From an uncultured Neomegalonema sp. (GTDB taxonomy: Bacteria > Pseudomonadota > Alphaproteobacteria > Rhodobacterales > Rhodobacteraceae), in contig CAZPTD010000001.1 of NCBI GenBank assembly GCA_964588915.1, positions 2,591 through 66,590 of the forward strand: a DNA stretch of 64,000 nt, read 5' to 3'. The translations under genes were made by a program, and so were the position numbers. Each line of letters begins with the position of its first letter. Within the stretch, counting starts at the first letter, position 1. Under the pieces are notes generated by a model. The model worked only from the letters and a program-made list of their open reading frames with translations, was not told the DNA's origin and made no database searches. Below, one piece after another: positions 1-64,000 of this stretch.

Positions 1-1341
1 GCCGAGATCGACGATGAAGCGCGAGACGTTGAGGCCGACGCCGGAGAGCTCGAGCGCGCCGATCATGATCCCGACCGAGGCGGTGATCACGGCGATCACC
101 AGCCAGCGCAGCACCGCGTCCCGGAAGGCGTCGAGGATCGGCAGCGGCAGCAGCCAGCTCGACCGGTCCGTCGAGAGAAACGAGCAGGCGATCACCACGC
201 CGCAGGAATAGATGCCGGCCATGCCCGGCGTGTAGGCGGCGATCAGCAGGAAATAGATCAGGCCCGCCACCGGAAGCGCATAGAACCAGCCCTCGCGGAG
301 CGTGCGGAAAAAGCGCGGCAGGTCGGCGGCGGGCAGCGCCTCGATCCCGTTGCGGCGCGCCTCGAAATGCACCGACGCGAACACGACGAGGAAGTAGAGC
401 AGCGCCGGGATCAGCGCCGCGACGACGACCGCGACATAGGTCTCGTCGACCCATTCGGCCATCAGGAACGCGATCGCGCCCATCACCGGCGGCAGGATCA
501 TCCCGCCGGTCGAGGCCACCGCCTCGACCGCGGCGGCGAATTCGGGCTTGTAGCCCGACTGCTTCATCATCGGGATGGTGAAGACGCCGGTCGTCGCCGA
601 GTTTCCGGAGGGCGAGCCCGAGATCGAGCCGAACATCGCCGAGGCCGCGACGGCGGACTTGGCCGGCCCGCCCCGCGCCCAGCCGGTCAGCGACAGCGCG
701 AGATCCATGAACCAGCGCGAGGCGCCGGCCCGCTCCATCAGCGCGCCGAAGATCAGAAAGACGATGACGATGTTGACGGCGACGCCGAGCGGCTTGCCGA
801 AGATCCCGGCGTCGCCGACATAGGACGAGAAGAGCAGCCGGTCGAGCGCGTAGCCCTGCCCGTGCAGAACGCCCGGCAGGAACTGCTGGAACATCGCGAT
901 CGAGACGAAGGCGAGGATGATGATCGGCAGCACGATCCCGGTGCGGCGCCGGACGAGCTCGAGCAGCGGAACGGCGAGGCAGAGCGCGAGCACGATCCCG
1001 ACGTCGTCGAGATAGCCGAAAAAGGCGTAGTCGAGCACCGCCTCGTGGAAGAAGACCACGTAGCCGGCGCTCGCGGCGAGCGCCGTCCAGATGGCGAGAT
1101 CGAGCCAGCGCAGCGTCAGAAGAGGCGCCCTTCCCGCGCGAGCGCTCTTGAAATGGTCGGTCGTCAGGAAGATCAGCGCCGCCGCGAGCGTCAGGCTGAT
1201 CGCCTTCACCGAGCTGTGCGGCGTGAAGACGCCGAACCATGTCGGAACCTGCGCGATCATCACGATGTGAAAGAGCGCCGTGAGCGTCGTCAGCGTCAGC
1301 AGAATGCGCCGGCTCGCGGTCTCGGAGAAGGTCTTCGACAT
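1..1341 (-). CDS. TRAP transporter fused permease (TAXI-associated 4TM/12TM type), N-terminal 447 codons; gene continues past the left window edge
   Basis: Absent from the ORF track because it has no stop inside the window. My own minus-strand translation from ATG at 1341 gives MSKTFSETASRRILLTLTTLTALFHIVMIAQVPTWFGVFTPH... and stays open to position 1. It is strongly hydrophobic with DctM-like stretches (MFGSISGSPSGNSATTGVFTIPMMK, AVEAVASTGGMILPPVMGAIAF). It lies 70 nt downstream of the TAXI receptor gene on the same strand. Confidence 0.8.
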   Translation of the reverse strand, partial: MSKTFSETASRRILLTLTTLTALFHIVMIAQVPTWFGVFTPHSSVKAISLTLAAALIFLTTDHFKSARAGRAPLLTLRWLDLAIWTALAASAGYVVFFHEAVLDYAFFGYLDDVGIVLALCLAVPLLELVRRRTGIVLPIIILAFVSIAMFQQFLPGVLHGQGYALDRLLFSSYVGDAGIFGKPLGVAVNIVIVFLIFGALMERAGASRWFMDLALSLTGWARGGPAKSAVAASAMFGSISGSPSGNSATTGVFTIPMMKQSGYKPEFAAAVEAVASTGGMILPPVMGAIAFLMAEWVDETYVAVVVAALIPALLYFLVVFASVHFEARRNGIEALPAADLPRFFRTLREGWFYALPVAGLIYFLLIAAYTPGMAGIYSCGVVIACSFLSTDRSSWLLPLPILDAFRDAVLRWLVIAVITASVGIMIGALELSGVGLNVSRFIVDLG

Positions 1342-1411
1342 GGCCTCGGTTTCGCCAGGAGGGCGCGACGCTCCCGGGACCGGCCGGAAGCGCCGACGGC
1401 GCGCGATCGGA

Positions 1412-2425
1412 TCAGAGGTTCAACAGGCGCTCCTGGTCGGCGGCGTTCTCGGCCGTCCAGACGCCGGCCTCCTCGAGATAGCGGACGACGCCGGGATGGA
1501 ACGGCAGCGCCGGCGACGCCACGGCGCGCTCCTTCGTCCAAGCCGCGCCGGTCGGGTGGTAGGTGGCGAACTGGTCGACATTGTCGTAGAGCGCCTTGGC
1601 CACCGCGTAGGTCGTCTCGTCGTCGAGGCCCGGCGCGCCGATCATGTAGGTGTTGAGCGAGAAGAGATGCGTCTCCTCGGACTGGTTCGAGAAGTCGTTC
1701 GCCGCTTGGGTCACGCCGTAGAACGCCGCCGGAAGCTTGGCCAGGATCGCGTCGCGATCGGCCGCCTCCATCTTCATGAAGGACATGACGCCGTCCGACA
1801 TCGGCGCCTCGATCATGCCGGCGCGCGGGCTGAACGGCATGACCACAGCGTCGACCGAGCCCGCGCGGATCGCGTCGAGGGCTTCGCCGGAGTTCGTCGT
1901 CGAGACGACGTTGATCGCGCTCGCGTCGAGCTCGTAATGCGCGATCATCGCGTCGACGATCAGCCGCAGCTCCGGCAGCGGGCGACGCTCGCCGATGATC
2001 GTCTTGCCCTCGAGATCTCGCGGCGTCTCGATCCCCGACCCGTTGCGCGTGAAGATGTAGCGGTAGCTCGGATGACCCTGCATCATCAGGCGCAGATCGA
2101 CCTGGCGGCCTTCGAAGGCGTAAGAGCCGGTGAAGCCCGAGAACGACGCGAAGGAGTTCGCGATCGCGAGATCGATGTTGCCGGCGCCGATCCCGTTGAC
2201 GTTCGCCGCCGAGCCGCCGACCGGCTCGACCGTGGTGTTGACGCCGGCGTGCTCGCGGATCATCTCGCCGGCGCCGACCGCGAGCGTGTAGAACACCGAT
2301 CCGACGCTCGACGTGCCGATGCGCAAGGAACTCGCCTGGCCGCGGCCGCCGCGGCCCGAGGCGGCGAGCGCCGCGGCGGCGCCGAAGCCGGCGAGCACGG
2401 CGCGACGGTTGAAGCTGTGGGGCAT
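1412..2425 (-). CDS. TRAP transporter solute receptor, TAXI family
   Basis: ORF 1412..2938 trimmed to the internal ATG at 2425, which is preceded by GGGAGG (reverse complement of 2431-2436). N-terminus MPHSFNRRAVLAGFGAAAALAASG is signal-like. The body (RIGTSSVGSVFYTLAVGAGEMI, VGGSAANVNGIGAGNIDLAIANS, PFHPGVVRYLEEAGVW) looks like TAXI receptors. Confidence 0.9.
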   Translation of the reverse strand: MPHSFNRRAVLAGFGAAAALAASGRGGRGQASSLRIGTSSVGSVFYTLAVGAGEMIREHAGVNTTVEPVGGSAANVNGIGAGNIDLAIANSFASFSGFTGSYAFEGRQVDLRLMMQGHPSYRYIFTRNGSGIETPRDLEGKTIIGERRPLPELRLIVDAMIAHYELDASAINVVSTTNSGEALDAIRAGSVDAVVMPFSPRAGMIEAPMSDGVMSFMKMEAADRDAILAKLPAAFYGVTQAANDFSNQSEETHLFSLNTYMIGAPGLDDETTYAVAKALYDNVDQFATYHPTGAAWTKERAVASPALPFHPGVVRYLEEAGVWTAENAADQERLLNL

Positions 2426-2484
2426 GAGAACCTCCCTTTGGTTTGTCGGTGCGGGACGGGCCCGGCTTGGCCGCCGGGTTCGGG

Positions 2485-3936
2485 TTATTTGAAGAGTTCC
2501 GGCCACTTCGCCCGGATGGATTTGCGCAGCTCCGGAGAGGCCTCGGCGGTGATCGGAAAGCTCTTCAGCCGGCCCCAAGGGCGACAGGCGTTCACGACCG
2601 CGCGGTTGCTCTCGTAGGGCGGCTCGGGAAGCATCGGATCGAGCGGCGTCGACCAGGCGCGGCGGATGAAGTCGATGTCCTCGCACGGGTCGCAGCGCGT
2701 CGACATCGCCCAGATCACCGCCTGCATGTCCGCCGGATCGATGTCGTGATCGACGACGACGACCCAGCGGCCGGCGTAATTGCCGGCGCGGCAGTTCGCC
2801 GCCAGCATCCCGGCTTGCTTGGCGTGTCCCGGATAGTTTTGCCGGATCGAGATCACGTTGAAGAGGCGCCCGGCGCCGGCCTCGTGGCACCACACGCCCT
2901 CGACGCCGGCGAGACCGGCCTTCTCGACCTCGTCCCAAATCATCGCCGCCTTCACCGCCGCGCGCGCGAAGGTGAAGTTCTCCGGCGGACGCGAGGGCAC
3001 GGCCAGCGTGAGGATCGGGTCGTCGCGATGGTAGACGCGCTCGATATGGACGACGGGTTGCTCCGAGGCCTCGGACGCGTAGTAGCCCATGAATTCGCCG
3101 AACGGGCCCTCGAGCCGCGTCTCGCTCGGATCGATGACGCCCTCGAGCACGATCTCGGCGTTGGCCGGTATCGGCAGCCCGTGGGTCTTCGACGGGATGA
3201 CCTCGAACGGTCGGCCGCGATGGCCGCCGGCGTAGTCGAGCTCGGAGACGCCGCCCTTGATCTCCTGATGCGACGCCAGGAACAGGAGCGGGTCCTGCCC
3301 GCAGGAGATCAGCACCGGACAGGGCTCGCCGCGGGCGAAATACTTCTCGCGGATGAAGCGGCCGTGCTTGCCCGGCGAGATCCAGATCCCGCAGGTCTTC
3401 GCGTCATGCACGGCGATGCGGTAGGTGCCGAGATTGATGTGGCCGTCGTCCGGATCGCGCATGACGATCATGTCGTCGGTGCCGATATAGCGGTTGCCGT
3501 CGAGCTCGTGCACTTGCGGGACCGGAAACTTCCAGAGGTCGACGTCCTCGTCCTCGACGACGTTCTCGAGGATCGGCCCGTCGGCGACCTCGATCGGCGG
3601 GATCAGCTTGAAATCCGCGCCGAGCCGGTCGCGGTAGGAGCGGGCGAGCGCCACCTCGTCCTCCGGCAGCGGCAGCCCGAGCACCGTCGCCAGCCGCGTG
3701 AAGGAGTTCGCCGCGCCGGAGAGGATCCGGAAGCCCGCCGGATAGCCCGGTATCTTGTCGAAGAGCGCCGCGGGCGATCGTCCCGGCGCGTGCTGGGCGA
3801 CCATCTCGGCGACGCCCCCGACCTCGAGGCGCCAGTCCGCTCCTTCGACGATCGCGAGCTCGCCGAGCTCCTCGAACTTCTCGATCAGGTCTCGCAGATC
3901 GGCATGGCGCCACAGGGCGCCGGCTCCGTCGGCCAT
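2485..3936 (-). CDS. UbiD-family (prFMN-dependent) decarboxylase
   Basis: 483-aa ORF with UbiD-like signatures: NLGTYRIAVHD, EGPFGEFMGYY, RWVVVVDHDIDP. GGGGAGGAG RBS upstream (reverse complement of 3941-3949). Confidence 0.92.
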   Translation of the reverse strand: MADGAGALWRHADLRDLIEKFEELGELAIVEGADWRLEVGGVAEMVAQHAPGRSPAALFDKIPGYPAGFRILSGAANSFTRLATVLGLPLPEDEVALARSYRDRLGADFKLIPPIEVADGPILENVVEDEDVDLWKFPVPQVHELDGNRYIGTDDMIVMRDPDDGHINLGTYRIAVHDAKTCGIWISPGKHGRFIREKYFARGEPCPVLISCGQDPLLFLASHQEIKGGVSELDYAGGHRGRPFEVIPSKTHGLPIPANAEIVLEGVIDPSETRLEGPFGEFMGYYASEASEQPVVHIERVYHRDDPILTLAVPSRPPENFTFARAAVKAAMIWDEVEKAGLAGVEGVWCHEAGAGRLFNVISIRQNYPGHAKQAGMLAANCRAGNYAGRWVVVVDHDIDPADMQAVIWAMSTRCDPCEDIDFIRRAWSTPLDPMLPEPPYESNRAVVNACRPWGRLKSFPITAEASPELRKSIRAKWPELFK

Positions 3937-4050
3937 CGATCTCCTCCCCGCGCGTCGTCGCGCCGCCGGTTCGCGGGTCGTCGGTGCGACAACGGAGCGC
4001 TTGCTTTTTGCAGACGCTACGGCGCGGCGGCGGAGGCGATCAAGACATAA

Positions 4051-4072
4051 TAGCTAGACAAGGTACTTAATT
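4051..4072. promoter_or_regulatory. AT-rich motif TAGCTAG-N8-CTTAATT upstream of the ubiD-TAXI-TRAP unit; candidate MarR operator/promoter element
   Basis: The only AT-rich island in the 220-nt gap upstream of ubiD. It shares both heptamers, in the same order and strand, with the site just upstream of the marR gene (8630-8656). Confidence 0.3.
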
Positions 4073-4155
4073 TCTCGGAGGCTCGTCATCCGCCCGCGAA
4101 GAAGGCGAACGCGAGAGGGATGGACAGGATGCGGCGCCCGCGGATCCTCCGCCGC

Positions 4156-4911
4156 TCAGACGTTGATCGAGCCGCCGTCGACGGCGACGGTCTGACCCGT
4201 CATGAAGCCCGCGCCTTCGGAGACCATGAAGAGAAGCGCCGCCGTCAGGTCCTCGCTGCGGCCGGAACGGCGGATCGCGCGGCTCGCCAGCACCTGGTCG
4301 TGGTTGGCGAGGTTCCGAGGATGGTCCATCACCGACGGCGTCTCCGTCAGGCCGGGCGCGAGGGTGTTGACGGTGATCCCGTGCGCCCCGACCTCGCGCG
4401 AGACCGCGCGCGTCAACCCGACGAGAGCCGCCTTCGAGGCGATGTAGGCGCTCATGCCGGGCATGCCTTTGTATGCGGTTCCGGACGAGATATTGACGAT
4501 CCTGCCCCAACCCGCCTCCTTCATCCGCGGCAGACAATGCTTAATCATCAGGAACGGCCCGGCCGCGTTGACGGTCATCACCCGAAGCCAAAGCTCGAGC
4601 GACAGCTCATCGACGGGCGTTCGCGGCAGCTCGGCGAAGAGCGCGGCGTTGTTCACGAGAATGTCCGGGCCGCCGAGCGACGCGGCGACCTCGGCGACGG
4701 CCGCCGCCACCCTGTCCTCGTCGCTGACGTCGACCTCCCAGGCGCGCACGCGCGCGCCATGCGCCGCCGCGATATCGCGCGCCGCCTCGGCGCCCGGCCG
4801 AATATCGAAAAGCGCGACGTCCGCGCCGGCGCCGGCGAGCGCCTCGGCGAAGGCGCGGCCAAGGCTGTAGGCGCCGCCCGTCACGACCGCCGTCCGACCC
4901 GAGAGATCCAT
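4156..4911 (-). CDS. SDR-family oxidoreductase
   Basis: ORF 4156..4926. The ATG at 4911 is preferred because AGGAGG lies 8 nt upstream. Motifs: TAVVTGGAYSLGRAF (cofactor-binding Gly motif), NNAA, and the catalytic Y-x3-K in SAYIASKAA. Confidence 0.88.
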   Translation of the reverse strand: MDLSGRTAVVTGGAYSLGRAFAEALAGAGADVALFDIRPGAEAARDIAAAHGARVRAWEVDVSDEDRVAAAVAEVAASLGGPDILVNNAALFAELPRTPVDELSLELWLRVMTVNAAGPFLMIKHCLPRMKEAGWGRIVNISSGTAYKGMPGMSAYIASKAALVGLTRAVSREVGAHGITVNTLAPGLTETPSVMDHPRNLANHDQVLASRAIRRSGRSEDLTAALLFMVSEGAGFMTGQTVAVDGGSINV

Positions 4912-4987
4912 CCTCGTCCTCCTCATCGCCCCGCGCCGAGCTTAGGCGCCGACGCGGGCGCCGTCACCCCCGAGGTCCTGACCGACG

Positions 4988-6445
4988 ATGACGCATGACC
5001 AACGCTTCGCCGACGCTCTCAACCGAATCGACGGCAGCGAACGCGGCCATCCCGACAGGCTCTGGGAAGAGAGCCTCGATCCCGCGACCGGCGCCGTGAT
5101 CGGACGCTACGCGCCCGGATCCGCCGCGCTGGCCGACGAGGCCGCGGCGGCGGCGCGCAGAGCGTTCGAGGAGAGCGGCTGGGCCCGCGATCCGCGCCTG
5201 CGCCAGAGCGTCCTACTGCGCTTCGCCGACCGGATGCAGGCGGCCAAGGACGAGCTTGTCGAGCTGCTGACGCGCGAGAACGGCAAGCTCCGCCACGAGG
5301 CCGCCGGCGAGGTGGCGTCGGCGATCTCCGAGGCGCGCTTCTACGCCGGGCTGGCGCGGGTTCCGAGAGGGCGATCGGGCGAGGTCGCGCCGAACACGCT
5401 CTCCGTTATCGGGCGAGAGCCCGCCGGCGTCGCCGCCGTGATCGTGCCGTGGAACGCGCCGGCGACGCTCCTCGTCCGCTCGCTCGCGCCGGCGCTCGCG
5501 GCGGGCTGCACGGTCGTCGTGAAGCCCGCGCCGCAGACGACGCTGATCAACGCGGCGGTCATGGCGCTGCTCCTCGCGGACGACGCGCCGCCCCAGGGCG
5601 CGATCAACGTCGTCAACGAGCGCGGCGTCGAGGTCGGCCGCGCGCTCGTCGCCTCGCGCGCCGTCGACGTCGTCTCCTTCACCGGCTCTTCGGCCACCGG
5701 CAAGGCGATCATGGCCGCCGCCTCGCCGACGCTGAAGCGGCTGTCGCTCGAGCTCGGCGGCAAGTCGCCCGGCGTCGTCTTCCCGGACGCCGATCTCGAC
5801 CGCGCGGCGCGCGAGCTGACCTTCGGCGCGCTGTCCGTCGCCGGCCAATTCTGCATGTGCGCGAGCCGGATCCTCGTCCACGCCGACGTCTACGACGAGA
5901 TGCGCGAACGGCTCGCGACCCGCTTCGCGGAGACGCGCGTCGGCCCGGCCTCGGACCCGGAGAGCCAGATGGGGCCCGTCATCGACGCCGCGAACCGCCA
6001 ACGGCTCGAAGGGCTGATCGACCTGGCGGCGCGCGAGGGCGACGTCGTCCTGCGCGGCGCGCGCACCCGCGACGCGGGGACCTTCCTGACCCCGACGCTC
6101 GTCGCGCTCGACACGGTCGAGACGCGGCTCGTCAAAGAGGAGCTCTTCGGTCCCATCATCACGCTGGAGCGGTTCACGACGGAGCCCGAAGCGTTGGCGA
6201 TGGCGCACGCCACGGATTTCGGGCTCGCCGCCAGCGTGCACACGCGCAACCTCGACACCGCCCACCGGATGGCGCGACGCTTGCGCGCGGGCACCGTCTG
6301 GATCAACTGTCACCGCCGCCAGTTCGCCGAGGTAGAGGTCGGCGGCTACGGCGAGAGCGGCCTCGGCCGGCTGCACGGGCTAGAGGGACTGGACGACTTC
6401 TTGGAGACCAAGCACGTCTTCCTCGACTATGGCGAGAACGCATGA
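4988..6445 (+). CDS. NAD(P)-dependent aldehyde dehydrogenase family protein
   Basis: 485 aa. ALDH signatures: VPWNAP, ELGGKSP, and the catalytic Cys context AGQFCMCASRILV. Confidence 0.92.
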   Translation: MTHDQRFADALNRIDGSERGHPDRLWEESLDPATGAVIGRYAPGSAALADEAAAAARRAFEESGWARDPRLRQSVLLRFADRMQAAKDELVELLTRENGKLRHEAAGEVASAISEARFYAGLARVPRGRSGEVAPNTLSVIGREPAGVAAVIVPWNAPATLLVRSLAPALAAGCTVVVKPAPQTTLINAAVMALLLADDAPPQGAINVVNERGVEVGRALVASRAVDVVSFTGSSATGKAIMAAASPTLKRLSLELGGKSPGVVFPDADLDRAARELTFGALSVAGQFCMCASRILVHADVYDEMRERLATRFAETRVGPASDPESQMGPVIDAANRQRLEGLIDLAAREGDVVLRGARTRDAGTFLTPTLVALDTVETRLVKEELFGPIITLERFTTEPEALAMAHATDFGLAASVHTRNLDTAHRMARRLRAGTVWINCHRRQFAEVEVGGYGESGLGRLHGLEGLDDFLETKHVFLDYGENA

Positions 6446-7017
6446 GCGACGACGGCCCGCCCATCATCATCGGCATCACCGGCGCCTCCGGCGTCGTCTA
6501 CGGCGTTCGGGCGCTCGAGATTCTCGCCGAACTCGGCGTGAAGACGCATCTCGTCATGACCAAGTCCGCCGAGCTCACCATGAGCTACGAGCTCGACCGA
6601 AAGCCGAAAGAAGTCCGCGAGCTGGCGACGAAGACGCACGCGATCGGCGACGTGGGCGCCTCGATCTCGTCCGGGTCGTTCAAGACCCGCGGCATGCTGA
6701 TCCTGCCCTGCTCGATCCGCACCCTCTCGGAGATCGCGACCGGCGTCACCTCGTCGCTGATGAGCCGCGCGGCGGACGTCGTGCTGAAGGAGCGCCGCCG
6801 CCTCGTCCTCGGGATCCGCGAGACGCCGCTCCATGTCGGCCATCTGCGCAGCATGACCCAGGCGGCGGAGATCGGCGCGATCATCTCGCCGATCGTGCCG
6901 GCGTTCTACACGCGGCCGAAGACGCTCGACGACATCGTCGACCAATCGGTCGGCCGGATGCTCGACCTCTTCGACATCGACGCCGGCGGCGTCAAGCGGT
7001 GGCGGGCCGAGGAGTAG
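6442..7017 (+). CDS. ubiX: UbiX-type flavin prenyltransferase
   Basis: Last 191 codons of ORF 5449..7017. The ATG at 6442 overlaps the ALDH stop (ATGA). Motifs: IIIGITGASGVVYGVRALE and LPCSIRTLSEIATG. Confidence 0.92.
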   Translation: MSDDGPPIIIGITGASGVVYGVRALEILAELGVKTHLVMTKSAELTMSYELDRKPKEVRELATKTHAIGDVGASISSGSFKTRGMLILPCSIRTLSEIATGVTSSLMSRAADVVLKERRRLVLGIRETPLHVGHLRSMTQAAEIGAIISPIVPAFYTRPKTLDDIVDQSVGRMLDLFDIDAGGVKRWRAEE

Positions 7018-7018
7018 C

Positions 7019-8086
7019 GTGATCCTCCGCCGACGGATCCTCGCCACGGGGCTGACATTGATCGCGACCCTCCTGTCGGGCTACGGCGCGCAGGCGGCCG
7101 GCCTGCCCTTGCCTTGGCTCTTGGGCGCGCTGCTCGCCTCCGCCGCGCTCGCGCTTTCCGGCGTCAGGATCCTCGGCGAGCCGCCCCAGTTCCCGAGCGT
7201 CGGACGGCTGATCGCGGTGCCGGTCATCGGCGTGACGATCGGCGCCGGACTGACGCCCGAGATCGCGCGGCAGATCGCGGGCTGGTGGCCGAGCCTCCTT
7301 AGCGTTCTGCCCTACGCCGTGCTCCTGCAGGTCGTGAACTACGCCGTCTTCCGCCGGCTCGGCGGCTACGACAAACCCACCGCGTTCTTCGCGGCGAGCC
7401 CCGGCGGGCTGGTCGAGGCGGTGCTGCTCGGCGAGAAGGAGGGCGGCAACGTCGCGCTGATGAGCGTCCAGCATTTCAGCCGCATCGCGCTCAGCGTCTC
7501 GGCGATCCCGCTCATTTTCGTGTTCACGACCGGAGAGCAGGTCGGCAGCGCCGCCGGAGCGGCCATGCCCGGCGGCGACGCCTGGCCCACGCTCGCCGAC
7601 GCCGCGCTCCTCGCCGCCGCGGCCGTGATCGGCGTTCCGCTCGGCCGCGCCTTGAGACTCCCGGCGGCGATCATGATCGGCCCGATGGCCTTGAGCGCGC
7701 TTCTCCACGTCGCCGGCCTCAGCAGCGCGAGCGTGCCGCAGCCTGTCGTCGCCGCCGCGCAGCTGGTCGTCGGCACGGCGATCGGGCTTCGCTTCGTCGG
7801 TCAGGACCGGGCGTCGATCTTCAGCGGGCTCGGCCTCGCGCTCATCGCGGTCACGATTTCGATCACGGCGGCGGCGACGGCCGCGAGCCTGCTGTCGACC
7901 CTCGGCCTGGCGAGCTGGGACGCGATCTTTCTCGCCTTCGCTCCGGGCGGGGTCGCCGAAATGGGTCTTGTCGCGCTCTCGCTCGGGATCTCGCCGGTCT
8001 ACGTCTCGATCCATCACGTCGCGCGGATCGTGCTCGCGGTGGCGCTGTCCAGAGCGATCTTCAGGATCGTTCTGCGCCTGTCCTAG
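7019..8086 (+). CDS. AbrB-family polytopic membrane protein (AbrB duplication / COG3180-like putative transporter)
   Basis: 355 aa, about 10 hydrophobic segments, internally duplicated. It starts 1 nt after the ubiX stop (GTG). LPLPWLLGALLASA and SPGGLVEAVLLGE-type segments are typical of this family. Confidence 0.8.
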   Translation: MILRRRILATGLTLIATLLSGYGAQAAGLPLPWLLGALLASAALALSGVRILGEPPQFPSVGRLIAVPVIGVTIGAGLTPEIARQIAGWWPSLLSVLPYAVLLQVVNYAVFRRLGGYDKPTAFFAASPGGLVEAVLLGEKEGGNVALMSVQHFSRIALSVSAIPLIFVFTTGEQVGSAAGAAMPGGDAWPTLADAALLAAAAVIGVPLGRALRLPAAIMIGPMALSALLHVAGLSSASVPQPVVAAAQLVVGTAIGLRFVGQDRASIFSGLGLALIAVTISITAAATAASLLSTLGLASWDAIFLAFAPGGVAEMGLVALSLGISPVYVSIHHVARIVLAVALSRAIFRIVLRLS

Positions 8087-8612
8087 GCGATTCGGCGCCG
8101 AGAAGGCCGTCGAGACTGCCGGACCGGGCGCCCCGCGACCGCTTCGCGATCAGTTGCACGAGGACGCGTTGGAACGCCTCGAGGTCGGCGGCGCTGATGT
8201 CCTCCGCCAGCTTGGCCTCGCGCGCGGCCATCCTCGCCTCGACCTCCTCGAGAACTTCGCCCCCCGCCGCCGTGAGATTGAGAAAGCTTGACCGCTTGTC
8301 GGACGGATTGCGCGTCTTCTCGACGAACCCGGCGTCGACCAGCTTCGCGATCGACCGCACGAGCGTCGCGCTCTCGACGTCGAGCGCTTTCAGCAGGCGC
8401 GCCTGAGTGACGCCCGGGTTCTCGTTGATCAGGATCAGCAGGCCCGCCTGGACCGGCGTCGTGCGCCCGGCGCCCACGGACTGCACTTCGTCCGCCCACG
8501 AGGACGACAGGAGGTTATGGAGCCTCCGCACGAGAAATCCCGTGGTGTGCGCCAGGCGGCCGAACTTCAGCGGCGGATCGACAACGCCGTCATTCGAATG
8601 ATTTGCGTCCAT
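8061..8612 (-). CDS. MarR-family transcriptional regulator
   Basis: 183 aa. Winged-HTH region VTQARLLKALDVESATLVRSIAKLVDAGFVEKTRNPSDKRSSFLNLTAAG. Confidence 0.88.
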   Translation of the reverse strand: MDANHSNDGVVDPPLKFGRLAHTTGFLVRRLHNLLSSSWADEVQSVGAGRTTPVQAGLLILINENPGVTQARLLKALDVESATLVRSIAKLVDAGFVEKTRNPSDKRSSFLNLTAAGGEVLEEVEARMAAREAKLAEDISAADLEAFQRVLVQLIAKRSRGARSGSLDGLLGAESPRTGAERS

Positions 8613-8629
8613 GGGCCGCGCTTTATATG

Positions 8630-8656
8630 TAGCTAGGCTCGGCAGCTAGCTTAATT
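8630..8656. promoter_or_regulatory. Candidate MarR autoregulatory operator (TAGCTAG ... AGCTAGCTTAATT)
   Basis: Located 18-44 nt upstream of the marR start. It contains the inverted repeat AGCTAG/CTAGCT and the heptamers TAGCTAG and CTTAATT, which also occur at 4051-4072. Confidence 0.35.
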
Positions 8657-8761
8657 CGACGATCGTCGCCTGTGAAGGCGTCGCGAAGGCGGCGACGGCC
8701 GACGGTCGACTTCGATCGGCGGCTCTCCTTCCGCACGCCGCCCGTCGGCGACCGTCCGGCG

Positions 8762-9541
8762 CTAGCGCTTGCGCAGGATGCGCGCCGCTTCCCGCCTGAC
8801 TCTCAGAAGCTCTTTCGAGAAGCGCTCGCGATTGCGTTCGAACCGCTCCGTCGGGCTCGGGATCGAAATCATCAAGGGCAGGCCGATCGGGTCGTCGACC
8901 GCGACGCCGACGGCCGAGATGCCGGCGCTGTGCTCTTGATCGTCGTAGGCGCAGCCTCGGGCGCGGCAGTCGTCGATCTCCGCCCAGAAGCGCTCGGGAT
9001 CGGGACGCGGCCAGTCCGTGAAGTCGCGCAGGCTCCGTTGCAGAACCGCTTCGGCGTGCGGCCGGTCGAGCATCGCCAGCAGCGCCTTGCCGGGCGCGGT
9101 GACGAAGAGCGGAAAGCGCTCGCCGACCGCCGACATGGCGACGAGGCGCTGGCGGCCTGTCGCCTGGTCCACGAACACCGCCGCGCCGCCCTGGAGCGTC
9201 GAGACGTCGACCGTCTCGCGCAGGCGGGCGCTGAGCCCGGTGATGATCGGCCGGATCCGCTTCGCCGAGTCGTACTCCGCCGCGCCGGCGAGCCGGAGCA
9301 GCATCGGCCCGAGACGCACGCCGCCGCGCGGCGACGCCGGGATCAGGAAGCCCTCGCTCTTGAGCGCGTCGACGATCCTTTGGACCGACGAGCGCGGCAG
9401 CGACAGCGCCTTGGCGATGGCGCCGAGGCTGAGGCCTTCGGGCGCCCGCTCCACCGCGCGCAGGACCGACGCCGCGCGCGCGATCGTCTGAACGCTCGAA
9501 TCGGCCGGAAGCCGCGCCGGCGATGTGCCGTCCTTACTCAT
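8762..9541 (-). CDS. IclR-family transcriptional regulator
   Basis: 259 aa. N-terminal HTH (LSLGAIAKALSLPRSSVQRIVDALKSEGFL) plus a C-terminal IclR effector-domain-like region. Confidence 0.9.
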   Translation of the reverse strand: MSKDGTSPARLPADSSVQTIARAASVLRAVERAPEGLSLGAIAKALSLPRSSVQRIVDALKSEGFLIPASPRGGVRLGPMLLRLAGAAEYDSAKRIRPIITGLSARLRETVDVSTLQGGAAVFVDQATGRQRLVAMSAVGERFPLFVTAPGKALLAMLDRPHAEAVLQRSLRDFTDWPRPDPERFWAEIDDCRARGCAYDDQEHSAGISAVGVAVDDPIGLPLMISIPSPTERFERNRERFSKELLRVRREAARILRKR

Positions 9542-9790
9542 CCATCTCGCCGGATTCGCCGCGCCGCGCTCGGGCTTGTACCGCCATACGGTTCACCGCC
9601 TTTCATGCTGCGCCGCACGCTCGCGCCATGATCGCCGGTGCCCCGCGCAATAAATGTTCAATGGCTCAGGTGTTTGCGCACTGAACAACATGCTCGCCTC
9701 GATTTCTCGCCGATCAGCGTTGACGAACGAAAACGCCTTTGCGCCTAATGTGCTGCATAACGATACAAAGAAATCAAGGGAGGATCCGCG

Positions 9791-10630
9791 GTGACCGTCA
9801 CCATTCGCGGCATCGAATTCCAGGCCAACGACGACAACGCCATGGGCCTCGAATTCTACAACCTCAGCCACCGCTACGGCTTCCAGTGCCCGAACTGGCC
9901 CTATTTCCGCGACGTTCAGATCGAGCGCATGCACTACATGGCGAAGTCCGGCGTGCTCAGCCAGACGATCACCACGACGATGCATGTGACGACGCATATC
10001 GACGCGCCGGCGCATGTGGTCCAGGGCGCGCCCTTCATCGACGAAGTGCCGCTGCCGCATTTCTTCGGAACGGGCCTCGTCGTGCCGATCCCGAAGGACA
10101 AATGGGAGCCGATCACCGGCGACGATCTCGAGCGCGCCTGCGGCCACGCGATCCGTAAGAACGACGTCCTGATCATCAACACCGGCTGGCACAAGCTCTA
10201 TGACGACGGCGACTATTTTCCGTACTGCCCGGGCCTCGTGCCGTCGGCCGCGGACTGGATGATCGAGAAGGGCGTCAAGGTCGTCGGCCACGACACCCAG
10301 GCCAACGACCATCCGCTCGCCACCGCGATCGGACCGCATCGCAACGGCCCGCTGCTGCCGCATCTCGCCGAGGAGTTCCTCGAATGGTCGGGCGGCGTGC
10401 CCTGGGACCAGGCGCATCCGGAATGGGAGCCGGTGCACAACAAGCTCTTCCGGGCCGGCATCCTCGGCATCGAAAATGTCGGCGGCGACCTCGACGCGGT
10501 CACCGGCAAACGCGTCACCTTCGCCTTCTTCCCGTGGAACTGGGACCGCGGCGACGGCTGCATCGTCCGGCTGGTCGCGATGATCGACAAGGGCCAGCAA
10601 TACCGGATCGAAGCCGGGGAGGCGTTCTGA
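9791..10630 (+). CDS. Cyclase-family (kynurenine-formamidase/isatin-hydrolase-like) metal-dependent hydrolase
   Basis: 279 aa, GTG start with GGGAGG 8 nt upstream. Cyclase motif HVTTHIDAPAH. Confidence 0.85.
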   Translation: MTVTIRGIEFQANDDNAMGLEFYNLSHRYGFQCPNWPYFRDVQIERMHYMAKSGVLSQTITTTMHVTTHIDAPAHVVQGAPFIDEVPLPHFFGTGLVVPIPKDKWEPITGDDLERACGHAIRKNDVLIINTGWHKLYDDGDYFPYCPGLVPSAADWMIEKGVKVVGHDTQANDHPLATAIGPHRNGPLLPHLAEEFLEWSGGVPWDQAHPEWEPVHNKLFRAGILGIENVGGDLDAVTGKRVTFAFFPWNWDRGDGCIVRLVAMIDKGQQYRIEAGEAF

Positions 10631-10977
10631 TGCGGGTGAAACGCTGGGGCGAGGCCGAGCCCTATCAGGCGCCCAACCACTGGGACATGCGCTCGCTTCG
10701 GCTCCAGGGCTTCGAGGAGGGCGGGCCGAAGGGCTTCTGGGTCGGCTGCTCGCATTTCCTGCCGGGCGGCGGCGCCGGGCCGGACAGCTCGCCCTTGGAG
10801 AAGGTCTATGTGATCCTCGAAGGCGAGCTGACGGTGGAGGCGGAGGGCGAGATGGTGGCGCTCGGACCGATGGATTCGGTCACGATCGGCGCGCATGTCG
10901 AGCGCCGCGTCGAGAACAAGGGCAACGACGTCTGCACCATGCTCGTCGTGATGCCCTATCCGGAGAGCGCGTCATGA
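10630..10977 (+). CDS. Small cupin-domain protein
   Basis: Last 115 codons of ORF 10384..10977. The ATG overlaps the cyclase stop (ATGA). Cupin beta-barrel pattern: EKVYVILEGELTVEAEGEMVALGPMDSVTIGAHVERRVEN. Confidence 0.8.
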   Translation: MRVKRWGEAEPYQAPNHWDMRSLRLQGFEEGGPKGFWVGCSHFLPGGGAGPDSSPLEKVYVILEGELTVEAEGEMVALGPMDSVTIGAHVERRVENKGNDVCTMLVVMPYPESAS

Positions 10978-11771
10978 GCGCGCTCGCCGATCCGCTGTCG
11001 CTCTTCGACGTCAAGGGCCGCTCGGCGCTCGTCGTCGGCGCGTCCGGCGCCTTCGGCGCGGTGGCGGCCGAGGTTCTCGCCGGCGCCGGCTGCAAGGTGA
11101 CGCTCGCCGCGGGCAACGAAGAGGCCCTGGCGGAGATCGAGCGGAAGTGCCGCGCGACGGGCGCCGAGACCGCGACGGTCAACGCGCGGCCGTCGGACGC
11201 GGCGAGCGTCGAGCGCATCGTCGAGGCGGCGGTCGCCGCGCATGGCGAGCTCGACATCCTGGTCGCCGCCTCCGGGATCAACAAGGTCGCGCTCATCGGC
11301 GACATGGCGCCGGAGACCTTCGAGGAGGTCATGGACGTCAACGTCACGCAGTCCTGGCTCCTGGCCCGCGCGGCGGCGGCGCGCATGAAGACGCAAGGGA
11401 AGGGCGGCAAGATCGTGCTGATGAGCTCGGCGCGCGGGCTTCTCGGTCATCCGGCCGGCTACACCGCCTATTGCGCCTCGAAATCGGCGATCGACGGCGT
11501 GGTCAAGGCGCTCGGCTGCGAGCTCGGGCCGACCGGGATCACGGTCAACGCCATCGCGCCGACGGTGTTCCGCTCGCCGCTGACGGAGTGGATGTTCGGC
11601 GAGGACGAGAAGGCGAAGGCGGTTCGGGCGGCGTTTCTCGCGCGGGTCCCGAAAGGACGGCTCGGCGAGCCGGAAGACCTCGCCGGGCCGCTGCTGTTTC
11701 TCGCCTCGAAGGCCTCGGACTTCTACACCGGCCACATTCTTTACGCCGATGGCGGCTATACGGCGGGCTGA
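10974..11771 (+). CDS. SDR-family oxidoreductase
   Basis: 265 aa. ATGA overlap with the cupin stop. Motifs: ALVVGASGAFG and Y-x3-K in YCASKSA. Confidence 0.9.
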   Translation: MSALADPLSLFDVKGRSALVVGASGAFGAVAAEVLAGAGCKVTLAAGNEEALAEIERKCRATGAETATVNARPSDAASVERIVEAAVAAHGELDILVAASGINKVALIGDMAPETFEEVMDVNVTQSWLLARAAAARMKTQGKGGKIVLMSSARGLLGHPAGYTAYCASKSAIDGVVKALGCELGPTGITVNAIAPTVFRSPLTEWMFGEDEKAKAVRAAFLARVPKGRLGEPEDLAGPLLFLASKASDFYTGHILYADGGYTAG

Positions 11772-11774
11772 GCG

Positions 11775-12701
11775 ATGGTGAGCAAGGTCGCAGTCATCGG
11801 CGCCGGATTGATGGGCCACGGGATCGCGCTGAGCTTCGCGCGCTCCGGCCGTCCGGTGAAGGTGCAGGATCCGATCCCGGAAGCGCGCGCGGCGCTCGCC
11901 GGCCGCGTCGAGGAGAGCATGACGGCGCTCGGCTGCGATCGCGCCGAGATCGACGCCGCGCTGCCGAGAATCTCCGCGCACGCCGAAATCGCCGAGGCGG
12001 TCGCCGACGCCGATCTCGTCATCGAGGCGGCGCCGGAGAAGCCGGCGCTCAAGCAAGCGATCTTCGCCGCGGTCGAGGCGGTCGCGCCTGCGGACGCGAT
12101 CTTCGCCTCGAACACCTCCGTGATCCCGATCACCACGATCATGGGCGGCCTCGAGCGCCGCGAGCGCGCGCTCGGCGCCCATTGGTGGAACCCGCCGCAT
12201 ATGATCCCGCTGGTCGAGGTGATCCGCACCGAATGGACCGATCCGGCGGTGATGGACCGCGTCGTCGCCCTTTTGACGGAGATCGGCAAGACGCCGGCGC
12301 GGGTCGAGAAGGACGTCGCCGGCTTCATCGGCAACCGCCTGCAGCACGCGATGTGGCGCGAGGCGATCAATCTCGTCGAGCAGGGCGTCTGCGACGCCGA
12401 GACGGTCGACGCGGTGGTCAAGGCGAGCTTCGGACGCCGCCTCGCCGTGCTCGGGCCGATCGAGAACGCCGATCTCGTCGGAACCGATCTCACGCTCGAC
12501 ATCCACACCGAGCTTTTCGCCGCCCTCGACAACCGCCCGACGCCCTCGCCCTATCTCGCCCGCCTCGCGGCGGAAGGACGGCTCGGCATGAAGACGGGCG
12601 AAGGGTTCCGCATATGGACCGAGGCCGAGGCGAAGGCGGTGCGCGCGCGCGTCGCCGCGCATCTGCGGCGTCTCGAGCAGATTCTATCGGAAGAGCCCTG
12701 A
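11775..12701 (+). CDS. 3-hydroxyacyl-CoA dehydrogenase-family protein (lambda-crystallin / L-carnitine dehydrogenase-like branch)
   Basis: 308 aa. Motifs: VAVIGAGLMGHGIA Rossmann motif, HWWNPPHMIPLVEV, GFIGNRLQHAMWREA. Confidence 0.88.
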   Translation: MVSKVAVIGAGLMGHGIALSFARSGRPVKVQDPIPEARAALAGRVEESMTALGCDRAEIDAALPRISAHAEIAEAVADADLVIEAAPEKPALKQAIFAAVEAVAPADAIFASNTSVIPITTIMGGLERRERALGAHWWNPPHMIPLVEVIRTEWTDPAVMDRVVALLTEIGKTPARVEKDVAGFIGNRLQHAMWREAINLVEQGVCDAETVDAVVKASFGRRLAVLGPIENADLVGTDLTLDIHTELFAALDNRPTPSPYLARLAAEGRLGMKTGEGFRIWTEAEAKAVRARVAAHLRRLEQILSEEP

Positions 12702-12766
12702 ACCGAGCAAAGAAGCGGCGCCGAAGACGCCGCGACGCTCAGGGCGAGATATTGGGAGGAGTGACG

Positions 12767-14044
12767 ATGCCTAGGACTGGATCGATTTCGCGCCGCCGCC
12801 TGCTGCAGACAGGCGCCGCCGCCGCGCTCGCCGCGCCGGTGATCTGGCGACCCGGCCGCGCCTACGCCGCCGGCCGTCCGATCAAGATCGGCCATGTCAG
12901 CCCGCGCACCGGCCCGCTCGCCGGCTTCGCCGAGGCGGACGAGTTCGTCCTCGCCGGCATCCAAGAGGCGGTCGGCGCCGGGATCGACCGCAATGGCGAG
13001 ACGATCGAGATCGAGATCATCTCGAAGGACAGCCAGTCCAATCCGAACCGCGCCGCGGAAGTCGCGGCGGATCTCATCCTCGGCGACGAGGTCGACTTGA
13101 TCGTCGCCGCCTCGACGCCGGACACGACCAACCCGGTCGCCGACCAAGCCGAGATCAACGAGACGCCCTGCGTCACCACCGACTGTCCGTGGCAGCCTTA
13201 CTTCTTCGGCCGTTCCGGCGATCCGGAGCGCGGCTTCGACTGGACCTACCACTTTTTCTGGGGCCTCGAGGACGTGATCGCCTCGTTCCTCGATCTCTGG
13301 CAGGCCTCGGGCGCGGCGAAAAATGTCGGCGGCCTCTTCCCGAACGACGCCGACGGCAACGCCTGGGGCGATCCGGTCGTCGGCTTTCCGCCGGCGCTGG
13401 AGGCGGGCGGCTTCTCGCTCACGGATCCCGGCCGCTATCAGCCGCTCAGCGACGACTTCACGGCGCAGATCTCGGCGTTCAAGGACGCCGGCGTCGAGAT
13501 CGTCACCGGCAACATGATCCCGCCCGACTTCGCGACCTTCTGGTCGCAGGCGGCGCAGCAAGGCTTCCAACCGAAGGTGGTCACCGTCGGCAAGGCGCTC
13601 CTCTTCCCGTCGGTGATCGAGAGCCTCGGCGACCGCGGCGACGGGCTGACGACCGAGATCTGGTGGACGCCGAGCCATCCCTTCTCGTCCTCGCTCACCG
13701 GCGCCAGCGCCGGCGAGGTCACCGACGCCTACAGCGCCGCGACCGGCCGGCCCTGGACGCAGCCCATCGGCTTCAAGCATGCGCTCTTCGAGGTGGCGCT
13801 CGACGTGCTCGGCCGCGCCGAGGATATCGAGCCCGATGCGATCCTCGACGCGATCGTCGCCACCGACATCCAGACGATCGTCGGCCCGGTCTCCTGGGGC
13901 GCCGGGCCGGTGAAGAACGTCACCAAGACGCCGCTCGTCGCCGGTCAATGGCAGCAGTCGGGCGACGGCTTCGACCTCGTCGTCACCGCCAACGCCAACG
14001 CGCCGGAGATCCCGATCGGCGGCGAACTCAAGCTCCTCGGCTGA
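12767..14044 (+). CDS. ABC transporter substrate-binding protein (Liv/branched-chain-amino-acid type), Tat-like signal
   Basis: Last 425 codons of ORF 11147..14044. The ATG at 12767 follows GGGAGGAG. Signal MPRTGSISRRRLLQTGAAAALAAPVIW. Periplasmic binding-protein type-1 features. Confidence 0.88.
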   Translation: MPRTGSISRRRLLQTGAAAALAAPVIWRPGRAYAAGRPIKIGHVSPRTGPLAGFAEADEFVLAGIQEAVGAGIDRNGETIEIEIISKDSQSNPNRAAEVAADLILGDEVDLIVAASTPDTTNPVADQAEINETPCVTTDCPWQPYFFGRSGDPERGFDWTYHFFWGLEDVIASFLDLWQASGAAKNVGGLFPNDADGNAWGDPVVGFPPALEAGGFSLTDPGRYQPLSDDFTAQISAFKDAGVEIVTGNMIPPDFATFWSQAAQQGFQPKVVTVGKALLFPSVIESLGDRGDGLTTEIWWTPSHPFSSSLTGASAGEVTDAYSAATGRPWTQPIGFKHALFEVALDVLGRAEDIEPDAILDAIVATDIQTIVGPVSWGAGPVKNVTKTPLVAGQWQQSGDGFDLVVTANANAPEIPIGGELKLLG

Positions 14045-14053
14045 TCCCGGCCG

Positions 14054-14779
14054 ATGAGCGCCCTCGCCGTTCGCGACGTGTCGAAACGTTTCGGCGCCCT
14101 GGTGGTCGCCGAGGCGCTCAGTTTCGATCTCGCCGACGGCGAGGCCCTCGGCGTCATCGGACCGAACGGCGCCGGCAAGACGACGATGTTCAACCTCGTC
14201 GCCGGCGCTCTCAAGCCCGACGCCGGCCGCGTCGAGCTCCTCGGCCGCGACGTCACCGCCTTGCCGGCGACCGCGCGCTGCCGGCTCGGGCTCGGACGAA
14301 CGTTCCAGGTGCCGCATCCCTTCGAAGGGATGACGGTGTTCGAGAACGCGCTCGTCGGCGCTTACTTCGGCTCCGAGTCCACGCCGGACGCGCCGGAGGA
14401 CGAGGCCTGGCGCGCGCTCGGCCTCGCCGGTCTGACGGCCAAGGCCAACACCCGCGCCGGCGCGCTCACCTTGCTCGAGCGCAAGCGCCTCGAGCTTGCC
14501 CGGGCGCTCGCCTCCGGGCCGAAGATCCTGCTCCTCGACGAGATCGCCGGCGGCCTGACGGAGGGCGAATGCGGCGCGCTCATCGAAGCGATCAAGAGCA
14601 TCCGCGCGAGCGGCGTCTCGATCGTCTGGATCGAGCACATCGTCCACGCGCTGCTCGCGGTCGTCGACCGGCTGATCGTGCTCGATCAGGGCCGCATCGT
14701 CGGCGAGGGCGAGCCGCGCGCGGTGATGGCGTCGGAGACGGTGCGCGAGATCTATATGGGCGCGGATCCCGATGCCTGA
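14054..14779 (+). CDS. ABC transporter ATP-binding protein (LivG-like)
   Basis: Walker A GPNGAGKTT and Walker B LLLDEIAGGL. Confidence 0.92.
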   Translation: MSALAVRDVSKRFGALVVAEALSFDLADGEALGVIGPNGAGKTTMFNLVAGALKPDAGRVELLGRDVTALPATARCRLGLGRTFQVPHPFEGMTVFENALVGAYFGSESTPDAPEDEAWRALGLAGLTAKANTRAGALTLLERKRLELARALASGPKILLLDEIAGGLTEGECGALIEAIKSIRASGVSIVWIEHIVHALLAVVDRLIVLDQGRIVGEGEPRAVMASETVREIYMGADPDA

Positions 14780-15476
14780 GCCGATCCTCGAGATCACGGG
14801 CCTCGACGCCTTCTACGGCGACTTCCAGGCGCTTTTCGGCGTCGACCTGACGCTCGGCGCCCGCGAGACCTTGGCGATCATCGGCGCCAACGGCGCCGGC
14901 AAGTCGACCTTGATGAAGAGCGTCATGGGCCTCGTCCGCAACCGCCCTGACGCGATCCGGCTCCGCGGCGCGCCGGTCGGCGAGACGCCGGCCTATGCGA
15001 TCGCCGCCGAAGGCGTCGCGCTCGTGCCGGAGGGAAGGCGGCTCTTCCGCTCGCTCTCGGTCGAGGAGAACCTCGTCATCGGCGGCCGGCTCGGCCGGCC
15101 CGGGCCTTGGTCGCTCGACCGGATCTACGCGCTCTTTCCGGCGCTGGCCGAACGGCGGCGCAACCCGGCCGAGGCGCTTTCGGGCGGCCAACGGCAGATG
15201 GTCGCGATCGGCCGCGCGCTGATGTCGAACCCTGAGATCCTGATGATCGACGAGGCCTCGCTCGGCCTGGCGCCGGTCGTCGTCAAGGACATCTACGCCA
15301 GCCTTGCGCAGATCCGCGGCGAAGGCGCGTCGATCATCGTCGTCGAGCAGGACATCGCCCAGGCGATGGCGGTCGCGGACCGCGTCTACTGCCTGCAGGA
15401 GGGCCGCGTCTCGCTCGAAGGGCGACCCGACGCCCTCGGGCGCGACGCGATCCATCACGCCTATTTCGGAGCCTGA
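14772..15476 (+). CDS. ABC transporter ATP-binding protein (LivF-like)
   Basis: GANGAGKST, LSGGQRQMVAIGRAL, LMIDEASLGL. Overlaps the upstream gene by 8 nt. Confidence 0.92.
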   Translation: MPEPILEITGLDAFYGDFQALFGVDLTLGARETLAIIGANGAGKSTLMKSVMGLVRNRPDAIRLRGAPVGETPAYAIAAEGVALVPEGRRLFRSLSVEENLVIGGRLGRPGPWSLDRIYALFPALAERRRNPAEALSGGQRQMVAIGRALMSNPEILMIDEASLGLAPVVVKDIYASLAQIRGEGASIIVVEQDIAQAMAVADRVYCLQEGRVSLEGRPDALGRDAIHHAYFGA

Positions 15477-15478
15477 GC

Positions 15479-16345
15479 ATGGAGTGGGTGAACGCGATCG
15501 CGCAAGGCGTGCTCCTCGGCGGGCTCTACGGCCTCTTCGCCGCCGGGCTCAGCCTCATCTTCGGCGTCATGCGGCTGGTCAACATCGCCCATGGCGACCT
15601 CATCGTGCTCTCGGCCTTCATCGCCTTCGCGACCGTCGACGCGCTTGAGATCCATCCGCTGCTGAGCCTCGTCGTCGCCGTGCCGGCGATGGCCGTCCTC
15701 GGCTACGGGCTCCAGCGCTGGGTGCTCAATCGCACGCTCGGCAAGGACATCCTGCCGCCGCTGCTCGTCACCTTCGGCCTCAGCGTGATCATCCAGAACG
15801 CGCTTCTCGAGACCTTCTCGGCCGACAGCCGCAAGCTCAACGCCGGCGCGCTGGAGACGGCGTCGGTCGAGATCGCCGAAGGGCTCGCGCTCGGCGTGCT
15901 GCCGCTCCTGATGTTCGCGACCGCGGTCGTTCTCGTCGCCGGCCTGCAGCAGGTGTTCTACCGCACCGATCTCGGCCGCGCCTTCCGCGCCGTCTCGGAC
16001 GACTCGGAGATCGCGCAGGTCATGGGCCTCGACAACCGCAAGGTCTACGCGAAGGCGATGGCGCTCGCCCTCGCCATCGTCGCGGTCGCCGGCGTCTTCC
16101 TGGCGATGCGCACCAACATCGACCCGTCGAGCGGCCCGGCGCGGCTGATCTTCGGCTTCGAGGCGGTGATCATCGGCGGGCTCGGCAATCTCTGGGGCAC
16201 GCTGCTCGGCGGCGTCATCCTCGGCGTCGCGCAGACGATCGGCGCGCAGATCGATCCGGGCTGGCAGCTCCTGGCCGGCCATCTCGTCTTCCTGATCGTG
16301 CTCGCGATCCGGCCCCAGGGCCTGATGCCGAAGATGGACGACTAA
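15479..16345 (+). CDS. Branched-chain-type ABC permease (LivH-like)
   Basis: 288 aa, hydrophobic, with a LivH-like N-terminus (GVLLGGLYGLFAAGLSLIFGVMRLVNIAHGD). Confidence 0.9.
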   Translation: MEWVNAIAQGVLLGGLYGLFAAGLSLIFGVMRLVNIAHGDLIVLSAFIAFATVDALEIHPLLSLVVAVPAMAVLGYGLQRWVLNRTLGKDILPPLLVTFGLSVIIQNALLETFSADSRKLNAGALETASVEIAEGLALGVLPLLMFATAVVLVAGLQQVFYRTDLGRAFRAVSDDSEIAQVMGLDNRKVYAKAMALALAIVAVAGVFLAMRTNIDPSSGPARLIFGFEAVIIGGLGNLWGTLLGGVILGVAQTIGAQIDPGWQLLAGHLVFLIVLAIRPQGLMPKMDD

Positions 16346-16362
16346 GATGGTGGAGGGCTGAA

Positions 16363-17373
16363 ATGGCGATCCGGGTTCAACGCGCCACGACGGCGAGCCG
16401 GATCGGCGTGGTTCTGCTCGCGCTCGCGGTCGCCGCGCTGATCGCGGCGCCCTGGTGGGCGACGCGCGCCGATCTCCGGCTGATGGGCGAGATCTACGCC
16501 TATGTCGTGCTCGCCAGCCTCTGGAACCTGATGGCCGGCTACGCCGGTCTCGTCTCGGTCGGGCAGCAGGCCTATGTCGGCCTCGGCGGCTACATGCTCT
16601 TCGCCCTTTCGATCTTCGCCGGCCTGCCGCCGCTCGTCGCGGTCCTCCTCGCCGGCGTGATCGCGGCTGTGATCGCCATTCCGTCGGCGCTGCTCCTGTT
16701 CAGGCTCCGCGGCGCCTATTTCGCCATCGGCTCCTGGGTGCTCGCCGAGGTCGCCCGCCTCTCCTTCGCCCAGGTCTCGGCGCTCGGCGGCGGCTCGGGC
16801 AGCTCGCTGCCGACCGACATCGTGCGCTCGATCGCCGAGGATCGCGCCGGACGCGAGGCGACCGTCTACTGGGCGGCGCTCGCGCTCGTCGTCCTCGTGA
16901 TCGGCTGCATCTATCTCCTCTTGCGCTCGCGCCACGGCCTGGCGCTCACCGCGATCCGCGACAACGAGCGCGCCTCGGAGAGCCTCGGCGTCCGGATCAA
17001 CCGCGCCAAGCTCGCCGTCTACGTGGTCGCGGCGGCCGGGACCGGCGTCGCCGGCGCGCTGATCTTTCTCAACAAGCTGCGCATCTCGCCGGACGCGGCC
17101 TTCAGCGTCAACGACTGGACCGCCTTCGTCATCTTCATCGCCGTGATCGGCGGCGTCGGACGGATCGAAGGCCCGATCGTCGGCGCGGTCGTCTTCTTCG
17201 CGCTGCGCGAGGCGCTGGCCGACTACGGCGCGCTCTATCTCATCGCGCTCGGCCTCGTCGCGATCCTGATCATGCTCTTCGCGCCGCAAGGCCTCTGGGG
17301 CTGGATCGCCGAGCGCTTCGGCCTCCAGGTCTTTCCGCTGCAGCGACGCGTCGTCGAAGCCCGAGAAACGTGA
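16363..17373 (+). CDS. Branched-chain-type ABC permease (LivM-like)
   Basis: 336 aa, hydrophobic. GYAGLVSVGQQAYVGLGGY and IRDNERASESLGV are typical of LivM. Confidence 0.9.
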   Translation: MAIRVQRATTASRIGVVLLALAVAALIAAPWWATRADLRLMGEIYAYVVLASLWNLMAGYAGLVSVGQQAYVGLGGYMLFALSIFAGLPPLVAVLLAGVIAAVIAIPSALLLFRLRGAYFAIGSWVLAEVARLSFAQVSALGGGSGSSLPTDIVRSIAEDRAGREATVYWAALALVVLVIGCIYLLLRSRHGLALTAIRDNERASESLGVRINRAKLAVYVVAAAGTGVAGALIFLNKLRISPDAAFSVNDWTAFVIFIAVIGGVGRIEGPIVGAVVFFALREALADYGALYLIALGLVAILIMLFAPQGLWGWIAERFGLQVFPLQRRVVEARET

Positions 17374-17383
17374 GGAGCGCGCA

Positions 17384-17857
17384 GTGGGGCGCAAACGCGC
17401 CAAAATCGCCATCACCGGCGCCATCCGCACGCCGACCATGTCGGACGCGCCGCCCTTCGCGCCCGAGGACATCGCATCGGGCCGCCTCCTCGCTTTTCTC
17501 GAAGCGAGCGGAAAGATGCTCGAGACCATGATCGTCTTCACTTCGGATCATGGCGATGATCTCGGCGATCGCTGGCTCGGCGAAAAGGAGCTCTTCCACG
17601 AGGTCTCCGTGCGGGCGCCGCCGACCCTCTACGATCCGCGGCCCGAGGCCGACGGGACCCGCGGCTCGGCGATCTCGGCGCGCGTCGAGGCGATCGACCT
17701 CGTGCCGACATTCATCGACGCCGCGGGCGCGCCGACGCCGACTCATCGTCTGGAGGGGCGCTCGCCGCAGCCGATCCTGCACGGATCGACGCCCGTCGAT
17801 GGGCGCGACGCCGTCTTCTCCGAGATCCCGGCGGCGCCGCGGTCCGCAGCGAGATGA
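17384..17857 (+). pseudogene. Sulfatase remnant (C-terminal core only; catalytic N-terminal part missing)
   Basis: The 157-aa ORF contains the sulfatase metal-site motif VFTSDHGDDLG and the following region, but there is no C/S-x-P-x-R segment. It abuts the LivM-like stop, so there is no room for the roughly 250 missing N-terminal codons. Confidence 0.6.
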
Positions 17858-18185
17858 AGGATCGCCCTTTCGAGCGTCTCGCGAGCCGGAAAAACCGCGT
17901 GACGATGACGGATGAGGCGGTGCGAGGCGCCCGGTCCGGAGAATCTCGGAGCGGCGTCATCATTGGCGCAATTGGCGAATGATGAAGAAGCCGAGCCGTC
18001 GTCGCCTGCAATCCTAGGACAGCGGCGCCGACGCGCTCCGGCGTCGCCTGCGTCATGCGCCGCCAAACCTCCCCGACCTGACCGCGCGGCCGCTGGCGCC
18101 GGAGATCTCGATCGAGACGCCGCTCGCCCGCCGCCGCGCGCCGGATCGATTCTGAAAAACGGTCATCAAAGGCTTGTCGGCGCGA

Positions 18186-18203
18186 TTGATAATCGTTTAT
18201 CAA
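18186..18203. promoter_or_regulatory. LacI/GalR-type palindromic operator TTGATAATCGTTTATCAA
   Basis: Perfect 7-bp arms TTGATAA/TTATCAA around a central CG. It lies about 40 nt upstream of the predicted start of the enolase-superfamily gene. 16 of 18 positions are identical to the site at 27999-28016 next to the lacI-family gene. Confidence 0.55.
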
Positions 18204-18244
18204 AATTCGGCGCGCGCTCTTGCGCCCGATCCGGAGCCGGCTCC

Positions 18245-19357
18245 TTGACCGACCGCCAACGAATCGTCGACACGGCGTTCAGCGATGTGAAGGTCGGCGA
18301 GCGCACGACCTGGCGGCACGTGGTCCTCGCGACCGATGGCGGCCTGCTCGGGATCGGCGAGGCGACGATCGGCGACGCGGCGCCCGACTTCTCGACGGAG
18401 CTTCGGCGCGCGGCGGCGCTCATCGTCGGCAGACCCGTCGACGCCGAGACGCTTCGGCCGCTCGCGCCGATGCGCAGGCGGAGCCTGCCCGAGCGCACGA
18501 TCCGTTCGGCGCTCGACCAGGCCGTTCGCGATCTCCGCGCTCAGATCGAGGGGCTGCCCCTCTTCCGTCATCTCGCGCCGGACGCGACGCGCCGCGTCTG
18601 CAGCCTTTACGCCAACGTCAACCGAAGGACGCGCGACCGATCGGCCTCGGGCTTCGCGGCGAGCGCCCGCGCAGCGGCCGAGGCCGGCTTCGCCGCGATC
18701 AAATGCGCGCCCTTCGACGGGCTCGCGCCGGCGCTCTGCGCGAAGGATCGCGGCGCCGAGCTCATCGCCGCCGGTCTCGAGCGCTTGCGCGCCGCGGCCG
18801 CGGCGGCGCCCGGCTGCGAGATGATGGTCGACTGCCACTGGCGCCTGAGCGAAAAGGCGGCGCACGCGCTGCTGCCGGCGCTCAGCGAGATCGGCGTCGT
18901 CTGGTTCGAATGCCCGCTGCCGGAGGCGCCGAGCGCCGTCCCGGAGCTTCGGGCCCTCCGCGCGGCCGCCAACCGGCTTGGCGTGCGCCTCAGCGGCCTC
19001 GAGACGTTCGGCGGATGGGACGAGGTCCGCCCCTTCGTCGAGGGCGGCGCCTATGACGTGATCATGCCGGACGTGAAGCATGTCGGCGGCCTCGACGCGC
19101 TCCTCGATCTCGCGCGACGGGCGCAGACGGCGGGCGTCGCGGCGTCGCTCCACAATCCGAGCGGTCCGATCGCCCATCTCGTGAGCGCGCATGCGGCGGC
19201 CGCGCTCGGAAGCGAGGAGCGGCTCGAGCTGCAGTGGAGCGAGAGCCCGCTTTTCTTCGAGATCACCGAGCCGGCGCCGGTCGTCGAGGCCGGCGCGTGC
19301 CGCCCGACCGAGACGCCGGGCCTCGGCGCGCGCTTGAAGGACGGAGCGGCGCCATGA
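18245..19357 (+). CDS. Enolase-superfamily protein (mandelate racemase / muconate lactonizing enzyme family, acid-sugar-dehydratase-like)
   Basis: C-terminal 370 codons of ORF 17912..19357. The upstream part of that ORF is Arg/Ala junk with no ATG or GTG. The best start is the TTG at 18245, and this start is uncertain. Motifs: IGEATIGD, MMVDCHWRLS, YDVIMPDVKHVGG. Confidence 0.78.
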   Translation: MTDRQRIVDTAFSDVKVGERTTWRHVVLATDGGLLGIGEATIGDAAPDFSTELRRAAALIVGRPVDAETLRPLAPMRRRSLPERTIRSALDQAVRDLRAQIEGLPLFRHLAPDATRRVCSLYANVNRRTRDRSASGFAASARAAAEAGFAAIKCAPFDGLAPALCAKDRGAELIAAGLERLRAAAAAAPGCEMMVDCHWRLSEKAAHALLPALSEIGVVWFECPLPEAPSAVPELRALRAAANRLGVRLSGLETFGGWDEVRPFVEGGAYDVIMPDVKHVGGLDALLDLARRAQTAGVAASLHNPSGPIAHLVSAHAAAALGSEERLELQWSESPLFFEITEPAPVVEAGACRPTETPGLGARLKDGAAP

Positions 19358-21399
19358 CCTTGGACGCCTTCCACGAAGGGCTCCTGATGGCGCTCGCATG
19401 GCCGGGCTTCGGGTTTCTGCTGCTCGGCGTGCTGATCGGCGTCTGGCTCGGCGCCGTTCCCGGGCTCGGCGGGCCGATCGGGCTCGTGCTCGTCCTGCCC
19501 TTCACCTACACGATGGACACCTTGCCGGCTTTCGCGATCCTGCTCGGCATCTTCGCGGTGACCTCGACCTCGGACACGATCGCGTCCGTCATGCTCGGCA
19601 TTCCCGGCGCCGCGTCGTCGCAAGCGACGGTGCTCGACGGGCATCCGCTCGCCAAGAAGGGCGAGGCCGCCCGCGCCTTCGGCGCCGCCTTCACGGTCTC
19701 GGCCTTCGGCGGCGTCTTCGGCGCGATGATCCTGGCGCTCTCGCTGCCGATCGCGCTGCCGATCATCCTCGAGTTCAACAATCCCGAGCTCTTCAGCCTG
19801 GCGCTCCTCGGGCTGGTGATGGTCGGCTCGCTGAGCGGCGCGTCGATCCTCAAAGGGCTCGCCGGCGCGGCGTTCGGCCTGCTGCTCTCCTCCATCGGCT
19901 ACGCGCGCGACGCCGCCATCCCGCGCTACTGGATGGAGGAGACGTATCTTCTGGACAAGCTGCCGCTGATCCCGGTGGTGCTCGGCCTCTTCGCGATCCC
20001 CGAACTCATCGACCTCGCCGTCAAGGACCGGACGATCGCGCGCGTGGAGCAGGCGCGCGGCGGCTGGCGGCAGCTGCGCATCGGCGTCGCGGACGCGTTC
20101 CGGAACTGGTGGCTGGCGCTCCGATGCTCGGCGATCGGCGTCTATATCGGCATGATCCCCGGCATCGGCGGCGCCGTCGTCGACTGGATCGCCTACGGCC
20201 ACGCGCTGCAGACGACGAAGAACCCGGAGACTTACGGCGCCGGCGACATCCGCGGCGTCATCGCGCCGGAGGCGGCGAACAACGCGGTGCGCGGCGGCTC
20301 GCTGATCCCGACCGTCGCCTTCGGCGTGCCGGGCTCGGCGATGAACGCGCTTCTCCTGAGCGCGCTCCTCGTCCAAGGGCTGCAGCCCGGCAAGCCGATG
20401 CTGACCACCGAGCTGCCGACGACCTTCGCCATGGTCTGGTACATCGCGCTGGCCAACATCGTCGCCGCCGGCTTGCTGATGGCGCTGGCCAACCAGATCG
20501 CGAAGCTCGCCTTCGTCTCGCCGCATCTGATCGTGCCCGGCGTGATCCTCTTCGTCTTCACCGGCGCCTGGCTGACGCTCGCCGATTTCGGCGACTGGGT
20601 CACGCTGATGAGCTTCGGCGTTCTCGGCTACGTCATGAAGATGGGCGGCTGGCCGCGCCCGCCGGTCATCCTCGCCTTCATCCTCGGCTCGCTGATGGAG
20701 GAGTCGTTCCTGCTCAGCTGGAAGATCCATGAGGGGCTGGGATGGATCGAGCGTCCGATCGTGCTCGTCATCCTGGCGCTGATGGCGCTGACGCTCGCCT
20801 TGTCGGCGCGGCGCGGGCGCAAGCGGCGCGCCGCCGCCCGCGAGCAGGCGGCCAAGGGCGGCGCTCCTAAGGCGGCGGCGCTCGCGAACCGCTTCGAGGA
20901 GCCCGTGGACGCGCTCGCGTCGCTCGTCGTCGGCATCCTTTTTCTTCTGATCTTCGCCGCGGCGACGCCGCCGCTCTTCGAGTGGCCGACCCTCGTCTGG
21001 GCCTTCCCGCTGCTCGCCATCGCGCCCGGCGCGGCGCTCTGCGCGCTCATCGTCGGCCGAGAGGCGATGGCGGCCGACCGGCTGTCGGCGCTCTGGCGCA
21101 AGACGACGGGCGCCGTCGAGACCCGCCGCGCCGTCGTCTTCATCGGCTACTGTCTCGCGATGATGACGGTCGCCTGGTTCTTCGGCCAGAAGATCGCGCT
21201 CTTGCTCCTGGTCGCCGTCTATCTCGTCCGCTGGGGCCGTTACGGCTGGCGCGTCGTCCTGCCTTACGTCGCGCTCTCGGCCGCGATCCTGATCGGCTTC
21301 TACGACCGCGTCGTGCACGTCTTCTGGCTGAAGCCGGTCTTCGACGCAGAAATCCGAGCCGTGATCCCGGATTGGATCCCGGTTTGGCTGATCCTGTGA
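19354..21399 (+). CDS. Tripartite tricarboxylate transporter large permease TctA with a C-terminal TctB-like 4-TM extension (fusion)
   Basis: The ATG at 19354 overlaps the enolase stop (ATGA). Residues 1 to about 500 are TctA-like (GAVPGLGGPIG, GMIPGIGGAVVDWIAYG). After a basic linker (ARRGRKRRAAAREQAAKGG) there are four more hydrophobic helices, about 170 aa in total, the size and topology of TctB. Confidence 0.85.
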   Translation: MTLDAFHEGLLMALAWPGFGFLLLGVLIGVWLGAVPGLGGPIGLVLVLPFTYTMDTLPAFAILLGIFAVTSTSDTIASVMLGIPGAASSQATVLDGHPLAKKGEAARAFGAAFTVSAFGGVFGAMILALSLPIALPIILEFNNPELFSLALLGLVMVGSLSGASILKGLAGAAFGLLLSSIGYARDAAIPRYWMEETYLLDKLPLIPVVLGLFAIPELIDLAVKDRTIARVEQARGGWRQLRIGVADAFRNWWLALRCSAIGVYIGMIPGIGGAVVDWIAYGHALQTTKNPETYGAGDIRGVIAPEAANNAVRGGSLIPTVAFGVPGSAMNALLLSALLVQGLQPGKPMLTTELPTTFAMVWYIALANIVAAGLLMALANQIAKLAFVSPHLIVPGVILFVFTGAWLTLADFGDWVTLMSFGVLGYVMKMGGWPRPPVILAFILGSLMEESFLLSWKIHEGLGWIERPIVLVILALMALTLALSARRGRKRRAAAREQAAKGGAPKAAALANRFEEPVDALASLVVGILFLLIFAAATPPLFEWPTLVWAFPLLAIAPGAALCALIVGREAMAADRLSALWRKTTGAVETRRAVVFIGYCLAMMTVAWFFGQKIALLLLVAVYLVRWGRYGWRVVLPYVALSAAILIGFYDRVVHVFWLKPVFDAEIRAVIPDWIPVWLIL

Positions 21400-21450
21400 G
21401 GCGCGGGATCGAAATACGCGCCCGATGCAACCGGAAGGGAGGAAAACGAC

Positions 21451-22521
21451 ATGCTGACGAGACGAGCGTTCGGACGGATCGCGGCGGGCGCCGCGGGCGC
21501 CGCGGCCCTGCTGCCGCGCAGCGCGTTGGCGCAGGACTACTACGCGGGCAAGACGATCACCTTCATCCTGTCGGTGCCGGCGGGCAGCGGCGGCGATCTC
21601 CACGGAAGGCTGACCGCGAAATACCTCGAGCGGCACATTCCCGGCAATCCGACCATCGTCATCAACAACCGGCCGGGCGGCAACGGCGCGATCGCGCTCA
21701 ACTTCGTCTACGAGCAGGCGCCGAGAGACGGCGCCACGTTCTTTTACGGCGAATGGAACGCCGCCGCCGTCATCGACGAGGCGCCGGGCATCCGCTACGC
21801 GCCGGAGAATATGGGCGTCGTCGGATCGGCGGGCTCCGATTTGGCCCTCGTCGCGCGCCATGACGTGATCCCGGACCATATGGCGCTGGCGAGCCCGGCG
21901 CGGGACTTCATCGTCGGCGGACGCGGCGCGACCAACGCCATCGAGGTGCTCGGCAATCTCGCGCTCAAGACCCTCGGCGTCGACTTCCGCTATGTCGGCG
22001 GCTTCGGCGGCTTCTCGAAGATCCAAGCGGCGATCAAGGCGGACGAGGTCCATGCCGGCCACGCCGGCCTGCCGGGCTATGTCCGGTTCTTCGGCGACGA
22101 CAGCGACGTCGCCTGGGCCGTCTACCACCATCAGCAGTTCGACGTGAACGGCGACGCGCTGCCGAAGAACCCGAAAGCCTATCCCGAAGGCACGCCGAGC
22201 GTGATCGAGGTCCACAACATGCTGCGCGGCTCGGATCCGAGCGGCGATTGGTGGAACGCCTACAAATGGTATCAGAGCAATCTGATGGCCGCGACGACGT
22301 CGATCCTGTCGCCGCCGGGCGTGCCCGAAGAAGCGCTCGCGATCATGCAGGCGGCCTATCAGAGCGTCGCGGCGGACGCGGAGTATCTCGCCGAATACGA
22401 GGCCTCGATCGGCGTGCCGCCGCCCTTCAACTCGACGGAGAAGACGACGAACATTCTTCAGACCTTCCGCGACATTCCCGAAGACGTCGCGGCCACCGTC
22501 CGCGAGATTACCGCCCTCTGA
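21451..22521 (+). CDS. TctC/Bug-family periplasmic substrate-binding protein (divergent), Tat-like signal
   Basis: 356 aa. Signal MLTRRAFGRIAAGAAGAAALLPRSALAQ. Bug-family core: GKTITFILSVPAGSGGDLHGRLTAKYLERHIPGNPTIVINNRPGGNGAIA. Confidence 0.8.
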   Translation: MLTRRAFGRIAAGAAGAAALLPRSALAQDYYAGKTITFILSVPAGSGGDLHGRLTAKYLERHIPGNPTIVINNRPGGNGAIALNFVYEQAPRDGATFFYGEWNAAAVIDEAPGIRYAPENMGVVGSAGSDLALVARHDVIPDHMALASPARDFIVGGRGATNAIEVLGNLALKTLGVDFRYVGGFGGFSKIQAAIKADEVHAGHAGLPGYVRFFGDDSDVAWAVYHHQQFDVNGDALPKNPKAYPEGTPSVIEVHNMLRGSDPSGDWWNAYKWYQSNLMAATTSILSPPGVPEEALAIMQAAYQSVAADAEYLAEYEASIGVPPPFNSTEKTTNILQTFRDIPEDVAATVREITAL

Positions 22522-22591
22522 ACCGGGCGAAGCGCGCAGGAGGGCCGGCCCGCCCGGCCTTCCCGATCATCCCGAACGCAGCGAGCGCCTC

Positions 22592-24058
22592 ATGGATCCC
22601 GCCAACCTCGTGATCGTCATGGCCGACGAGCATGCCGGCAAATACGCCGGCTGCGCCGGCCATCCCGTCGTCAAGACGCCGAACATCGACCGGCTCGCCC
22701 GGCGCGGCGTCCGCTTTCGAAGCGCCTACTCGACGAGCCCGATCTGCATGCCCGCGCGCGCGGCCTTCATGACCGGGCGTTATCCGCATCAGACCGGCTA
22801 TGTCTGCAACGCGACGCCTTATGACGGGCGCGTCCCGGGCTGGCCGCACATGCTGTCGGAGGCCGGCGTCCCGGTCGCGTCGATCGGCAAGCTCCATTTC
22901 CGAGACGAGAGCGTCGCCGCGGGCTTCGACGAGACGCTGATCCCGATGCACGCGGTCGACGGCGTCGGCGACGTCTTCGGCGCCATCCGGCAGAGCGCGC
23001 CGCTGCCGGTGCGCTACGGCGTCCGGCAGGTGGCCGAGCAGGTCGGCGTCGGCGAGTCGCATTACACGCGATACGACCGGTCCATTCTCGCGAGAACGCT
23101 CGAATGGCTGGAGACGACCGCGCCGACGCTGCCGGAGCCCTGGGTCCTCTTCGTCAGCTTCGTCTGCCCGCATTTCCCGCTGATCGCGCCCGAGGAGTTC
23201 TCGGCGCTCTACGACCCGGCGACGCTCGATCCGCCCAAGGCTTGCCGGCCCGAGGACTGGCCCGACCATCCCTGGTTCGACGCCTTTCGCGCCTCCTACA
23301 TCACCGACACCTTCTTCGACGACGATCTCCGGCGCCGGGCGACGGCGGCCTATTTCGGCCTCTGCTCCTTCGTCGACTCGCTGCTCGGCGAGGTGATCGA
23401 CGCCGTCGACGCGAGCGCCTTCGGCGGACGGACGCGGCTGATCTACGCCTCGGATCATGGCGACAATCTCGGCGTCCGCGGGCTCTGGCAGAAGAGCAAC
23501 TTCTACGAGGAATCGGCGCAGGTCCCGCTCATCCTCGCCGGACCGGACGCGCCGGCGGGCGCGGTCTGCGGCGCGCCGGTCTCGCTCGTCGACGTCTATC
23601 CGACGGTCCTTCACGCGACCGGCCTCGGCGACGGCGCGTCGCCGGTCAACGCCGACGCGACAAGCCTCTTCCGCATCGCCGAGGCGCCCGACGATCCGGA
23701 CCGCGTCGTCTTCGGCGAGTATCACGCCGCCGGCGCGGTGAACGGCGTCTTCATGCTTCGGCGCGGCAAGTGGAAATACGTCCATTACGCCCATATGCCG
23801 CCGCAGCTCTTCGATCTCGAGGAGGATCCCGAGGAGCTCGTCGATCTGGGCCGGAGCGCCGCGCGCGCCGAGATCGTCGCCGCCTTCGAGAAGGCGCTCG
23901 CGGAACGGCTCGATCCGATCGAAGTCGACCGCGCGATCAAGGCGGCGCAGCTCGAGATCGTCGAGCGTCACGGCGGGCGCGAGGCGATCCTGGCGCGCGG
24001 CTCGATGGGCGCCTCGCCGCCGCCGGGAACGGCGTTCGAGGGGCTGAAGACCGAGTAG
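22592..24058 (+). CDS. Cys-type (formylglycine-dependent) sulfatase, cytoplasmic (no signal peptide); choline-sulfatase-like
   Basis: 488 aa. Motifs: LVIVMADEH, the C-x-P-x-R motif in SPICMPARAAFMTGRYP, and YASDHGDNLG. Confidence 0.9.
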   Translation: MDPANLVIVMADEHAGKYAGCAGHPVVKTPNIDRLARRGVRFRSAYSTSPICMPARAAFMTGRYPHQTGYVCNATPYDGRVPGWPHMLSEAGVPVASIGKLHFRDESVAAGFDETLIPMHAVDGVGDVFGAIRQSAPLPVRYGVRQVAEQVGVGESHYTRYDRSILARTLEWLETTAPTLPEPWVLFVSFVCPHFPLIAPEEFSALYDPATLDPPKACRPEDWPDHPWFDAFRASYITDTFFDDDLRRRATAAYFGLCSFVDSLLGEVIDAVDASAFGGRTRLIYASDHGDNLGVRGLWQKSNFYEESAQVPLILAGPDAPAGAVCGAPVSLVDVYPTVLHATGLGDGASPVNADATSLFRIAEAPDDPDRVVFGEYHAAGAVNGVFMLRRGKWKYVHYAHMPPQLFDLEEDPEELVDLGRSAARAEIVAAFEKALAERLDPIEVDRAIKAAQLEIVERHGGREAILARGSMGASPPPGTAFEGLKTE

Positions 24059-24136
24059 CTCCGGCGCGCGCCTTCGGGCGCGGCGGCGTCGGGTCGACCG
24101 CCGCGAGGCCGCCGCGCCGCCGCACGCTTCCCGGCG

Positions 24137-25342
24137 CTAAAGCGCCCACGCCTCGGCGCGCCATTGCGGCAGGCCGCGCACGTCGCCGGCGTCCGCGTCG
24201 GTGATCGTCGCCATGTCCGGCGCGTTTGCGACCGCCTCGTAGGCCGCGCCGGTCACCGCGGCGGCGGCGCCGAGGATCCCGGTCACCAGCGCGGCGTCGA
24301 GCGCGGTCTCGAAGATCTCCGGCTCCTCCGAAAGGCCGACGAGCGTCCGCGCGTCGCCTTCGGTGATCCAGCTCCAACCGCGCCGGTACCAGAGCGTCGC
24401 CTCGACCACGTCCTTGCGCGCGTCCACGGACGCCGATTGCGGCCAATGCTCGCCGATGATCTCGACAACCGCGCCCGGATCCATCGCCGAGAGATCGGCG
24501 GCCGCCTGGTGATTGGCGACGAGAAACGCGGTGACGGCCTCGGGATGCTCGCGCATGAACTGGCTGCGCACCGCCCACCAGATGCGATGCGGATAGAACG
24601 CCTCCGGCGCGAAGGCGGCGTTCGAGAACCAGGAGAGCGTATGGCCGGCGCCCTCGCCTTCCGGGCCGCTATAGTGCTTGCCGGTCGTGCCGTAATTGGT
24701 GATCAGCGTCTCGAGGAGCCCGCGCTCCTCGGCGCCGAAGCTGCCCGGATTGAGGCCGACGACGGCGTCGACGCCGTCCTGCGGCTCGAAGAGCTCGGTG
24801 ACCGCGGTGATGTTGCGCATGGTGATGTCGACCGCGTCGGCGTCGGAGGAGCCGAAATAGGCCTTGAGCATCAGCGCCCATTCGAGATGCAGGTCCGAGC
24901 CGACGATGGTGAGCACGGTCTTGCCGCGCATGTCCTCCATGTTGCGGATCGGGCTGTCGGGCTTCACCTGCACCGGAAAGTCGAGCCCGCCGCCGGCGAT
25001 CGCGATCGGCGCCGCCGGATCGGGCGTCGCGAGCAGCCGGATCAAGGGCGTCGATCCGAGCATGCCGTATTGGAGCTGGCCGGCGGCGACCGCCTGGAGC
25101 ATGCGCAGGAGCGCCTGGAAGTCCTGAAACTCCGGCGCGACGTCGATCCCGGCGGCCTCGGACGCCTTCTCGATCAGCCCCCGCTCCTGCATGTAGACGA
25201 CGAGCGGCCCGCCATTGGTGTGCGTGCCGACGCCGATCGGCATCTCGATCCGCCCCTGCGCGAGCGCGCGCGGGCTGGCGAAGGCGGCGACGAGCCCGAG
25301 GGCGGCGCTGGTCCGAACGGCGTCGCGGCGTGTCATGCGCAT
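24137..25342 (-). CDS. ABC substrate-binding protein, NMT1/SsuA (nitrate/sulfonate/bicarbonate) family, Tat-like signal
   Basis: ORF 24137..25348. The ATG at 25342 has the best spacing to GGGAGG. Signal MTRRDAVRTSAALGLVAAFASPRALAQ. It is followed by NitT/TauT-type ATPase and permease genes. Confidence 0.8.
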   Translation of the reverse strand: MRMTRRDAVRTSAALGLVAAFASPRALAQGRIEMPIGVGTHTNGGPLVVYMQERGLIEKASEAAGIDVAPEFQDFQALLRMLQAVAAGQLQYGMLGSTPLIRLLATPDPAAPIAIAGGGLDFPVQVKPDSPIRNMEDMRGKTVLTIVGSDLHLEWALMLKAYFGSSDADAVDITMRNITAVTELFEPQDGVDAVVGLNPGSFGAEERGLLETLITNYGTTGKHYSGPEGEGAGHTLSWFSNAAFAPEAFYPHRIWWAVRSQFMREHPEAVTAFLVANHQAAADLSAMDPGAVVEIIGEHWPQSASVDARKDVVEATLWYRRGWSWITEGDARTLVGLSEEPEIFETALDAALVTGILGAAAAVTGAAYEAVANAPDMATITDADAGDVRGLPQWRAEAWAL

Positions 25343-25368
25343 CTTCATTCCTCCCGATGCTGTTTTCG

Positions 25369-26169
25369 TCAGGCTTCAAGGATGGCGCTTCGCGCTTCTT
25401 CTCTGATCTCGCTCCAGATCGCTTCGACGAGCTCGCCCTCGCGGGCCGGGTTCCGGCGGCGGAAGCGCGGGCGCGGGATGTCGATGGTCACCGCGGCCTT
25501 GACCCGGCCCGGGCGGCGGCCGAGGACGATCACGCGGTCGGCCAGGAGCACCGCCTCGTCGATGCCATGGGTTACGAAGAGCGCCGTCGGCCGCTCCGAG
25601 GCCGGGCGCTCCTCGCCCCAGACGCGCAGGATCTCCTCTTGGAGCAGGGTTCGCGTCTGCAGGTCGACGGCGGCGAGCGGCTCGTCCATCAGCCAGGTCT
25701 CGGGCGCGTTGGCGAGCATCCGCGCGAGCGCGCAGCGCTGGCGCATGCCGCCCGAGAGCTCGTGCGGCAGGCGGCGCTCGAAGCCTCCGAGGCCGACGGC
25801 GGCGATCAACCGCTCCACCGTCGCGGCGATCTCGCCCTTCGGCGCGCCGAGCGCGCTCGGGCCGAAGCCGATATTCTGCTCGACGCTGAGCCACGGAAAG
25901 AGCGCGTAGTCCTGGAAGAGCACGCCGCGCTCGGGTCCGGGCCCGGAGATCGGCGCGCCGTGGTGGTAGGCTTCCCCCGAACTCGGGCCGACGATGCCGG
26001 CGACGATCGAGAGCAAGGTGGACTTGCCGCAGCCGGACGGTCCGACGACCGCCACGAACTCGCCCGGCGCGACCGAGAGCGTCACGTCCGCGAGCGCGGT
26101 CACGCGTTCGCCCGAGCGCGGCGAGGCGAAGGTCTTCGAGAGAGACCGGATCTCGATCGCCGGCGTCAT
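25369..26169 (-). CDS. ABC transporter ATP-binding protein (NitT/TauT family)
   Basis: Last 266 codons of ORF 25369..26931. The ATG at 26169 overlaps the upstream permease stop (ATGA). Motifs: GPSGCGKST, LSGGMRQRCALARML, WLMDEPLAAVD. Confidence 0.9.
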   Translation of the reverse strand: MTPAIEIRSLSKTFASPRSGERVTALADVTLSVAPGEFVAVVGPSGCGKSTLLSIVAGIVGPSSGEAYHHGAPISGPGPERGVLFQDYALFPWLSVEQNIGFGPSALGAPKGEIAATVERLIAAVGLGGFERRLPHELSGGMRQRCALARMLANAPETWLMDEPLAAVDLQTRTLLQEEILRVWGEERPASERPTALFVTHGIDEAVLLADRVIVLGRRPGRVKAAVTIDIPRPRFRRRNPAREGELVEAIWSEIREEARSAILEA

Positions 26170-26972
26170 CGGGCGCGCTCCCAGGGCGCCGCGCGGCGAT
26201 GGAGCCAGCGCAAACCGCGATCGAGCGTCAGCCCGATGACGCCGATCACCAGCATGTAGAGAACCAGCCCGTCGACGTCGCGGTCGACGAAGAGCGTCGA
26301 GACCATCAGCTGGCCGAGCCCGGCCTCGATGCGGCCGCCCGTCTCGAGCTTGACGCCGATGGCGAGCTCGGCCGCGACGATCGACGCCCAGGCGAAGCCC
26401 ATCGCGATCCGCGCGCCGGTGACGGTCGCCGGCGCCGCGGCCGGAATGACGACCCGCGTCAGGATCCGCCATCGGCTCGCGCCGAGCGTGCGGGCGGCGT
26501 CGACGAGACGCAGATCGACGCGCCGCGCCGCCTCGGACGCATTGAGGATCACCGGGAAGATCGCGGCGTAGGCGACGATGAACACGGCGGCCGAGCCGGT
26601 GACGCCGAACCAGAGCACCGCGAACGGAATGAGCGCGATCGGCGCGATCGAGCGCAGGGCGTTGACGATCGGGCCGATGGCGCGGTCGACGATCCGGAAC
26701 CGGCCGATGGCGACGCCGAGGATCACGCCGAGCGCGGCGGCGACGGCGAAGGCGAGGAGCACGCGCTCCATGCTCTGCTGGATCGCGATCGGCAGCTGGC
26801 CGCTGAACATCCGGTCCCAGAACGCCTCGGCGACGCCGCTCGGCGACGGGTAGCGCTCCGGCCGCTCCGAGGCGCGGACGAGCAGCTCGGCCGCCGCGAG
26901 CGCGCCGATATAGGCCGTCGCCGGCAGCCAAAACGCCGCTCTGCGCGGCATGGAGAGGCGCGCCGCGGTCAT
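26166..26972 (-). CDS. ABC transporter permease (NitT/TauT family)
   Basis: ORF 26166..27119 trimmed to the ATG at 26972 (ATGA overlap with the upstream permease). EAA-loop-like region ASEAARRVDLRLVDAARTLGASRWRILTRVVIPAAAP. Confidence 0.88.
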   Translation of the reverse strand: MTAARLSMPRRAAFWLPATAYIGALAAAELLVRASERPERYPSPSGVAEAFWDRMFSGQLPIAIQQSMERVLLAFAVAAALGVILGVAIGRFRIVDRAIGPIVNALRSIAPIALIPFAVLWFGVTGSAAVFIVAYAAIFPVILNASEAARRVDLRLVDAARTLGASRWRILTRVVIPAAAPATVTGARIAMGFAWASIVAAELAIGVKLETGGRIEAGLGQLMVSTLFVDRDVDGLVLYMLVIGVIGLTLDRGLRWLHRRAAPWERAR

Positions 26973-27817
26973 GAGCCGTCGCTCCGAGCGTGGTCCGGCG
27001 ACCAGCGCAGCAGCCGCGTCTGGATCGCGCGCAGGATCGCGTCGAACGCGTAGCCGAGGATCCCGACGACGAGAATCACCGCCATCGTCTTGTCGAGCGC
27101 GAAGAACTGCTCGTACCAATAGGCGCGCCAGCCGAGGCCGGAATCCGCGCCGATGAGCTCGGCGCCGATCAGCGTCATCCAGCTCACGCCGAGGCTGAGT
27201 CGCAGGCCGCTGAAGATCATCGGCGTCGCCGCCGGCAGCACGACGCGGCGCTGGATGGCGAGCGGCGTCGCGCCGAGCACGCGGGCGGCGGCGATCAGAT
27301 TCGGATCGACGCCGCGGACGCCGGCGAGCGTGTTGATGAAGATCGGAAAGACCGAGACATAGGCGATCAGGAAGATCGGCACGGTCTCGCCGACGCCGAA
27401 CATCAGGATCGCGAGCGGGATCCAGGCGATGCCGCTGATCGGACGCAGGAGCTCGACCAGCGGATCGATCAGGATCGCGATCGGCCGGATCGAGGCCGCG
27501 ACGAAGGCGAGCGCGAAGCCGATCGAGACGCCGATCGCCATGCCGGCTCCGAGATGGCGGAGACTGGCGAGGATGTCGAAGACGAGCTCGTCCGCGAGGA
27601 TGTCGGCGAGCGCGGCGAGCACGCTCGCGGGCGGCGGCAAGAGGACCGGGTTTTCGACCTGCCAGGCGGCGAACGCCCAGGCGCCGTAGACCAGCGCCAA
27701 GCCGGCGATCGGCGCTGCGACGGCCAAAACGACGCGGCGGACCGCCGCCGTCCGCCTCTTGGAGGACGCGGCGGCGGGCGGAGCGTCCGAATCGTTCGCC
27801 GTCGCCTCCGCAGGCAT
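26969..27817 (-). CDS. ABC transporter permease (NitT/TauT family)
   Basis: ORF 26969..27910 trimmed to the ATG at 27817, which is preceded by GGGAGG (reverse complement of 27823-27828). EAA-loop-like region GVRGVDPNLIAAARVLGATPLAIQRRVVLPAATP. Confidence 0.88.
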   Translation of the reverse strand: MPAEATANDSDAPPAAASSKRRTAAVRRVVLAVAAPIAGLALVYGAWAFAAWQVENPVLLPPPASVLAALADILADELVFDILASLRHLGAGMAIGVSIGFALAFVAASIRPIAILIDPLVELLRPISGIAWIPLAILMFGVGETVPIFLIAYVSVFPIFINTLAGVRGVDPNLIAAARVLGATPLAIQRRVVLPAATPMIFSGLRLSLGVSWMTLIGAELIGADSGLGWRAYWYEQFFALDKTMAVILVVGILGYAFDAILRAIQTRLLRWSPDHARSDGS

Positions 27818-27940
27818 GGCTCCTCCCAGGTCGTCGGCGTTCTCGCCGGATCGACGGTCCCGGCGCTCGGCCGAGCGCGGCCGGCCCGATGCGCGGCGGC
27901 GCGCGGTCAATTCGGCGCGCCCGTCGCGATCGGCCTCAGC

Positions 27941-28000
27941 GACGCGGGCCTTCTTGACGCAGGCCTTATCAACGCAGGCCTTATTGACGCAGGTGTTATT
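27941..28000. repeat. Tandem 15-bp repeat, 4 copies (GACGCGGGCCTTCTT / GACGCAGGCCTTATC / AACGCAGGCCTTATT / GACGCAGGTGTTATT)
   Basis: Read directly from the sequence. It lies in the 241-nt gap between the lacI-family stop (28059) and the ABC permease start (27817), and it runs straight into the LacI-type palindrome. Confidence 0.9.
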
Positions 28001-28017
28001 GATAAACGTATATCAAT
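27998..28017. promoter_or_regulatory. LacI/GalR-type palindromic operator ATTGATAAACGTATATCAAT
   Basis: Perfect 7-bp arms ATTGATA/TATCAAT around a CG-containing centre. It lies upstream (in the direction of transcription) of the minus-strand ABC operon and immediately downstream of the lacI-family gene. Confidence 0.55.
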
Positions 28018-28058
28018 CGGCGCCGGCGAGCGCAAGCGCGGGCGCGCGAACGCGCTTC

Positions 28059-29054
28059 TCAGGTGGTGCCGCGCTCGATGATCTCGAAGCCGAGATCGAG
28101 CGACAGCGAATATGTCGGATCTTCGAAACGTCGACATAGGGCGTCGGCCGCGCGCCTTCCGATCTCGTAGCGCGGGATCCGCACCGTGCTCAGCGGCGGC
28201 CTCAGCTGCGATGCGATCTCGGTGTCGTGCACGCCGATGATCGCGACGTCGTCCGGAAACGCGAGCCCGCGCGCCGAGCCGGCGATATGCATGCCGGTCG
28301 CCAGGGCGTCGCCGTTGCAGAAGATCGCGTCGGGCCGCGCCTCCAGCGCCATCAGTCGCTCGAAGGCCTCGACGCCGCCGGCGACGTTCGGCTGCGCGTC
28401 GACGACGAGCGACTCGTTCGGGTCGAGGCCGGCCTCGGCGACCACCGAGCGGTAGCCGGCGAGGCGCTCGAGCGCGCGCGGGCGCGAGAGCGGCGAGACG
28501 AAAGCGACGCGCCGGCGGCCTTTCTCGGCCAGCCGACGCGTGATCGCCTCGGCCATGGCGCGGTTGGAGAAGCCGACCATCATATCGAGCGCGCCCGGTC
28601 CGTAGTCCCATGTCTCGACCACGGGCACGCCGCTCTGACCGAGAATCCGCCGCGTCTTCTCGCTGTGGCCGCGGCCGACGAGGACGAGCCCGTCGATCTG
28701 GCGACCGATGCAGGCGATGACGAGCTCGGTCTCGCGCGCCTCGGAATAGCCGGAGAGCCCGATCATCAGCTCGCGCCCGCCCACCGCCAGGCCGTCCGAT
28801 ATGCCCTGGACGGTGTCGGCGAAGATCGAGTCTTCCAATGTCGGCACGATCACCGCGGCGACGCCGGATTTCGAGGACACCAAGCTCCGCGCCACCGAAT
28901 TCGCGACATAGCCGAGCTCGTCGGCCGCGTGATCGACCTTCGCGCGCGTCTTCTGCGAGACGGTCTTCGGATCGTTGAGCGCGCGCCACGCGGTGATGAA
29001 CGCGACGCCGGCGCGCTCGGCGACGTCCTGGAGCCGCACGGCGCGTCTCGACAT
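28059..29054 (-). CDS. LacI-family transcriptional regulator
   Basis: 331 aa. N-terminal HTH VRLQDVAERAGVAFITAWRALN plus a periplasmic-binding-protein-like effector domain. Confidence 0.9.
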   Translation of the reverse strand: MSRRAVRLQDVAERAGVAFITAWRALNDPKTVSQKTRAKVDHAADELGYVANSVARSLVSSKSGVAAVIVPTLEDSIFADTVQGISDGLAVGGRELMIGLSGYSEARETELVIACIGRQIDGLVLVGRGHSEKTRRILGQSGVPVVETWDYGPGALDMMVGFSNRAMAEAITRRLAEKGRRRVAFVSPLSRPRALERLAGYRSVVAEAGLDPNESLVVDAQPNVAGGVEAFERLMALEARPDAIFCNGDALATGMHIAGSARGLAFPDDVAIIGVHDTEIASQLRPPLSTVRIPRYEIGRRAADALCRRFEDPTYSLSLDLGFEIIERGTT

Positions 29055-29258
29055 GGCTTCACCTATTGTTCGTTCCGGGCTCGGCCGCGGCCGTCCGCAG
29101 CAAGCCGAGCCTCGGGTTGGAGCGCAGAACAGTCGTTAATTGCGTGCGGGCGCGTCAAGCCGGATAAGACGGCGATTGCGCATGGACGCCGAGCCTCGGC
29201 GCGCGCATCTTCGCCGCCCGCGCGTCCGAAGCGCGACCCGACGCGAAAGAGGTCCGAG

Positions 29259-30353
29259 ATGGCTGACCGAGAGATCCAGGCCGAAGTCCTGCTGCCGACG
29301 AAGGAGCTGCGCGACGATCTGCCGTTCTTCACCGAGACGCTCGGCATGCGGCTCGAGACGATCTATCCCGCCGACAATCCGTCGAACGCGACCTTCTCGG
29401 GCCATGGGCTCCGCGTGCGCCTCGACAAGGCCGCGACGACGCCGCCAGGCGTCCTGCGCATCCTCACCGACGACGTCGCGGGCTTCGCCGGCGGCGCCAC
29501 GGAGCTGACCGCGCCCAATGGCGCGCGGATCGAGATCGCGCCGCTGACGCCGACGCTCGAGCAGCCGACGACCGCGCACGAGTTCTCGGTGCGGCGACTG
29601 CGCGACGAGGCGCCCTGGATCATCGGCCGCGCCGGCATGCACTATCGCGACCTCATTCCGTCGCGCCTCGGCGGCTCGATCATCGCGAGCCATATCCGCA
29701 TCCCGGACGGCGGACCGGTGCCGGACATGGTCCACTACCACACGGTCGGCTTCCAGCTGATCTACTGCTACAAGGGCTGGGTCGACGTTCTCTATGAAGA
29801 TCAAGGCGACATGCTGCGGCTCGAGGCCGGCGACTGCGTGATCCAGCCGCCGAAGATCCGCCACCGCGTTCACCATGCGTCGCCGAATATCGAGGTCATC
29901 GAGATCGGCGTTCCGGCCGAGCATGTCACCACGATCGACCACGAGACGACCTTGCCGAACGGCAAGGGCGACCCGAGCCGCGAATGGGACGGCCAGCGCT
30001 TCGTCCATCACGTCGAGTCGACGGCGGTCTGGACGCCGTTCCGCATCCCGGGCTTCGCCTGCCGCGACACCGGGATCTCGGAAGGGACGAAGGGCGTCGC
30101 CGGCGTCCAGGTCGCGCGCTACGAGGCGGGCGATCCGCCGAGGACGCGCCATGACGCCGACATCCATTTCACCTTCGTGACGGAGGGGTCGGTCACGCTC
30201 GACGCCGAGGGGCGGGCGCCGCGCGACCTCCAGGCGGGCGACGCCTTCGTCATTCCGCCCGGCCTCGCGACGCGGCTCAGCGGCTGCTCAGCCGATCTCG
30301 AGCTTCTGGAGGTCGCGCTGCCGGGCGATGTCGGCACGAGCGTGGTCGACTGA
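29259..30353 (+). CDS. Cupin-domain protein (two cupin barrels preceded by a VOC/glyoxalase-like N-terminal segment); possible dioxygenase or isomerase
   Basis: Last 364 codons of ORF 28227..30353, with the ATG at 29259. Cupin-like segments: HYHTVGFQLIYCYKGWVDVLYEDQGDMLRLEAGDCVIQPPKIRHRV and HFTFVTEGSVTLDAEGRAPRDLQAGDAFVIPPG. Confidence 0.72.
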   Translation: MADREIQAEVLLPTKELRDDLPFFTETLGMRLETIYPADNPSNATFSGHGLRVRLDKAATTPPGVLRILTDDVAGFAGGATELTAPNGARIEIAPLTPTLEQPTTAHEFSVRRLRDEAPWIIGRAGMHYRDLIPSRLGGSIIASHIRIPDGGPVPDMVHYHTVGFQLIYCYKGWVDVLYEDQGDMLRLEAGDCVIQPPKIRHRVHHASPNIEVIEIGVPAEHVTTIDHETTLPNGKGDPSREWDGQRFVHHVESTAVWTPFRIPGFACRDTGISEGTKGVAGVQVARYEAGDPPRTRHDADIHFTFVTEGSVTLDAEGRAPRDLQAGDAFVIPPGLATRLSGCSADLELLEVALPGDVGTSVVD

Positions 30354-30415
30354 GCCGGGTCGCGGCGCCGGGGCTATCGCATATGGGATCCGTCCGCGCC
30401 GCGGCCCGGCGGCGA

Positions 30416-31222
30416 TCAGCCGGCCGCGCCGCGCGGGACGAGCGCCAGCGCGCGGATCGGGCTGCCGGTCCCGCGGACGAATTTGAGCGGCGCCGCGATC
30501 AGGATCGCGCCCTTCGGCGGCAACCGGTCGAGACGGGCGAGGCTGGCGAGGCCGTATTTCCCGGCGCCGAGCAGGATCTGCTTGGCCGGCCAGGACGGAT
30601 CGAAGCCCGCCGCCTCGCCATGGTCGATCGAGGCGCATTGCCCGCCCCAGCCGACGACGTCCCGCGTCAGGAGATGGCGCACGGCGCCGGCCGACGGTCC
30701 CGGAAAGCGGCCGCCATTCAGGAACGCCGCCTTGTCGCCCGCGCGCTTGTCCCAATCGGTTCGCATCACGACCCAGGAGCCGGGCTCGATCGGCCCGTGC
30801 CGCGACTCCCAATCGCGCAGATGCGCCTCGGTGAGCAAGAACCCGGGATCCTCCTCGGCCTCTCGCGCGCAATCGACGACGCAGACCGGCGCCGCGAGCT
30901 TCTCGACGCCGAGCGTGTCGGTGAAGCCGTCCGCCAAGGCGCGGCCGCTGATCCAGGCCTGCGGCGCCTCGATATGCGTGCCGGAATGCTCGGCGAGCGC
31001 GAGCCAGTTCCAGGCGAAGAACGGGCCGTCGGCGTCGTATTCGCTGATTTTGTGGATCGCGACGTCGGACGGCTGGCGCGAGCCTTCCGGCGGAAAGCTC
31101 TGGAGCGGCGTCGACGGGCCGAGGACGCTCGTGCAGTCGACCACTTCCACCGCGCCGTCGAGGAGCAGCGTCGCCAGCCGGTCGAGCGTCGTCTGCGCGG
31201 GTCGGGCGTGCTCGGCTTCCAT
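30416..31222 (-). CDS. Cyclase-family protein (kynurenine-formamidase-like) with a variant metal motif
   Basis: ORF 30416..31273. The probable start is the internal ATG at 31222 (MEAEH...). The motif HSGTHIEAPQAW replaces the canonical H-x-G-T-H-x-D-x-P-x-H. The C-terminus is nearly identical to the end of the fusion protein at 36167-38179. Confidence 0.85.
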   Translation of the reverse strand: MEAEHARPAQTTLDRLATLLLDGAVEVVDCTSVLGPSTPLQSFPPEGSRQPSDVAIHKISEYDADGPFFAWNWLALAEHSGTHIEAPQAWISGRALADGFTDTLGVEKLAAPVCVVDCAREAEEDPGFLLTEAHLRDWESRHGPIEPGSWVVMRTDWDKRAGDKAAFLNGGRFPGPSAGAVRHLLTRDVVGWGGQCASIDHGEAAGFDPSWPAKQILLGAGKYGLASLARLDRLPPKGAILIAAPLKFVRGTGSPIRALALVPRGAAG

Positions 31223-31490
31223 GGCGTCTCGGCGTCCTTCGATCGGGCGGCGCGGCGCGCCGGTCTCGCGCATGTCGCGCGGACCGCGCGCGGCTTGTCA
31301 ATGCGCCTCGACGGAACCGCGTCCGCCGCGAGCGGATCGTTCATCCTAAGGCGTTTCGACGCGCGGCCGGCGCGGCGAGCGCCGATTAGCCCTTGCCAGC
31401 GGTCGAAGACCTGGCGACCTTCGCACCGGAGCGGCTTCATCATCGCGGCGCCGTCGATTGGACGGGGCGACATCAGCAGGAGAAGAGTGC

Positions 31491-32696
31491 ATGCGCAGGA
31501 CACTGTCGAAGGCGCTGGCGGTCGGGGCGTTGCTCGGCTTCGCTCAGGCGGCTGAGGCTCAGGATGTCAAAATCGGAATCCTGATGGACATCACCGGCCC
31601 GATCGCGAGCTTCATTCCGCCGCTCCAGAACGCGTCGGATCTCGCGATCACGCATGTCAACGAGCAGGGCGGGCTGCTCGGCGGCGACGTGATCGCGGTC
31701 TACGGCGACACCACCGGATCGTCCCAGGGCGCGGTCGACGCGGCCGGCAAGCTCGTCAATGTCGAGAACGTGCCGATCATCGTCGGCGCGCTGATGTCCG
31801 GCACCACCATCTCCGCCGCCGAAGCCGTCGCGATTCCGGGCGGCGTCGTGCAGATCTCGCCGACCGCCACCGCGCCGTCGATCACCGATCTCGCCGATGG
31901 CGACCTCGTCTTCCGGATCGTGCCGTCGGACAACTATCAGGGCGAGGTGCTGGCGCGGATGGTGCTGGCCGAGGGCATCGACAGCGTCGCCGTGACCTAT
32001 GTGAACAACGACTACGGCGTCGGCATCGGCGAGACCTTCGTCGCCGCCTACACCGCCGCCGGCGGCGAGGTGACGTCGTCGGTGCGGCACGAGGAGAGCA
32101 AGGACAGCTACCGGGCCGAGCTCGCGACGCTCTACCAGTCGGGCGGCGAGGCGCTGGTCGTCATCGCCTATGCCGGCGATTCGGGCGCCAAGATCGTGCG
32201 CCAGTCGCTCGAAGCCGGCCTCTACGACCGGTTCATCGGCACGGACGGCCTTCGCGACGAGGCGCTGATCGCCGATGTCGGCGCCGAGCCGCTCGCGACC
32301 TCGTTCTTCTCCTCGCCGACCTCGCCGGCCGACAATCCGGCCCAGGCGTCGCTTCACGCGATGTTCGACGAGGCGTATGGCGAGGGCTCGGACAAGCCCT
32401 TCGTCGATCAGACCTATGACGCGACGTTCCTTGCGCTCCTCGCGATCGCGAAGGCCGGCTCGACCGACCGCGACGCGATGGCGGCGGCGCTGCGCGACGT
32501 CGCCTCGGCGCCGGGCGAGCAGATCGGCCCGGGCGAATGGGCGCGGGCGATGGAGCTGATCGCCGCGGGCGAGGACATCGACTACGAGGGCGCCGGCGGC
32601 TCCTACGAGTTCGACGCGAACGGCGACGTCGCCGGCGTGATCGGCAAGTTCGTCGTCGAGGGCGACGGCTACCGGCTGGTCGAGATCGTCGAATAG
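31491..32696 (+). CDS. ABC substrate-binding protein (LivK/branched-chain-amino-acid type)
   Basis: ORF 31458..32696 trimmed to the ATG at 31491 after AGGAGAAG. Sec signal MRRTLSKALAVGALLGFAQAAEA. KIGILMDITGPIASF... is a typical type-1 binding-protein start. Confidence 0.9.
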   Translation: MRRTLSKALAVGALLGFAQAAEAQDVKIGILMDITGPIASFIPPLQNASDLAITHVNEQGGLLGGDVIAVYGDTTGSSQGAVDAAGKLVNVENVPIIVGALMSGTTISAAEAVAIPGGVVQISPTATAPSITDLADGDLVFRIVPSDNYQGEVLARMVLAEGIDSVAVTYVNNDYGVGIGETFVAAYTAAGGEVTSSVRHEESKDSYRAELATLYQSGGEALVVIAYAGDSGAKIVRQSLEAGLYDRFIGTDGLRDEALIADVGAEPLATSFFSSPTSPADNPAQASLHAMFDEAYGEGSDKPFVDQTYDATFLALLAIAKAGSTDRDAMAAALRDVASAPGEQIGPGEWARAMELIAAGEDIDYEGAGGSYEFDANGDVAGVIGKFVVEGDGYRLVEIVE

Positions 32697-32713
32697 GCGG
32701 CGGCGCCGCGCCA

Positions 32714-32747
32714 GGCGCGGGCCTCGCCGCAAGCGCAGGCCCGCGCC
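32714..32747 (+). terminator. Intercistronic GC stem-loop (perfect 10-bp stem GGCGCGGGCC/GGCCCGCGCC, 14-nt loop) between the binding-protein and ATPase genes
   Basis: Read directly from the sequence. There is no U-tract, so it is more likely a partial terminator or mRNA-stabilising hairpin, as is often seen after ABC binding-protein genes. Confidence 0.45.
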
Positions 32748-32793
32748 GCACGCCTTCGCATCGCCGTCCAAAGCAGGATCGCCGGAGCGCTCG

Positions 32794-33582
32794 ATGATCA
32801 GAGTCGAAGAGGTCGACGTCAGATTCGGCGCCTTCAAAGCGGTCGACGGCGTGAGCTTCGAGGTTCCGGCCGGCCAAATCACCGGGCTGATCGGGCCGAA
32901 CGGCGCCGGCAAGACGACGATCTTCAACGCGATCGCCGGCCATCTGCCGGTCGCCGCCGGCCGCATCTATCTGCGCGACCGCGACATCACGCATCTGCCG
33001 CCGCATCGGCGCGCCGGCCTCGGCCTCGCGCGCACCTTTCAGATCCCGCACGAGTTCGCCCGGCTGACGGTGATCGAGAACCTGATGGCCGCGGCGGCGG
33101 CGCCGCTCGGCGAGAACATCTTCAACGTCGTCTTCCGCCGATCGGCCTACGGCGCCGAGGAGCGGCGGGTCTTCGAGGCGGCCTGCGAGGTGAGCGCGTT
33201 CCTCGAGATCGCCCATCTCGACGAGGAGAAGGCCGGCAACCTCTCGGGCGGCCAAAAGAAGCTGCTGGAGCTCGGCCGCGCGCTCATGCAGAAGCCGAGG
33301 ATCGTGCTCCTCGACGAGATCGGCGCCGGCATCAACCGCACGCTCCTGGCCAAGATCGCCGAGAAGATCCGGCGGCTCAACGAGCGCGAGGGGCTGACCT
33401 TCTGCCTGATCGAGCACGATCTGGCCTATGTGAAGCGGCTCTGCCACGAGGCGATCGTGATGGTTCAGGGCCAGGTCCTCACCCGCGGCTCGGTGGCGGA
33501 GGTCCAGAACGACGAGCGCGTGATCGAGGCCTATTTCGGCGGCGGAAAATACGAAGCCGCGAGAGACGAGGCCGCCACGTGA
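32794..33582 (+). CDS. ABC transporter ATP-binding protein (LivG-like)
   Basis: GPNGAGKTT, LSGGQKKLLELGRAL, VLLDEIGAGI. Confidence 0.92.
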   Translation: MIRVEEVDVRFGAFKAVDGVSFEVPAGQITGLIGPNGAGKTTIFNAIAGHLPVAAGRIYLRDRDITHLPPHRRAGLGLARTFQIPHEFARLTVIENLMAAAAAPLGENIFNVVFRRSAYGAEERRVFEAACEVSAFLEIAHLDEEKAGNLSGGQKKLLELGRALMQKPRIVLLDEIGAGINRTLLAKIAEKIRRLNEREGLTFCLIEHDLAYVKRLCHEAIVMVQGQVLTRGSVAEVQNDERVIEAYFGGGKYEAARDEAAT

Positions 33583-34295
33583 CCGCTCTCTTGACGGTCG
33601 AAGGCCTCACCGCCGGCTATGGCGGCGTCCCTGTGATCGAAGACGTCGACCTTTCCGTCGCCGAGCGCGAGATCGCCGTCATCATCGGTCCGAACGGCGC
33701 CGGCAAGTCGACGCTACTCAAAAGCGTCTTCGCCCTCACCAGCAAGAGCGCCGGCGTCGTGCGCTTCGGCGAGCGCGACATCACCGGCTCGAGGACGGCC
33801 GAGCTCGTGCCCATCGGCCTCTCCTGCGTCCCGCAGAGCCGCAACGTCTTCCCGACCCTTTCGGTGGCCGAGAATCTCGACGTCGGAACCTACGCCGCGC
33901 CGCCGCCCGACAAGGACGCCGCCCGCGAGCGCGTGCTCGAGATCTTCCCGGATCTCCGCGCCAAGCTCCGCCAGGCCGCGGGCGAGCTCTCGGGCGGCCA
34001 GCGCCAAATGGTGGCGATCGGCCGCGCGCTGATGAGCGACCCGAAGCTGCTCCTCCTCGACGAGCCGACCGCCGGCCTCTCGCCGGCCTATCTCGAGAAA
34101 ATCTTCGATCTGCTGCTCGACATCCGCGAGAGCGGCGTGACCATCCTCATGGTCGAGCAGAACGCGCGGCAATCGCTGCGCATCGCCGATCGGGGCCACG
34201 TGCTCGCCGGCGGGCGCAACTTCGTCTCCGATCGCGGCGCGGCGCTGCTCGCCAATGACGAGGTGCGCCGGTCCTTCCTCGGCGGCGTCGCATGA
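33579..34295 (+). CDS. ABC transporter ATP-binding protein (LivF-like)
   Basis: GPNGAGKST, LSGGQRQMVAIGRAL, LLLDEPTAGL. 4-nt overlap with the upstream gene. Confidence 0.92.
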   Translation: MTALLTVEGLTAGYGGVPVIEDVDLSVAEREIAVIIGPNGAGKSTLLKSVFALTSKSAGVVRFGERDITGSRTAELVPIGLSCVPQSRNVFPTLSVAENLDVGTYAAPPPDKDAARERVLEIFPDLRAKLRQAAGELSGGQRQMVAIGRALMSDPKLLLLDEPTAGLSPAYLEKIFDLLLDIRESGVTILMVEQNARQSLRIADRGHVLAGGRNFVSDRGAALLANDEVRRSFLGGVA

Positions 34296-35191
34296 ACGAC
34301 GCGGTCTTCTTCATCAATTTCTATCTCGTGCCCGGCCTGACGATCGGCTGCATCTACGCGCTCGGCGCGGTCGGGATCTCGATGATCTTCGGCATCCTGC
34401 GCTTCGCTCATTTCGCCCATGGCGACCTGATGACGATCGGCGGCTACGGCGTGCTGACCGCCATTTGGCTGCTGCCGCTCGATCCGCTGCTGCTGCTGCC
34501 CTTCGGGATCGCGCTCGCCGTCGTCTCGGCGCTCCTGGTCGACCGGCTCTTCTACAAGCCGCTGCGTCAGCTGCCGACGATCTACACCGTGATCTCGTCC
34601 TTCGGCGTCGCGCTGATCTTTCGCGCGCTGGCGCAGCTGGTCTGGAACTCGGAGAACCAGGTCTTCGTCTCCGGCATCCGCCCGCCGCTCGTGCTCTTCG
34701 ACACCTTCCGCATCTCGGCGCTGCACGCCAAGGTCATCGTGATCACCGTCGCGATCGCGATCGCGCTTCATTTCTTCCTCAGCCGCTCGCAGCTCGGCCG
34801 ATCGATGCGCGCGGTTTCCGACGAGCCCGAGCTCGCCGCGGTCGCCGGCCTCGATACGGACAAGATCATCCGCTGGGCCTGGATCATCGGCGCCGCGCTC
34901 GCCGCGGTCGCCGGCGTCTTCGCCGGGCTCAACACCAGCATGCATCCGAATCTGGGCTGGAACCTGCTATTGCCGATGTTCGCCGCCGCGATCCTCGGCG
35001 GAATCGGCAAGCCCATCGGCGCGATCGCCGGCGGGCTGATCATCGGCATCGCCGAGGAGTCGGCCACCTATCCCTGGATCAGTTCCGAGCCGCTGATCTC
35101 GCCCTCCTACAAGTCCGCCGTCGCCTTCTTCATCATGGTCGCGCTCCTGATCTTCTTGCCGCGCGGCCTCTTCAAGGGAAGGCTGCTCTGA
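34292..35191 (+). CDS. Branched-chain-type ABC permease (LivH-like)
   Basis: 299 aa, hydrophobic. IYALGAVGISMIFGILRFAHFAHGD. 4-nt overlap with the upstream gene. Confidence 0.9.
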   Translation: MNDAVFFINFYLVPGLTIGCIYALGAVGISMIFGILRFAHFAHGDLMTIGGYGVLTAIWLLPLDPLLLLPFGIALAVVSALLVDRLFYKPLRQLPTIYTVISSFGVALIFRALAQLVWNSENQVFVSGIRPPLVLFDTFRISALHAKVIVITVAIAIALHFFLSRSQLGRSMRAVSDEPELAAVAGLDTDKIIRWAWIIGAALAAVAGVFAGLNTSMHPNLGWNLLLPMFAAAILGGIGKPIGAIAGGLIIGIAEESATYPWISSEPLISPSYKSAVAFFIMVALLIFLPRGLFKGRLL

Positions 35192-36180
35192 TGGAGCTGA
35201 CGGGCCTATTCTACTATCTGGTCGGCGTGCTCATCGCCGGCGGCGTCTACGCCGTGCTCTGCCTCGCGCTCAACGTGCAATGGGGCATGGGCGGGCTCTT
35301 CAACGCCGGCATCGCCGGGTTCTTCGCCGTCGGCGCCTACGCCTCGGCGATCGTGACGACGGCGGCGAGCGAGGATCATCTCGGCGGCTTCGCCCTGCCC
35401 TTTCCCTTAGGCCTCGCGGCGGCGGCGCTCGTCTCCGGCGTCCTCGGCTGGGCGCTGGCGATGATCTGCGTGCGGCTCAAGAGCGACTATCTCGCCATGG
35501 CCTCGATCGGGATCGCCGAGATCCTGCGGCTCGTGATCAGCAACGAGGATTGGCTGACCAATGGCAGCCTCGGCGTCTCCAACATCCCGCGGCCCTTGGG
35601 CGGCGTCGTCTCGGGCCGAGAGTCCGACCTCGTCTATCTCGGCGTCGTCTGGGCCGTCGTGCTCGTCGTCTATCTCCTCTGCCAGCGGCTCTACGTAAGC
35701 CCTTGGGGCCGCGTTCTCCGAGCGATCCGCGACAACGAGCATTCCGCCCGCGCCGCCGGCAAGGACGTCGAGCATATCCGCCGCCAGACCTTCGCCATCG
35801 GCGCGGCGATCATGGGCGTCGGCGGCGCGCTCTCGGCGCACTATTTCAAGTTCCTCTCGCCGACCGCGACCGAGCCCTTGCTCGTCACCTTCCTCGTCTG
35901 GGTGATGCTGATGGCCGGCGGCTCCGGCAACAACCGCGGCGCGATCCTGGGCGGCGTCGCGATCTGGTTCATCTGGTCCGCGACCGAGATCTTCGCCAAC
36001 CGCCTGCCGCCGGAATGGATCACGCGCTCGTCCTACATCCGCATGCTCTTGGTCGGGCTGCTCCTGCAATTCGTGCTGCAGCGCTACCGCGCCGGCCTCC
36101 TGCCCGAGCGCTCGCCCGAGCCGCCCTTCAAGCGCCCGGAGCGCCGCGCGCAACCGGAGACGTCCAATGACGATCCATAG
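35191..36180 (+). CDS. Branched-chain-type ABC permease (LivM-like)
   Basis: Last 329 codons of ORF 34255..36180. The ATG at 35191 overlaps the LivH-like stop. Motifs: WGMGGLFNAGIAGFFAVGAY and IRDNEHSARAAGKDV. Confidence 0.9.
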   Translation: MELTGLFYYLVGVLIAGGVYAVLCLALNVQWGMGGLFNAGIAGFFAVGAYASAIVTTAASEDHLGGFALPFPLGLAAAALVSGVLGWALAMICVRLKSDYLAMASIGIAEILRLVISNEDWLTNGSLGVSNIPRPLGGVVSGRESDLVYLGVVWAVVLVVYLLCQRLYVSPWGRVLRAIRDNEHSARAAGKDVEHIRRQTFAIGAAIMGVGGALSAHYFKFLSPTATEPLLVTFLVWVMLMAGGSGNNRGAILGGVAIWFIWSATEIFANRLPPEWITRSSYIRMLLVGLLLQFVLQRYRAGLLPERSPEPPFKRPERRAQPETSNDDP

Positions 36181-38179
36181 CGAGGACCGGCCCGCCCTCC
36201 CCGAGGGCTACTTCCTCTACCACTCGATCGGCATGTATCCGAACAAGGAGGCGGAGCTGTCCGCCGCGATGGCCGAGTTCGCCCGCGTCTACGCCAAGCC
36301 GGACGACAAGCAATGGGGCTACATCCTCCGCAAGCGGCAGGATTTTCTCGACTATTGGCGGCATATTCTCGGCGCGCCGAAGGGCTCGCTCACCGCTTGC
36401 GACAGCGTCACCCAGGGCGCGCACTCGGTCGTCACCGGCCTGCCCGAGCGGTTTCTCAAGGGCAGACGCGTGCTCGTCGCCGCCGACTGTTTTCCTTCAG
36501 TCCACTTTCTCCTGGCGGGCCTGGCGCCGCGGCTCGGCTTCACGCTCGACACCGTGCCGAAGCGCGAAGGCGCGACCTGGGTCGAGGACGAGGATTTCCT
36601 CGCCGCCTGGGGCGCGGATGTCGGCCTGGCGCTCGTCACCTGGGTCACCTCGACCGCGTCCCACCGCTCCGACCTCGAGGCGCTCGTCGCCCATGGCCGC
36701 GCGATGGGCTCGATGATCGGCGTCGACATCACCCAGGCCGCCGGCCTCCTGCCCTTCGACGTCATGGCGCCGCGGATCGACTTCGCGGTCTCGACCAGCC
36801 TCAAATGGATGTGCGGCACGCCGGGCGCCGGCGTCCTCTATGTCGACAAGCCGCTCATCTCCGAGTTCGAGCCGGAGCTCCGCGGCTGGTTCTCGCAGAA
36901 CAATCCGTTCTCCTGGGCGCTCGACCGGTTCGCCTACGCGCCGGACATCCGCCGTTTCGACAGCGGCACGCCCGCCTCCGTCGCCGCGATCGCCTCGCTG
37001 CCGGCGCTCAGATGGCACGCAGGCCAGGACCGCGACGCGATGGTCCGCCACAACCGCGCGCTCGTCGACCGGATCATCGATCACGCGGACGCGCTCGGCC
37101 TGCCGCTGCAAAGCCCGCGCGCGGCGGAGAAGCGCGGCGGCTCGATGATGCTGCGGATGCCGAGCAAGGCCGAGGCCGGCGCCGTGGTCGGCGCGCTCGG
37201 GATCGAAGGGATTTCCGTCGATTTTCGCGACAGCCTGATGCGGCTCTCGCCGGGCGTGCTCAGCCGGGCGGAGCTGGTCGACAAGGCTTTCGACATCGCT
37301 CGGAGCGTGATGGCGCGCCGCGGCTATCGTTTCGCCGGAAGGCGGCCGAAAGACGCATCGGCGCCGAAGGGCGTCGATGCGGCTCGGGTCCTCGCCGATC
37401 TCGCCCTCGATCTCGCGCGCGGCCGCGTAAGGATCGTCGACTGCACGGCGCCGCTCGGGCCGGAGACGCCGATCCTGCGCCTGCCGAAGGGCTTCGCCAA
37501 GGACACGCCGAAGGTCGCTTTCCGCACGGGCGCCGACGCCGCCGACGGCGCGCTCTTCGCCTGGCGCGAGCTCGTGCTCGGCGAGCATGCCGGCACCCAT
37601 TTCGACGCGCCGCGTCACTGGCTCTCGGGCAAGGACTTTCCGGACGGCTATGCGGACACGCTCGACGTCCAGCGCCTCGTCGCGCCGGCCAACGTGATCG
37701 ACTGCTCGGCCGACTGCGCCGCCGATCCCGACTTCCTGCTCACCGTCGATCGGGTGAAGGCGTGGGAAGCCGAGCATGGCGAGATCGGCCCGGGCGAATG
37801 GGTGCTGATGCGCTCGGACTGGGACAAGCGCTCACATGACGAGGAGCTCTTTCTCAACGACGATCCCGACCCGATGGAGGACGGCTCGCACAGCCCGGGC
37901 CCGACGGCCGAGTGCGTCGACTATCTGATCTCCAAAGGAATCGTCGGCTGGGGCAGCCAATGCGTCGGCACCGACGCGGGCATGGCCGGCAAGTTCAGCC
38001 CGCCCTATCCGGCGCACAACCATATCCACCGGGACAACTGCTTCGGGCTCGCCAGCCTCGCCAATCTCGATCGGCTGCCGCCGAAGGGCGCGATCCTCAT
38101 CGCCGCGCCGCTCAAGATCGAGCGCGGCACCGGCAGCCCGATCCGCGCCCTGGCGCTCGTGCCGGGCGATGCGGACTGA
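36167..38179 (+). CDS. Two-domain fusion: N-terminal kynureninase-like class-V PLP enzyme plus C-terminal cyclase/kynurenine-formamidase-like hydrolase
   Basis: 670 aa.
- N-terminal domain: DITQAAG...DFAVSTSLKWMCGTPGAG (PLP-Lys context), RGWFSQ, KRGGSMML and MRLSPG parallel the kynureninase motifs as I remember them.
- C-terminal domain: an intact HAGTHFDAPRHW cyclase motif.
- Operon context: the start overlaps the LivM-like stop by 14 nt. Confidence 0.85.
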   Translation: MTIHSEDRPALPEGYFLYHSIGMYPNKEAELSAAMAEFARVYAKPDDKQWGYILRKRQDFLDYWRHILGAPKGSLTACDSVTQGAHSVVTGLPERFLKGRRVLVAADCFPSVHFLLAGLAPRLGFTLDTVPKREGATWVEDEDFLAAWGADVGLALVTWVTSTASHRSDLEALVAHGRAMGSMIGVDITQAAGLLPFDVMAPRIDFAVSTSLKWMCGTPGAGVLYVDKPLISEFEPELRGWFSQNNPFSWALDRFAYAPDIRRFDSGTPASVAAIASLPALRWHAGQDRDAMVRHNRALVDRIIDHADALGLPLQSPRAAEKRGGSMMLRMPSKAEAGAVVGALGIEGISVDFRDSLMRLSPGVLSRAELVDKAFDIARSVMARRGYRFAGRRPKDASAPKGVDAARVLADLALDLARGRVRIVDCTAPLGPETPILRLPKGFAKDTPKVAFRTGADAADGALFAWRELVLGEHAGTHFDAPRHWLSGKDFPDGYADTLDVQRLVAPANVIDCSADCAADPDFLLTVDRVKAWEAEHGEIGPGEWVLMRSDWDKRSHDEELFLNDDPDPMEDGSHSPGPTAECVDYLISKGIVGWGSQCVGTDAGMAGKFSPPYPAHNHIHRDNCFGLASLANLDRLPPKGAILIAAPLKIERGTGSPIRALALVPGDAD

Positions 38180-38338
38180 CGCCGCCGCGTTCTCGTCGGT
38201 CGTCCAAGCCTTCGAACCAGTCGAGCGCGAGCGCCGGTCCCGCCGTCAGGAGCGCCGCGATCGACGGAACGATCCGATGGCCGAGCCGAGCCGACGGCGG
38301 CGATTGTCTATTCGTCTCGGGTTCCGTAGGCAGGCGCG

Positions 38339-39712
38339 ATGACGGATCCGATCGACATGCGCCGGCTGCTCGCCGACGCGGCGGCGCGCGCCGCGGACTA
38401 TCTCGAGAGCCTGGACGCGCGGCCGGTCGCGCCTCGGCCGGCGGCGGTCGAGAGCCTGGCGCGGGCGCTCGACGAGAACCTGCCCGAGCGCGGGATCGCG
38501 CCGACCGACGTGCTCGAATTCGCGGACCGGCTCGGCTCGCCCGCCACGGTGGCGAGCGCCGGCGGACGGTATTTCGGCTTCGTCACCGGCGGCGCGCTGC
38601 CGGCGACGGCGGCGGTCAACGTCTTGGCCGGCGCCTGGGACCAGAACTGCTTCAGCTGGGTCAGCTCGCCGGCGATCGCGGCTTTCGAGGAAACCGCGCT
38701 GCGGTGGCTGAAGGAGGCGCTCGGACTCCCGGCGACCGCCGAAGGCGCCCTCGTCACCGGCGCGACGATGGCGAACCTCACCTGCCTGGCCGCCGCCCGC
38801 AACCGCGTGCTGCAGAGGGCCGGTTGGAACGTCGACAGCCAAGGGCTGTTCGGCGCGCCGGAGATCACGGTCGTCGTCGGCGAGGAGGCGCACGCGTCCC
38901 TCTTCAAGGCGTTGTCGATGCTGGGCATGGGGCGGGACCGCGTGCGCCGCGCGCCGTCGGACGATCAAGGGCGGATCATCGCGCGCGACCTGCCGCCGAT
39001 CGACGGCCCGACGATCGTCTGCATCCAGGCCGGCAACGTGAACTCCGGCGCCTTCGATCCGGCCGAGCCGCTGATCGACTGGGCGCATGGCGGCGGCGCG
39101 TGGGCGCATGTCGACGGCGCCTTCGGCCTCTGGGCGCGCGCCTCGCCGACGCGTTCGGCGCTGGCGAAAGGCTTCGAGGCGGCCGATTCTTGGGCGCTCG
39201 ACGCCCATAAATGGCTGAACACGCCCTATGATTCCGGCGTCGCCTTGGTCGCCGACGGAGCCGCCTTGGCCGAGGCGATGTCGGTCAGCGGCGCGTATCT
39301 CTTGGCGAGCGGCCGGCGCGACGCGATCAACCTGACGCCGGAAGCGTCGCGGCGCGCGCGGGCGATCGAGATCTGGGCGGCGCTCAAGTCGCTGGGACGT
39401 TCCGGGTTGTCGGCGCTCATCGACAGGAATTGCCGCCAGGCGCGCCGGCTCGCCGACGGTCTGCGTCACGCCGGCGTCGAGGTCTTGAACAACGTCGTTC
39501 TCAACCAGGTCGTCGTCGCGTTCGGAGACGAGCGCCGAACCGAACAGGTGATCGGCGCGATCCAAGCGGACGGCGAGTGCTGGTGCGGCGGCACCGTGTG
39601 GCGCGGTCGGGCGGCGATGCGGATCAGCGTGAGCTCGTGGGCGACGACGGACGAGGACGTCGAGCGCGCGTTGCGTTCTATCCTGAAGGCCCACGGGCGC
39701 GCGCTCGGCTGA
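38339..39712 (+). CDS. Group II pyridoxal-phosphate-dependent decarboxylase family protein
   Basis: 457 aa. Motifs: TGATMANLTCLAAAR, and the PLP-lysine motif SWALDAHKWLNTPYDSG. Confidence 0.85.
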   Translation: MTDPIDMRRLLADAAARAADYLESLDARPVAPRPAAVESLARALDENLPERGIAPTDVLEFADRLGSPATVASAGGRYFGFVTGGALPATAAVNVLAGAWDQNCFSWVSSPAIAAFEETALRWLKEALGLPATAEGALVTGATMANLTCLAAARNRVLQRAGWNVDSQGLFGAPEITVVVGEEAHASLFKALSMLGMGRDRVRRAPSDDQGRIIARDLPPIDGPTIVCIQAGNVNSGAFDPAEPLIDWAHGGGAWAHVDGAFGLWARASPTRSALAKGFEAADSWALDAHKWLNTPYDSGVALVADGAALAEAMSVSGAYLLASGRRDAINLTPEASRRARAIEIWAALKSLGRSGLSALIDRNCRQARRLADGLRHAGVEVLNNVVLNQVVVAFGDERRTEQVIGAIQADGECWCGGTVWRGRAAMRISVSSWATTDEDVERALRSILKAHGRALG

Positions 39713-39801
39713 TCCGGCGCCGGCATTCGCAAGGGTCGCGCTCTTCGAGGCATGCGGATCGGCCGCCGACGGCGGCGCGTCGTCAAATCAGGGAGGCCGT
39801 C

Positions 39802-40995
39802 ATGCAGAGGCCGCTCGAGGGCGTCCGGGTCCTCGACCTCACCAACGTCCTCGCCGGGCCGTTCTGCTGCCATCAGCTCGCGCATCTCGGCGCCGAGGTG
39901 ATCAAGGTCGAAGCGCCCGGCCGCGGCGATCTCGCGCGACAGCTCGGCGCGGACGCGGCGCTCAACGACGCCGGCATGGGCGTCTCGTTCCTGGCGCAGA
40001 ACGCCGGCAAGAAGTCGGTGACGCTCAATTTGAAACACGAGCGCGGCAAAGCTCTTCTGAAGCGCCTGGTCGAGACCGCCGACGTTCTGGTCGAGAATTT
40101 CCGGCCCGGCGTGATGGCGCGGCTCGGCCTCTCCTACGACGCGCTCGCGGCGGTCAATCCGCGCCTCGTCTACTGCGCGATCTCCGGCTTCGGCCAGGAC
40201 GGACCCTGGGTCCATCGCCCGGCCTACGACCAGATCATCCAGGGCGCCTCGGGCGTGATGTCGATCACCGGCGACGCCGAGAGCGCGCCGCTCCGCGTCG
40301 GCTATCCGATCGCCGACACGATCGGCGGCATGACCGCGGCCTTCGCGATCTCGGCGGCGCTGAACGCGAAGAAGCGCGGCGCCTTCATCGACGTCTCGAT
40401 GCTGGAGGCGGTGCTCGCGACCATGGGCTGGGTGATCTCGAACTATCTCATCGCCGGCGTGACGCCGACGCCGAACGGCAACGAGAACGTCACCTCGGCG
40501 CCGTCGGGCGCGTTCAAGGCCGGCGGCGGCCTCGTCAACATCGCCGCCAACAAGGACGAGCAATGGGCGCTCCTGGCGCGGCATATCGGTCGCGAGGACC
40601 TGCTCGCGCGGCCGGAATACGCGACGCGCGAGGATCGCAAGCGCAACCGCTTCGCGCTCAAGGCCGAGATCGAGACCGTGCTCGAGACGCGTCCGGCGCG
40701 CGACTGGGCGACGGAGCTCAACCGCATCGGCGTGCCCGCCGGCGCGGTGCTCGACGTTCCCGCGGCGCTCGCGGCGCCGCAGATCGCCGAGCGCGGCTTC
40801 CTCGCCACCTTCGAGGGCGCGCCCGGCGTCGGTCGCGACGTCGCCGTGGCCCGCACCGGCGTGAAGATCGACGGCGCGCCGCCGAGCGTGGAGACGCCGC
40901 CGCCGCTTCTCGGCCAGCATAATGACGAGATCTTCGGCGCGCTCGGGCTCTCGGCCGAGGAGATCGCCGCGCTCGCAAAGGAGGGCGCGATATGA
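39802..40995 (+). CDS. Family III CoA-transferase (CaiB/BaiF family)
   Basis: Last 397 codons of ORF 39430..40995. The ATG at 39802 follows GGGAGG. Motifs: GVRVLDLTNVLAGPFCCHQLAHLGAEVIKVE and ENFRPGVM. Confidence 0.9.
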   Translation: MQRPLEGVRVLDLTNVLAGPFCCHQLAHLGAEVIKVEAPGRGDLARQLGADAALNDAGMGVSFLAQNAGKKSVTLNLKHERGKALLKRLVETADVLVENFRPGVMARLGLSYDALAAVNPRLVYCAISGFGQDGPWVHRPAYDQIIQGASGVMSITGDAESAPLRVGYPIADTIGGMTAAFAISAALNAKKRGAFIDVSMLEAVLATMGWVISNYLIAGVTPTPNGNENVTSAPSGAFKAGGGLVNIAANKDEQWALLARHIGREDLLARPEYATREDRKRNRFALKAEIETVLETRPARDWATELNRIGVPAGAVLDVPAALAAPQIAERGFLATFEGAPGVGRDVAVARTGVKIDGAPPSVETPPPLLGQHNDEIFGALGLSAEEIAALAKEGAI

Positions 40996-41831
40996 GCGGT
41001 TCATCGAGCGACGTCTCGGATTGGTGGACGACGTCGATCATCGACATGGCGCCCGGCCAAATCCGCCTCCGCGGCCGGCCGATCGAAGAGCTGATCGGCG
41101 CCGTCAGCTTTCCGCAGATGATCTGGCTCCTTCTGCGCGGCGCGCTGCCGAGCGAGGGCGAGGCGCGTCTCCTGGAGGCGGCGCTCGTCGCGGCGGTCGA
41201 TCACGGGCCGCAGGCGCCTTCCATCGCCGCGGCGCGCATGGCCGTCACCTGCGGGCTCGGGCTGAACGGCGCGATGGCCTCGGCGGTCAACATGCTGGAC
41301 GACGTCCATGGCGGCGCCGGCGAGCAGGCGGTCGCGCTCTACGGCCGGATCGACGCGGCCGCGACGGGCGGCGAGGCGCTCGAGCGCGCGACCGAGCGGC
41401 TGATCGACGAGTGGACCACGGACCGGAGCGCCTTCGTTCCGGGCTTCGGCCATCGCTTCCACAAACCCGTGGATCCGCGCGCGCCGCGGCTCTTGGCGCT
41501 CGTCGACGACGCGGCCGCCTCCGGCGTCTGCGGCGGCCGCTTCGCCGCGATCGGCCGCGCGATCGAGGCCGCGCTCGCCGCGAAGAAAGGCAAGCCCGTG
41601 CCGATGAACATCGACGGCGCCACCGCGGTGATCTACGCCGAGCTCGGCTTCGCGCCGCCGCTGGCGCGCGGGCTCTTCTGCCTATCGCGGTCCGTCGGCG
41701 TCCTCGCCCACGCCTGGGAGCAGATGGGCCAGGGCGGCCGCAACAAAGGTCCGACGCCGCCGCGCTACCGCTGGACCTATGACGGGCCGAACCCGATCGA
41801 CGCCGATCGAAAGAACGACGACAAGCTGTAG
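40992..41831 (+). CDS. Citryl-CoA lyase-like protein (short citrate-synthase-fold family)
   Basis: 279 aa. ATGA overlap with the CoA-transferase stop. Citrate-synthase-like motifs VPGFGHRFHK and NIDGATAVIY. Confidence 0.8.
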   Translation: MSGSSSDVSDWWTTSIIDMAPGQIRLRGRPIEELIGAVSFPQMIWLLLRGALPSEGEARLLEAALVAAVDHGPQAPSIAAARMAVTCGLGLNGAMASAVNMLDDVHGGAGEQAVALYGRIDAAATGGEALERATERLIDEWTTDRSAFVPGFGHRFHKPVDPRAPRLLALVDDAAASGVCGGRFAAIGRAIEAALAAKKGKPVPMNIDGATAVIYAELGFAPPLARGLFCLSRSVGVLAHAWEQMGQGGRNKGPTPPRYRWTYDGPNPIDADRKNDDKL

Positions 41832-42354
41832 CCGCCCGAGACGGCGCGTCCTCGGGCCTGAGACGATCTCCAGCTCCAACGCCAAGTCGAGCGCGCCGCT
41901 TCGGAGCCGCCGCGCCGGACGACGCGAAAGAAATCACGCATCATCCGACACGCGTTGATCGAGACGACGCCGAGCGCCGCGCCGTTGGACGTTGTTGAGC
42001 AGCCGCCATTGACGCGAGACCGGCCGACCTGCAAGGCTCCGTCAACGGCCGCTAAGGGCCATGTCGAGCCTTGGCGCTCCTGGTTGCGACGGCTTGAGCG
42101 ATTTCCGAGCCGGATCTTCTCGCTCGTCAGCCCGACGCCGTTCGCGGCGACCCTTCGGGACATGCCGAAAGGCGGCGACGCTCTCAGGGCGCTGCGGCGG
42201 CTTTAGGCGTTGTGGTCTTCGATCTGATCAATTGAAATGAATTGCCGGATCGCGCCGTCAGCAGGCCGAGCGCGACAAGACGGCGCCGCCCCGTGCGGGC
42301 AGGTCGGCCGAGGGGCGCAGCCGGGCGCGATCACCGAGCAGAGGGAGGACAGGG

Positions 42355-43698
42355 ATGGGAAGCTGTGGACCGGGATACGCGTCGCCGTCCGAGGCGATGA
42401 GGGCGCCGCGTGAAGAGCTGCTCTATACGATCGCGATCTACACCGGCACGGGCGTTCAGAAGCCCGACTACCTCTGCACCATCGACGCTGATCCGAAGAG
42501 CGCGACCTATTCGCAAGTCATTCACCGGCTGGAGATGCCCGGCATCGGGGACGAGTTGCATCACATGGGCTGGAACGCCTGCTCGTCCTGCCACGACGAC
42601 GCCTCGATGAGCCGTCGCTATCTGATCGTGCCGGGCGTGCGCTCGTCGAACCTGCATATCGTCGACACGATCGATCCCCGAGCGCCGAAGCTTCACAAAG
42701 TCATCGAGGGGAGCGAGATCAAGGCGAAGACCAACCTGTCCGCCCCCCATACGGTGCATTGCCTGGGCTCGGAGATCATCATCTCGATGCTCGGCGACGC
42801 CAAGGGCGAGGCGCCCGGCGGCTATCTCCATCTCGACAAGGACTTCAACATCATCGGCCGCTGGGAGTCCTCGATGGGCGACATCCCCTTCGGCTACGAT
42901 TTCTGGTACCAGCCCCGCCATAACGTGATGGCCTCGAGCGAATGGGCGGCGCCGAACACGTTCATGCCGGGCTTCGACCTCGAGGAGGTCGGGCACCTGA
43001 AATACGGCCGCCGCATCCATCTCTGGGACTTCGAGAAAAAGGAGCCGAAGCAGACCTTCTACCTCGGCGAGGACGGGCTCATTCCGCTCGAAGTCCGCTT
43101 CCATCACGACCCGGATTCGACCCATGGCTTCTGCGGCGCCGCGCTCTCCGCCAATATCATTCACTGGTGGAAGGACGGCGACGAATGGAGATGGGAAAAG
43201 ATCATCGATGTCGAGAACGAGCCGCATCCGGATTGGCCGATCCCGGTGCCGGGCGTGATCTCGGTCATCCTCCTCAGCATGGACGACCGGTTCCTCTATC
43301 TCTGCAATTGGCTGCACGGCGATATCCGCCAGTACAACATCGAGAATCCGCATAAGCCGGTCCTGACCGGCCAGGTCTGGATGGGCGGACTTCTGGGCCG
43401 TGCGCCCGAGGTCAACGGCGTCCGGGTCACCGGCGGCCCGCAGATGATCCAGCTCAGCCTCGACGGCCAGCGGCTCTACGTCACGACCAGCCTGTTCAGC
43501 ACCTGGGACAACCAGTTCTATCCGGAGATCCGCACCAATGGCGGGTGCATGCTGATGGTCAACTGCGACACCGAGACGGGCGGAATGGAGATCGATCCGG
43601 ACTTCGTCGTCGACTTCGGCAAAGAGCCGAACGGGCCGTCGCGCTGTCACGAGACCCGCTATCCCGGCGGCGACTGCACGAGCGACATTTGGCTATGA
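42355..43698 (+). CDS. Selenium-binding protein SBP56 family (methanethiol oxidase MtoX-like), no signal peptide
   Basis: 447 aa, unmistakably SBP56-like throughout (GPGYASPSEAM, ELHHMGWNACSSCH, YDFWYQPRHNVM, CHETRYPGGDC). GGGAGG RBS upstream. Confidence 0.92.
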   Translation: MGSCGPGYASPSEAMRAPREELLYTIAIYTGTGVQKPDYLCTIDADPKSATYSQVIHRLEMPGIGDELHHMGWNACSSCHDDASMSRRYLIVPGVRSSNLHIVDTIDPRAPKLHKVIEGSEIKAKTNLSAPHTVHCLGSEIIISMLGDAKGEAPGGYLHLDKDFNIIGRWESSMGDIPFGYDFWYQPRHNVMASSEWAAPNTFMPGFDLEEVGHLKYGRRIHLWDFEKKEPKQTFYLGEDGLIPLEVRFHHDPDSTHGFCGAALSANIIHWWKDGDEWRWEKIIDVENEPHPDWPIPVPGVISVILLSMDDRFLYLCNWLHGDIRQYNIENPHKPVLTGQVWMGGLLGRAPEVNGVRVTGGPQMIQLSLDGQRLYVTTSLFSTWDNQFYPEIRTNGGCMLMVNCDTETGGMEIDPDFVVDFGKEPNGPSRCHETRYPGGDCTSDIWL

Positions 43699-44060
43699 AG
43701 ACCCGCACCGTCACGCTCGCCAACCGCGACGGCGCCCGCTACGAGGTCGACGCTCGGCGCCCGTTGCTCGACACGCTGCGCGAGCAGGGCGTGGATCTTC
43801 CCTACGGTTGCAAGTACGGCGGCTGCATCACCTGCGCCGCGAAACTGAGATCGGGCGAGATCGACCAGCGCCGGCAGGTCGCGCTCAACAACCGGCAACT
43901 CGCGAAGGGCTACGTGATCCTCTGCGTCGCCCGGCCGCTGACGGACGTCACGCTGGAGATCGGCGTCGACAGCCATGACGAGCTCTATCGCAACCCGTTT
44001 CTCGATCCGTTGGAGCCGCACGAGTTGAAGCCCGACATCGCGACATCGAGGGAGTCATAA
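43695..44060 (+). CDS. Plant-type [2Fe-2S] ferredoxin
   Basis: Last 121 codons of ORF 43545..44060. The ATG overlaps the SBP56 stop (ATGA). Cys pattern C-x4-C-x2-C-x29-C (GCKYGGCITC ... ILCVARP). Confidence 0.88.
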   Translation: MKTRTVTLANRDGARYEVDARRPLLDTLREQGVDLPYGCKYGGCITCAAKLRSGEIDQRRQVALNNRQLAKGYVILCVARPLTDVTLEIGVDSHDELYRNPFLDPLEPHELKPDIATSRES

Positions 44061-44063
44061 GGC

Positions 44064-44528
44064 ATGCCCGAAGCCGATATCGACCGCATCTACGACTACC
44101 CGCCCGGCTATCTCGCCGAGATCCTGCGGGAAACCCGGACCATCGCAATGGTCGGAGCGAGCGCGGACCGGACCAAGTTCAGCTACGGCGTGCTGCGAGT
44201 GCTGCACGAGACCGGCTACGAGATGCTGCCGGTGAACCCGAACCCCGAGGTGAAGGAGATCCGCGGCGTCAAGGTCTATCGTTCGCTCAAAGAGATCGAC
44301 CGCCCCGTCGACATGGTCGAGGTGTTCCGCCCCAAGGAGGAACTCTACGCCGTCGCCGAGCAGGCCATCGAGATCGGCGCCAAGGTGCTGTGGGGGCAGA
44401 TCGGCGTCTATGACGACGCAGCCGCAAAGTTGGCCGAGGGCGCGGGGCTCAAGGTCGTCATGAACCGCTGTCCCAAGATCGAGCTGTTCCGGCCGTTTTG
44501 GAAACCGAGGCTGGACCTCCCGATCTGA
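44064..44528 (+). CDS. CoA-binding-domain protein (YccU-like)
   Basis: 154 aa. Starts 3 nt after the ferredoxin stop. IAMVGASADRTKFSYGVLRVLHETGYEMLPVNPN is typical of the CoA-binding fold. Confidence 0.85.
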   Translation: MPEADIDRIYDYPPGYLAEILRETRTIAMVGASADRTKFSYGVLRVLHETGYEMLPVNPNPEVKEIRGVKVYRSLKEIDRPVDMVEVFRPKEELYAVAEQAIEIGAKVLWGQIGVYDDAAAKLAEGAGLKVVMNRCPKIELFRPFWKPRLDLPI

Positions 44529-44800
44529 GAGCTTGTCGGTCGCCGGCGGCCTGGCGCGCCGGCCGGACGACGCTTCGCGGCGCTCTGGCGCTGCCGGGCC
44601 TCGTTCCGTCGTTTCCGTTCACGATTTGGGGCTTCAGGATCTCTATCCAGGGTGTCCGGGTCGGGAACGCTGTTCGTGACCTGCATCCCCTTGCGGATCG
44701 ATCGCGGGCGTTCGGCGCAACACGACGTGTCGCGACTCCCGACAAATCAGTGGAAGAACCGCGGAATGAGCCGCGCCGTCTCTGAAGGAGGGAATTGCAC

Positions 44801-45943
44801 ATGCTTCTGTCTGACGACTTCGGCTTCGGCGCGCAGATCCGCAGATCCCCTTATTTCGACGCGACGGTCCGCTGGGGCGCCAAAGGCTTCTCCGTTTACA
44901 ACCACATGTATATTCCGCGGGATTTCGGCGACCCGGAACAGAATTTCTGGAATCTCGTCAACGACGCGATCCTCTGCGACGTCGCGGTCGAGCGCCAGGT
45001 GGAGATCACCGGGCCGGACGCCGCCCGCTTCGTTCAGTATCTGACCCCGCGCGACATCTCGACGATGGCCGTCGGTCAATGCAAATACGCGCTCGTCACC
45101 AACGCCGACGGCGGGATCCTGAACGATCCGATCCTGCTCCGGCTCGGTGAGCGCCGCTTCTGGCTGTCGCTCGCCGACAGCGACATCCTGCTCTGGGCGC
45201 AGGGCGTCGCCGTACATTCGGGCATGGACGTCACGATCCGGGAGCCGGACGTGTCGCCGCTGCAGCTGCAGGGGCCGAAGTCGGGCGCGATCATGCGCAC
45301 GCTCTTCGGCGAGAGCGTCATGGACCTGCGCTATTTCTGGCTGCGCGACGTGCGGCTGGATGGAATTCCGCTGATCGTTTCGCGCACCGGCTGGTCCGGC
45401 GAATTGGGATACGAACTCTATCTGCGGGACGGGTCGCGCGGCGACGAGTTGTGGGAGAGGATCATGGCGGCGGGCGAACCCTTCGGTCTCAAGCCCGGGC
45501 ACACTTCTTCGATCCGCCGCATCGAAGCCGCCATGTTGTCCTATCACGCCGACGCGGACATCGACACCAATCCCTTCGAACTCGGGCTCGACCGGCTCGT
45601 CAACCTCGACATGGAGGCCGACTTCATCGGCAAAGCCGCGCTGCGCCGCATTCGCCGAGAAGGCGTCCGCCGTCGGCAGGTGGGGCTCGTGATCGACGGC
45701 CCGCCGTTGAAGGGGCCCAACACGACGTTCTGGCCCGTCAAGAAGGACGGGGCCGCCATAGGCAAGGTGACCTCCGCCGTCTATTCGCCCCGGCTCGACC
45801 AGAATATCGCATTGGCGATGATCTCGGCCGATCTCGCCGTCATCGGCAACGCGCTCGAGGTCGTCGCCAATTCCGAAACGGTCGGGGCCGCGATCGTCGA
45901 GCGGCCGTTCTACGACCCGAAGAAAAAGATCGCCGCCGCTTGA
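44801..45943 (+). CDS. GcvT-family aminomethyltransferase, DmdA (DMSP demethylase)-like
   Basis: ORF 44795..45943. The ATG at 44801 is preferred because AAGGAGGG lies 8 nt upstream. RRSPYFDATVRWGAKGFSVYNHMYIPRDF, CDVAVERQVEITGPDA, GGILNDPILLRL...FWLSLADSD and SRTGWSGELGYELY resemble DmdA-type sequences from memory. Confidence 0.85.
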   Translation: MLLSDDFGFGAQIRRSPYFDATVRWGAKGFSVYNHMYIPRDFGDPEQNFWNLVNDAILCDVAVERQVEITGPDAARFVQYLTPRDISTMAVGQCKYALVTNADGGILNDPILLRLGERRFWLSLADSDILLWAQGVAVHSGMDVTIREPDVSPLQLQGPKSGAIMRTLFGESVMDLRYFWLRDVRLDGIPLIVSRTGWSGELGYELYLRDGSRGDELWERIMAAGEPFGLKPGHTSSIRRIEAAMLSYHADADIDTNPFELGLDRLVNLDMEADFIGKAALRRIRREGVRRRQVGLVIDGPPLKGPNTTFWPVKKDGAAIGKVTSAVYSPRLDQNIALAMISADLAVIGNALEVVANSETVGAAIVERPFYDPKKKIAAA

Positions 45944-45968
45944 GCGCCGCCGCCGGAATCGGCGGCGC
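45944..45968 (+). terminator. GC hairpin after the DmdA-like gene (perfect 9-bp stem GCGCCGCCG/CGGCGGCGC, 7-nt loop)
   Basis: Starts 1 nt after the stop codon. The U-tract is weak (GTCCTGATGG), so function as a terminator is an inference. Confidence 0.4.
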
Positions 45969-46197
45969 GTCCTGATGGCGCATCGCGCGAGATCCGCGCG
46001 CTCGTTCTTTCCGACGAAATCGTATTGATGCGTATTGACATGAGAGCGCGTCCGAACCCTTCGGAGCCGCCTTGCTCCGGCTTGATCGTCGGCTCGAGCC
46101 GCAGTCCTGCCGGCCTCCGGCCGGCTGGCGACCGACCCGCCCCGGGGCGGCCGCCGCTCCGCTCCAGCGTTTCGGCTCCGAACGGTTCGAATGCGCC

Positions 46198-47262
46198 CTA
46201 GTCGATGCCGAGGGCGGCGCGCCAGCGGCGCAGGAAGCGCTCGCGCTTATGCTGATCCAAGCCGACGAGCAGGATCGGCGAGAGCCGCAAGGGGCGCAGC
46301 GACGTCGTCGCGCCGTCGAAAACGAGCCGATCCTCGGCGCCGCCGCCGGTGACGTCGAAGATCAGATACGCCTCTTCGAGCGCGGCCCGCCCCTCCGGCG
46401 ACAACAGATAGTCGATGAAACGGCCCGCCGCCGCGCTCTCGCGCGCATGCCGCGGGATCAGCACGGCGCGGCTCAGGATCAAGGTGTAGTCGCTCGGCGC
46501 GACGACGACGATGCTCGGATCCTCCTCCGCCCGGGCGAGCGCATAGGGGCCGAGCACGTTGTAGGCGACGAGATAGCGCCCGGTCGCCACGCCGTCGACG
46601 AGATCGCTCGAGCAGCAGGCGGTCTCGACGCCCGCGCGGCCGAAGGCCTCCAAGAGGCTCCCGAAGGTCGTCGCCTGCTGGGAGTCGGCGACGGCGAGCA
46701 TATAGCCGAGCCCCGAGGCTTCGATATCGTAGGTCGCGATCCTGCCGGCGTAGCGGGTGTCGGCCGGCCGCAGCAGATCGAGCAGGTCGAAGCGCGAGCG
46801 CGGCGCTTCATCGGGCGGCACCAGATCGCGATTGTAGATGATCACCGCCGGCTCGCTGGTCACGCCGAAGACCTCGTCGCGCCAGCGCGCGCTCGCCGAC
46901 AACGCCGCGGTCGCCTCGGATCGGTAGGTGAGCGCGCAGCCGTCATTGACGAGCTTCACCTGCAGATCGATCGCGGAGGAGATGACGAGATCGGCCGCCG
47001 CGGCGCCGTCGCGACAGGCCTCGGCCGTCGCCTCGTAGAGATCGTTCGACGCCCATTGCTCGTACTCGACGCGCAGTCCCGGCGTTGCGGCGACGAAGCC
47101 TTCGAGCGCCGGCGCGAACACCGGAATGTCGGTCGTTCCGCGCACGACGAGCGCGACGGGCGCGGCGTCCGGGCCGAAGCTCTTCACCGCCTCTGGCGTC
47201 TGGCCGCCGGCCGGCGACGCGAGCGCCAGACAGGCCGCCGCCAATGCAAAGCGCCGCTTCAA
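46198..47262 (-). CDS. Periplasmic solute-binding protein (family-1 / iron- or polyamine-type fold) with no cognate ABC permease or ATPase nearby
   Basis: C-terminal 354 codons of ORF 46198..47604. The proposed TTG start at 47262 overlaps the kinase stop (TTGA). Signal LKRRFALAAACLALASPAGGQ. The start is uncertain. Confidence 0.72.
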   Translation of the reverse strand: MKRRFALAAACLALASPAGGQTPEAVKSFGPDAAPVALVVRGTTDIPVFAPALEGFVAATPGLRVEYEQWASNDLYEATAEACRDGAAAADLVISSAIDLQVKLVNDGCALTYRSEATAALSASARWRDEVFGVTSEPAVIIYNRDLVPPDEAPRSRFDLLDLLRPADTRYAGRIATYDIEASGLGYMLAVADSQQATTFGSLLEAFGRAGVETACCSSDLVDGVATGRYLVAYNVLGPYALARAEEDPSIVVVAPSDYTLILSRAVLIPRHARESAAAGRFIDYLLSPEGRAALEEAYLIFDVTGGGAEDRLVFDGATTSLRPLRLSPILLVGLDQHKRERFLRRWRAALGID

Positions 47263-48647
47263 GAGCCCGCCTTCTTCGCCGACGCCAAGACGATCGCCGC
47301 CTCGAAGGCGCCGTCCGACGTCCTGGCGAATCGCAGCTTGCCGCCATGCGCCGCCGCGACGGCGCGCACGATCGACAGGCCGAAGCCCGCGCTTTCGGAC
47401 GAAACTCCTCGGTCTCTGGCCGGCCGCGCGGCCGCGTCGCGCCAAAGATGCTGCGGGACGCCCTCGCCGCGATCGCGGACACCCATCCACGCGCTGCCGC
47501 CCTCCTGGCCGACGACGACGCTGACGGGCGCCGCGCCATGGCGAAAGGCGTTGACGACCAGATTCTTGACCGCCTCGACCAGCGAAAGAGAGTCGGCGAC
47601 GCACGGGACGGGCTCTTCGGGAAGCTCGAGCCGAAGCTCGGCTTTCGCCGCCAAGATCTGGTGGTCGCTCTCGTTCACCGCTTCGATCGCGACCGCGCGC
47701 AGATCGATCCGCTCATGCGGCGACGCGTCGGCGCGGTGGATGACGAGCGCGTAGCTGAGGAGCTGATCGGTCAGCCGGCTGAGCTTGACCAAACGCTCAT
47801 GGATCCAGACCACCTGCGCGCGCTGGCGCTCGGGCGCTTCTTCGTCGGCCGCGAGCTCGGCCTGGGCGCGCAGGGCGGCGATGGGCGTGCGCAGCTGATG
47901 CGACGCGTCGCCGATCATCCGGCGCATCACGGTGACCTGACGGTCGATCCGCGCCATGAACCGGTTGAGCGTTCCGACCAGGCTCGAGACTTCGCGCGGC
48001 GCCGTGATGTCGATCCGGCTCAAGTCCTCCGGCGCGCGCGCGGCGAGAACGCGCTCGATCCGCCGAAGCGGCCCGAGCGCCGAGCGCGCCGCGAAGATCG
48101 CGAGCGCCGACATGACGAGCCCCGCCAGCCCGGCGGCGATCAACGCGCGCTCGGTGATCGCGCGCGCCATCGCGTCCCGAGCGATCATCGTTTGCCCGAC
48201 GATGATCGTGACCTCGCCGCGAAATCCCCGCTCCGCGAAAGGGCGCCGCACCGCGGCCAAGCGCACGACGTCGTCGCCGAAGCGCCCGAAATAGAGCAGG
48301 TCGCGGTCCTGCGGCGGCGCCGCTTCCGCATAGCCGGTCAGGAGCCGCCCGTCCGGCGCGTAGACCGCATAGACGATGCGGTCTTCCGGCGCCAAGGCGA
48401 GCAGCTCGAACGCGGATCTCGGGATGTCGACGAGAACCTCTCCGCGCTCGAGCTCGATCGAGCCCGCGATGTCGTTGGCCGCGCCGAGCAGGAGCCGATC
48501 GAACGACTCCTCGGCCGCGTTTCGGCCGAACGCGAAGGCGGCCACCGCCACGGCGACGCCGCCGACCAGGAAGGTCACGATCATGGCGACGGCGATCCGC
48601 GCCGTCAGCGAATGAGCGCCTCGGCTGGCGTCAGCCTTGGTCGACAA
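47259..48647 (-). CDS. tctE: Sensor histidine kinase, TctE-like
   Basis: 462 aa. N-terminal sensor segment with FDRLLLGAANDIAGSI (TctE/QseC-type), H-box ASHQLRTPIAAL, and an ATPase domain (G-box GFGLSIV). Confidence 0.85.
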   Translation of the reverse strand: MSTKADASRGAHSLTARIAVAMIVTFLVGGVAVAVAAFAFGRNAAEESFDRLLLGAANDIAGSIELERGEVLVDIPRSAFELLALAPEDRIVYAVYAPDGRLLTGYAEAAPPQDRDLLYFGRFGDDVVRLAAVRRPFAERGFRGEVTIIVGQTMIARDAMARAITERALIAAGLAGLVMSALAIFAARSALGPLRRIERVLAARAPEDLSRIDITAPREVSSLVGTLNRFMARIDRQVTVMRRMIGDASHQLRTPIAALRAQAELAADEEAPERQRAQVVWIHERLVKLSRLTDQLLSYALVIHRADASPHERIDLRAVAIEAVNESDHQILAAKAELRLELPEEPVPCVADSLSLVEAVKNLVVNAFRHGAAPVSVVVGQEGGSAWMGVRDRGEGVPQHLWRDAAARPARDRGVSSESAGFGLSIVRAVAAAHGGKLRFARTSDGAFEAAIVLASAKKAGS

Positions 48648-49302
48648 GCTGGTAACCGAGGCCGCGCAGGGTCTTGATCGAGACCGAGCTTGCGCTCAAC
48701 TTGCGCCGCAGCCGCGCGATGTAGATCTCGATGGCGTTTATGCCGACCTCTTCTTCATTGAAGCAAAACATCCGATCGTGGATTTTCTCTTTCGAAACCA
48801 CACGCCCGCGATTCGTCAGCAAGATCTCGAAAAGGCTCATCTCGCGCCGCGTCAGCGTCAGGGCTTCTCCGCGCACGGCGACGGCCGGCCCGACCGGATC
48901 GAACCGCACGTCGCCGAACTCGAGGATCGGCGCGCAATTCTCGCTCGAACGCCGCGCGATCGCGCGGACGCGCGCCTGCACTTCGCGCAGGTCGAAGGGC
49001 TTCACCACATAGTCGTCGGCGCCGTCGTCGAGCGCCGCGATGCGCTCGTCGACCTCGGCGCGCGCCGTCAAGATCAGCGCCGGCGTGCGCTTGCCATTGG
49101 CGCGCAGCTTCGGAAGCAGGTCGGTGCCGTCGCCGTCGGGCAGCTCGATGTCGAGGATCACGACGTCGTAGTCGGACACGGCGAGCATGTCGCGCGCGTC
49201 GGCGACGCTGGCCGCGTGGTCGACGGCGTCGCCGCGCCTTGCGAAGCTGATCACGATGGCGTCGGCGACGTCCTGCGCGTCTTCGACGAGAAGCAACCGC
49301 AT
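48631..49302 (-). CDS. tctD: OmpR-family response regulator, TctD-like
   Basis: 223 aa. Receiver domain (MRLLLVEDA...DVVILDIELPDGDG) plus a winged-helix output (IKTLRGLGYQL). Confidence 0.9.
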   Translation of the reverse strand: MRLLLVEDAQDVADAIVISFARRGDAVDHAASVADARDMLAVSDYDVVILDIELPDGDGTDLLPKLRANGKRTPALILTARAEVDERIAALDDGADDYVVKPFDLREVQARVRAIARRSSENCAPILEFGDVRFDPVGPAVAVRGEALTLTRREMSLFEILLTNRGRVVSKEKIHDRMFCFNEEEVGINAIEIYIARLRRKLSASSVSIKTLRGLGYQLVDQG

Positions 49303-49604
49303 TCGTCCCTGTCCCTTCGGCGACGTTGCGCGCGCCGTTGGGCGACGAGCCTAGAGGCATTCCGCGCGCCAGCCAAGGCGAGGGCGCTCCGGACGGCGAA
49401 TTGCGCCTTCGGGCGAACGATGACAGGTTCGTGAAAGGATTTGCGTCTAGGTCTGACGCTGTCCGATCCGAGTCGCCGCAAGAGCGGCTCCAAGAAGTAG
49501 GACGAAGATCCGCGCGTCCACTTGACCTTTGTCCGGCGACGCGCGACGGCAAGAGTCTCCGAGCGCAAGGGCTCGGACAAAACGAACGCGATCGGGAGGA
49601 TCGA

Positions 49605-50585
49605 ATGAAACAGCTTCAACGCGGCCTCGCGGCCGCGGCGCTCGCCGTGAGCGCCGTCGCCGCCGGCGGCTTCGCCTCGCCGGCCTCCGCCGAGGAATGC
49701 ATCGCCCCTGCGAACCCGGGCGGCGGCTGGGACTTCACCTGCCGCACGATCGGCCAGATCATGTACGAGATCGGCGTCGTCTCCGATCCGATCCAGGTGA
49801 CGAACATGGCCGGCGGCGGCGGCGGCTTGGCCTACACTCATGTCGTCAACGAGCGCGGAACCGACGAAGATCTGATCGTCGCGGCGTCCTCGGCGACGGC
49901 GACGCGACTCGCGCAAAACGCCTATGCCGGACACACGCCGGACGAAGTGCGGTTCCTCGGCGCGATCGGCGCGGATCCGGGCGTCATCGTCGTCGCGGCG
50001 GACTCGCCCTATCAGTCGCTCACCGACCTTCTCGACGCGGTGCAGGCGAACCCGGCCTCGATCACTTTCGCCGGCGGCTCCGCGGCGGGCGGCTTCGATC
50101 ATCTCAAAGTGCTGATGGCGCTGGCGCGCGTCGGCTACACCGACATCGCGTCGGTGAAGTATGTCGGCCTCGACGGCGGCGCCGACGCGATCACGCAGAC
50201 GATCGGCGGCTTCACCCAAGCGATGACCGGCGACATGTCGGAGGTTGTCGGCTTCCTTCAGAGCGGCGACATCCGCGTGCTGGCCGTCTTCACCGAAGAG
50301 CGCGTGCCGGGCTTCGAGGACATCCCGACCGCGCGCGAGCAGGGCGTCGACGTCATCGCGGTGAACTGGCGCGGCCTTTACGTGCCGGGCGAGATCTCGG
50401 ACGAGGCCTATCAGCGCTGGGTGGACGCGCTGCAGCAGGTCGCCGACTCGGAGGAGTGGGCCGAGGCCATGGTGGCGAACGGTCTGGCGCCGTTCACGCT
50501 CGTCGGTCCGGAGTTCGAGGACTATCTCGCCGGCGTGATCGGCGAGATCCAAACGATGTCGCGCGATCTCGGCGTCATCCAATAA
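49605..50585 (+). CDS. tctC: Tripartite tricarboxylate transporter substrate-binding protein
   Basis: ORF 49326..50585 trimmed to the ATG at 49605 after GGGAGGA. Signal MKQLQRGLAAAALAVSAVAAGGFASPASA. TctC-like body (TNMAGGGGGLAYTHV). Confidence 0.88.
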   Translation: MKQLQRGLAAAALAVSAVAAGGFASPASAEECIAPANPGGGWDFTCRTIGQIMYEIGVVSDPIQVTNMAGGGGGLAYTHVVNERGTDEDLIVAASSATATRLAQNAYAGHTPDEVRFLGAIGADPGVIVVAADSPYQSLTDLLDAVQANPASITFAGGSAAGGFDHLKVLMALARVGYTDIASVKYVGLDGGADAITQTIGGFTQAMTGDMSEVVGFLQSGDIRVLAVFTEERVPGFEDIPTAREQGVDVIAVNWRGLYVPGEISDEAYQRWVDALQQVADSEEWAEAMVANGLAPFTLVGPEFEDYLAGVIGEIQTMSRDLGVIQ

Positions 50586-50586
50586 C

Positions 50587-51087
50587 ATGAGCGACCGCGT
50601 CTTCGGCCTGATCCTATTCGGCGTCGCCGGCTTCTTCATCTACACGGCGACGCAGATTCAGACGAGCCTCTTGTCCGACCCGGTCGGGCCGAAGATGTTC
50701 CCCATCATTGTCGGCTCGGTGGCGATCGTCGCCGCCATCGTCGTCATGGCCTTTCCGGACGACGAGCCGGATTGGCCGCGCCCCAGGAGCCTCGGCGTCA
50801 TCGCGATCGCCATCGTCGTGCTCGGCCTCTACGCCTATTCGGTGAACCCGGCCGGCTTCCTCGTTCCGACCGCCATCGCGTCCGGAGCGATCAGCTACTT
50901 GATCGCGCCGAAGCCCGCTCAGGCCGTGCTCGCCGGCCTCGGCGTCGCGATCGTTCTCTTCTTCGTCTTCAAATTCGCCCTCGGCCTCAGCCTCCGCGGA
51001 TTCCCGCGCGAGTGGGCGGAGCTCAATGGCGGGATCGACGACATCGGTCGCTTCTTTCGCGACGTGTTCTCGGATCGCGAGCGATGA
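50587..51087 (+). CDS. tctB: Tripartite tricarboxylate transporter small permease
   Basis: 166 aa, 4 TM segments, immediately downstream of tctC. GPKMFPIIVG motif. Confidence 0.85.
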   Translation: MSDRVFGLILFGVAGFFIYTATQIQTSLLSDPVGPKMFPIIVGSVAIVAAIVVMAFPDDEPDWPRPRSLGVIAIAIVVLGLYAYSVNPAGFLVPTAIASGAISYLIAPKPAQAVLAGLGVAIVLFFVFKFALGLSLRGFPREWAELNGGIDDIGRFFRDVFSDRER

Positions 51088-51119
51088 CGCGCCGCGCTGA
51101 CCACGAACGGAGCCGCTGA

Positions 51120-52643
51120 ATGGAAACGCTGTCGCTCCTGGCCGACGGCTTCTCGGTCGCGCTGACCTGGCAGAATCTCGGTCTCGCGATGCTCGGCTGC
51201 ATGCTCGGCACGATCATCGGCGCGCTGCCCGGCCTCGGCCCGTCGAACGGCGTCGCCATCCTGATCCCGCTCGTCGTCTCCTTCGGCCTCGACGCCACCG
51301 CCGCCCTGGTGCTGCTGACCAGCGTCTATTACGGCGCGATGTATGGCGGGCGGATCTCCTCGATCCTGCTCAATATTCCCGGCGACGAGCCGGCCTTGAT
51401 GACGACGCTCGACGGCTATCCGATGGCCAAGCAAGGCAAGGCGGCCGAGGCGCTGGTGCTTTCGGGCGTCGCGTCCTTCGTCGGCGCCTTCCTGGCGACG
51501 ATCGGCCTCATCATCCTCGCGCCGGTGCTGGCGCGCGTCGCCTATCTCTTCGGGCCGGCCGAGTATTTCGCGCTCTACATGCTCGCCTTCTGCACGCTCG
51601 GCGGCGTCGCCGCCGGCAACCAGGCGAAGTCGGTGATCGCCGCCTGCATCGGCCTCTCGGTCGGCATGATCGGGCTCGACAACTTCTCCGGCCTGCCGCG
51701 GCTCACCTTCGGCGAGATCCATCTCAATGACGGCGTCGACTTCATCGTGCCGCTCGTCGGCATGTTCGCGGTGGCGGAGGTGTTCTTCTTCATCGAGAGC
51801 CACGGCCGCGACTCGGCGGTCGGCGTCAAGCTCGGCAAGCTGCTGATCCCGTGGCGCGACATGCTGCGCACGCTGCCAACGATGCTGCGCTCGACCGTCA
51901 TCGGCTTCTTCGCCGGCGTGCTGCCGGGCGCGGGCGCCTCTCTCGGCAGTTTCTTGAGCTACATGTCCGAGAAGTCGCTCGCCAAGGACAGCGAGAAGTT
52001 CGGCACGGGCGATCCGCGCGGCGTCGCCGCGCCCGAGTCCGGCAACAACGCGGCGGCGGGCGGCGCCCTCGTGCCGATGCTGACGCTCGGCGTGCCCGGC
52101 TCCGGCACCACCGCGGTGCTCTTGGCGCTCCTGGTGACGCTCGACATCACGCCCGGCCCGACGCTCTTCACCGAAAAGGCCGACGTCGTCTGGGGCCTGA
52201 TCGCGGCGCTCGTCCTCGCCAACGTCATGCTCTTGATCTTGAACGTGCCGATGGTGCGGATCTTCGTCTACATCCTCGCGGTGCCGCCCTGGGTGCTGTT
52301 GCCGGGCGTGACCATGGTCTCCTTCGCCGGCATCTACTCGCTCTCGGGCAGCACCTTCGACTTGTTCTTCATGATCGGCTTCGGCGTCCTCGGCTACGTG
52401 CTCCGAAAACTCGGCGTGCCGCTCGTGCCGATCATCCTCGGCATTCTGCTCGGCAAGCTGATGGAGGACAGTCTGCGCCGCGCGATGATCCTCGCCGACG
52501 GCGTCTACGAGTATCCGATCCTGTTCCTCTTCTCCTCGCCGGTGGCGATCGGGCTCTGGATCGCGGCGTTCCTCGGCTTCATCGCGCCGATGTTCCTGCG
52601 CCGGTTCCTGAAGCCGCCGGCGCAGCCGCATGCGAGCGCCTGA
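51120..52643 (+). CDS. tctA: Tripartite tricarboxylate transporter large permease
   Basis: 507 aa. Motifs: GALPGLGPSNGVAILIP and GVLPGAGASLGSFLSY. Confidence 0.92.
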   Translation: METLSLLADGFSVALTWQNLGLAMLGCMLGTIIGALPGLGPSNGVAILIPLVVSFGLDATAALVLLTSVYYGAMYGGRISSILLNIPGDEPALMTTLDGYPMAKQGKAAEALVLSGVASFVGAFLATIGLIILAPVLARVAYLFGPAEYFALYMLAFCTLGGVAAGNQAKSVIAACIGLSVGMIGLDNFSGLPRLTFGEIHLNDGVDFIVPLVGMFAVAEVFFFIESHGRDSAVGVKLGKLLIPWRDMLRTLPTMLRSTVIGFFAGVLPGAGASLGSFLSYMSEKSLAKDSEKFGTGDPRGVAAPESGNNAAAGGALVPMLTLGVPGSGTTAVLLALLVTLDITPGPTLFTEKADVVWGLIAALVLANVMLLILNVPMVRIFVYILAVPPWVLLPGVTMVSFAGIYSLSGSTFDLFFMIGFGVLGYVLRKLGVPLVPIILGILLGKLMEDSLRRAMILADGVYEYPILFLFSSPVAIGLWIAAFLGFIAPMFLRRFLKPPAQPHASA

Positions 52644-52730
52644 CGCGGCCGACGCGGCGGCGATCGCTGGCGCGCCGGCGCCGAGTTCGATAGGGTTCGC
52701 GAACGGACGTGCAGGGAGGCGAGCCGCGCG

Positions 52731-54146
52731 ATGAGCGATCAGAAACGGACGATGGCGGCCGACGCCGTCAAAGTGTTGGTGCCGAGCGGCGTGCTCGGCC
52801 TCGGCTTCGACGCCGACGCGCTCGCGCGCGGGATCGCGGCGGAGCCCGACGTCATCGTGATCGACGGCGGCTCGACCGATAGCGGCCCGTTCTATCTCGG
52901 CGCCGGCGAGTCGAAATACGCCCGCGCCGCGACCAAGGCCGAATGGCGCGCGCTCCTCGCCGCCCGCGCCGAGGCCGGCGTTCCGCTCGTCATCGGATCG
53001 GCCGGCACCTGCGGCGTCGACGCGATGGTCGACTGGATGGTCGAGATCACCGAAGAGATCGCGGCGGAGCGCGGCGAACGGCTCCGCGTCGCGACGGTGA
53101 AGTCGTCGCAGGACCCGGAGCGGACCGCGACGGCGTGGTCGTCGGGCCTCGTCGATCCGCTCGCCGGCGGACCGGAGATCGACGACGAGACCTTGCGCGG
53201 CTGCGCCAACATCGTCGCGCTCGCCGGCGCCGAGCATATCCAGGGCGCGCTCGAGACGGGCGCCGACGTGATCATCGCCGGCCGCGCGACCGACACGGCG
53301 AGCGTCGCGGCGCTGCCGATCCTCAAGGGCATGCATGACGGCGCCGCCTGGCACGCGGCCAAGATCGCCGAATGCGGCGCGCTCTGCTCGACCCATCCGA
53401 CGAGCGGCGTCATCATGGTCAGCGTCGACCGCGAGGGCTTCACGGTCGAGCCGATGCGCGCCTCGGCGCGCTGCACGCCGCATTCGGTCTCGGCGCATAT
53501 GCTCTATGAGAACAGCGATCCCTTCGTGCTCTACGAGCCCGGCGGCCGGCTCGACGTGACCAACGCCCGCTACGCGGCGCTCGACAAGCGGCGCGTGCGC
53601 GTCACCGGCTCGGAGTGGATCGCGTCGACGCCCTATCGCGTGAAATTGGAGGCGTCGCGGATCGCCGGCTTTCAGACCACCATCCTCGCGATCCTGCGCG
53701 AGCGGCGCTATGTCGAGAACGCGCGGGAATGGGCCGACAAGCTCCATGCGTTCCTCGTCGGCGAGATCGGAACGCGGATGGGCCTCGCGCCCGAGGACTA
53801 CACGCTCGAGTTCCGGCTGATCGGCGTCGACGCGACGCTCGGCGCGCTCGAGAACCGCGCCGGCTCGCCGGTCGAGGTCGGCGTTCTCGGGCTGGCGACC
53901 GCCGCGACGCAGGATCAGGCGGACGAGATCGCCAAGCTGATCAACCCCTGGGTGCTGCACTATCCCTTGACCGAAGACGAAGAGCTGCCGACCTTCGCCT
54001 TCCCCTTCTCGCCCGCCCACTCGCCGCGCGGCGCGCTCTACGAGTTCGCGCTCCACCACACGCTGGCGATGCGCGATCCGTGGGACGCGTTCCGGCTCGA
54101 GACCTTCGAGATCGGATCGGGAAGCGCCGCTCATGCCGCCGAGTAA
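52731..54146 (+). CDS. DUF1446 / AtuA-family protein (function unknown)
   Basis: 471 aa, soluble. The family call is partly by its obligate-looking partnership with the DUF4387 gene that overlaps its 3' end. Confidence 0.7.
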   Translation: MSDQKRTMAADAVKVLVPSGVLGLGFDADALARGIAAEPDVIVIDGGSTDSGPFYLGAGESKYARAATKAEWRALLAARAEAGVPLVIGSAGTCGVDAMVDWMVEITEEIAAERGERLRVATVKSSQDPERTATAWSSGLVDPLAGGPEIDDETLRGCANIVALAGAEHIQGALETGADVIIAGRATDTASVAALPILKGMHDGAAWHAAKIAECGALCSTHPTSGVIMVSVDREGFTVEPMRASARCTPHSVSAHMLYENSDPFVLYEPGGRLDVTNARYAALDKRRVRVTGSEWIASTPYRVKLEASRIAGFQTTILAILRERRYVENAREWADKLHAFLVGEIGTRMGLAPEDYTLEFRLIGVDATLGALENRAGSPVEVGVLGLATAATQDQADEIAKLINPWVLHYPLTEDEELPTFAFPFSPAHSPRGALYEFALHHTLAMRDPWDAFRLETFEIGSGSAAHAAE

Positions 54147-54519
54147 GGGCTCGAAGAGCGGACGTCCGGTCGGCGAGATCGCGGCGAAGGTCCGTTCGAA
54201 GAACGCCGGTCCGTTCTGGGTCAGCGTCGACGTCTTCTGCGGCGACGCCGAGACCTATGACGGGCTGCGAGAGCGGCTGACGACGGCGCGCGCTTCGGAG
54301 CTCTTCAAGCGCCCTGTCGAGGAGATGAAGCGCTTCGAGATCGACGATCTCAAGGTGCTGAAATTCAGCTTTCCGCGCCCGGCGATCCAGGGCGACCGCT
54401 TCGATCGCGACATGCACGGCGCCCAGTTCGCGACGCTGCTCGAAGAGCTCCGGATCGACTGGCCGGCGGCGCGCAAGCCCTCGTCGCCGCAGAAGCGCGC
54501 GCCGCGCGCGCGGGCCTAG
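54133..54519 (+). CDS. DUF4387-domain protein (function unknown)
   Basis: 128 aa. The hallmark VRSKNAGPFWVSVDVF and FSFPRPAIQGDRFDRDMHGAQ match the DUF4387 signature as I remember it. Overlaps the upstream gene by 14 nt. Confidence 0.8.
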   Translation: MPPSKGSKSGRPVGEIAAKVRSKNAGPFWVSVDVFCGDAETYDGLRERLTTARASELFKRPVEEMKRFEIDDLKVLKFSFPRPAIQGDRFDRDMHGAQFATLLEELRIDWPAARKPSSPQKRAPRARA

Positions 54520-54578
54520 ACGCGAGCCGGGTCGGCCTCGGCGTCCCTCGATTCGCCACGGAACGACCAGAATTTGAT

Positions 54579-54606
54579 TTGATGGTCGCCTTGATCCCAA
54601 TATATG
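54579..54606 (+). promoter_or_regulatory. Candidate sigma70-type promoter for tamAB (TTGATG - 16 nt - TATATG)
   Basis: Lies in the only AT-rich patch of the 138-nt gap upstream of tamA (start 54658). Hexamer spacing was read directly from the sequence. Confidence 0.35.
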
Positions 54607-54657
54607 CGTACTGTGCCTAGAAGCTGAGGCTGCTCGCAGGGAAAGGATCCGCACGGT

Positions 54658-56523
54658 ATGACGACCGCCCCTCGCAGAGCGCGAAGGATGGCCGCGTGCG
54701 CTGCGGCGCTCGCTCTCGGGACGGCGGGCTGCTCGCATTTCGGACCCGACGAGGAAGCGGCGTTCGACGACGAGCCGAGCGGCTTCGAGCAGTTCGTCGA
54801 CGCGCTCAACCCGTTCCCGAGCCCGATCGTCTACGAGATCGTCTTCGAAGGTCTCGACGGCGCGCCCGAGCTTCAGCCGATTCTCGAGCGCGCGTCCGAG
54901 ATCGTCGCGCGCCAGCGCAGGGACGCGCCCGAGGAGATCGTGCTGCGCCGACGCGCGGCCGCGGACGTCGATCGGCTCGTGCGGGCTCTGCGCTCGGAGG
55001 GCTATTTCGAGGCCGAGGCGGAGTCGCGGATCTCGCAAGGCGAGGAGCTTCCGACCGTCGTCTTCAGCGTCTCTCTCGGCCGGCGCTTCACGATCGAGGC
55101 GCATGAGATCGTCGCCGAGGACGGCGACGGCGCGCCGCTCCAGCTCGCCGACTACGCGCTCGCCGAGGGGTCGCCGGCCGTGAGCGGCTTCATCCTCGCC
55201 GCCGAAGAGCGCGCGGTCGCCGCTCTGCAGGCGTCGGGGCGCGCCTACGCCGCCGTCGCCTCGCGCGACGCCGTCGCCGATCTCGAGGCGGGAACGCTCC
55301 GGGTCGAGAGCCGGCTCAGGATCGGGCCGATGGTGCGCATCGGGGCCGTCGAGATCGAGGGCGCGGACAGCGTCGAGGAGGACTATGTCCGCGGCTTCGT
55401 CGGCGAGCTCGTCGGCCAGCCGGCCTCGCCGGCCGCGCTCGCCGAACGCGAGCGGGCGCTGCGCGCGACCGGCCTCTTCCGCGCGGTTCGGGTCTCCTTG
55501 CCGGAGGAGCCGCCGGCGGCGGACGGTCCGCAGCCGGTGACGATCGCCGTCGACGAGGCCGCGCATCGCACCATCGGCGCGGGTCTGCGCTACGACACTG
55601 CCGACGGCCCGGGCGCGCGCGCCTTTTGGGAGCACCGCAACCTCCTCGGCCGCGCCGAGACCTTCCGGATCGAGATCGTCGCCGCGTTCGCCGAGCAGGG
55701 CGTCGAGATCACCTTCCGAAAGCCGCGCTTCCTGGCGCCTCAGCGCGCGCTTCTGGCCGCGATCGCGGCCGAGCGCGAGACCAACGACGCCTATGAGCGC
55801 ATCGGCCTCGCCGGCTCGATCGGCCTCGAAGAGCAGTTCTCAGAGGAGGTCGTCGGCGTCGCGCGGATCGTGGTCGAGATCTCGGAGATCGACGATGACG
55901 GCGACCAAGAGACGAGCCTTCTCGTCGGCCTGCCGCTCTCGCTCCGGATCGACGAGGCGAACGATCCGATCGATCCGACCGGCGGCTATCGGGTGCGGCT
56001 CACGACCGCGCCCTATGTCGGCGAGTTCGGCGAGAGCGCGGTCGCCTTCCTCTCCAACGAAGCGGCGGTCGCGACATATTACGCGCTCGACGCCGAAGGC
56101 GACGTCGTCGCCGCCGGCCGCGCGCGCGTCGCCGTGATCGCCGGATCGTCGCTCGAGGACGTGCCGAGCAACTATCGCCTCTATGGCGGCGGCGGCGGCT
56201 CGGTCCGCGCTTTCGCGACGCGCCGGGTCGGCCCGCTCGACGACGACGGCGATCCGACCGGCGGCCTGACCGCGGCGGATCTCGGCCTCGAGCTGCGCTT
56301 CCGCGTCTCCGACGAGATCAGCCTCGCGCCGTTCTTCGACGTCGGCTTCGTCAACGCCGACGCGTTCGACTTCGACGCCGCCGACCTGCAGGCCGGCCCC
56401 GGCCTCGGCGTGCGGCTGCTCAGTCCCATCGGCGTGGTGCGCGGCGACATCGCCACGCCGATCGACCCGCGCGAAGACGACCAGCTCATCCAAGTCTACA
56501 TCAGCATCGGACAAGAGTTTTGA
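54658..56523 (+). CDS. tamA: Translocation and assembly module outer-membrane protein TamA (Omp85 family)
   Basis: 621 aa. N-terminal signal with a possible lipobox (ALALGTAGC), a POTRA-like region, and a C-terminal beta-barrel ending ...QVYISIGQEF. Followed by tamB. Confidence 0.88.
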   Translation: MTTAPRRARRMAACAAALALGTAGCSHFGPDEEAAFDDEPSGFEQFVDALNPFPSPIVYEIVFEGLDGAPELQPILERASEIVARQRRDAPEEIVLRRRAAADVDRLVRALRSEGYFEAEAESRISQGEELPTVVFSVSLGRRFTIEAHEIVAEDGDGAPLQLADYALAEGSPAVSGFILAAEERAVAALQASGRAYAAVASRDAVADLEAGTLRVESRLRIGPMVRIGAVEIEGADSVEEDYVRGFVGELVGQPASPAALAERERALRATGLFRAVRVSLPEEPPAADGPQPVTIAVDEAAHRTIGAGLRYDTADGPGARAFWEHRNLLGRAETFRIEIVAAFAEQGVEITFRKPRFLAPQRALLAAIAAERETNDAYERIGLAGSIGLEEQFSEEVVGVARIVVEISEIDDDGDQETSLLVGLPLSLRIDEANDPIDPTGGYRVRLTTAPYVGEFGESAVAFLSNEAAVATYYALDAEGDVVAAGRARVAVIAGSSLEDVPSNYRLYGGGGGSVRAFATRRVGPLDDDGDPTGGLTAADLGLELRFRVSDEISLAPFFDVGFVNADAFDFDAADLQAGPGLGVRLLSPIGVVRGDIATPIDPREDDQLIQVYISIGQEF

Positions 56524-59500
56524 CCACGCTTCTCCGCTCCGCGCTCGTCCGGCTCGCGCTCCTCGCCTGCCTCTGCGTCGCCGCGCTCGCCGGCCCGACG
56601 CGGGCGCAGGAGCTGCCCGAGGAGATCGACCTTTCCGAAGAAGGGACGTGGGCGCAGCTCCTGCGCTTCGGCGTGCGCCAGCTCGACGCGCCGGGCGAGT
56701 TCGAGATCGAGCTCGGCTTCATCTCCTCGGGCGACGACGATTCCGTCCGGATCGAGAGCCTCGCCATCCGCGACAGCGAGGGCGTGTGGCTCGAGGCGAC
56801 CGGGCTCGAGATCGACTGGGACTCGGGCGCCGCCTTTCTCGGCGACCTCGAGTTCAACCGGATCAGCATCGAGAAGCTCGCGATCCTGCGGCCGCCGGTC
56901 GGGCGCGGCGATCCGCCGTCGCGCGACGATCCCGAGGCCGGGCTGGAGGCCGAATGGCCGCGAACGCCGGTCAATGTCGAGATCAGATCCTTCGAGATCC
57001 GGGAGATCGATCTCGCGCCGCCGCTGCTCGGCGAGCGGATTCTCGGCCGGATGTCCGGCCTCTTCCGCGATGTCGGCGACGAGCAGAGCGTCCGCCTGGA
57101 GATCGAGCGGACCAATGACGAGAGGATCAGCTTCGTCTTCGACAGCTATCTCGACTCCGACGACGACGTGATCGCGATCCAGATCTCGGCGCAGGAAGAG
57201 ACCGGCGGCCTGATCGGCCGGAGCCTCGGCGCGCCGTCCGACTCCGCGCTCGACCTCTCGATCGACCTGCAGGGCTCGTCGCAGGAGCTCGGCTTTTCCG
57301 CCCGCGCGGTCGCGTCCGACACGCTGGCGGTTCAGATCTCGGGCGTCGCGCGCTGGCGGGACGCCTTCTCGATCGAGGCGACGGGCGTGGCGCGGGTCGG
57401 CCGGCTCGCCGGACCGGAGCTCCGCGCGGCGATCGGCGAGGAGGCTCGGCTCTCGCTCGCCGTCTTGGAGACGCCGGACGGCGCCTTCCGCGTCGACGCG
57501 TTCGAGCTCGACAGCCGCGCGCTCGTCATCTCCGCCGCCGGCGCCGTCGACCCGGAGGCGGATACGATCTCCCTCGACGCGGCGATCGGGTCGCCCGATC
57601 CGGCGGCGCTGGCCGGCGTTCTCGGCCTCGAGGCGATCGGCCGGCTCGAAGGGCGGGCGCGGGCGTCCGGTCGGCTCTCGTCGCCGGAGGCCGCCTTCGA
57701 CTTCGTGATCGAGGGGCTCCGCGACGGGTTCGGCGCGATCGAGAGCGCCTCGGTCCGGGCGACGCTGGCGCCAGAGGGCGAGACGACGACGCTCGAGATC
57801 GACGCGCGTCTCGCCGGTGCGGCTTTCGCGGACCCGGATCTGGCGGCGCTGCTCGGCGCGTCGCCGTCGCTGACGGCGCGCGGGCGCTACGATCCGGAGG
57901 AGATGACGGCGCGGCTCGACGCGTTCGCGCTCTCGGGCGCCGTCTTCAGCGCGACGGGCGACGCCGTCCTCGCGCTCGACGGTCCGACGCTCGACGCGGA
58001 TCTCGCGGTCGTTCTCGCCGACGCCGCGCCGTTTCTCGGGCTCGTCGGCGTCGAGGGCGGCGGACGCGGCGAAGTTCGGCTCGAGGTCGAGGGCGCGACG
58101 CTCGAGACGGTGGCGCGCGCGTCGCTCAGCGGCCGTCTGGAGGCGCTCGGCTTCGAGGATCCGACGCTCGCGGAGCTTCTCGGCGATCGGATCGAGCTGG
58201 CGGTCGTTCTCGAGGACGCCGGCGACGCGGGCGTCCGTGTGACCGAAGGCCGGATCGAGACCGCGGTCGCCGCCTTCATGATCAGCGGAACGGTCGCGCC
58301 GCAAACGGACGCGGTCGATCTCAGCCTGGTCGGCGACCTTACCGATCCGGGCGCGATCAACCGGGCGTTTCCGTCCGTCTCGGTCGGCGCCTTCGGCTTC
58401 GAGCTCGGCGTCGAGGGCGTTCTCTCGGCGCCGACGGTGACGCTGATGGCGCGCCTCGCCGCGCTCGAGACGGCCGCGTTCGCGGCGGACGAGGCGCGGC
58501 TCGACGCCAGCGCCGAGCTGCGCCGCGACGAGCGCACGCCCTTCAGGATCGCGCTGACCACGCGCGGCGCGACGAGCCCGATCGCCGAGCTCGACGCCGT
58601 TCTCGGCGACGCGCCCAGCTTCGAGGCGGAAGGCGAATACGACCGCGCGCTCGGGCGGCTGCGGCTCGATCGGGCGACGCTCGTCGCCGCCGGCGCGACC
58701 GCGAGCCTCTCGGGAACGATCGGCGCGGACGCCTTCGGCGAGGATCGCGTCGATCTCGCCTACAGCGTCGAGGCGCCCGATCTGAGCCTGGTCGGGCCGG
58801 TCGCCGGCGCCGCGCGGCTCGACGGCACGCTCGCCGGCGCGTCGGCGTCGCCGCGGCTCGACGGACGGCTTGAGAGCGCGCGGCTCGATGTCGGCGGGCT
58901 GTCGATCGCCGAGGCGCGGCTCGACTACGCGATCGACGATCTCGGCGCCGAGGCGCCGATCGCGCGCCTCGAACTCGCGGCGCTCCTCGACGGCGCGCCG
59001 CTGGCCTTCGCGGCCGAGGCCGCGCTCGGCGGCGAGATCGCGCTCCGGAACGTCGCGGCCGAATTCCTCGGCGCGACGATCGAGGGCGAGGCGGAGCTGC
59101 CGCCCGGCGGCGGCGGCCTCGTCGGCGCGTTCCGCCTCGATGCGCCCGATCTCGCGGCCTTCGCCGACTACGCCGGCCTCGCGCTCTCCGGCGACGCGCG
59201 CGGAACGCTGCGGCTCACCGCCGACGGCGGCTCGTCCGTTCAGGGACTCCTCGTCGAGATCGAGGGCGACAGCCTCGGCGTCGAGGGCGTGAGCGCGGGC
59301 GCCTGGCGCCTGGCGCTCGGCGGGCCGCTGACCGCGCTCGATTTCGACGTCGCCGCTTCGGGCGTCGCCTTCGGGCCGATCGAGCAGGCGACGTTCGAGC
59401 TCGCGGGCCGCGCGGATCTCGGCGGCGCTCCGTCGCGGATTTCGGTCAGCCGGCTGCGGCTCGAGAACGCCGACATCCTGGTCGACGCCGCCGAACCGGT

Positions 59501-61184
59501 TTCGATCTCCATCGGCGCGGCGACGACCTCCGTCGACGCGCCGGCGATCACCGCCCAGGCGAAGCGCCGCGGCGCGGAAGGCCGCATCGCCCTCGCCTTG
59601 GCGATCCGGGCCGGCGGCCTCACCGGATCCCTGACCGTCGACGCCTTCCCGCTCGCCTTCCTCGACGCGCTCGGCGTCGCGTCGATCGAGCGCGGCCTTC
59701 TCTCCGGCGAGGCCGAGATCGCGCCCGGCGAGGGCTCGGCGCGGTTCCGCATCGACGGCGCCGCGCCCGCTCTCACCGCCGGCGCGCCTTTCGACGCCGA
59801 TCTCGCCGTCGACTGGCGGAGCCGCGTTCTCGACGCCTCGCTGACGGTCGAGATCGGCGACGGCGCGCCGCTCGTCGCGACAGCCCAGCTGCCGCTCCTC
59901 GCCTCGGCGCTGCCGAGCGTCGACGAGAACCGCCCCTTCTCGGCCGCGCTCCGCTGGTCCGGCCGCGCCGAGGACCTCTTCGAGCTCATGCCCCTCGACG
60001 GCCAGGTCCTCGAAGGCGCGCTCGCGATCGATCTCGCCGCCGACGGCGCGATCGCCGAGCCGTCCTTCTCCGGCGTCGCCGCGCTCACCGACGGCCGCTA
60101 CATCGCCGTCGACGCCGGCTTCGCGCTCGCCGATCTCGACCTCTCGCTCACCGCCGACGGTCGAGAGCTCGCCGTCGACGGACGCGCCAGCGACGGCGGC
60201 GCGGGAACCGTCGCCTTTTCCGGCGACGTCGACCCGTTCTCGGCCGCGACCGACATCGCGATCACCGTGCGCTCGGCGCGCCTTATCCGCCGCGACGATC
60301 TCACGCTCATGGCGAGCGGCGACGTCGCGATCGTTCTCGGCGGCGTCGCGCCGCGCATCGCCGGCGCCGTCGAGATCGAGATGGCCGAGGCGCGGCTGAT
60401 CGCGAGCGGCGTCGAGGAGCCGCCGCTCATCGACTACCGCATCGCCGGCGTCGAGCCGGCGGAGAGCGCGGCGCCGTCGGACGCGACGCCGATCGCGCTC
60501 GATCTGCGCATCTCGGGTCCGCGCCGGCTCTTCGCCCGCGGACGCGGCCTCGACAGCGAATGGGGCGGCGAGCTGCGGATCGGCGGCACGGTCGACGCGC
60601 CCGAGATCATCGGACAGATCGAGGCGCGGCGCGGCGAGTTCTCGCTCGCCGGCGCGCCCTTCCGGCTCGCGCGCGGCCTCGTCACCTTCCGAGGGACGCC
60701 CAATCCGCTCGTCGAGATCCGCTTCGAGCTCCAACGCAACGGGATCGAGGGGGCGATCGAGGTCGACGGCCCGGCGGACGACCTCGAGATCACGCTGAGC
60801 TCGGCTCCCGAGCTGCCGGACGAGGAGGTGCTGCCGCGTCTGATCTTCGGCCAGGAGCCGAGCCAGCTCTCGCCGATCGAGGCGGCGCAGCTCGCTGCAG
60901 GCCTGTCGACGCTGCTGCGCGGCGACGAGAGCGCCGTCGACGTCGCGCGGCGGCTGATCGGCGCCGATCGGCTCACCGTCGGCGAAGGCGCGGCCGGCGA
61001 CCCGGTGGTCGGCGTCGGCCGCTATGTGAGCGAGGGCGTCTATGTGGAAGGCCGCTCGGGCGTCGAGCCCTCGGACCGCTCGGTCGCGGTCGAGATCGAG
61101 GTCGCGCCCAATGTCGAGCTCGAAAGCGAGCTCGGCGCCGAAGGCAATGTCGGCGTCGGCGTGCAATGGAAGCTCGACTATTAG
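56520..61184 (+). CDS. tamB: Translocation and assembly module inner-membrane-anchored protein TamB (DUF490)
   Basis: 1554 aa. N-terminal signal anchor LVRLALLACLCVAALAG, a long repetitive beta-rich body, and a DUF490-like C-terminus (...YVSEGVYVEG...GVGVQWKLDY). The TTG start overlaps the tamA stop. Confidence 0.9.
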   Translation: MTTLLRSALVRLALLACLCVAALAGPTRAQELPEEIDLSEEGTWAQLLRFGVRQLDAPGEFEIELGFISSGDDDSVRIESLAIRDSEGVWLEATGLEIDWDSGAAFLGDLEFNRISIEKLAILRPPVGRGDPPSRDDPEAGLEAEWPRTPVNVEIRSFEIREIDLAPPLLGERILGRMSGLFRDVGDEQSVRLEIERTNDERISFVFDSYLDSDDDVIAIQISAQEETGGLIGRSLGAPSDSALDLSIDLQGSSQELGFSARAVASDTLAVQISGVARWRDAFSIEATGVARVGRLAGPELRAAIGEEARLSLAVLETPDGAFRVDAFELDSRALVISAAGAVDPEADTISLDAAIGSPDPAALAGVLGLEAIGRLEGRARASGRLSSPEAAFDFVIEGLRDGFGAIESASVRATLAPEGETTTLEIDARLAGAAFADPDLAALLGASPSLTARGRYDPEEMTARLDAFALSGAVFSATGDAVLALDGPTLDADLAVVLADAAPFLGLVGVEGGGRGEVRLEVEGATLETVARASLSGRLEALGFEDPTLAELLGDRIELAVVLEDAGDAGVRVTEGRIETAVAAFMISGTVAPQTDAVDLSLVGDLTDPGAINRAFPSVSVGAFGFELGVEGVLSAPTVTLMARLAALETAAFAADEARLDASAELRRDERTPFRIALTTRGATSPIAELDAVLGDAPSFEAEGEYDRALGRLRLDRATLVAAGATASLSGTIGADAFGEDRVDLAYSVEAPDLSLVGPVAGAARLDGTLAGASASPRLDGRLESARLDVGGLSIAEARLDYAIDDLGAEAPIARLELAALLDGAPLAFAAEAALGGEIALRNVAAEFLGATIEGEAELPPGGGGLVGAFRLDAPDLAAFADYAGLALSGDARGTLRLTADGGSSVQGLLVEIEGDSLGVEGVSAGAWRLALGGPLTALDFDVAASGVAFGPIEQATFELAGRADLGGAPSRISVSRLRLENADILVDAAEPVSISIGAATTSVDAPAITAQAKRRGAEGRIALALAIRAGGLTGSLTVDAFPLAFLDALGVASIERGLLSGEAEIAPGEGSARFRIDGAAPALTAGAPFDADLAVDWRSRVLDASLTVEIGDGAPLVATAQLPLLASALPSVDENRPFSAALRWSGRAEDLFELMPLDGQVLEGALAIDLAADGAIAEPSFSGVAALTDGRYIAVDAGFALADLDLSLTADGRELAVDGRASDGGAGTVAFSGDVDPFSAATDIAITVRSARLIRRDDLTLMASGDVAIVLGGVAPRIAGAVEIEMAEARLIASGVEEPPLIDYRIAGVEPAESAAPSDATPIALDLRISGPRRLFARGRGLDSEWGGELRIGGTVDAPEIIGQIEARRGEFSLAGAPFRLARGLVTFRGTPNPLVEIRFELQRNGIEGAIEVDGPADDLEITLSSAPELPDEEVLPRLIFGQEPSQLSPIEAAQLAAGLSTLLRGDESAVDVARRLIGADRLTVGEGAAGDPVVGVGRYVSEGVYVEGRSGVEPSDRSVAVEIEVAPNVELESELGAEGNVGVGVQWKLDY

Positions 61185-61208
61185 AGCGGGATATATACAG
61201 GAAACGCC

Positions 61209-61345
61209 GATGACGCCGTCATCCCGGGATGACGCCGTCATCCCGGAAAGCCGCAGGCTCTTATCCGGGATCCGGGGCCGGTTCGCCGCACGCTCAGCCC
61301 CTTGGCCCTGGATCCCGGCTCTGCGCGCTCGGCGCTCGGCCGGGA
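61209..61345. repeat. Cluster of REP-like intergenic palindromic elements, including a perfect 19-bp tandem duplication
   Basis: GATGACGCCGTCATCCCGG occurs at 61209-61227 and again at 61228-61246. Hairpins follow: TCCCGG(61241-46)/CCGGGA(61265-70) and TCCCGGC(61313-19)/GCCGGGA(61339-45). This is the 'GTCATCCCGG...CCGGGA' style typical of alphaproteobacterial intergenic repeats. Confidence 0.8.
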
Positions 61346-61459
61346 CGACGAGATCCCCGGCCCGTCTCCGCTGCGCGAGGCGCTGCGCCATGGCGGCGCA
61401 ACCCTCGATCGTCGCGCAACCCGAGGCGGGCCGGCGCGCCTACGCGGCGAACATGCGGA

Positions 61460-62452
61460 CTAGGCGCCCCAGCGAAGGGCGGCGGTATGCACCGGCGCGT
61501 CCCAGAGCGCCTTCATCTCGTCGTCGAGCTTGGTCAGCGTGATCGAGCAGCCGGCCATGTCGAGCGAGGTGCAGTAGTTGCCGACCAGCGACCGCGCGAT
61601 CTTGAGGCCGCGCTTCTCGACCATCCGCGCCGCCGCGTCGTACATGCCGTAGAGCTCGAGGAGCGGCGTGCCGCCCATGCCGTTGATGAGGAGCAGCACC
61701 TCTTGGCCGGCGGGCGGCTGGATCGAGGCCGCGATCGCCGCGACGATCTCCTCGGCGATCGCGTCGGCGGCCATCATCGGCACGCGCTTGCGGCCGGGCT
61801 CGCCATGGATGCCGACGCCCATCTCGATCTGGTCTTCGGGCAGATCGAAGGTCGGCTTGCCCGCGGCCGGCACGGTGCAGCTGGTGAGCGCCACGCCCAT
61901 GGTTCCGGAGGCGGCGTTGATCCGGTCGCCGAGCGCCTTGCAGGCGGCGAGATCCGCGCCTTGCTCGGCCGCCGCGCCGACCATCTTCTCGACGACCACC
62001 GTCGCCGCGACGCCGCGGCGGCCCTGGCTGTGCAGCGAGCTCTCCACCGCGACGTCGTCATTGGTGAGCACGGTCTCGATGGTCAGATCGCACATCTCGC
62101 CGGCCATCTCGAAATTCATCACGTCGCCGGAATAGTTCTTGACGATGAACAGCACGCCGGCGCCGCCGTTCACCGCCTCGGCGGCGGCGATCATCTGGTT
62201 CGGCGTCGGCGAGGTGAAGATCTGGCCCGGACAGGCGGCGTCGAGCATGCCGCGCCCGACGAAGCCGGCGTGGAGCGGCTCATGGCCGGAGCCGCCGCCC
62301 GAGACGAGCGCGACCTTGCCCTGGCGTCCGCCGCCTTTGCGCGTCACGAACACATGCTCGAAATTCGCCTCGACGATGTCGGCATGCGCGAGCGCGAAAC
62401 CGCGCAGCGCCTCCGTCAGCACGTCGTCGACCTGGTTCATCAGCTTCTTCAT
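61460..62452 (-). CDS. dhaK: Dihydroxyacetone kinase, DhaK subunit
   Basis: 330 aa. Motifs: VALVSGGGSGHEPLHAGFVG and FIVKNYSGDVMNF. Confidence 0.93.
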   Translation of the reverse strand: MKKLMNQVDDVLTEALRGFALAHADIVEANFEHVFVTRKGGGRQGKVALVSGGGSGHEPLHAGFVGRGMLDAACPGQIFTSPTPNQMIAAAEAVNGGAGVLFIVKNYSGDVMNFEMAGEMCDLTIETVLTNDDVAVESSLHSQGRRGVAATVVVEKMVGAAAEQGADLAACKALGDRINAASGTMGVALTSCTVPAAGKPTFDLPEDQIEMGVGIHGEPGRKRVPMMAADAIAEEIVAAIAASIQPPAGQEVLLLINGMGGTPLLELYGMYDAAARMVEKRGLKIARSLVGNYCTSLDMAGCSITLTKLDDEMKALWDAPVHTAALRWGA

Positions 62453-62943
62453 CGTCTCGCTCCCTTTTCGGACGTTTCGTCTCTCGCGGTCGGCGCCGTC
62501 TTCCGCCCGCTGGCGCGCCGCGCCAGCGCGATGACCCGGTCGGCGAACTCCGTGATCAGCGCCTCCACCTCGGCGCGGTCTTCCGGGCTCTCGAATTCCG
62601 GGATCGGAATGCGCAGCACATGCTCCTCGACCGAGGCGAGCTCCTCGATCGCGCCGGCCTGGGCGGGATGCGCCTCGGCGTAGAGCGAGAGGAAGCGCTG
62701 CTGCTCCTGCTCGGAGAGGCGGCAGACGCGCAGGAAGGCCGGAATGTGCTGCGCCGGCAGCGGCACGCGATAGGCCGGATTGGTGATCTGAGAGATGAAG
62801 CTCTTATGCGTGCCGAAGGCCTCGGCGAGCTTCTGCCGCGTGCCCGACGGCCGCCGCTCGATGATCGAGCGCAGCTCCGCCTTATAGGCCGCGACCGCCG
62901 CGTCGACGCCTTCGCCCGTTTTCGATGCCTCGTCCGACGCCAT
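62449..62943 (-). CDS. Small HTH (XRE-like) protein embedded in the dha operon
   Basis: Last 164 codons of ORF 62449..63225, with the ATG at 62943. The stop overlaps the dhaK start (ATGA). HTH-like segment TRQKLAEAFGTHKSFISQITN. Confidence 0.7.
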   Translation of the reverse strand: MASDEASKTGEGVDAAVAAYKAELRSIIERRPSGTRQKLAEAFGTHKSFISQITNPAYRVPLPAQHIPAFLRVCRLSEQEQQRFLSLYAEAHPAQAGAIEELASVEEHVLRIPIPEFESPEDRAEVEALITEFADRVIALARRASGRKTAPTARDETSEKGARR

Positions 62944-62953
62944 GCCGCCCGCC

Positions 62954-63985
62954 TCAAGACTTGAACTGTTCGGCGGTTTCGCAGACGCGGCCGAGATCGG
63001 CGCCGCCGGCCGCCTCGGTCGCGGCCATGACCGAGCCCTCGACGATCGGCGCGTCGCAGATCCGGATATGCGGCGCCATCGCCGCCGGCAGGAGCTCGAT
63101 CGCCATCTCCGCGTTGCTCTCGGCGCTGCCGAGATCGACAAGCACCGCGACGCCCTTCGGCGAGTAGACGCTTTCGATCGCGCGCATGATCGCGCCGACA
63201 TCGGTGCCGAGCCCGCCCTCGACATTGCCGCCGCACGCCGCGACTTGGACCGCCTGGCCGACCATCTGCCGCACCATCGCCGCCGCGCCGTTGGCGACCT
63301 CGGGCGACTGCGAGACGATGACGACGGAGACGGCCGACAACCCGACGCGGCGCGGCGACTTGCCCTCGATCGCGTCGCAGACCGAGCGGATGAGCACGTT
63401 CGCCGAGGCCGCGCCCGGATCGAGATGGCCGATCGATCGCTCGCCGAGATAGGAGGCGCGGCCGGTGAGCGCGCGCATGTCGCGGGTCGCCGCCAGCCCG
63501 TCCTCGGCCGCCCGGCGCAGCGCGTCGAGCGCCGGCGCGAGCTCGCTCGACCGCTCGAGCGCCGCGGTCGCCGGCGCCAGCACGTCGATCAGCGTCTTGG
63601 CGCCCGGCGCGGCCTTGCCGCGCTGCTCGACCGCCTCGAGGCCGATCTTCATCAACCGCGCCGCCTCGGCCACCGTCTTCGGCGGCTCGGCGAAGGCGTT
63701 GCCGATCGCCATCAGGAACGAGCCGTAGAGCGGCCCGGAGGCGCCGCCGACGCGCATCACGATCGTGGTGCCGGCCCGCCGCGCCGCCTCGCCGAAGGGC
63801 AGCGAAGCGAGCTCGTCGCGCTCCTCGTAGAGCGCCTCGAGCCCGCGGCGCATATTGTGGCCGTGATCGCCGTCGCCGATCGGCTGATCGAGCGCGCTCA
63901 GCTCGTCGACATTCGCCGCGATCGCGTCATGCGCCGCCTCGATCAACGCTCGGACGAGCGTCGCCCGATCCGTCGAAGCGCTCAT
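62954..63985 (-). CDS. dhaL: DhaL subunit fused to a DhaM-type EIIA(Man)-like domain
   Basis: 343 aa. Residues 1 to about 208 are DhaL-like (IGDGDHGHNM, GGASGPLYG, GRASYLGERSIGHLDPGA). Residues from about 215 to 343 align by eye with the N-terminal domain of E. coli DhaM (VVIVSQS vs LVIVSHS; LVDLGSAESNAEMAIELL vs MMDMGSALLSAETALELL). Confidence 0.88.
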   Translation of the reverse strand: MSASTDRATLVRALIEAAHDAIAANVDELSALDQPIGDGDHGHNMRRGLEALYEERDELASLPFGEAARRAGTTIVMRVGGASGPLYGSFLMAIGNAFAEPPKTVAEAARLMKIGLEAVEQRGKAAPGAKTLIDVLAPATAALERSSELAPALDALRRAAEDGLAATRDMRALTGRASYLGERSIGHLDPGAASANVLIRSVCDAIEGKSPRRVGLSAVSVVIVSQSPEVANGAAAMVRQMVGQAVQVAACGGNVEGGLGTDVGAIMRAIESVYSPKGVAVLVDLGSAESNAEMAIELLPAAMAPHIRICDAPIVEGSVMAATEAAGGADLGRVCETAEQFKS

Positions 63986-64000
63986 CGCCTGCGGCTCCTC

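Follow-up and report, generated by a model that had tools for sequence, protein, structure and literature searches.

A conserved gene triplet linking a SELENBP1/RdMTO-type SBP56 protein to a ferredoxin and a CoA-binding protein, beside a DmdA-like gene in an uncultured Neomegalonema sp.

What do a ferredoxin and a CoA-binding protein do beside a cytoplasmic protein of the methanethiol oxidase superfamily, and is their linkage to it more than a local accident? The question arises from four forward-strand genes (42355-45943) in a 64,000-nucleotide stretch of DNA from an uncultured Neomegalonema sp. (the whole of which is referred to here as the window), encoding an SBP56 protein, a ferredoxin, a CoA-binding protein and a GcvT-family protein. 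A preliminary description had interpreted the locus as a pairing of MtoX-like and DmdA-like proteins and had proposed a variant electron-transfer or thiol/CoA-linked chemistry for the SBP56 protein. This first interpretation is partly supported by the present results.

The locus and its SBP56 protein

The SBP56 gene (42355-43698, 447 aa) is preceded by a ribosome-binding site, GGGAGG (42343-42348), located 6 nt 5' of the start codon. Its TGA is shared with the ATG of the plant-type [2Fe-2S] ferredoxin gene (43695-44060, 121 aa) in the string ctATGA, and 3 nt separate the ferredoxin TAA from the start of the gene for a YccU-like CoA-binding protein (44064-44528, 154 aa). Reading of the sequence thus confirmed the overlap and the spacing first described. 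The ATGA (43695-43698) is a likely site of translational coupling; it is made by the sole CTA codon of the SBP56 gene, a codon that accounts for 0.7% of Leu codons in the genes of the window.

The SBP56 protein matched the Pfam SBP56 model over its full length (682 bits), and its top PDB match was 2ECE (422 bits). Its N-terminus, MGSCGPGYASPSEAM, lacks a hydrophobic leader, and ATG 42355 is the first start codon past the upstream in-frame stop, so that no N-terminal extension is possible and the initial reading as a protein without signal peptide holds. An MtoX-type identity was ruled out (135 bits for the MtoX equivalog model, cutoff 650). Membership of the methanethiol oxidase superfamily therefore stands, whereas the MtoX-like label should be replaced: judged by its sequence, the protein is a member of the SELENBP1/RdMTO branch. 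It contains the published Cu ligands H69, H70, H132, H135, D182 and E246 and the cysteine motifs GWNACS, HTVHC and GGDCT (PMC13603461, PMC10936201), and it was placed in the 'LHHMGWNACSSCH' branch of cluster 1 of Cao et al., alongside RdMTO.

RdMTO of Roseobacter denitrificans and human SELENBP1 are cytoplasmic Cu-dependent methanethiol/alkylthiol oxidases (PMC10936201, PMC13603461, PMC10362175). The window protein resembles them in belonging to the same Pfam family over its full length, in the absence of a signal peptide, and in the six proposed Cu ligands and three cysteine motifs. RdMTO differs as the apparent member of a sister subgroup (N-terminus NGSCCAGPGY, C-terminus GGDCSSDIWI), a placement based on the two terminal peptides given in a machine-read supplement, with its gene neighbourhood represented by a Paracoccus proxy only; this look-alike shares 68.6% identity with the window protein. 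The window clade adds C431 and near-invariant ferredoxin and CoA-binding genes. An N-terminal CC pair together with C431 is shared by the triplet clade and the ferredoxin-linked homologue P0089, but was missing in two stand-alone homologues (P0085 and P0117, 68-71% identity) that have neither partner. More distant homologues in Rubrobacter, Haloterrigena and Phyllobacterium also lack both partners, as does eukaryotic SELENBP1. Thus, the partners are not needed for the core chemistry.

Conservation of the triplet and specialization of its partners

Of 84 related genome stretches, 78 carried the SBP56-ferredoxin-CoA-binding triplet, and the other six were cut or atypical. Among these 84 loci, the gene order was that of the window in 73 and SBP56-CoA-binding-ferredoxin in 5; the altered order occurred in Chloroflexota and two Alphaproteobacteria, with adjacency still kept. 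The triplet spans Alphaproteobacteria, Gammaproteobacteria and Chloroflexota from marine and soil hosts, including Mesorhizobium, roseobacters, SAR11, SAR116, Granulosicoccaceae, Porticoccaceae and Spiribacter. A reverse search from the CoA-binding protein recovered the module at 48 of the 49 metagenome loci with enough flank, the lone exception being interrupted by an integrase-like remnant. An NTGA stop/start overlap, built from rare NTA codons, was retained at 73 of 82 loci. The matches listed contained no fusion of the three genes. In Paracoccus, the position after the cognate ferredoxin is taken not by the CoA-binding protein but by DUF2182, a family of predicted metal-binding membrane proteins. 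The neighbourhood survey proposed at the outset therefore yielded a conserved triplet, and the suspicion that the two tightly coupled genes are strongly conserved partners was borne out.

The ferredoxin matched Fer2 (56 bits) and fell slightly below the cutoff of TIGR02008 (77.9 bits versus 81.15). Its cysteines (C39-X4-C44-X2-C47-X29-C77) follow the plant-type pattern, and the YfaE model also matched the protein weakly. PDB ferredoxins aligned with it only as far as residue ~97; past the ferredoxin fold, the C-terminal tail carries the signature SHDxLYxNPF, which is invariant among orthologues, including those that adjoin the RdMTO-type SBP56 of Paracoccus seriniphilus and the homologue in Thioalkalivibrio sp. 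HK1. No conserved ferredoxin reductase was found near the module. The CoA-binding protein (CoA_binding_2, 128 bits) aligned with PDB 2DUW (112 bits) up to residue 143, has a Cys136 that is invariant in the orthologue alignment, and ends in an invariant, group-specific tail, LFRPFWKPRL, that YccU does not have. By these sequence features, both partners are dedicated subfamilies with invariant tails.

Thus, the SBP56-ferredoxin-CoA-binding arrangement is a near-invariant module that appears to be new. No mention of such a partnership was found in the literature searched, and the RdMTO papers (PMC10936201, PMC13603461) gave 0 text matches for a ferredoxin or CoA-binding partner. The constant linkage suggests that earlier work on the isolated SELENBP1-type oxidase has missed two partners.

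The DmdA-like gene and the variable neighbours

A spacer of 272 nt (44529-44800) separates the CoA-binding gene from the GcvT-family gene (44801-45943; GCV_T and GCV_T_C, 380 aa), in agreement with the approximate distance of 270 nt given before. This length follows from a start at ATG 44801, which has GGAGG 9 nt upstream and gives the length of the orthologues (380 aa); for these reasons TTG 44795 was rejected as the start. The spacer contained no terminator-like site, Rfam match or unusual folding (z-score -0.60); a GC hairpin resembling a terminator, with a T-rich run behind it, is located 3' of the gene (45984-46010).

The claim of a DmdA-like protein stood in its relative form: NCBIfam models gave 355 bits for DmdA versus 187 for GcvT, and PDB matches favoured DmdA (3TFH, 262 bits) over GcvT (1YX2, 169 bits), with weaker matches to the TMAO demethylase and dimethylglycine oxidase models. 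It did not extend to DmdA proper, as the score lies below the equivalog cutoff of 410, whereas genuine DmdA from P. ubique reaches 627 and shares 35% identity with the GcvT-like protein of the window. Orthologues of the latter, at 82-86% identity, carry generic names. The protein is nearest to DmdA and is a probable tetrahydrofolate-dependent demethylase.

A DmdA-like gene accompanies the oxidase, as noted from the window, in about 13 of 83 genome loci and in 10 of 80 metagenome loci. Other variable neighbours of the module include a divergent IclR regulator, which usually controls the fuller operons, enoyl-CoA hydratase (27 loci), acyl-CoA synthetase (7-10 loci), acyl-CoA dehydrogenase (6 loci), rhodanese (directly 3' of the triplet in 13 loci) and persulfide dioxygenase. 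On plasmid pP30_b of Phaeobacter inhibens, a rhodanese and then an MBL-fold protein matching the dioxygenase half of Blh come after the triplet, and a comparable pair was observed at one Chloroflexota locus. No homologue of the IclR, rhodanese, dioxygenase, hydratase or synthetase genes was found in the 64 kb window, where the module is reduced to its three core genes plus the DmdA-like one.

Judged from these genes, the setting of the module is probably DMSP-demethylation-like with sulfane-sulfur handling. It resembles the DmdA-DmdB-DmdC-DmdD/AcuH pathway in having a GcvT-like demethylase, an AMP-forming acyl-CoA synthetase, an acyl-CoA dehydrogenase and a crotonase-type hydratase as neighbours, but the demethylase and the ligase do not reach the DmdA and DmdB equivalog cutoffs (288 bits for the synthetase, DmdB cutoff 822), and of these genes the window has the demethylase-like one only. 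Similarly, the rhodanese and MBL-fold protein recall Blh/rhodanese-persulfide dioxygenase sulfide detoxification, although here they are split into separate genes, both missing from the window, and the MBL-fold protein (367 bits) is below the full-length Blh cutoff of 625.

Proposed roles of the three proteins and their alternatives

On balance, we lean towards regarding the locus as the core of a conserved module in which three co-translated proteins handle methanethiol. C-S cleavage of methanethiol with O2 has been established for RdMTO and human SELENBP1 (PMC10936201, PMC13603461), and because the catalytic residues are fully conserved, the window oxidase would be a cytoplasmic Cu-dependent thiol oxidase that splits the C-S bond of CH3SH with O2 into formaldehyde and reduced or sulfane sulfur. 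The ferredoxin, made in fixed proportion to the oxidase via the stop/start overlap, may dock on it by the invariant SHDxLYxNPF segment and hand single electrons to the copper/cysteine centre, keeping or restoring its active reduced state, and/or give extra electrons so that O2 would be reduced to water instead of being released as H2O2. The CoA-binding protein may offer the CoA thiol as acceptor or carrier of the sulfur (as a CoA persulfide or mixed disulfide), which in fuller operons could be handed on to a rhodanese and a persulfide dioxygenase whose genes directly follow. The module would end a DMSP-demethylation-like route in which enoyl-CoA hydratase is the methanethiol-releasing step.

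Two observations hint that the enzyme is incomplete in isolation: its products differ between two laboratories (H2S, H2O2 and HCHO versus sulfane sulfur without H2O2), and RdMTO produced recombinantly in E. coli without partners contained only 0.17 Cu per protein and was active nonetheless. RdMTO and human SELENBP1 oxidize methanethiol in vitro without either partner (PMC10936201, PMC13603461), and therefore neither is strictly required for turnover. The homologues that lack both partners, the absence of a conserved ferredoxin reductase near the module and the absence of a gene fusion among the matches listed likewise count against the proposed roles. Ferredoxin-independent activity, which the preliminary description had counted against a variant chemistry, is thus already on record for the sister-group RdMTO, and for this reason such a chemistry, based on the conserved linkage and the conflicting product reports, is put forward as a hypothesis.

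It is less likely that the two partners are instead maturation or maintenance factors and that the active oxidase works alone. They might supply Cu(I) for loading by reducing Cu(II), or return an oxidized cysteine/copper site to its reduced form, as a cytoplasmic counterpart of the copper-maturation genes of periplasmic MtoX; the initial statement that mtoX neighbours SCO1/SenC and MauG was correct (Hyphomicrobium sp. VS, Ruegeria pomeroyi SPOA0269; PMC5739008). MtoX is like the window protein in superfamily, in overall reaction and in having a pair of conserved accessory genes, and its expression is induced during DMSP/methanethiol metabolism; it differs in its signal peptide and periplasmic location, and its accessories are a copper chaperone and a di-haem peroxidase. 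A further analogy is YfaE, a small plant-type [2Fe-2S] ferredoxin co-encoded with the O2-using ribonucleotide reductase subunit NrdB, which it keeps reduced, although the window ferredoxin belongs to another subfamily with the SHDxLYxNPF tail and the metal would be copper rather than di-iron. The poor Cu loading of active RdMTO, the weak YfaE match and the DUF2182 replacement in Paracoccus are consistent with maturation, but one-to-one translational coupling better suits a stoichiometric partner than a catalytic chaperone, copper insertion has no known role for a CoA-binding protein, and the rhodanese and dioxygenase neighbours indicate product handling. Less probable still is a ferredoxin acting as electron acceptor, so that a methanethiol dehydrogenase would pass two electrons through it to respiration without O2 or H2O2. 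The tight coupling of a one-electron carrier to the oxidase and the failure of one laboratory to detect H2O2 fit this scheme; O2-linked activity demonstrated for RdMTO and the absence of a conserved downstream acceptor nearby argue against it, as does the fact that plant-type [2Fe-2S] ferredoxins, with their very low potentials, are usually electron donors.

The natural substrate, rather than the role of the partners, is in question if the thiol is not methanethiol from DMSP but another small thiol or selenol from a CoA thioester of the neighbouring ligase and hydratase, with the DmdA-like protein demethylating a DMSP analogue or trapping formaldehyde on tetrahydrofolate. We consider this unlikely. 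The sub-cutoff scores of the demethylase and the synthetase and the oxidation of ethanethiol and propanethiol by RdMTO leave room for it, and the GcvT domains of TMAO demethylase and dimethylglycine oxidase, whose models gave the weaker matches here, capture formaldehyde. However, DmdA remains the top match, well ahead of GcvT and TMAO demethylase, and methanethiol is the best-documented substrate of the SBP56 family. In addition, a DmdA-like gene on a Phaeobacter plasmid lies in an operon with OsmC, hydratase and ligase (and no SBP56 in the 17-kb stretch), which fits a demethylase-first pathway. Finally, it is highly improbable that the linkage is functionally meaningless and the triplet a mobile cassette travelling together. 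Its presence on plasmids (pP30_b) and its patchy phylogenetic distribution would agree with such a cassette, but this view agrees poorly with the conservation data: flanking genes vary widely among loci, adjacency survives the altered gene order, the partners are specialized with invariant tails, and the overlap is maintained through rare codons. Nor does base composition hint at recent import, as GC3 in the four genes (0.86-0.89) lies near the values for the other genes sampled in the window (0.87-0.95).

Organization of the locus and type of oxidase

Four plus-strand genes occupy 42355-45943 of the window, as the preliminary description had reported and as was confirmed by reading the sequence. 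The SBP56 gene (42355-43698, 447 aa) follows a ribosome-binding site on the same strand (GGGAGG, 6 nt 5' of the start), and its TGA overlaps the ATG of the ferredoxin gene (43695-44060, 121 aa, with a plant-type Cys pattern); the gene for the CoA-binding protein (44064-44528, 154 aa, CoA_binding_2) begins 3 nt past the ferredoxin stop. Both junctions had been described correctly. The GcvT-like gene (44801-45943, 380 aa; ATG start with GGAGG 9 nt upstream) does lie downstream, with a spacer of 272 nt instead of the 270 nt first given, and a terminator-like hairpin (45984-46000) is present 3' of it. No terminator-like site was found in the spacer, and neither the spacer nor the leader contained a riboswitch or other structured RNA (no Rfam match at E <= 1; folding no better than shuffled). 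A scan for sigma-70 promoters, which is uninformative for this kind of organism, found none. The GC content dips at 42-46 kb (0.64 vs about 0.70). Recent horizontal transfer was considered as the cause and rejected, since the four genes have a GC3 (0.86-0.89) near the 0.87-0.95 of the other genes sampled in the window; thus, amino-acid composition accounts for the dip. A search for repeats flanking the module found none.

Several other features surround these genes. Upstream on the plus strand, 36167-41831 contains closely spaced genes that resemble a CoA-dependent pathway of their own. They encode an aminotransferase class V/cyclase fusion (670 aa), a PLP-dependent decarboxylase, a family III CoA-transferase and a citrate-synthase-like protein of 279 aa, which consists of the C-terminal domain only; the start of its gene overlaps the stop of the CoA-transferase gene. 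The latter two genes were considered as members of the system and rejected because they are not conserved beside the triplet elsewhere. The intergenic region after the GcvT-like gene contains a 27-nt inverted repeat (46043-46069 and 46173-46199, 85% complementary, 103 nt apart). Further downstream are genes for a periplasmic solute-binding protein, a 2CSK_N-domain sensor kinase and a response regulator of the OmpR type (46198-49302, minus strand), followed by two tripartite tricarboxylate transporter genes, TctC and TctB (49326-52643, plus strand).

The SBP56 beta-propeller is full length (PF05694, 682 bits; positions 3-453 of the 453-position model align with residues 4-447), and its best score against PDB structures is 422 bits (2ECE). 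The protein had been described as MtoX-like, which does not hold for the MtoX type proper: it scores 135.4 bits against the NCBIfam MtoX equivalog, whose cutoff is 650. Periplasmic MtoX carries a signal peptide and is encoded beside SCO1/SenC and MauG genes (PMC5739008), in agreement with what the preliminary description gave for mtoX neighbourhoods, whereas the window SBP56 lacks a leader and is accompanied by Fer2, CoA_binding_2, the GcvT-like gene downstream and the citrate-synthase-like gene upstream. The claim that it has no signal peptide was borne out, since the open frame has no start codon 5' of 42355 and the N-terminus, MGSCGPGYASPSEAM, is polar; a cytoplasmic location was therefore judged from the start codon and N-terminal polarity rather than by a dedicated predictor.

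Judged from its sequence, the window SBP56 belongs with human SELENBP1 and with the bacterial RdMTO of R. denitrificans OCh114 (WP_011568565.1). Its predicted copper ligands (H69, H70, H132, H135, D182 and E246) are all present and invariant across homologues; the copper residues proposed for SELENBP1 are His73/74, His137/140, Asp189 and Glu252 (PMC13603461). The motifs GWNACS, HTVHC and GGDC[S/T] are also all found (cysteines C76, C136 and C441), and GWNACS, HTV(I)HC and GGDC(S/T) are the cysteine motifs of cluster 1 Rhodobacteraceae oxidases (PMC10936201). In vitro, RdMTO and SELENBP1 catalyse a strictly copper-dependent oxidation of short alkyl thiols, methanethiol among them, and copper-dependent oxidation of methanethiol has been demonstrated only for RdMTO, SELENBP1 and SEMO-1 (PMC13603461). 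In an earlier study, RdMTO and RlMTO were reported to yield sulfane sulfur and no H2O2 (PMC10936201). Thus, the enzyme class is known and characterised. The RdMTO termini given in the supplement of that paper (N-terminus NGSCCAGPGY, C-terminus YPGGDCSSDIWI; PMC10936201) agree with those of the Paracoccus seriniphilus SBP56 (68.6% identity to the window protein) and not with the window clade, so RdMTO represents a sister subgroup; RlMTO is a much more distant branch.

Conservation of the triplet and its partner proteins

We scanned for the preliminary description's triplet in both directions. In the forward scan, which was based on SBP56 alignment with one genome per species, the best 80 of roughly 600+ matches were kept (81-94% identity), and these loci together with three Chloroflexota/Anaerolineae loci and the window gave 84 stretches. 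Among the best 80, the closest relatives were Rhodospirillales and Pseudomonadota MAGs (92-94% identity). All three genes were adjacent in 78 of the 84 stretches, the other six being cut or atypical, so the ferredoxin and CoA-binding partners are indeed kept. The order SBP56-ferredoxin-CoA-binding protein was present in 73 loci and SBP56-CoA-binding protein-ferredoxin in five. The organisms include five Mesorhizobium species, many roseobacters, about 17 SAR11 single-cell genomes, SAR116, Geminicoccaceae, Granulosicoccaceae, Porticoccaceae, Arenicellales, Spiribacter and Chloroflexota. Because the genes flanking the triplet vary widely from locus to locus, the adjacency is not due to shared ancestry of a larger block.

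The junctions are conserved as well. An NTGA overlap between the SBP56 stop and the ferredoxin start was observed in 73 of 82 loci, where SBP56 ends with an NTA codon; in the window this is CTA, a codon found 6 times among 875 sampled Leu codons and only this once in the SBP56 gene. Nearly all gaps between the ferredoxin and CoA-binding genes are -4 to +7 nt. In the reverse scan, metagenome contigs were searched with the CoA-binding protein; among the best 80 loci kept, 49 had enough upstream sequence, and both ferredoxin and SBP56 were present in 48 of these. The single exception (locus L123) has an integrase-like remnant in place of SBP56 and most of the ferredoxin, and retains the CoA-binding gene with the GcvT-like gene after it (2919-5938), as in the window. 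It has substitutions at otherwise invariant positions, including an invariant Leu of VLRVLHE (replaced by Pro), and the module appears to be decaying there. We note that the two scans comprised the closest 80 matches, and the counts therefore describe one clade, not the whole family. A 604-aa protein (P0009) was considered as a natural SBP56-ferredoxin fusion and rejected as an over-extended N-terminal gene call.

Both partner proteins have family-typical cores and additional conserved tails. The ferredoxin (Fer2, 56 bits) has cluster ligands C39-X4-C44-X2-C47-X29-C77 (CX4CX2CX29C); it scores 77.9 bits against TIGR02008, just under the cutoff of 81.15, and about 74 bits against cyanobacterial ferredoxins. 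Its alignment with canonical plant and cyanobacterial ferredoxins ends at about residue 97, past which SHDxLYRNPF and, in proteobacteria, the tail LDPLxPHELKADIA are nearly invariant. The CoA-binding protein (PF13380, CoA_binding_2, 128 bits) has the YccU-type 2DUW as its nearest solved structure (112 bits), with 1Y81, 2D59 and 1IUK also matching. It contains the invariant block TKFSYGVLRVLHE and, in common with YccU, the cysteine of the NRCPKIE motif, whereas the invariant C-terminal LFRPFWKPRL is absent from YccU. The protein would bind CoA, as judged only from its family membership; a literature text search found nothing on the function of YccU proteins. The conserved tails of the two partners are most simply read as putative docking segments.

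The oxidase itself has cysteines that follow the partners, though imperfectly. The triplet clade and the ferredoxin-linked protein of Thioalkalivibrio sp. HK1 (P0089) conserve an N-terminal Cys-Cys pair and C431 (43645-43647 in the window), which are missing from two SBP56 homologues without adjoining partners (P0085 and P0117, 71% and 68% identical to the window SBP56, respectively). Residues 3-4 of the window protein (42361-42366) are Ser-Cys, in contrast with Cys-Cys in the clade; further exceptions are Paracoccus, without C431, and Rubrobacter, with the Cys-Cys pair. These cysteines may form a redox site served by the partners.

Outside the clade the partnership is reduced or absent. Thioalkalivibrio (71% identity) has the ferredoxin only, and no partners adjoin the SBP56 genes of Rubrobacter (64%), Haloterrigena (55%) and Phyllobacterium (43%). 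In the RdMTO-type Paracoccus seriniphilus, SBP56 is followed by its cognate ferredoxin and then by a DUF2182 gene, which takes the place of the CoA-binding protein (plasmid p449297, 3986-8288); DUF2182 is described as a predicted metal-binding membrane protein. A glutathione-dependent formaldehyde dehydrogenase (S-(hydroxymethyl)glutathione dehydrogenase) gene nearby fits formaldehyde as a product. The hallmark GVESHDxLYxNPF is common to the Thioalkalivibrio, Paracoccus and triplet ferredoxins and is thus shared beyond the triplet clade, which indicates that the ferredoxin is the older and more widespread partner. Most probably, the RdMTO type has an adjoining ferredoxin, too.

The GcvT-like protein and the wider neighbourhood

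The suggestion that the GcvT-like protein is nearer to DmdA than to GcvT was supported by both data sets examined. In NCBIfam it scores 355 bits against DmdA (best), 228 against TMAO demethylase and 187 against GcvT; in PDB, it scores 262 bits against DmdA (3TFH, 35% identity), 169 against Bacillus subtilis GcvT and 157 against TMAO demethylase. The score is below the DmdA equivalog cutoff of 410 bits, as are those of the orthologues (377-385), with genuine P. ubique DmdA scoring 627. The orthologues are 82-86% identical across Hyphomicrobiales and Rhodobacterales, and their NCBI name is generic ('glycine cleavage T C-terminal barrel domain-containing protein'). On a Phaeobacter inhibens plasmid (CP010700.1, 7347-12087), an orthologue heads an AsnC-regulated operon with OsmC, enoyl-CoA hydratase and acyl-CoA synthetase; this operon adjoins conjugation genes, and no SBP56 was present within the 17-kb stretch read. 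Considering the best match to DmdA below its cutoff, the strong conservation and this operon, we file the protein as a DmdA-like sister subfamily, tied to the ligase and hydratase. It is probably a tetrahydrofolate-dependent demethylase, which would feed a CoA-dependent pathway; a role in trapping formaldehyde instead is possible.

Among the 84 stretches, the triplet is accompanied by a divergent upstream IclR regulator (27-30 loci), an enoyl-CoA hydratase directly upstream and mostly on the same strand, including in SAR11 (27), a single-domain rhodanese directly after the CoA-binding gene (13), an orthologue of the GcvT-like gene (about 13), an acyl-CoA synthetase (7-10) and an acyl-CoA dehydrogenase (6). 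The fullest operon was found on Phaeobacter inhibens plasmid pP30_b, where IclR is followed, divergently, by SBP56, ferredoxin, CoA-binding protein, rhodanese, MBL-fold hydrolase, enoyl-CoA hydratase, acyl-CoA synthetase and the GcvT-like gene; the MBL-fold protein scores 367 bits against the dioxygenase half of Blh, a bifunctional sulfurtransferase/dioxygenase. One Chloroflexota locus likewise continues past the triplet with a metallo-beta-lactamase-fold gene and a rhodanese. The neighbours of the module are of the enzyme classes found in DMSP demethylation, a route with methanethiol as its end product, and then of the classes for sulfane-sulfur disposal. The latter fits the report of oxidases releasing sulfane sulfur. 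The window locus is a minimal version of this operon: the GcvT-like gene was the only match of the Phaeobacter proteins in a tblastn search of all 64 kb, and the window has no IclR regulator, as compared with about a third of related loci having one.

Additional features were observed in individual groups. In SAR11 loci, the CoA-binding gene is directly followed by another CoA_binding_2 paralogue, of 129 aa and 44% identical to the first (for example, 10197-10583 of locus L048). Judged by eye, these loci have a dimethylglycine-dehydrogenase-like gene, ETF alpha/beta and ETF-QO downstream and EgtB/EgtD-like genes upstream; an upstream Rieske oxygenase and enoyl-CoA hydratase were confirmed by Pfam. 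An OsmC gene is also present near the triplet in Mesorhizobium.

Possible roles of the partners

Our results show that two specialised small proteins are made with the oxidase, in fixed proportion, in several phyla. RdMTO and SELENBP1 need copper and O2 and convert methanethiol to formaldehyde and a sulfur product without added partners (PMC13603461, PMC10936201). In the reading that we hold most likely, the ferredoxin would be a one-electron partner of the copper/cysteine centre, and would either reactivate the centre or give two extra electrons so that O2 ends as water, not H2O2; the CoA-binding protein would offer a CoA thiol to accept the leaving sulfur and carry it towards rhodanese and persulfide dioxygenase. 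In a bolder reading, the SELENBP1-type methanethiol oxidase of marine and soil bacteria would be a three-component enzyme, having a ferredoxin-fed mononuclear copper centre that cleaves methanethiol, releasing no H2O2 and passing its sulfur out as a CoA persulfide bound to the YccU-like subunit, a proposal that we put forward as unlikely rather than probable. The main rival explanation is that the ferredoxin and the CoA-binding protein would be maturation or maintenance factors, by analogy a cytoplasmic counterpart of SCO1 and MauG for MtoX. Two published observations give circumstantial support to roles for the partners: two laboratories disagree on H2O2 and the sulfur product of the isolated oxidase (PMC10936201, PMC13603461), and recombinant RdMTO was poorly copper-loaded (0.17 Cu per protein; PMC13603461).

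The oxidase and its general role are already known, and marine surveys and metagenome pipelines already count the enzyme as 'SELENBP1/mtoX', methanethiol oxidase. What appears to be new is the conserved partnership, which is of interest to workers on marine sulfur cycling and SELENBP1 enzymology; the proposed mechanism is hypothetical. We found no published mention of obligatory ferredoxin and CoA-binding partners in open-access and bioRxiv text, although an earlier description elsewhere is possible. The word 'ferredoxin' is absent from the RdMTO papers (PMC10936201, PMC13603461), the MtoX paper (PMC5739008) and the DMSP/SAR116 papers searched, and no open-access or bioRxiv paper combining 'selenium-binding', 'dimethylsulfoniopropionate' and '2Fe-2S' was found.

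The enzyme is carried by SAR11, SAR116 and roseobacters and is common in ocean metagenomes, where SBP56 forms thousands of 90%-identity clusters, some with >8,000 members. Marine DMSP sulfur branches at methanethiol, which is assimilated, oxidised or lost as gas. If the partners take part, the in vitro view of products (H2S and H2O2 vs sulfane sulfur) and rates would be incomplete, the fate of DMSP sulfur in these cells would need revisiting, and there would be a testable explanation for the disagreement over the isolated subunit as well as a first functional handle on YccU-type CoA-binding proteins. Should the three-component reading be true, the oxidase would be a copper enzyme coupled to ferredoxin, the YccU family would gain its first function, and the differing products of the isolated subunit in the two laboratories would be explained.

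Two individual homologues deserve mention. The accession range of WP_011048093.1 (N-terminus MECCGPGYAS-like) looks like that of Ruegeria pomeroyi DSS-3, which may be its source; if so, this model organism would have the module besides MtoX, which could explain residual methanethiol removal in its mtoX mutant. This protein falls in the window protein's branch in Figure S10 of the supplement of PMC10936201. The other, annotated as 'Methanethiol oxidase [Nymphon striatum]' (a sea spider; P0049), is 83% identical to the window SBP56, far above the ~53% reported for RdMTO and human SELENBP1, and is probably bacterial contamination in the animal assembly.
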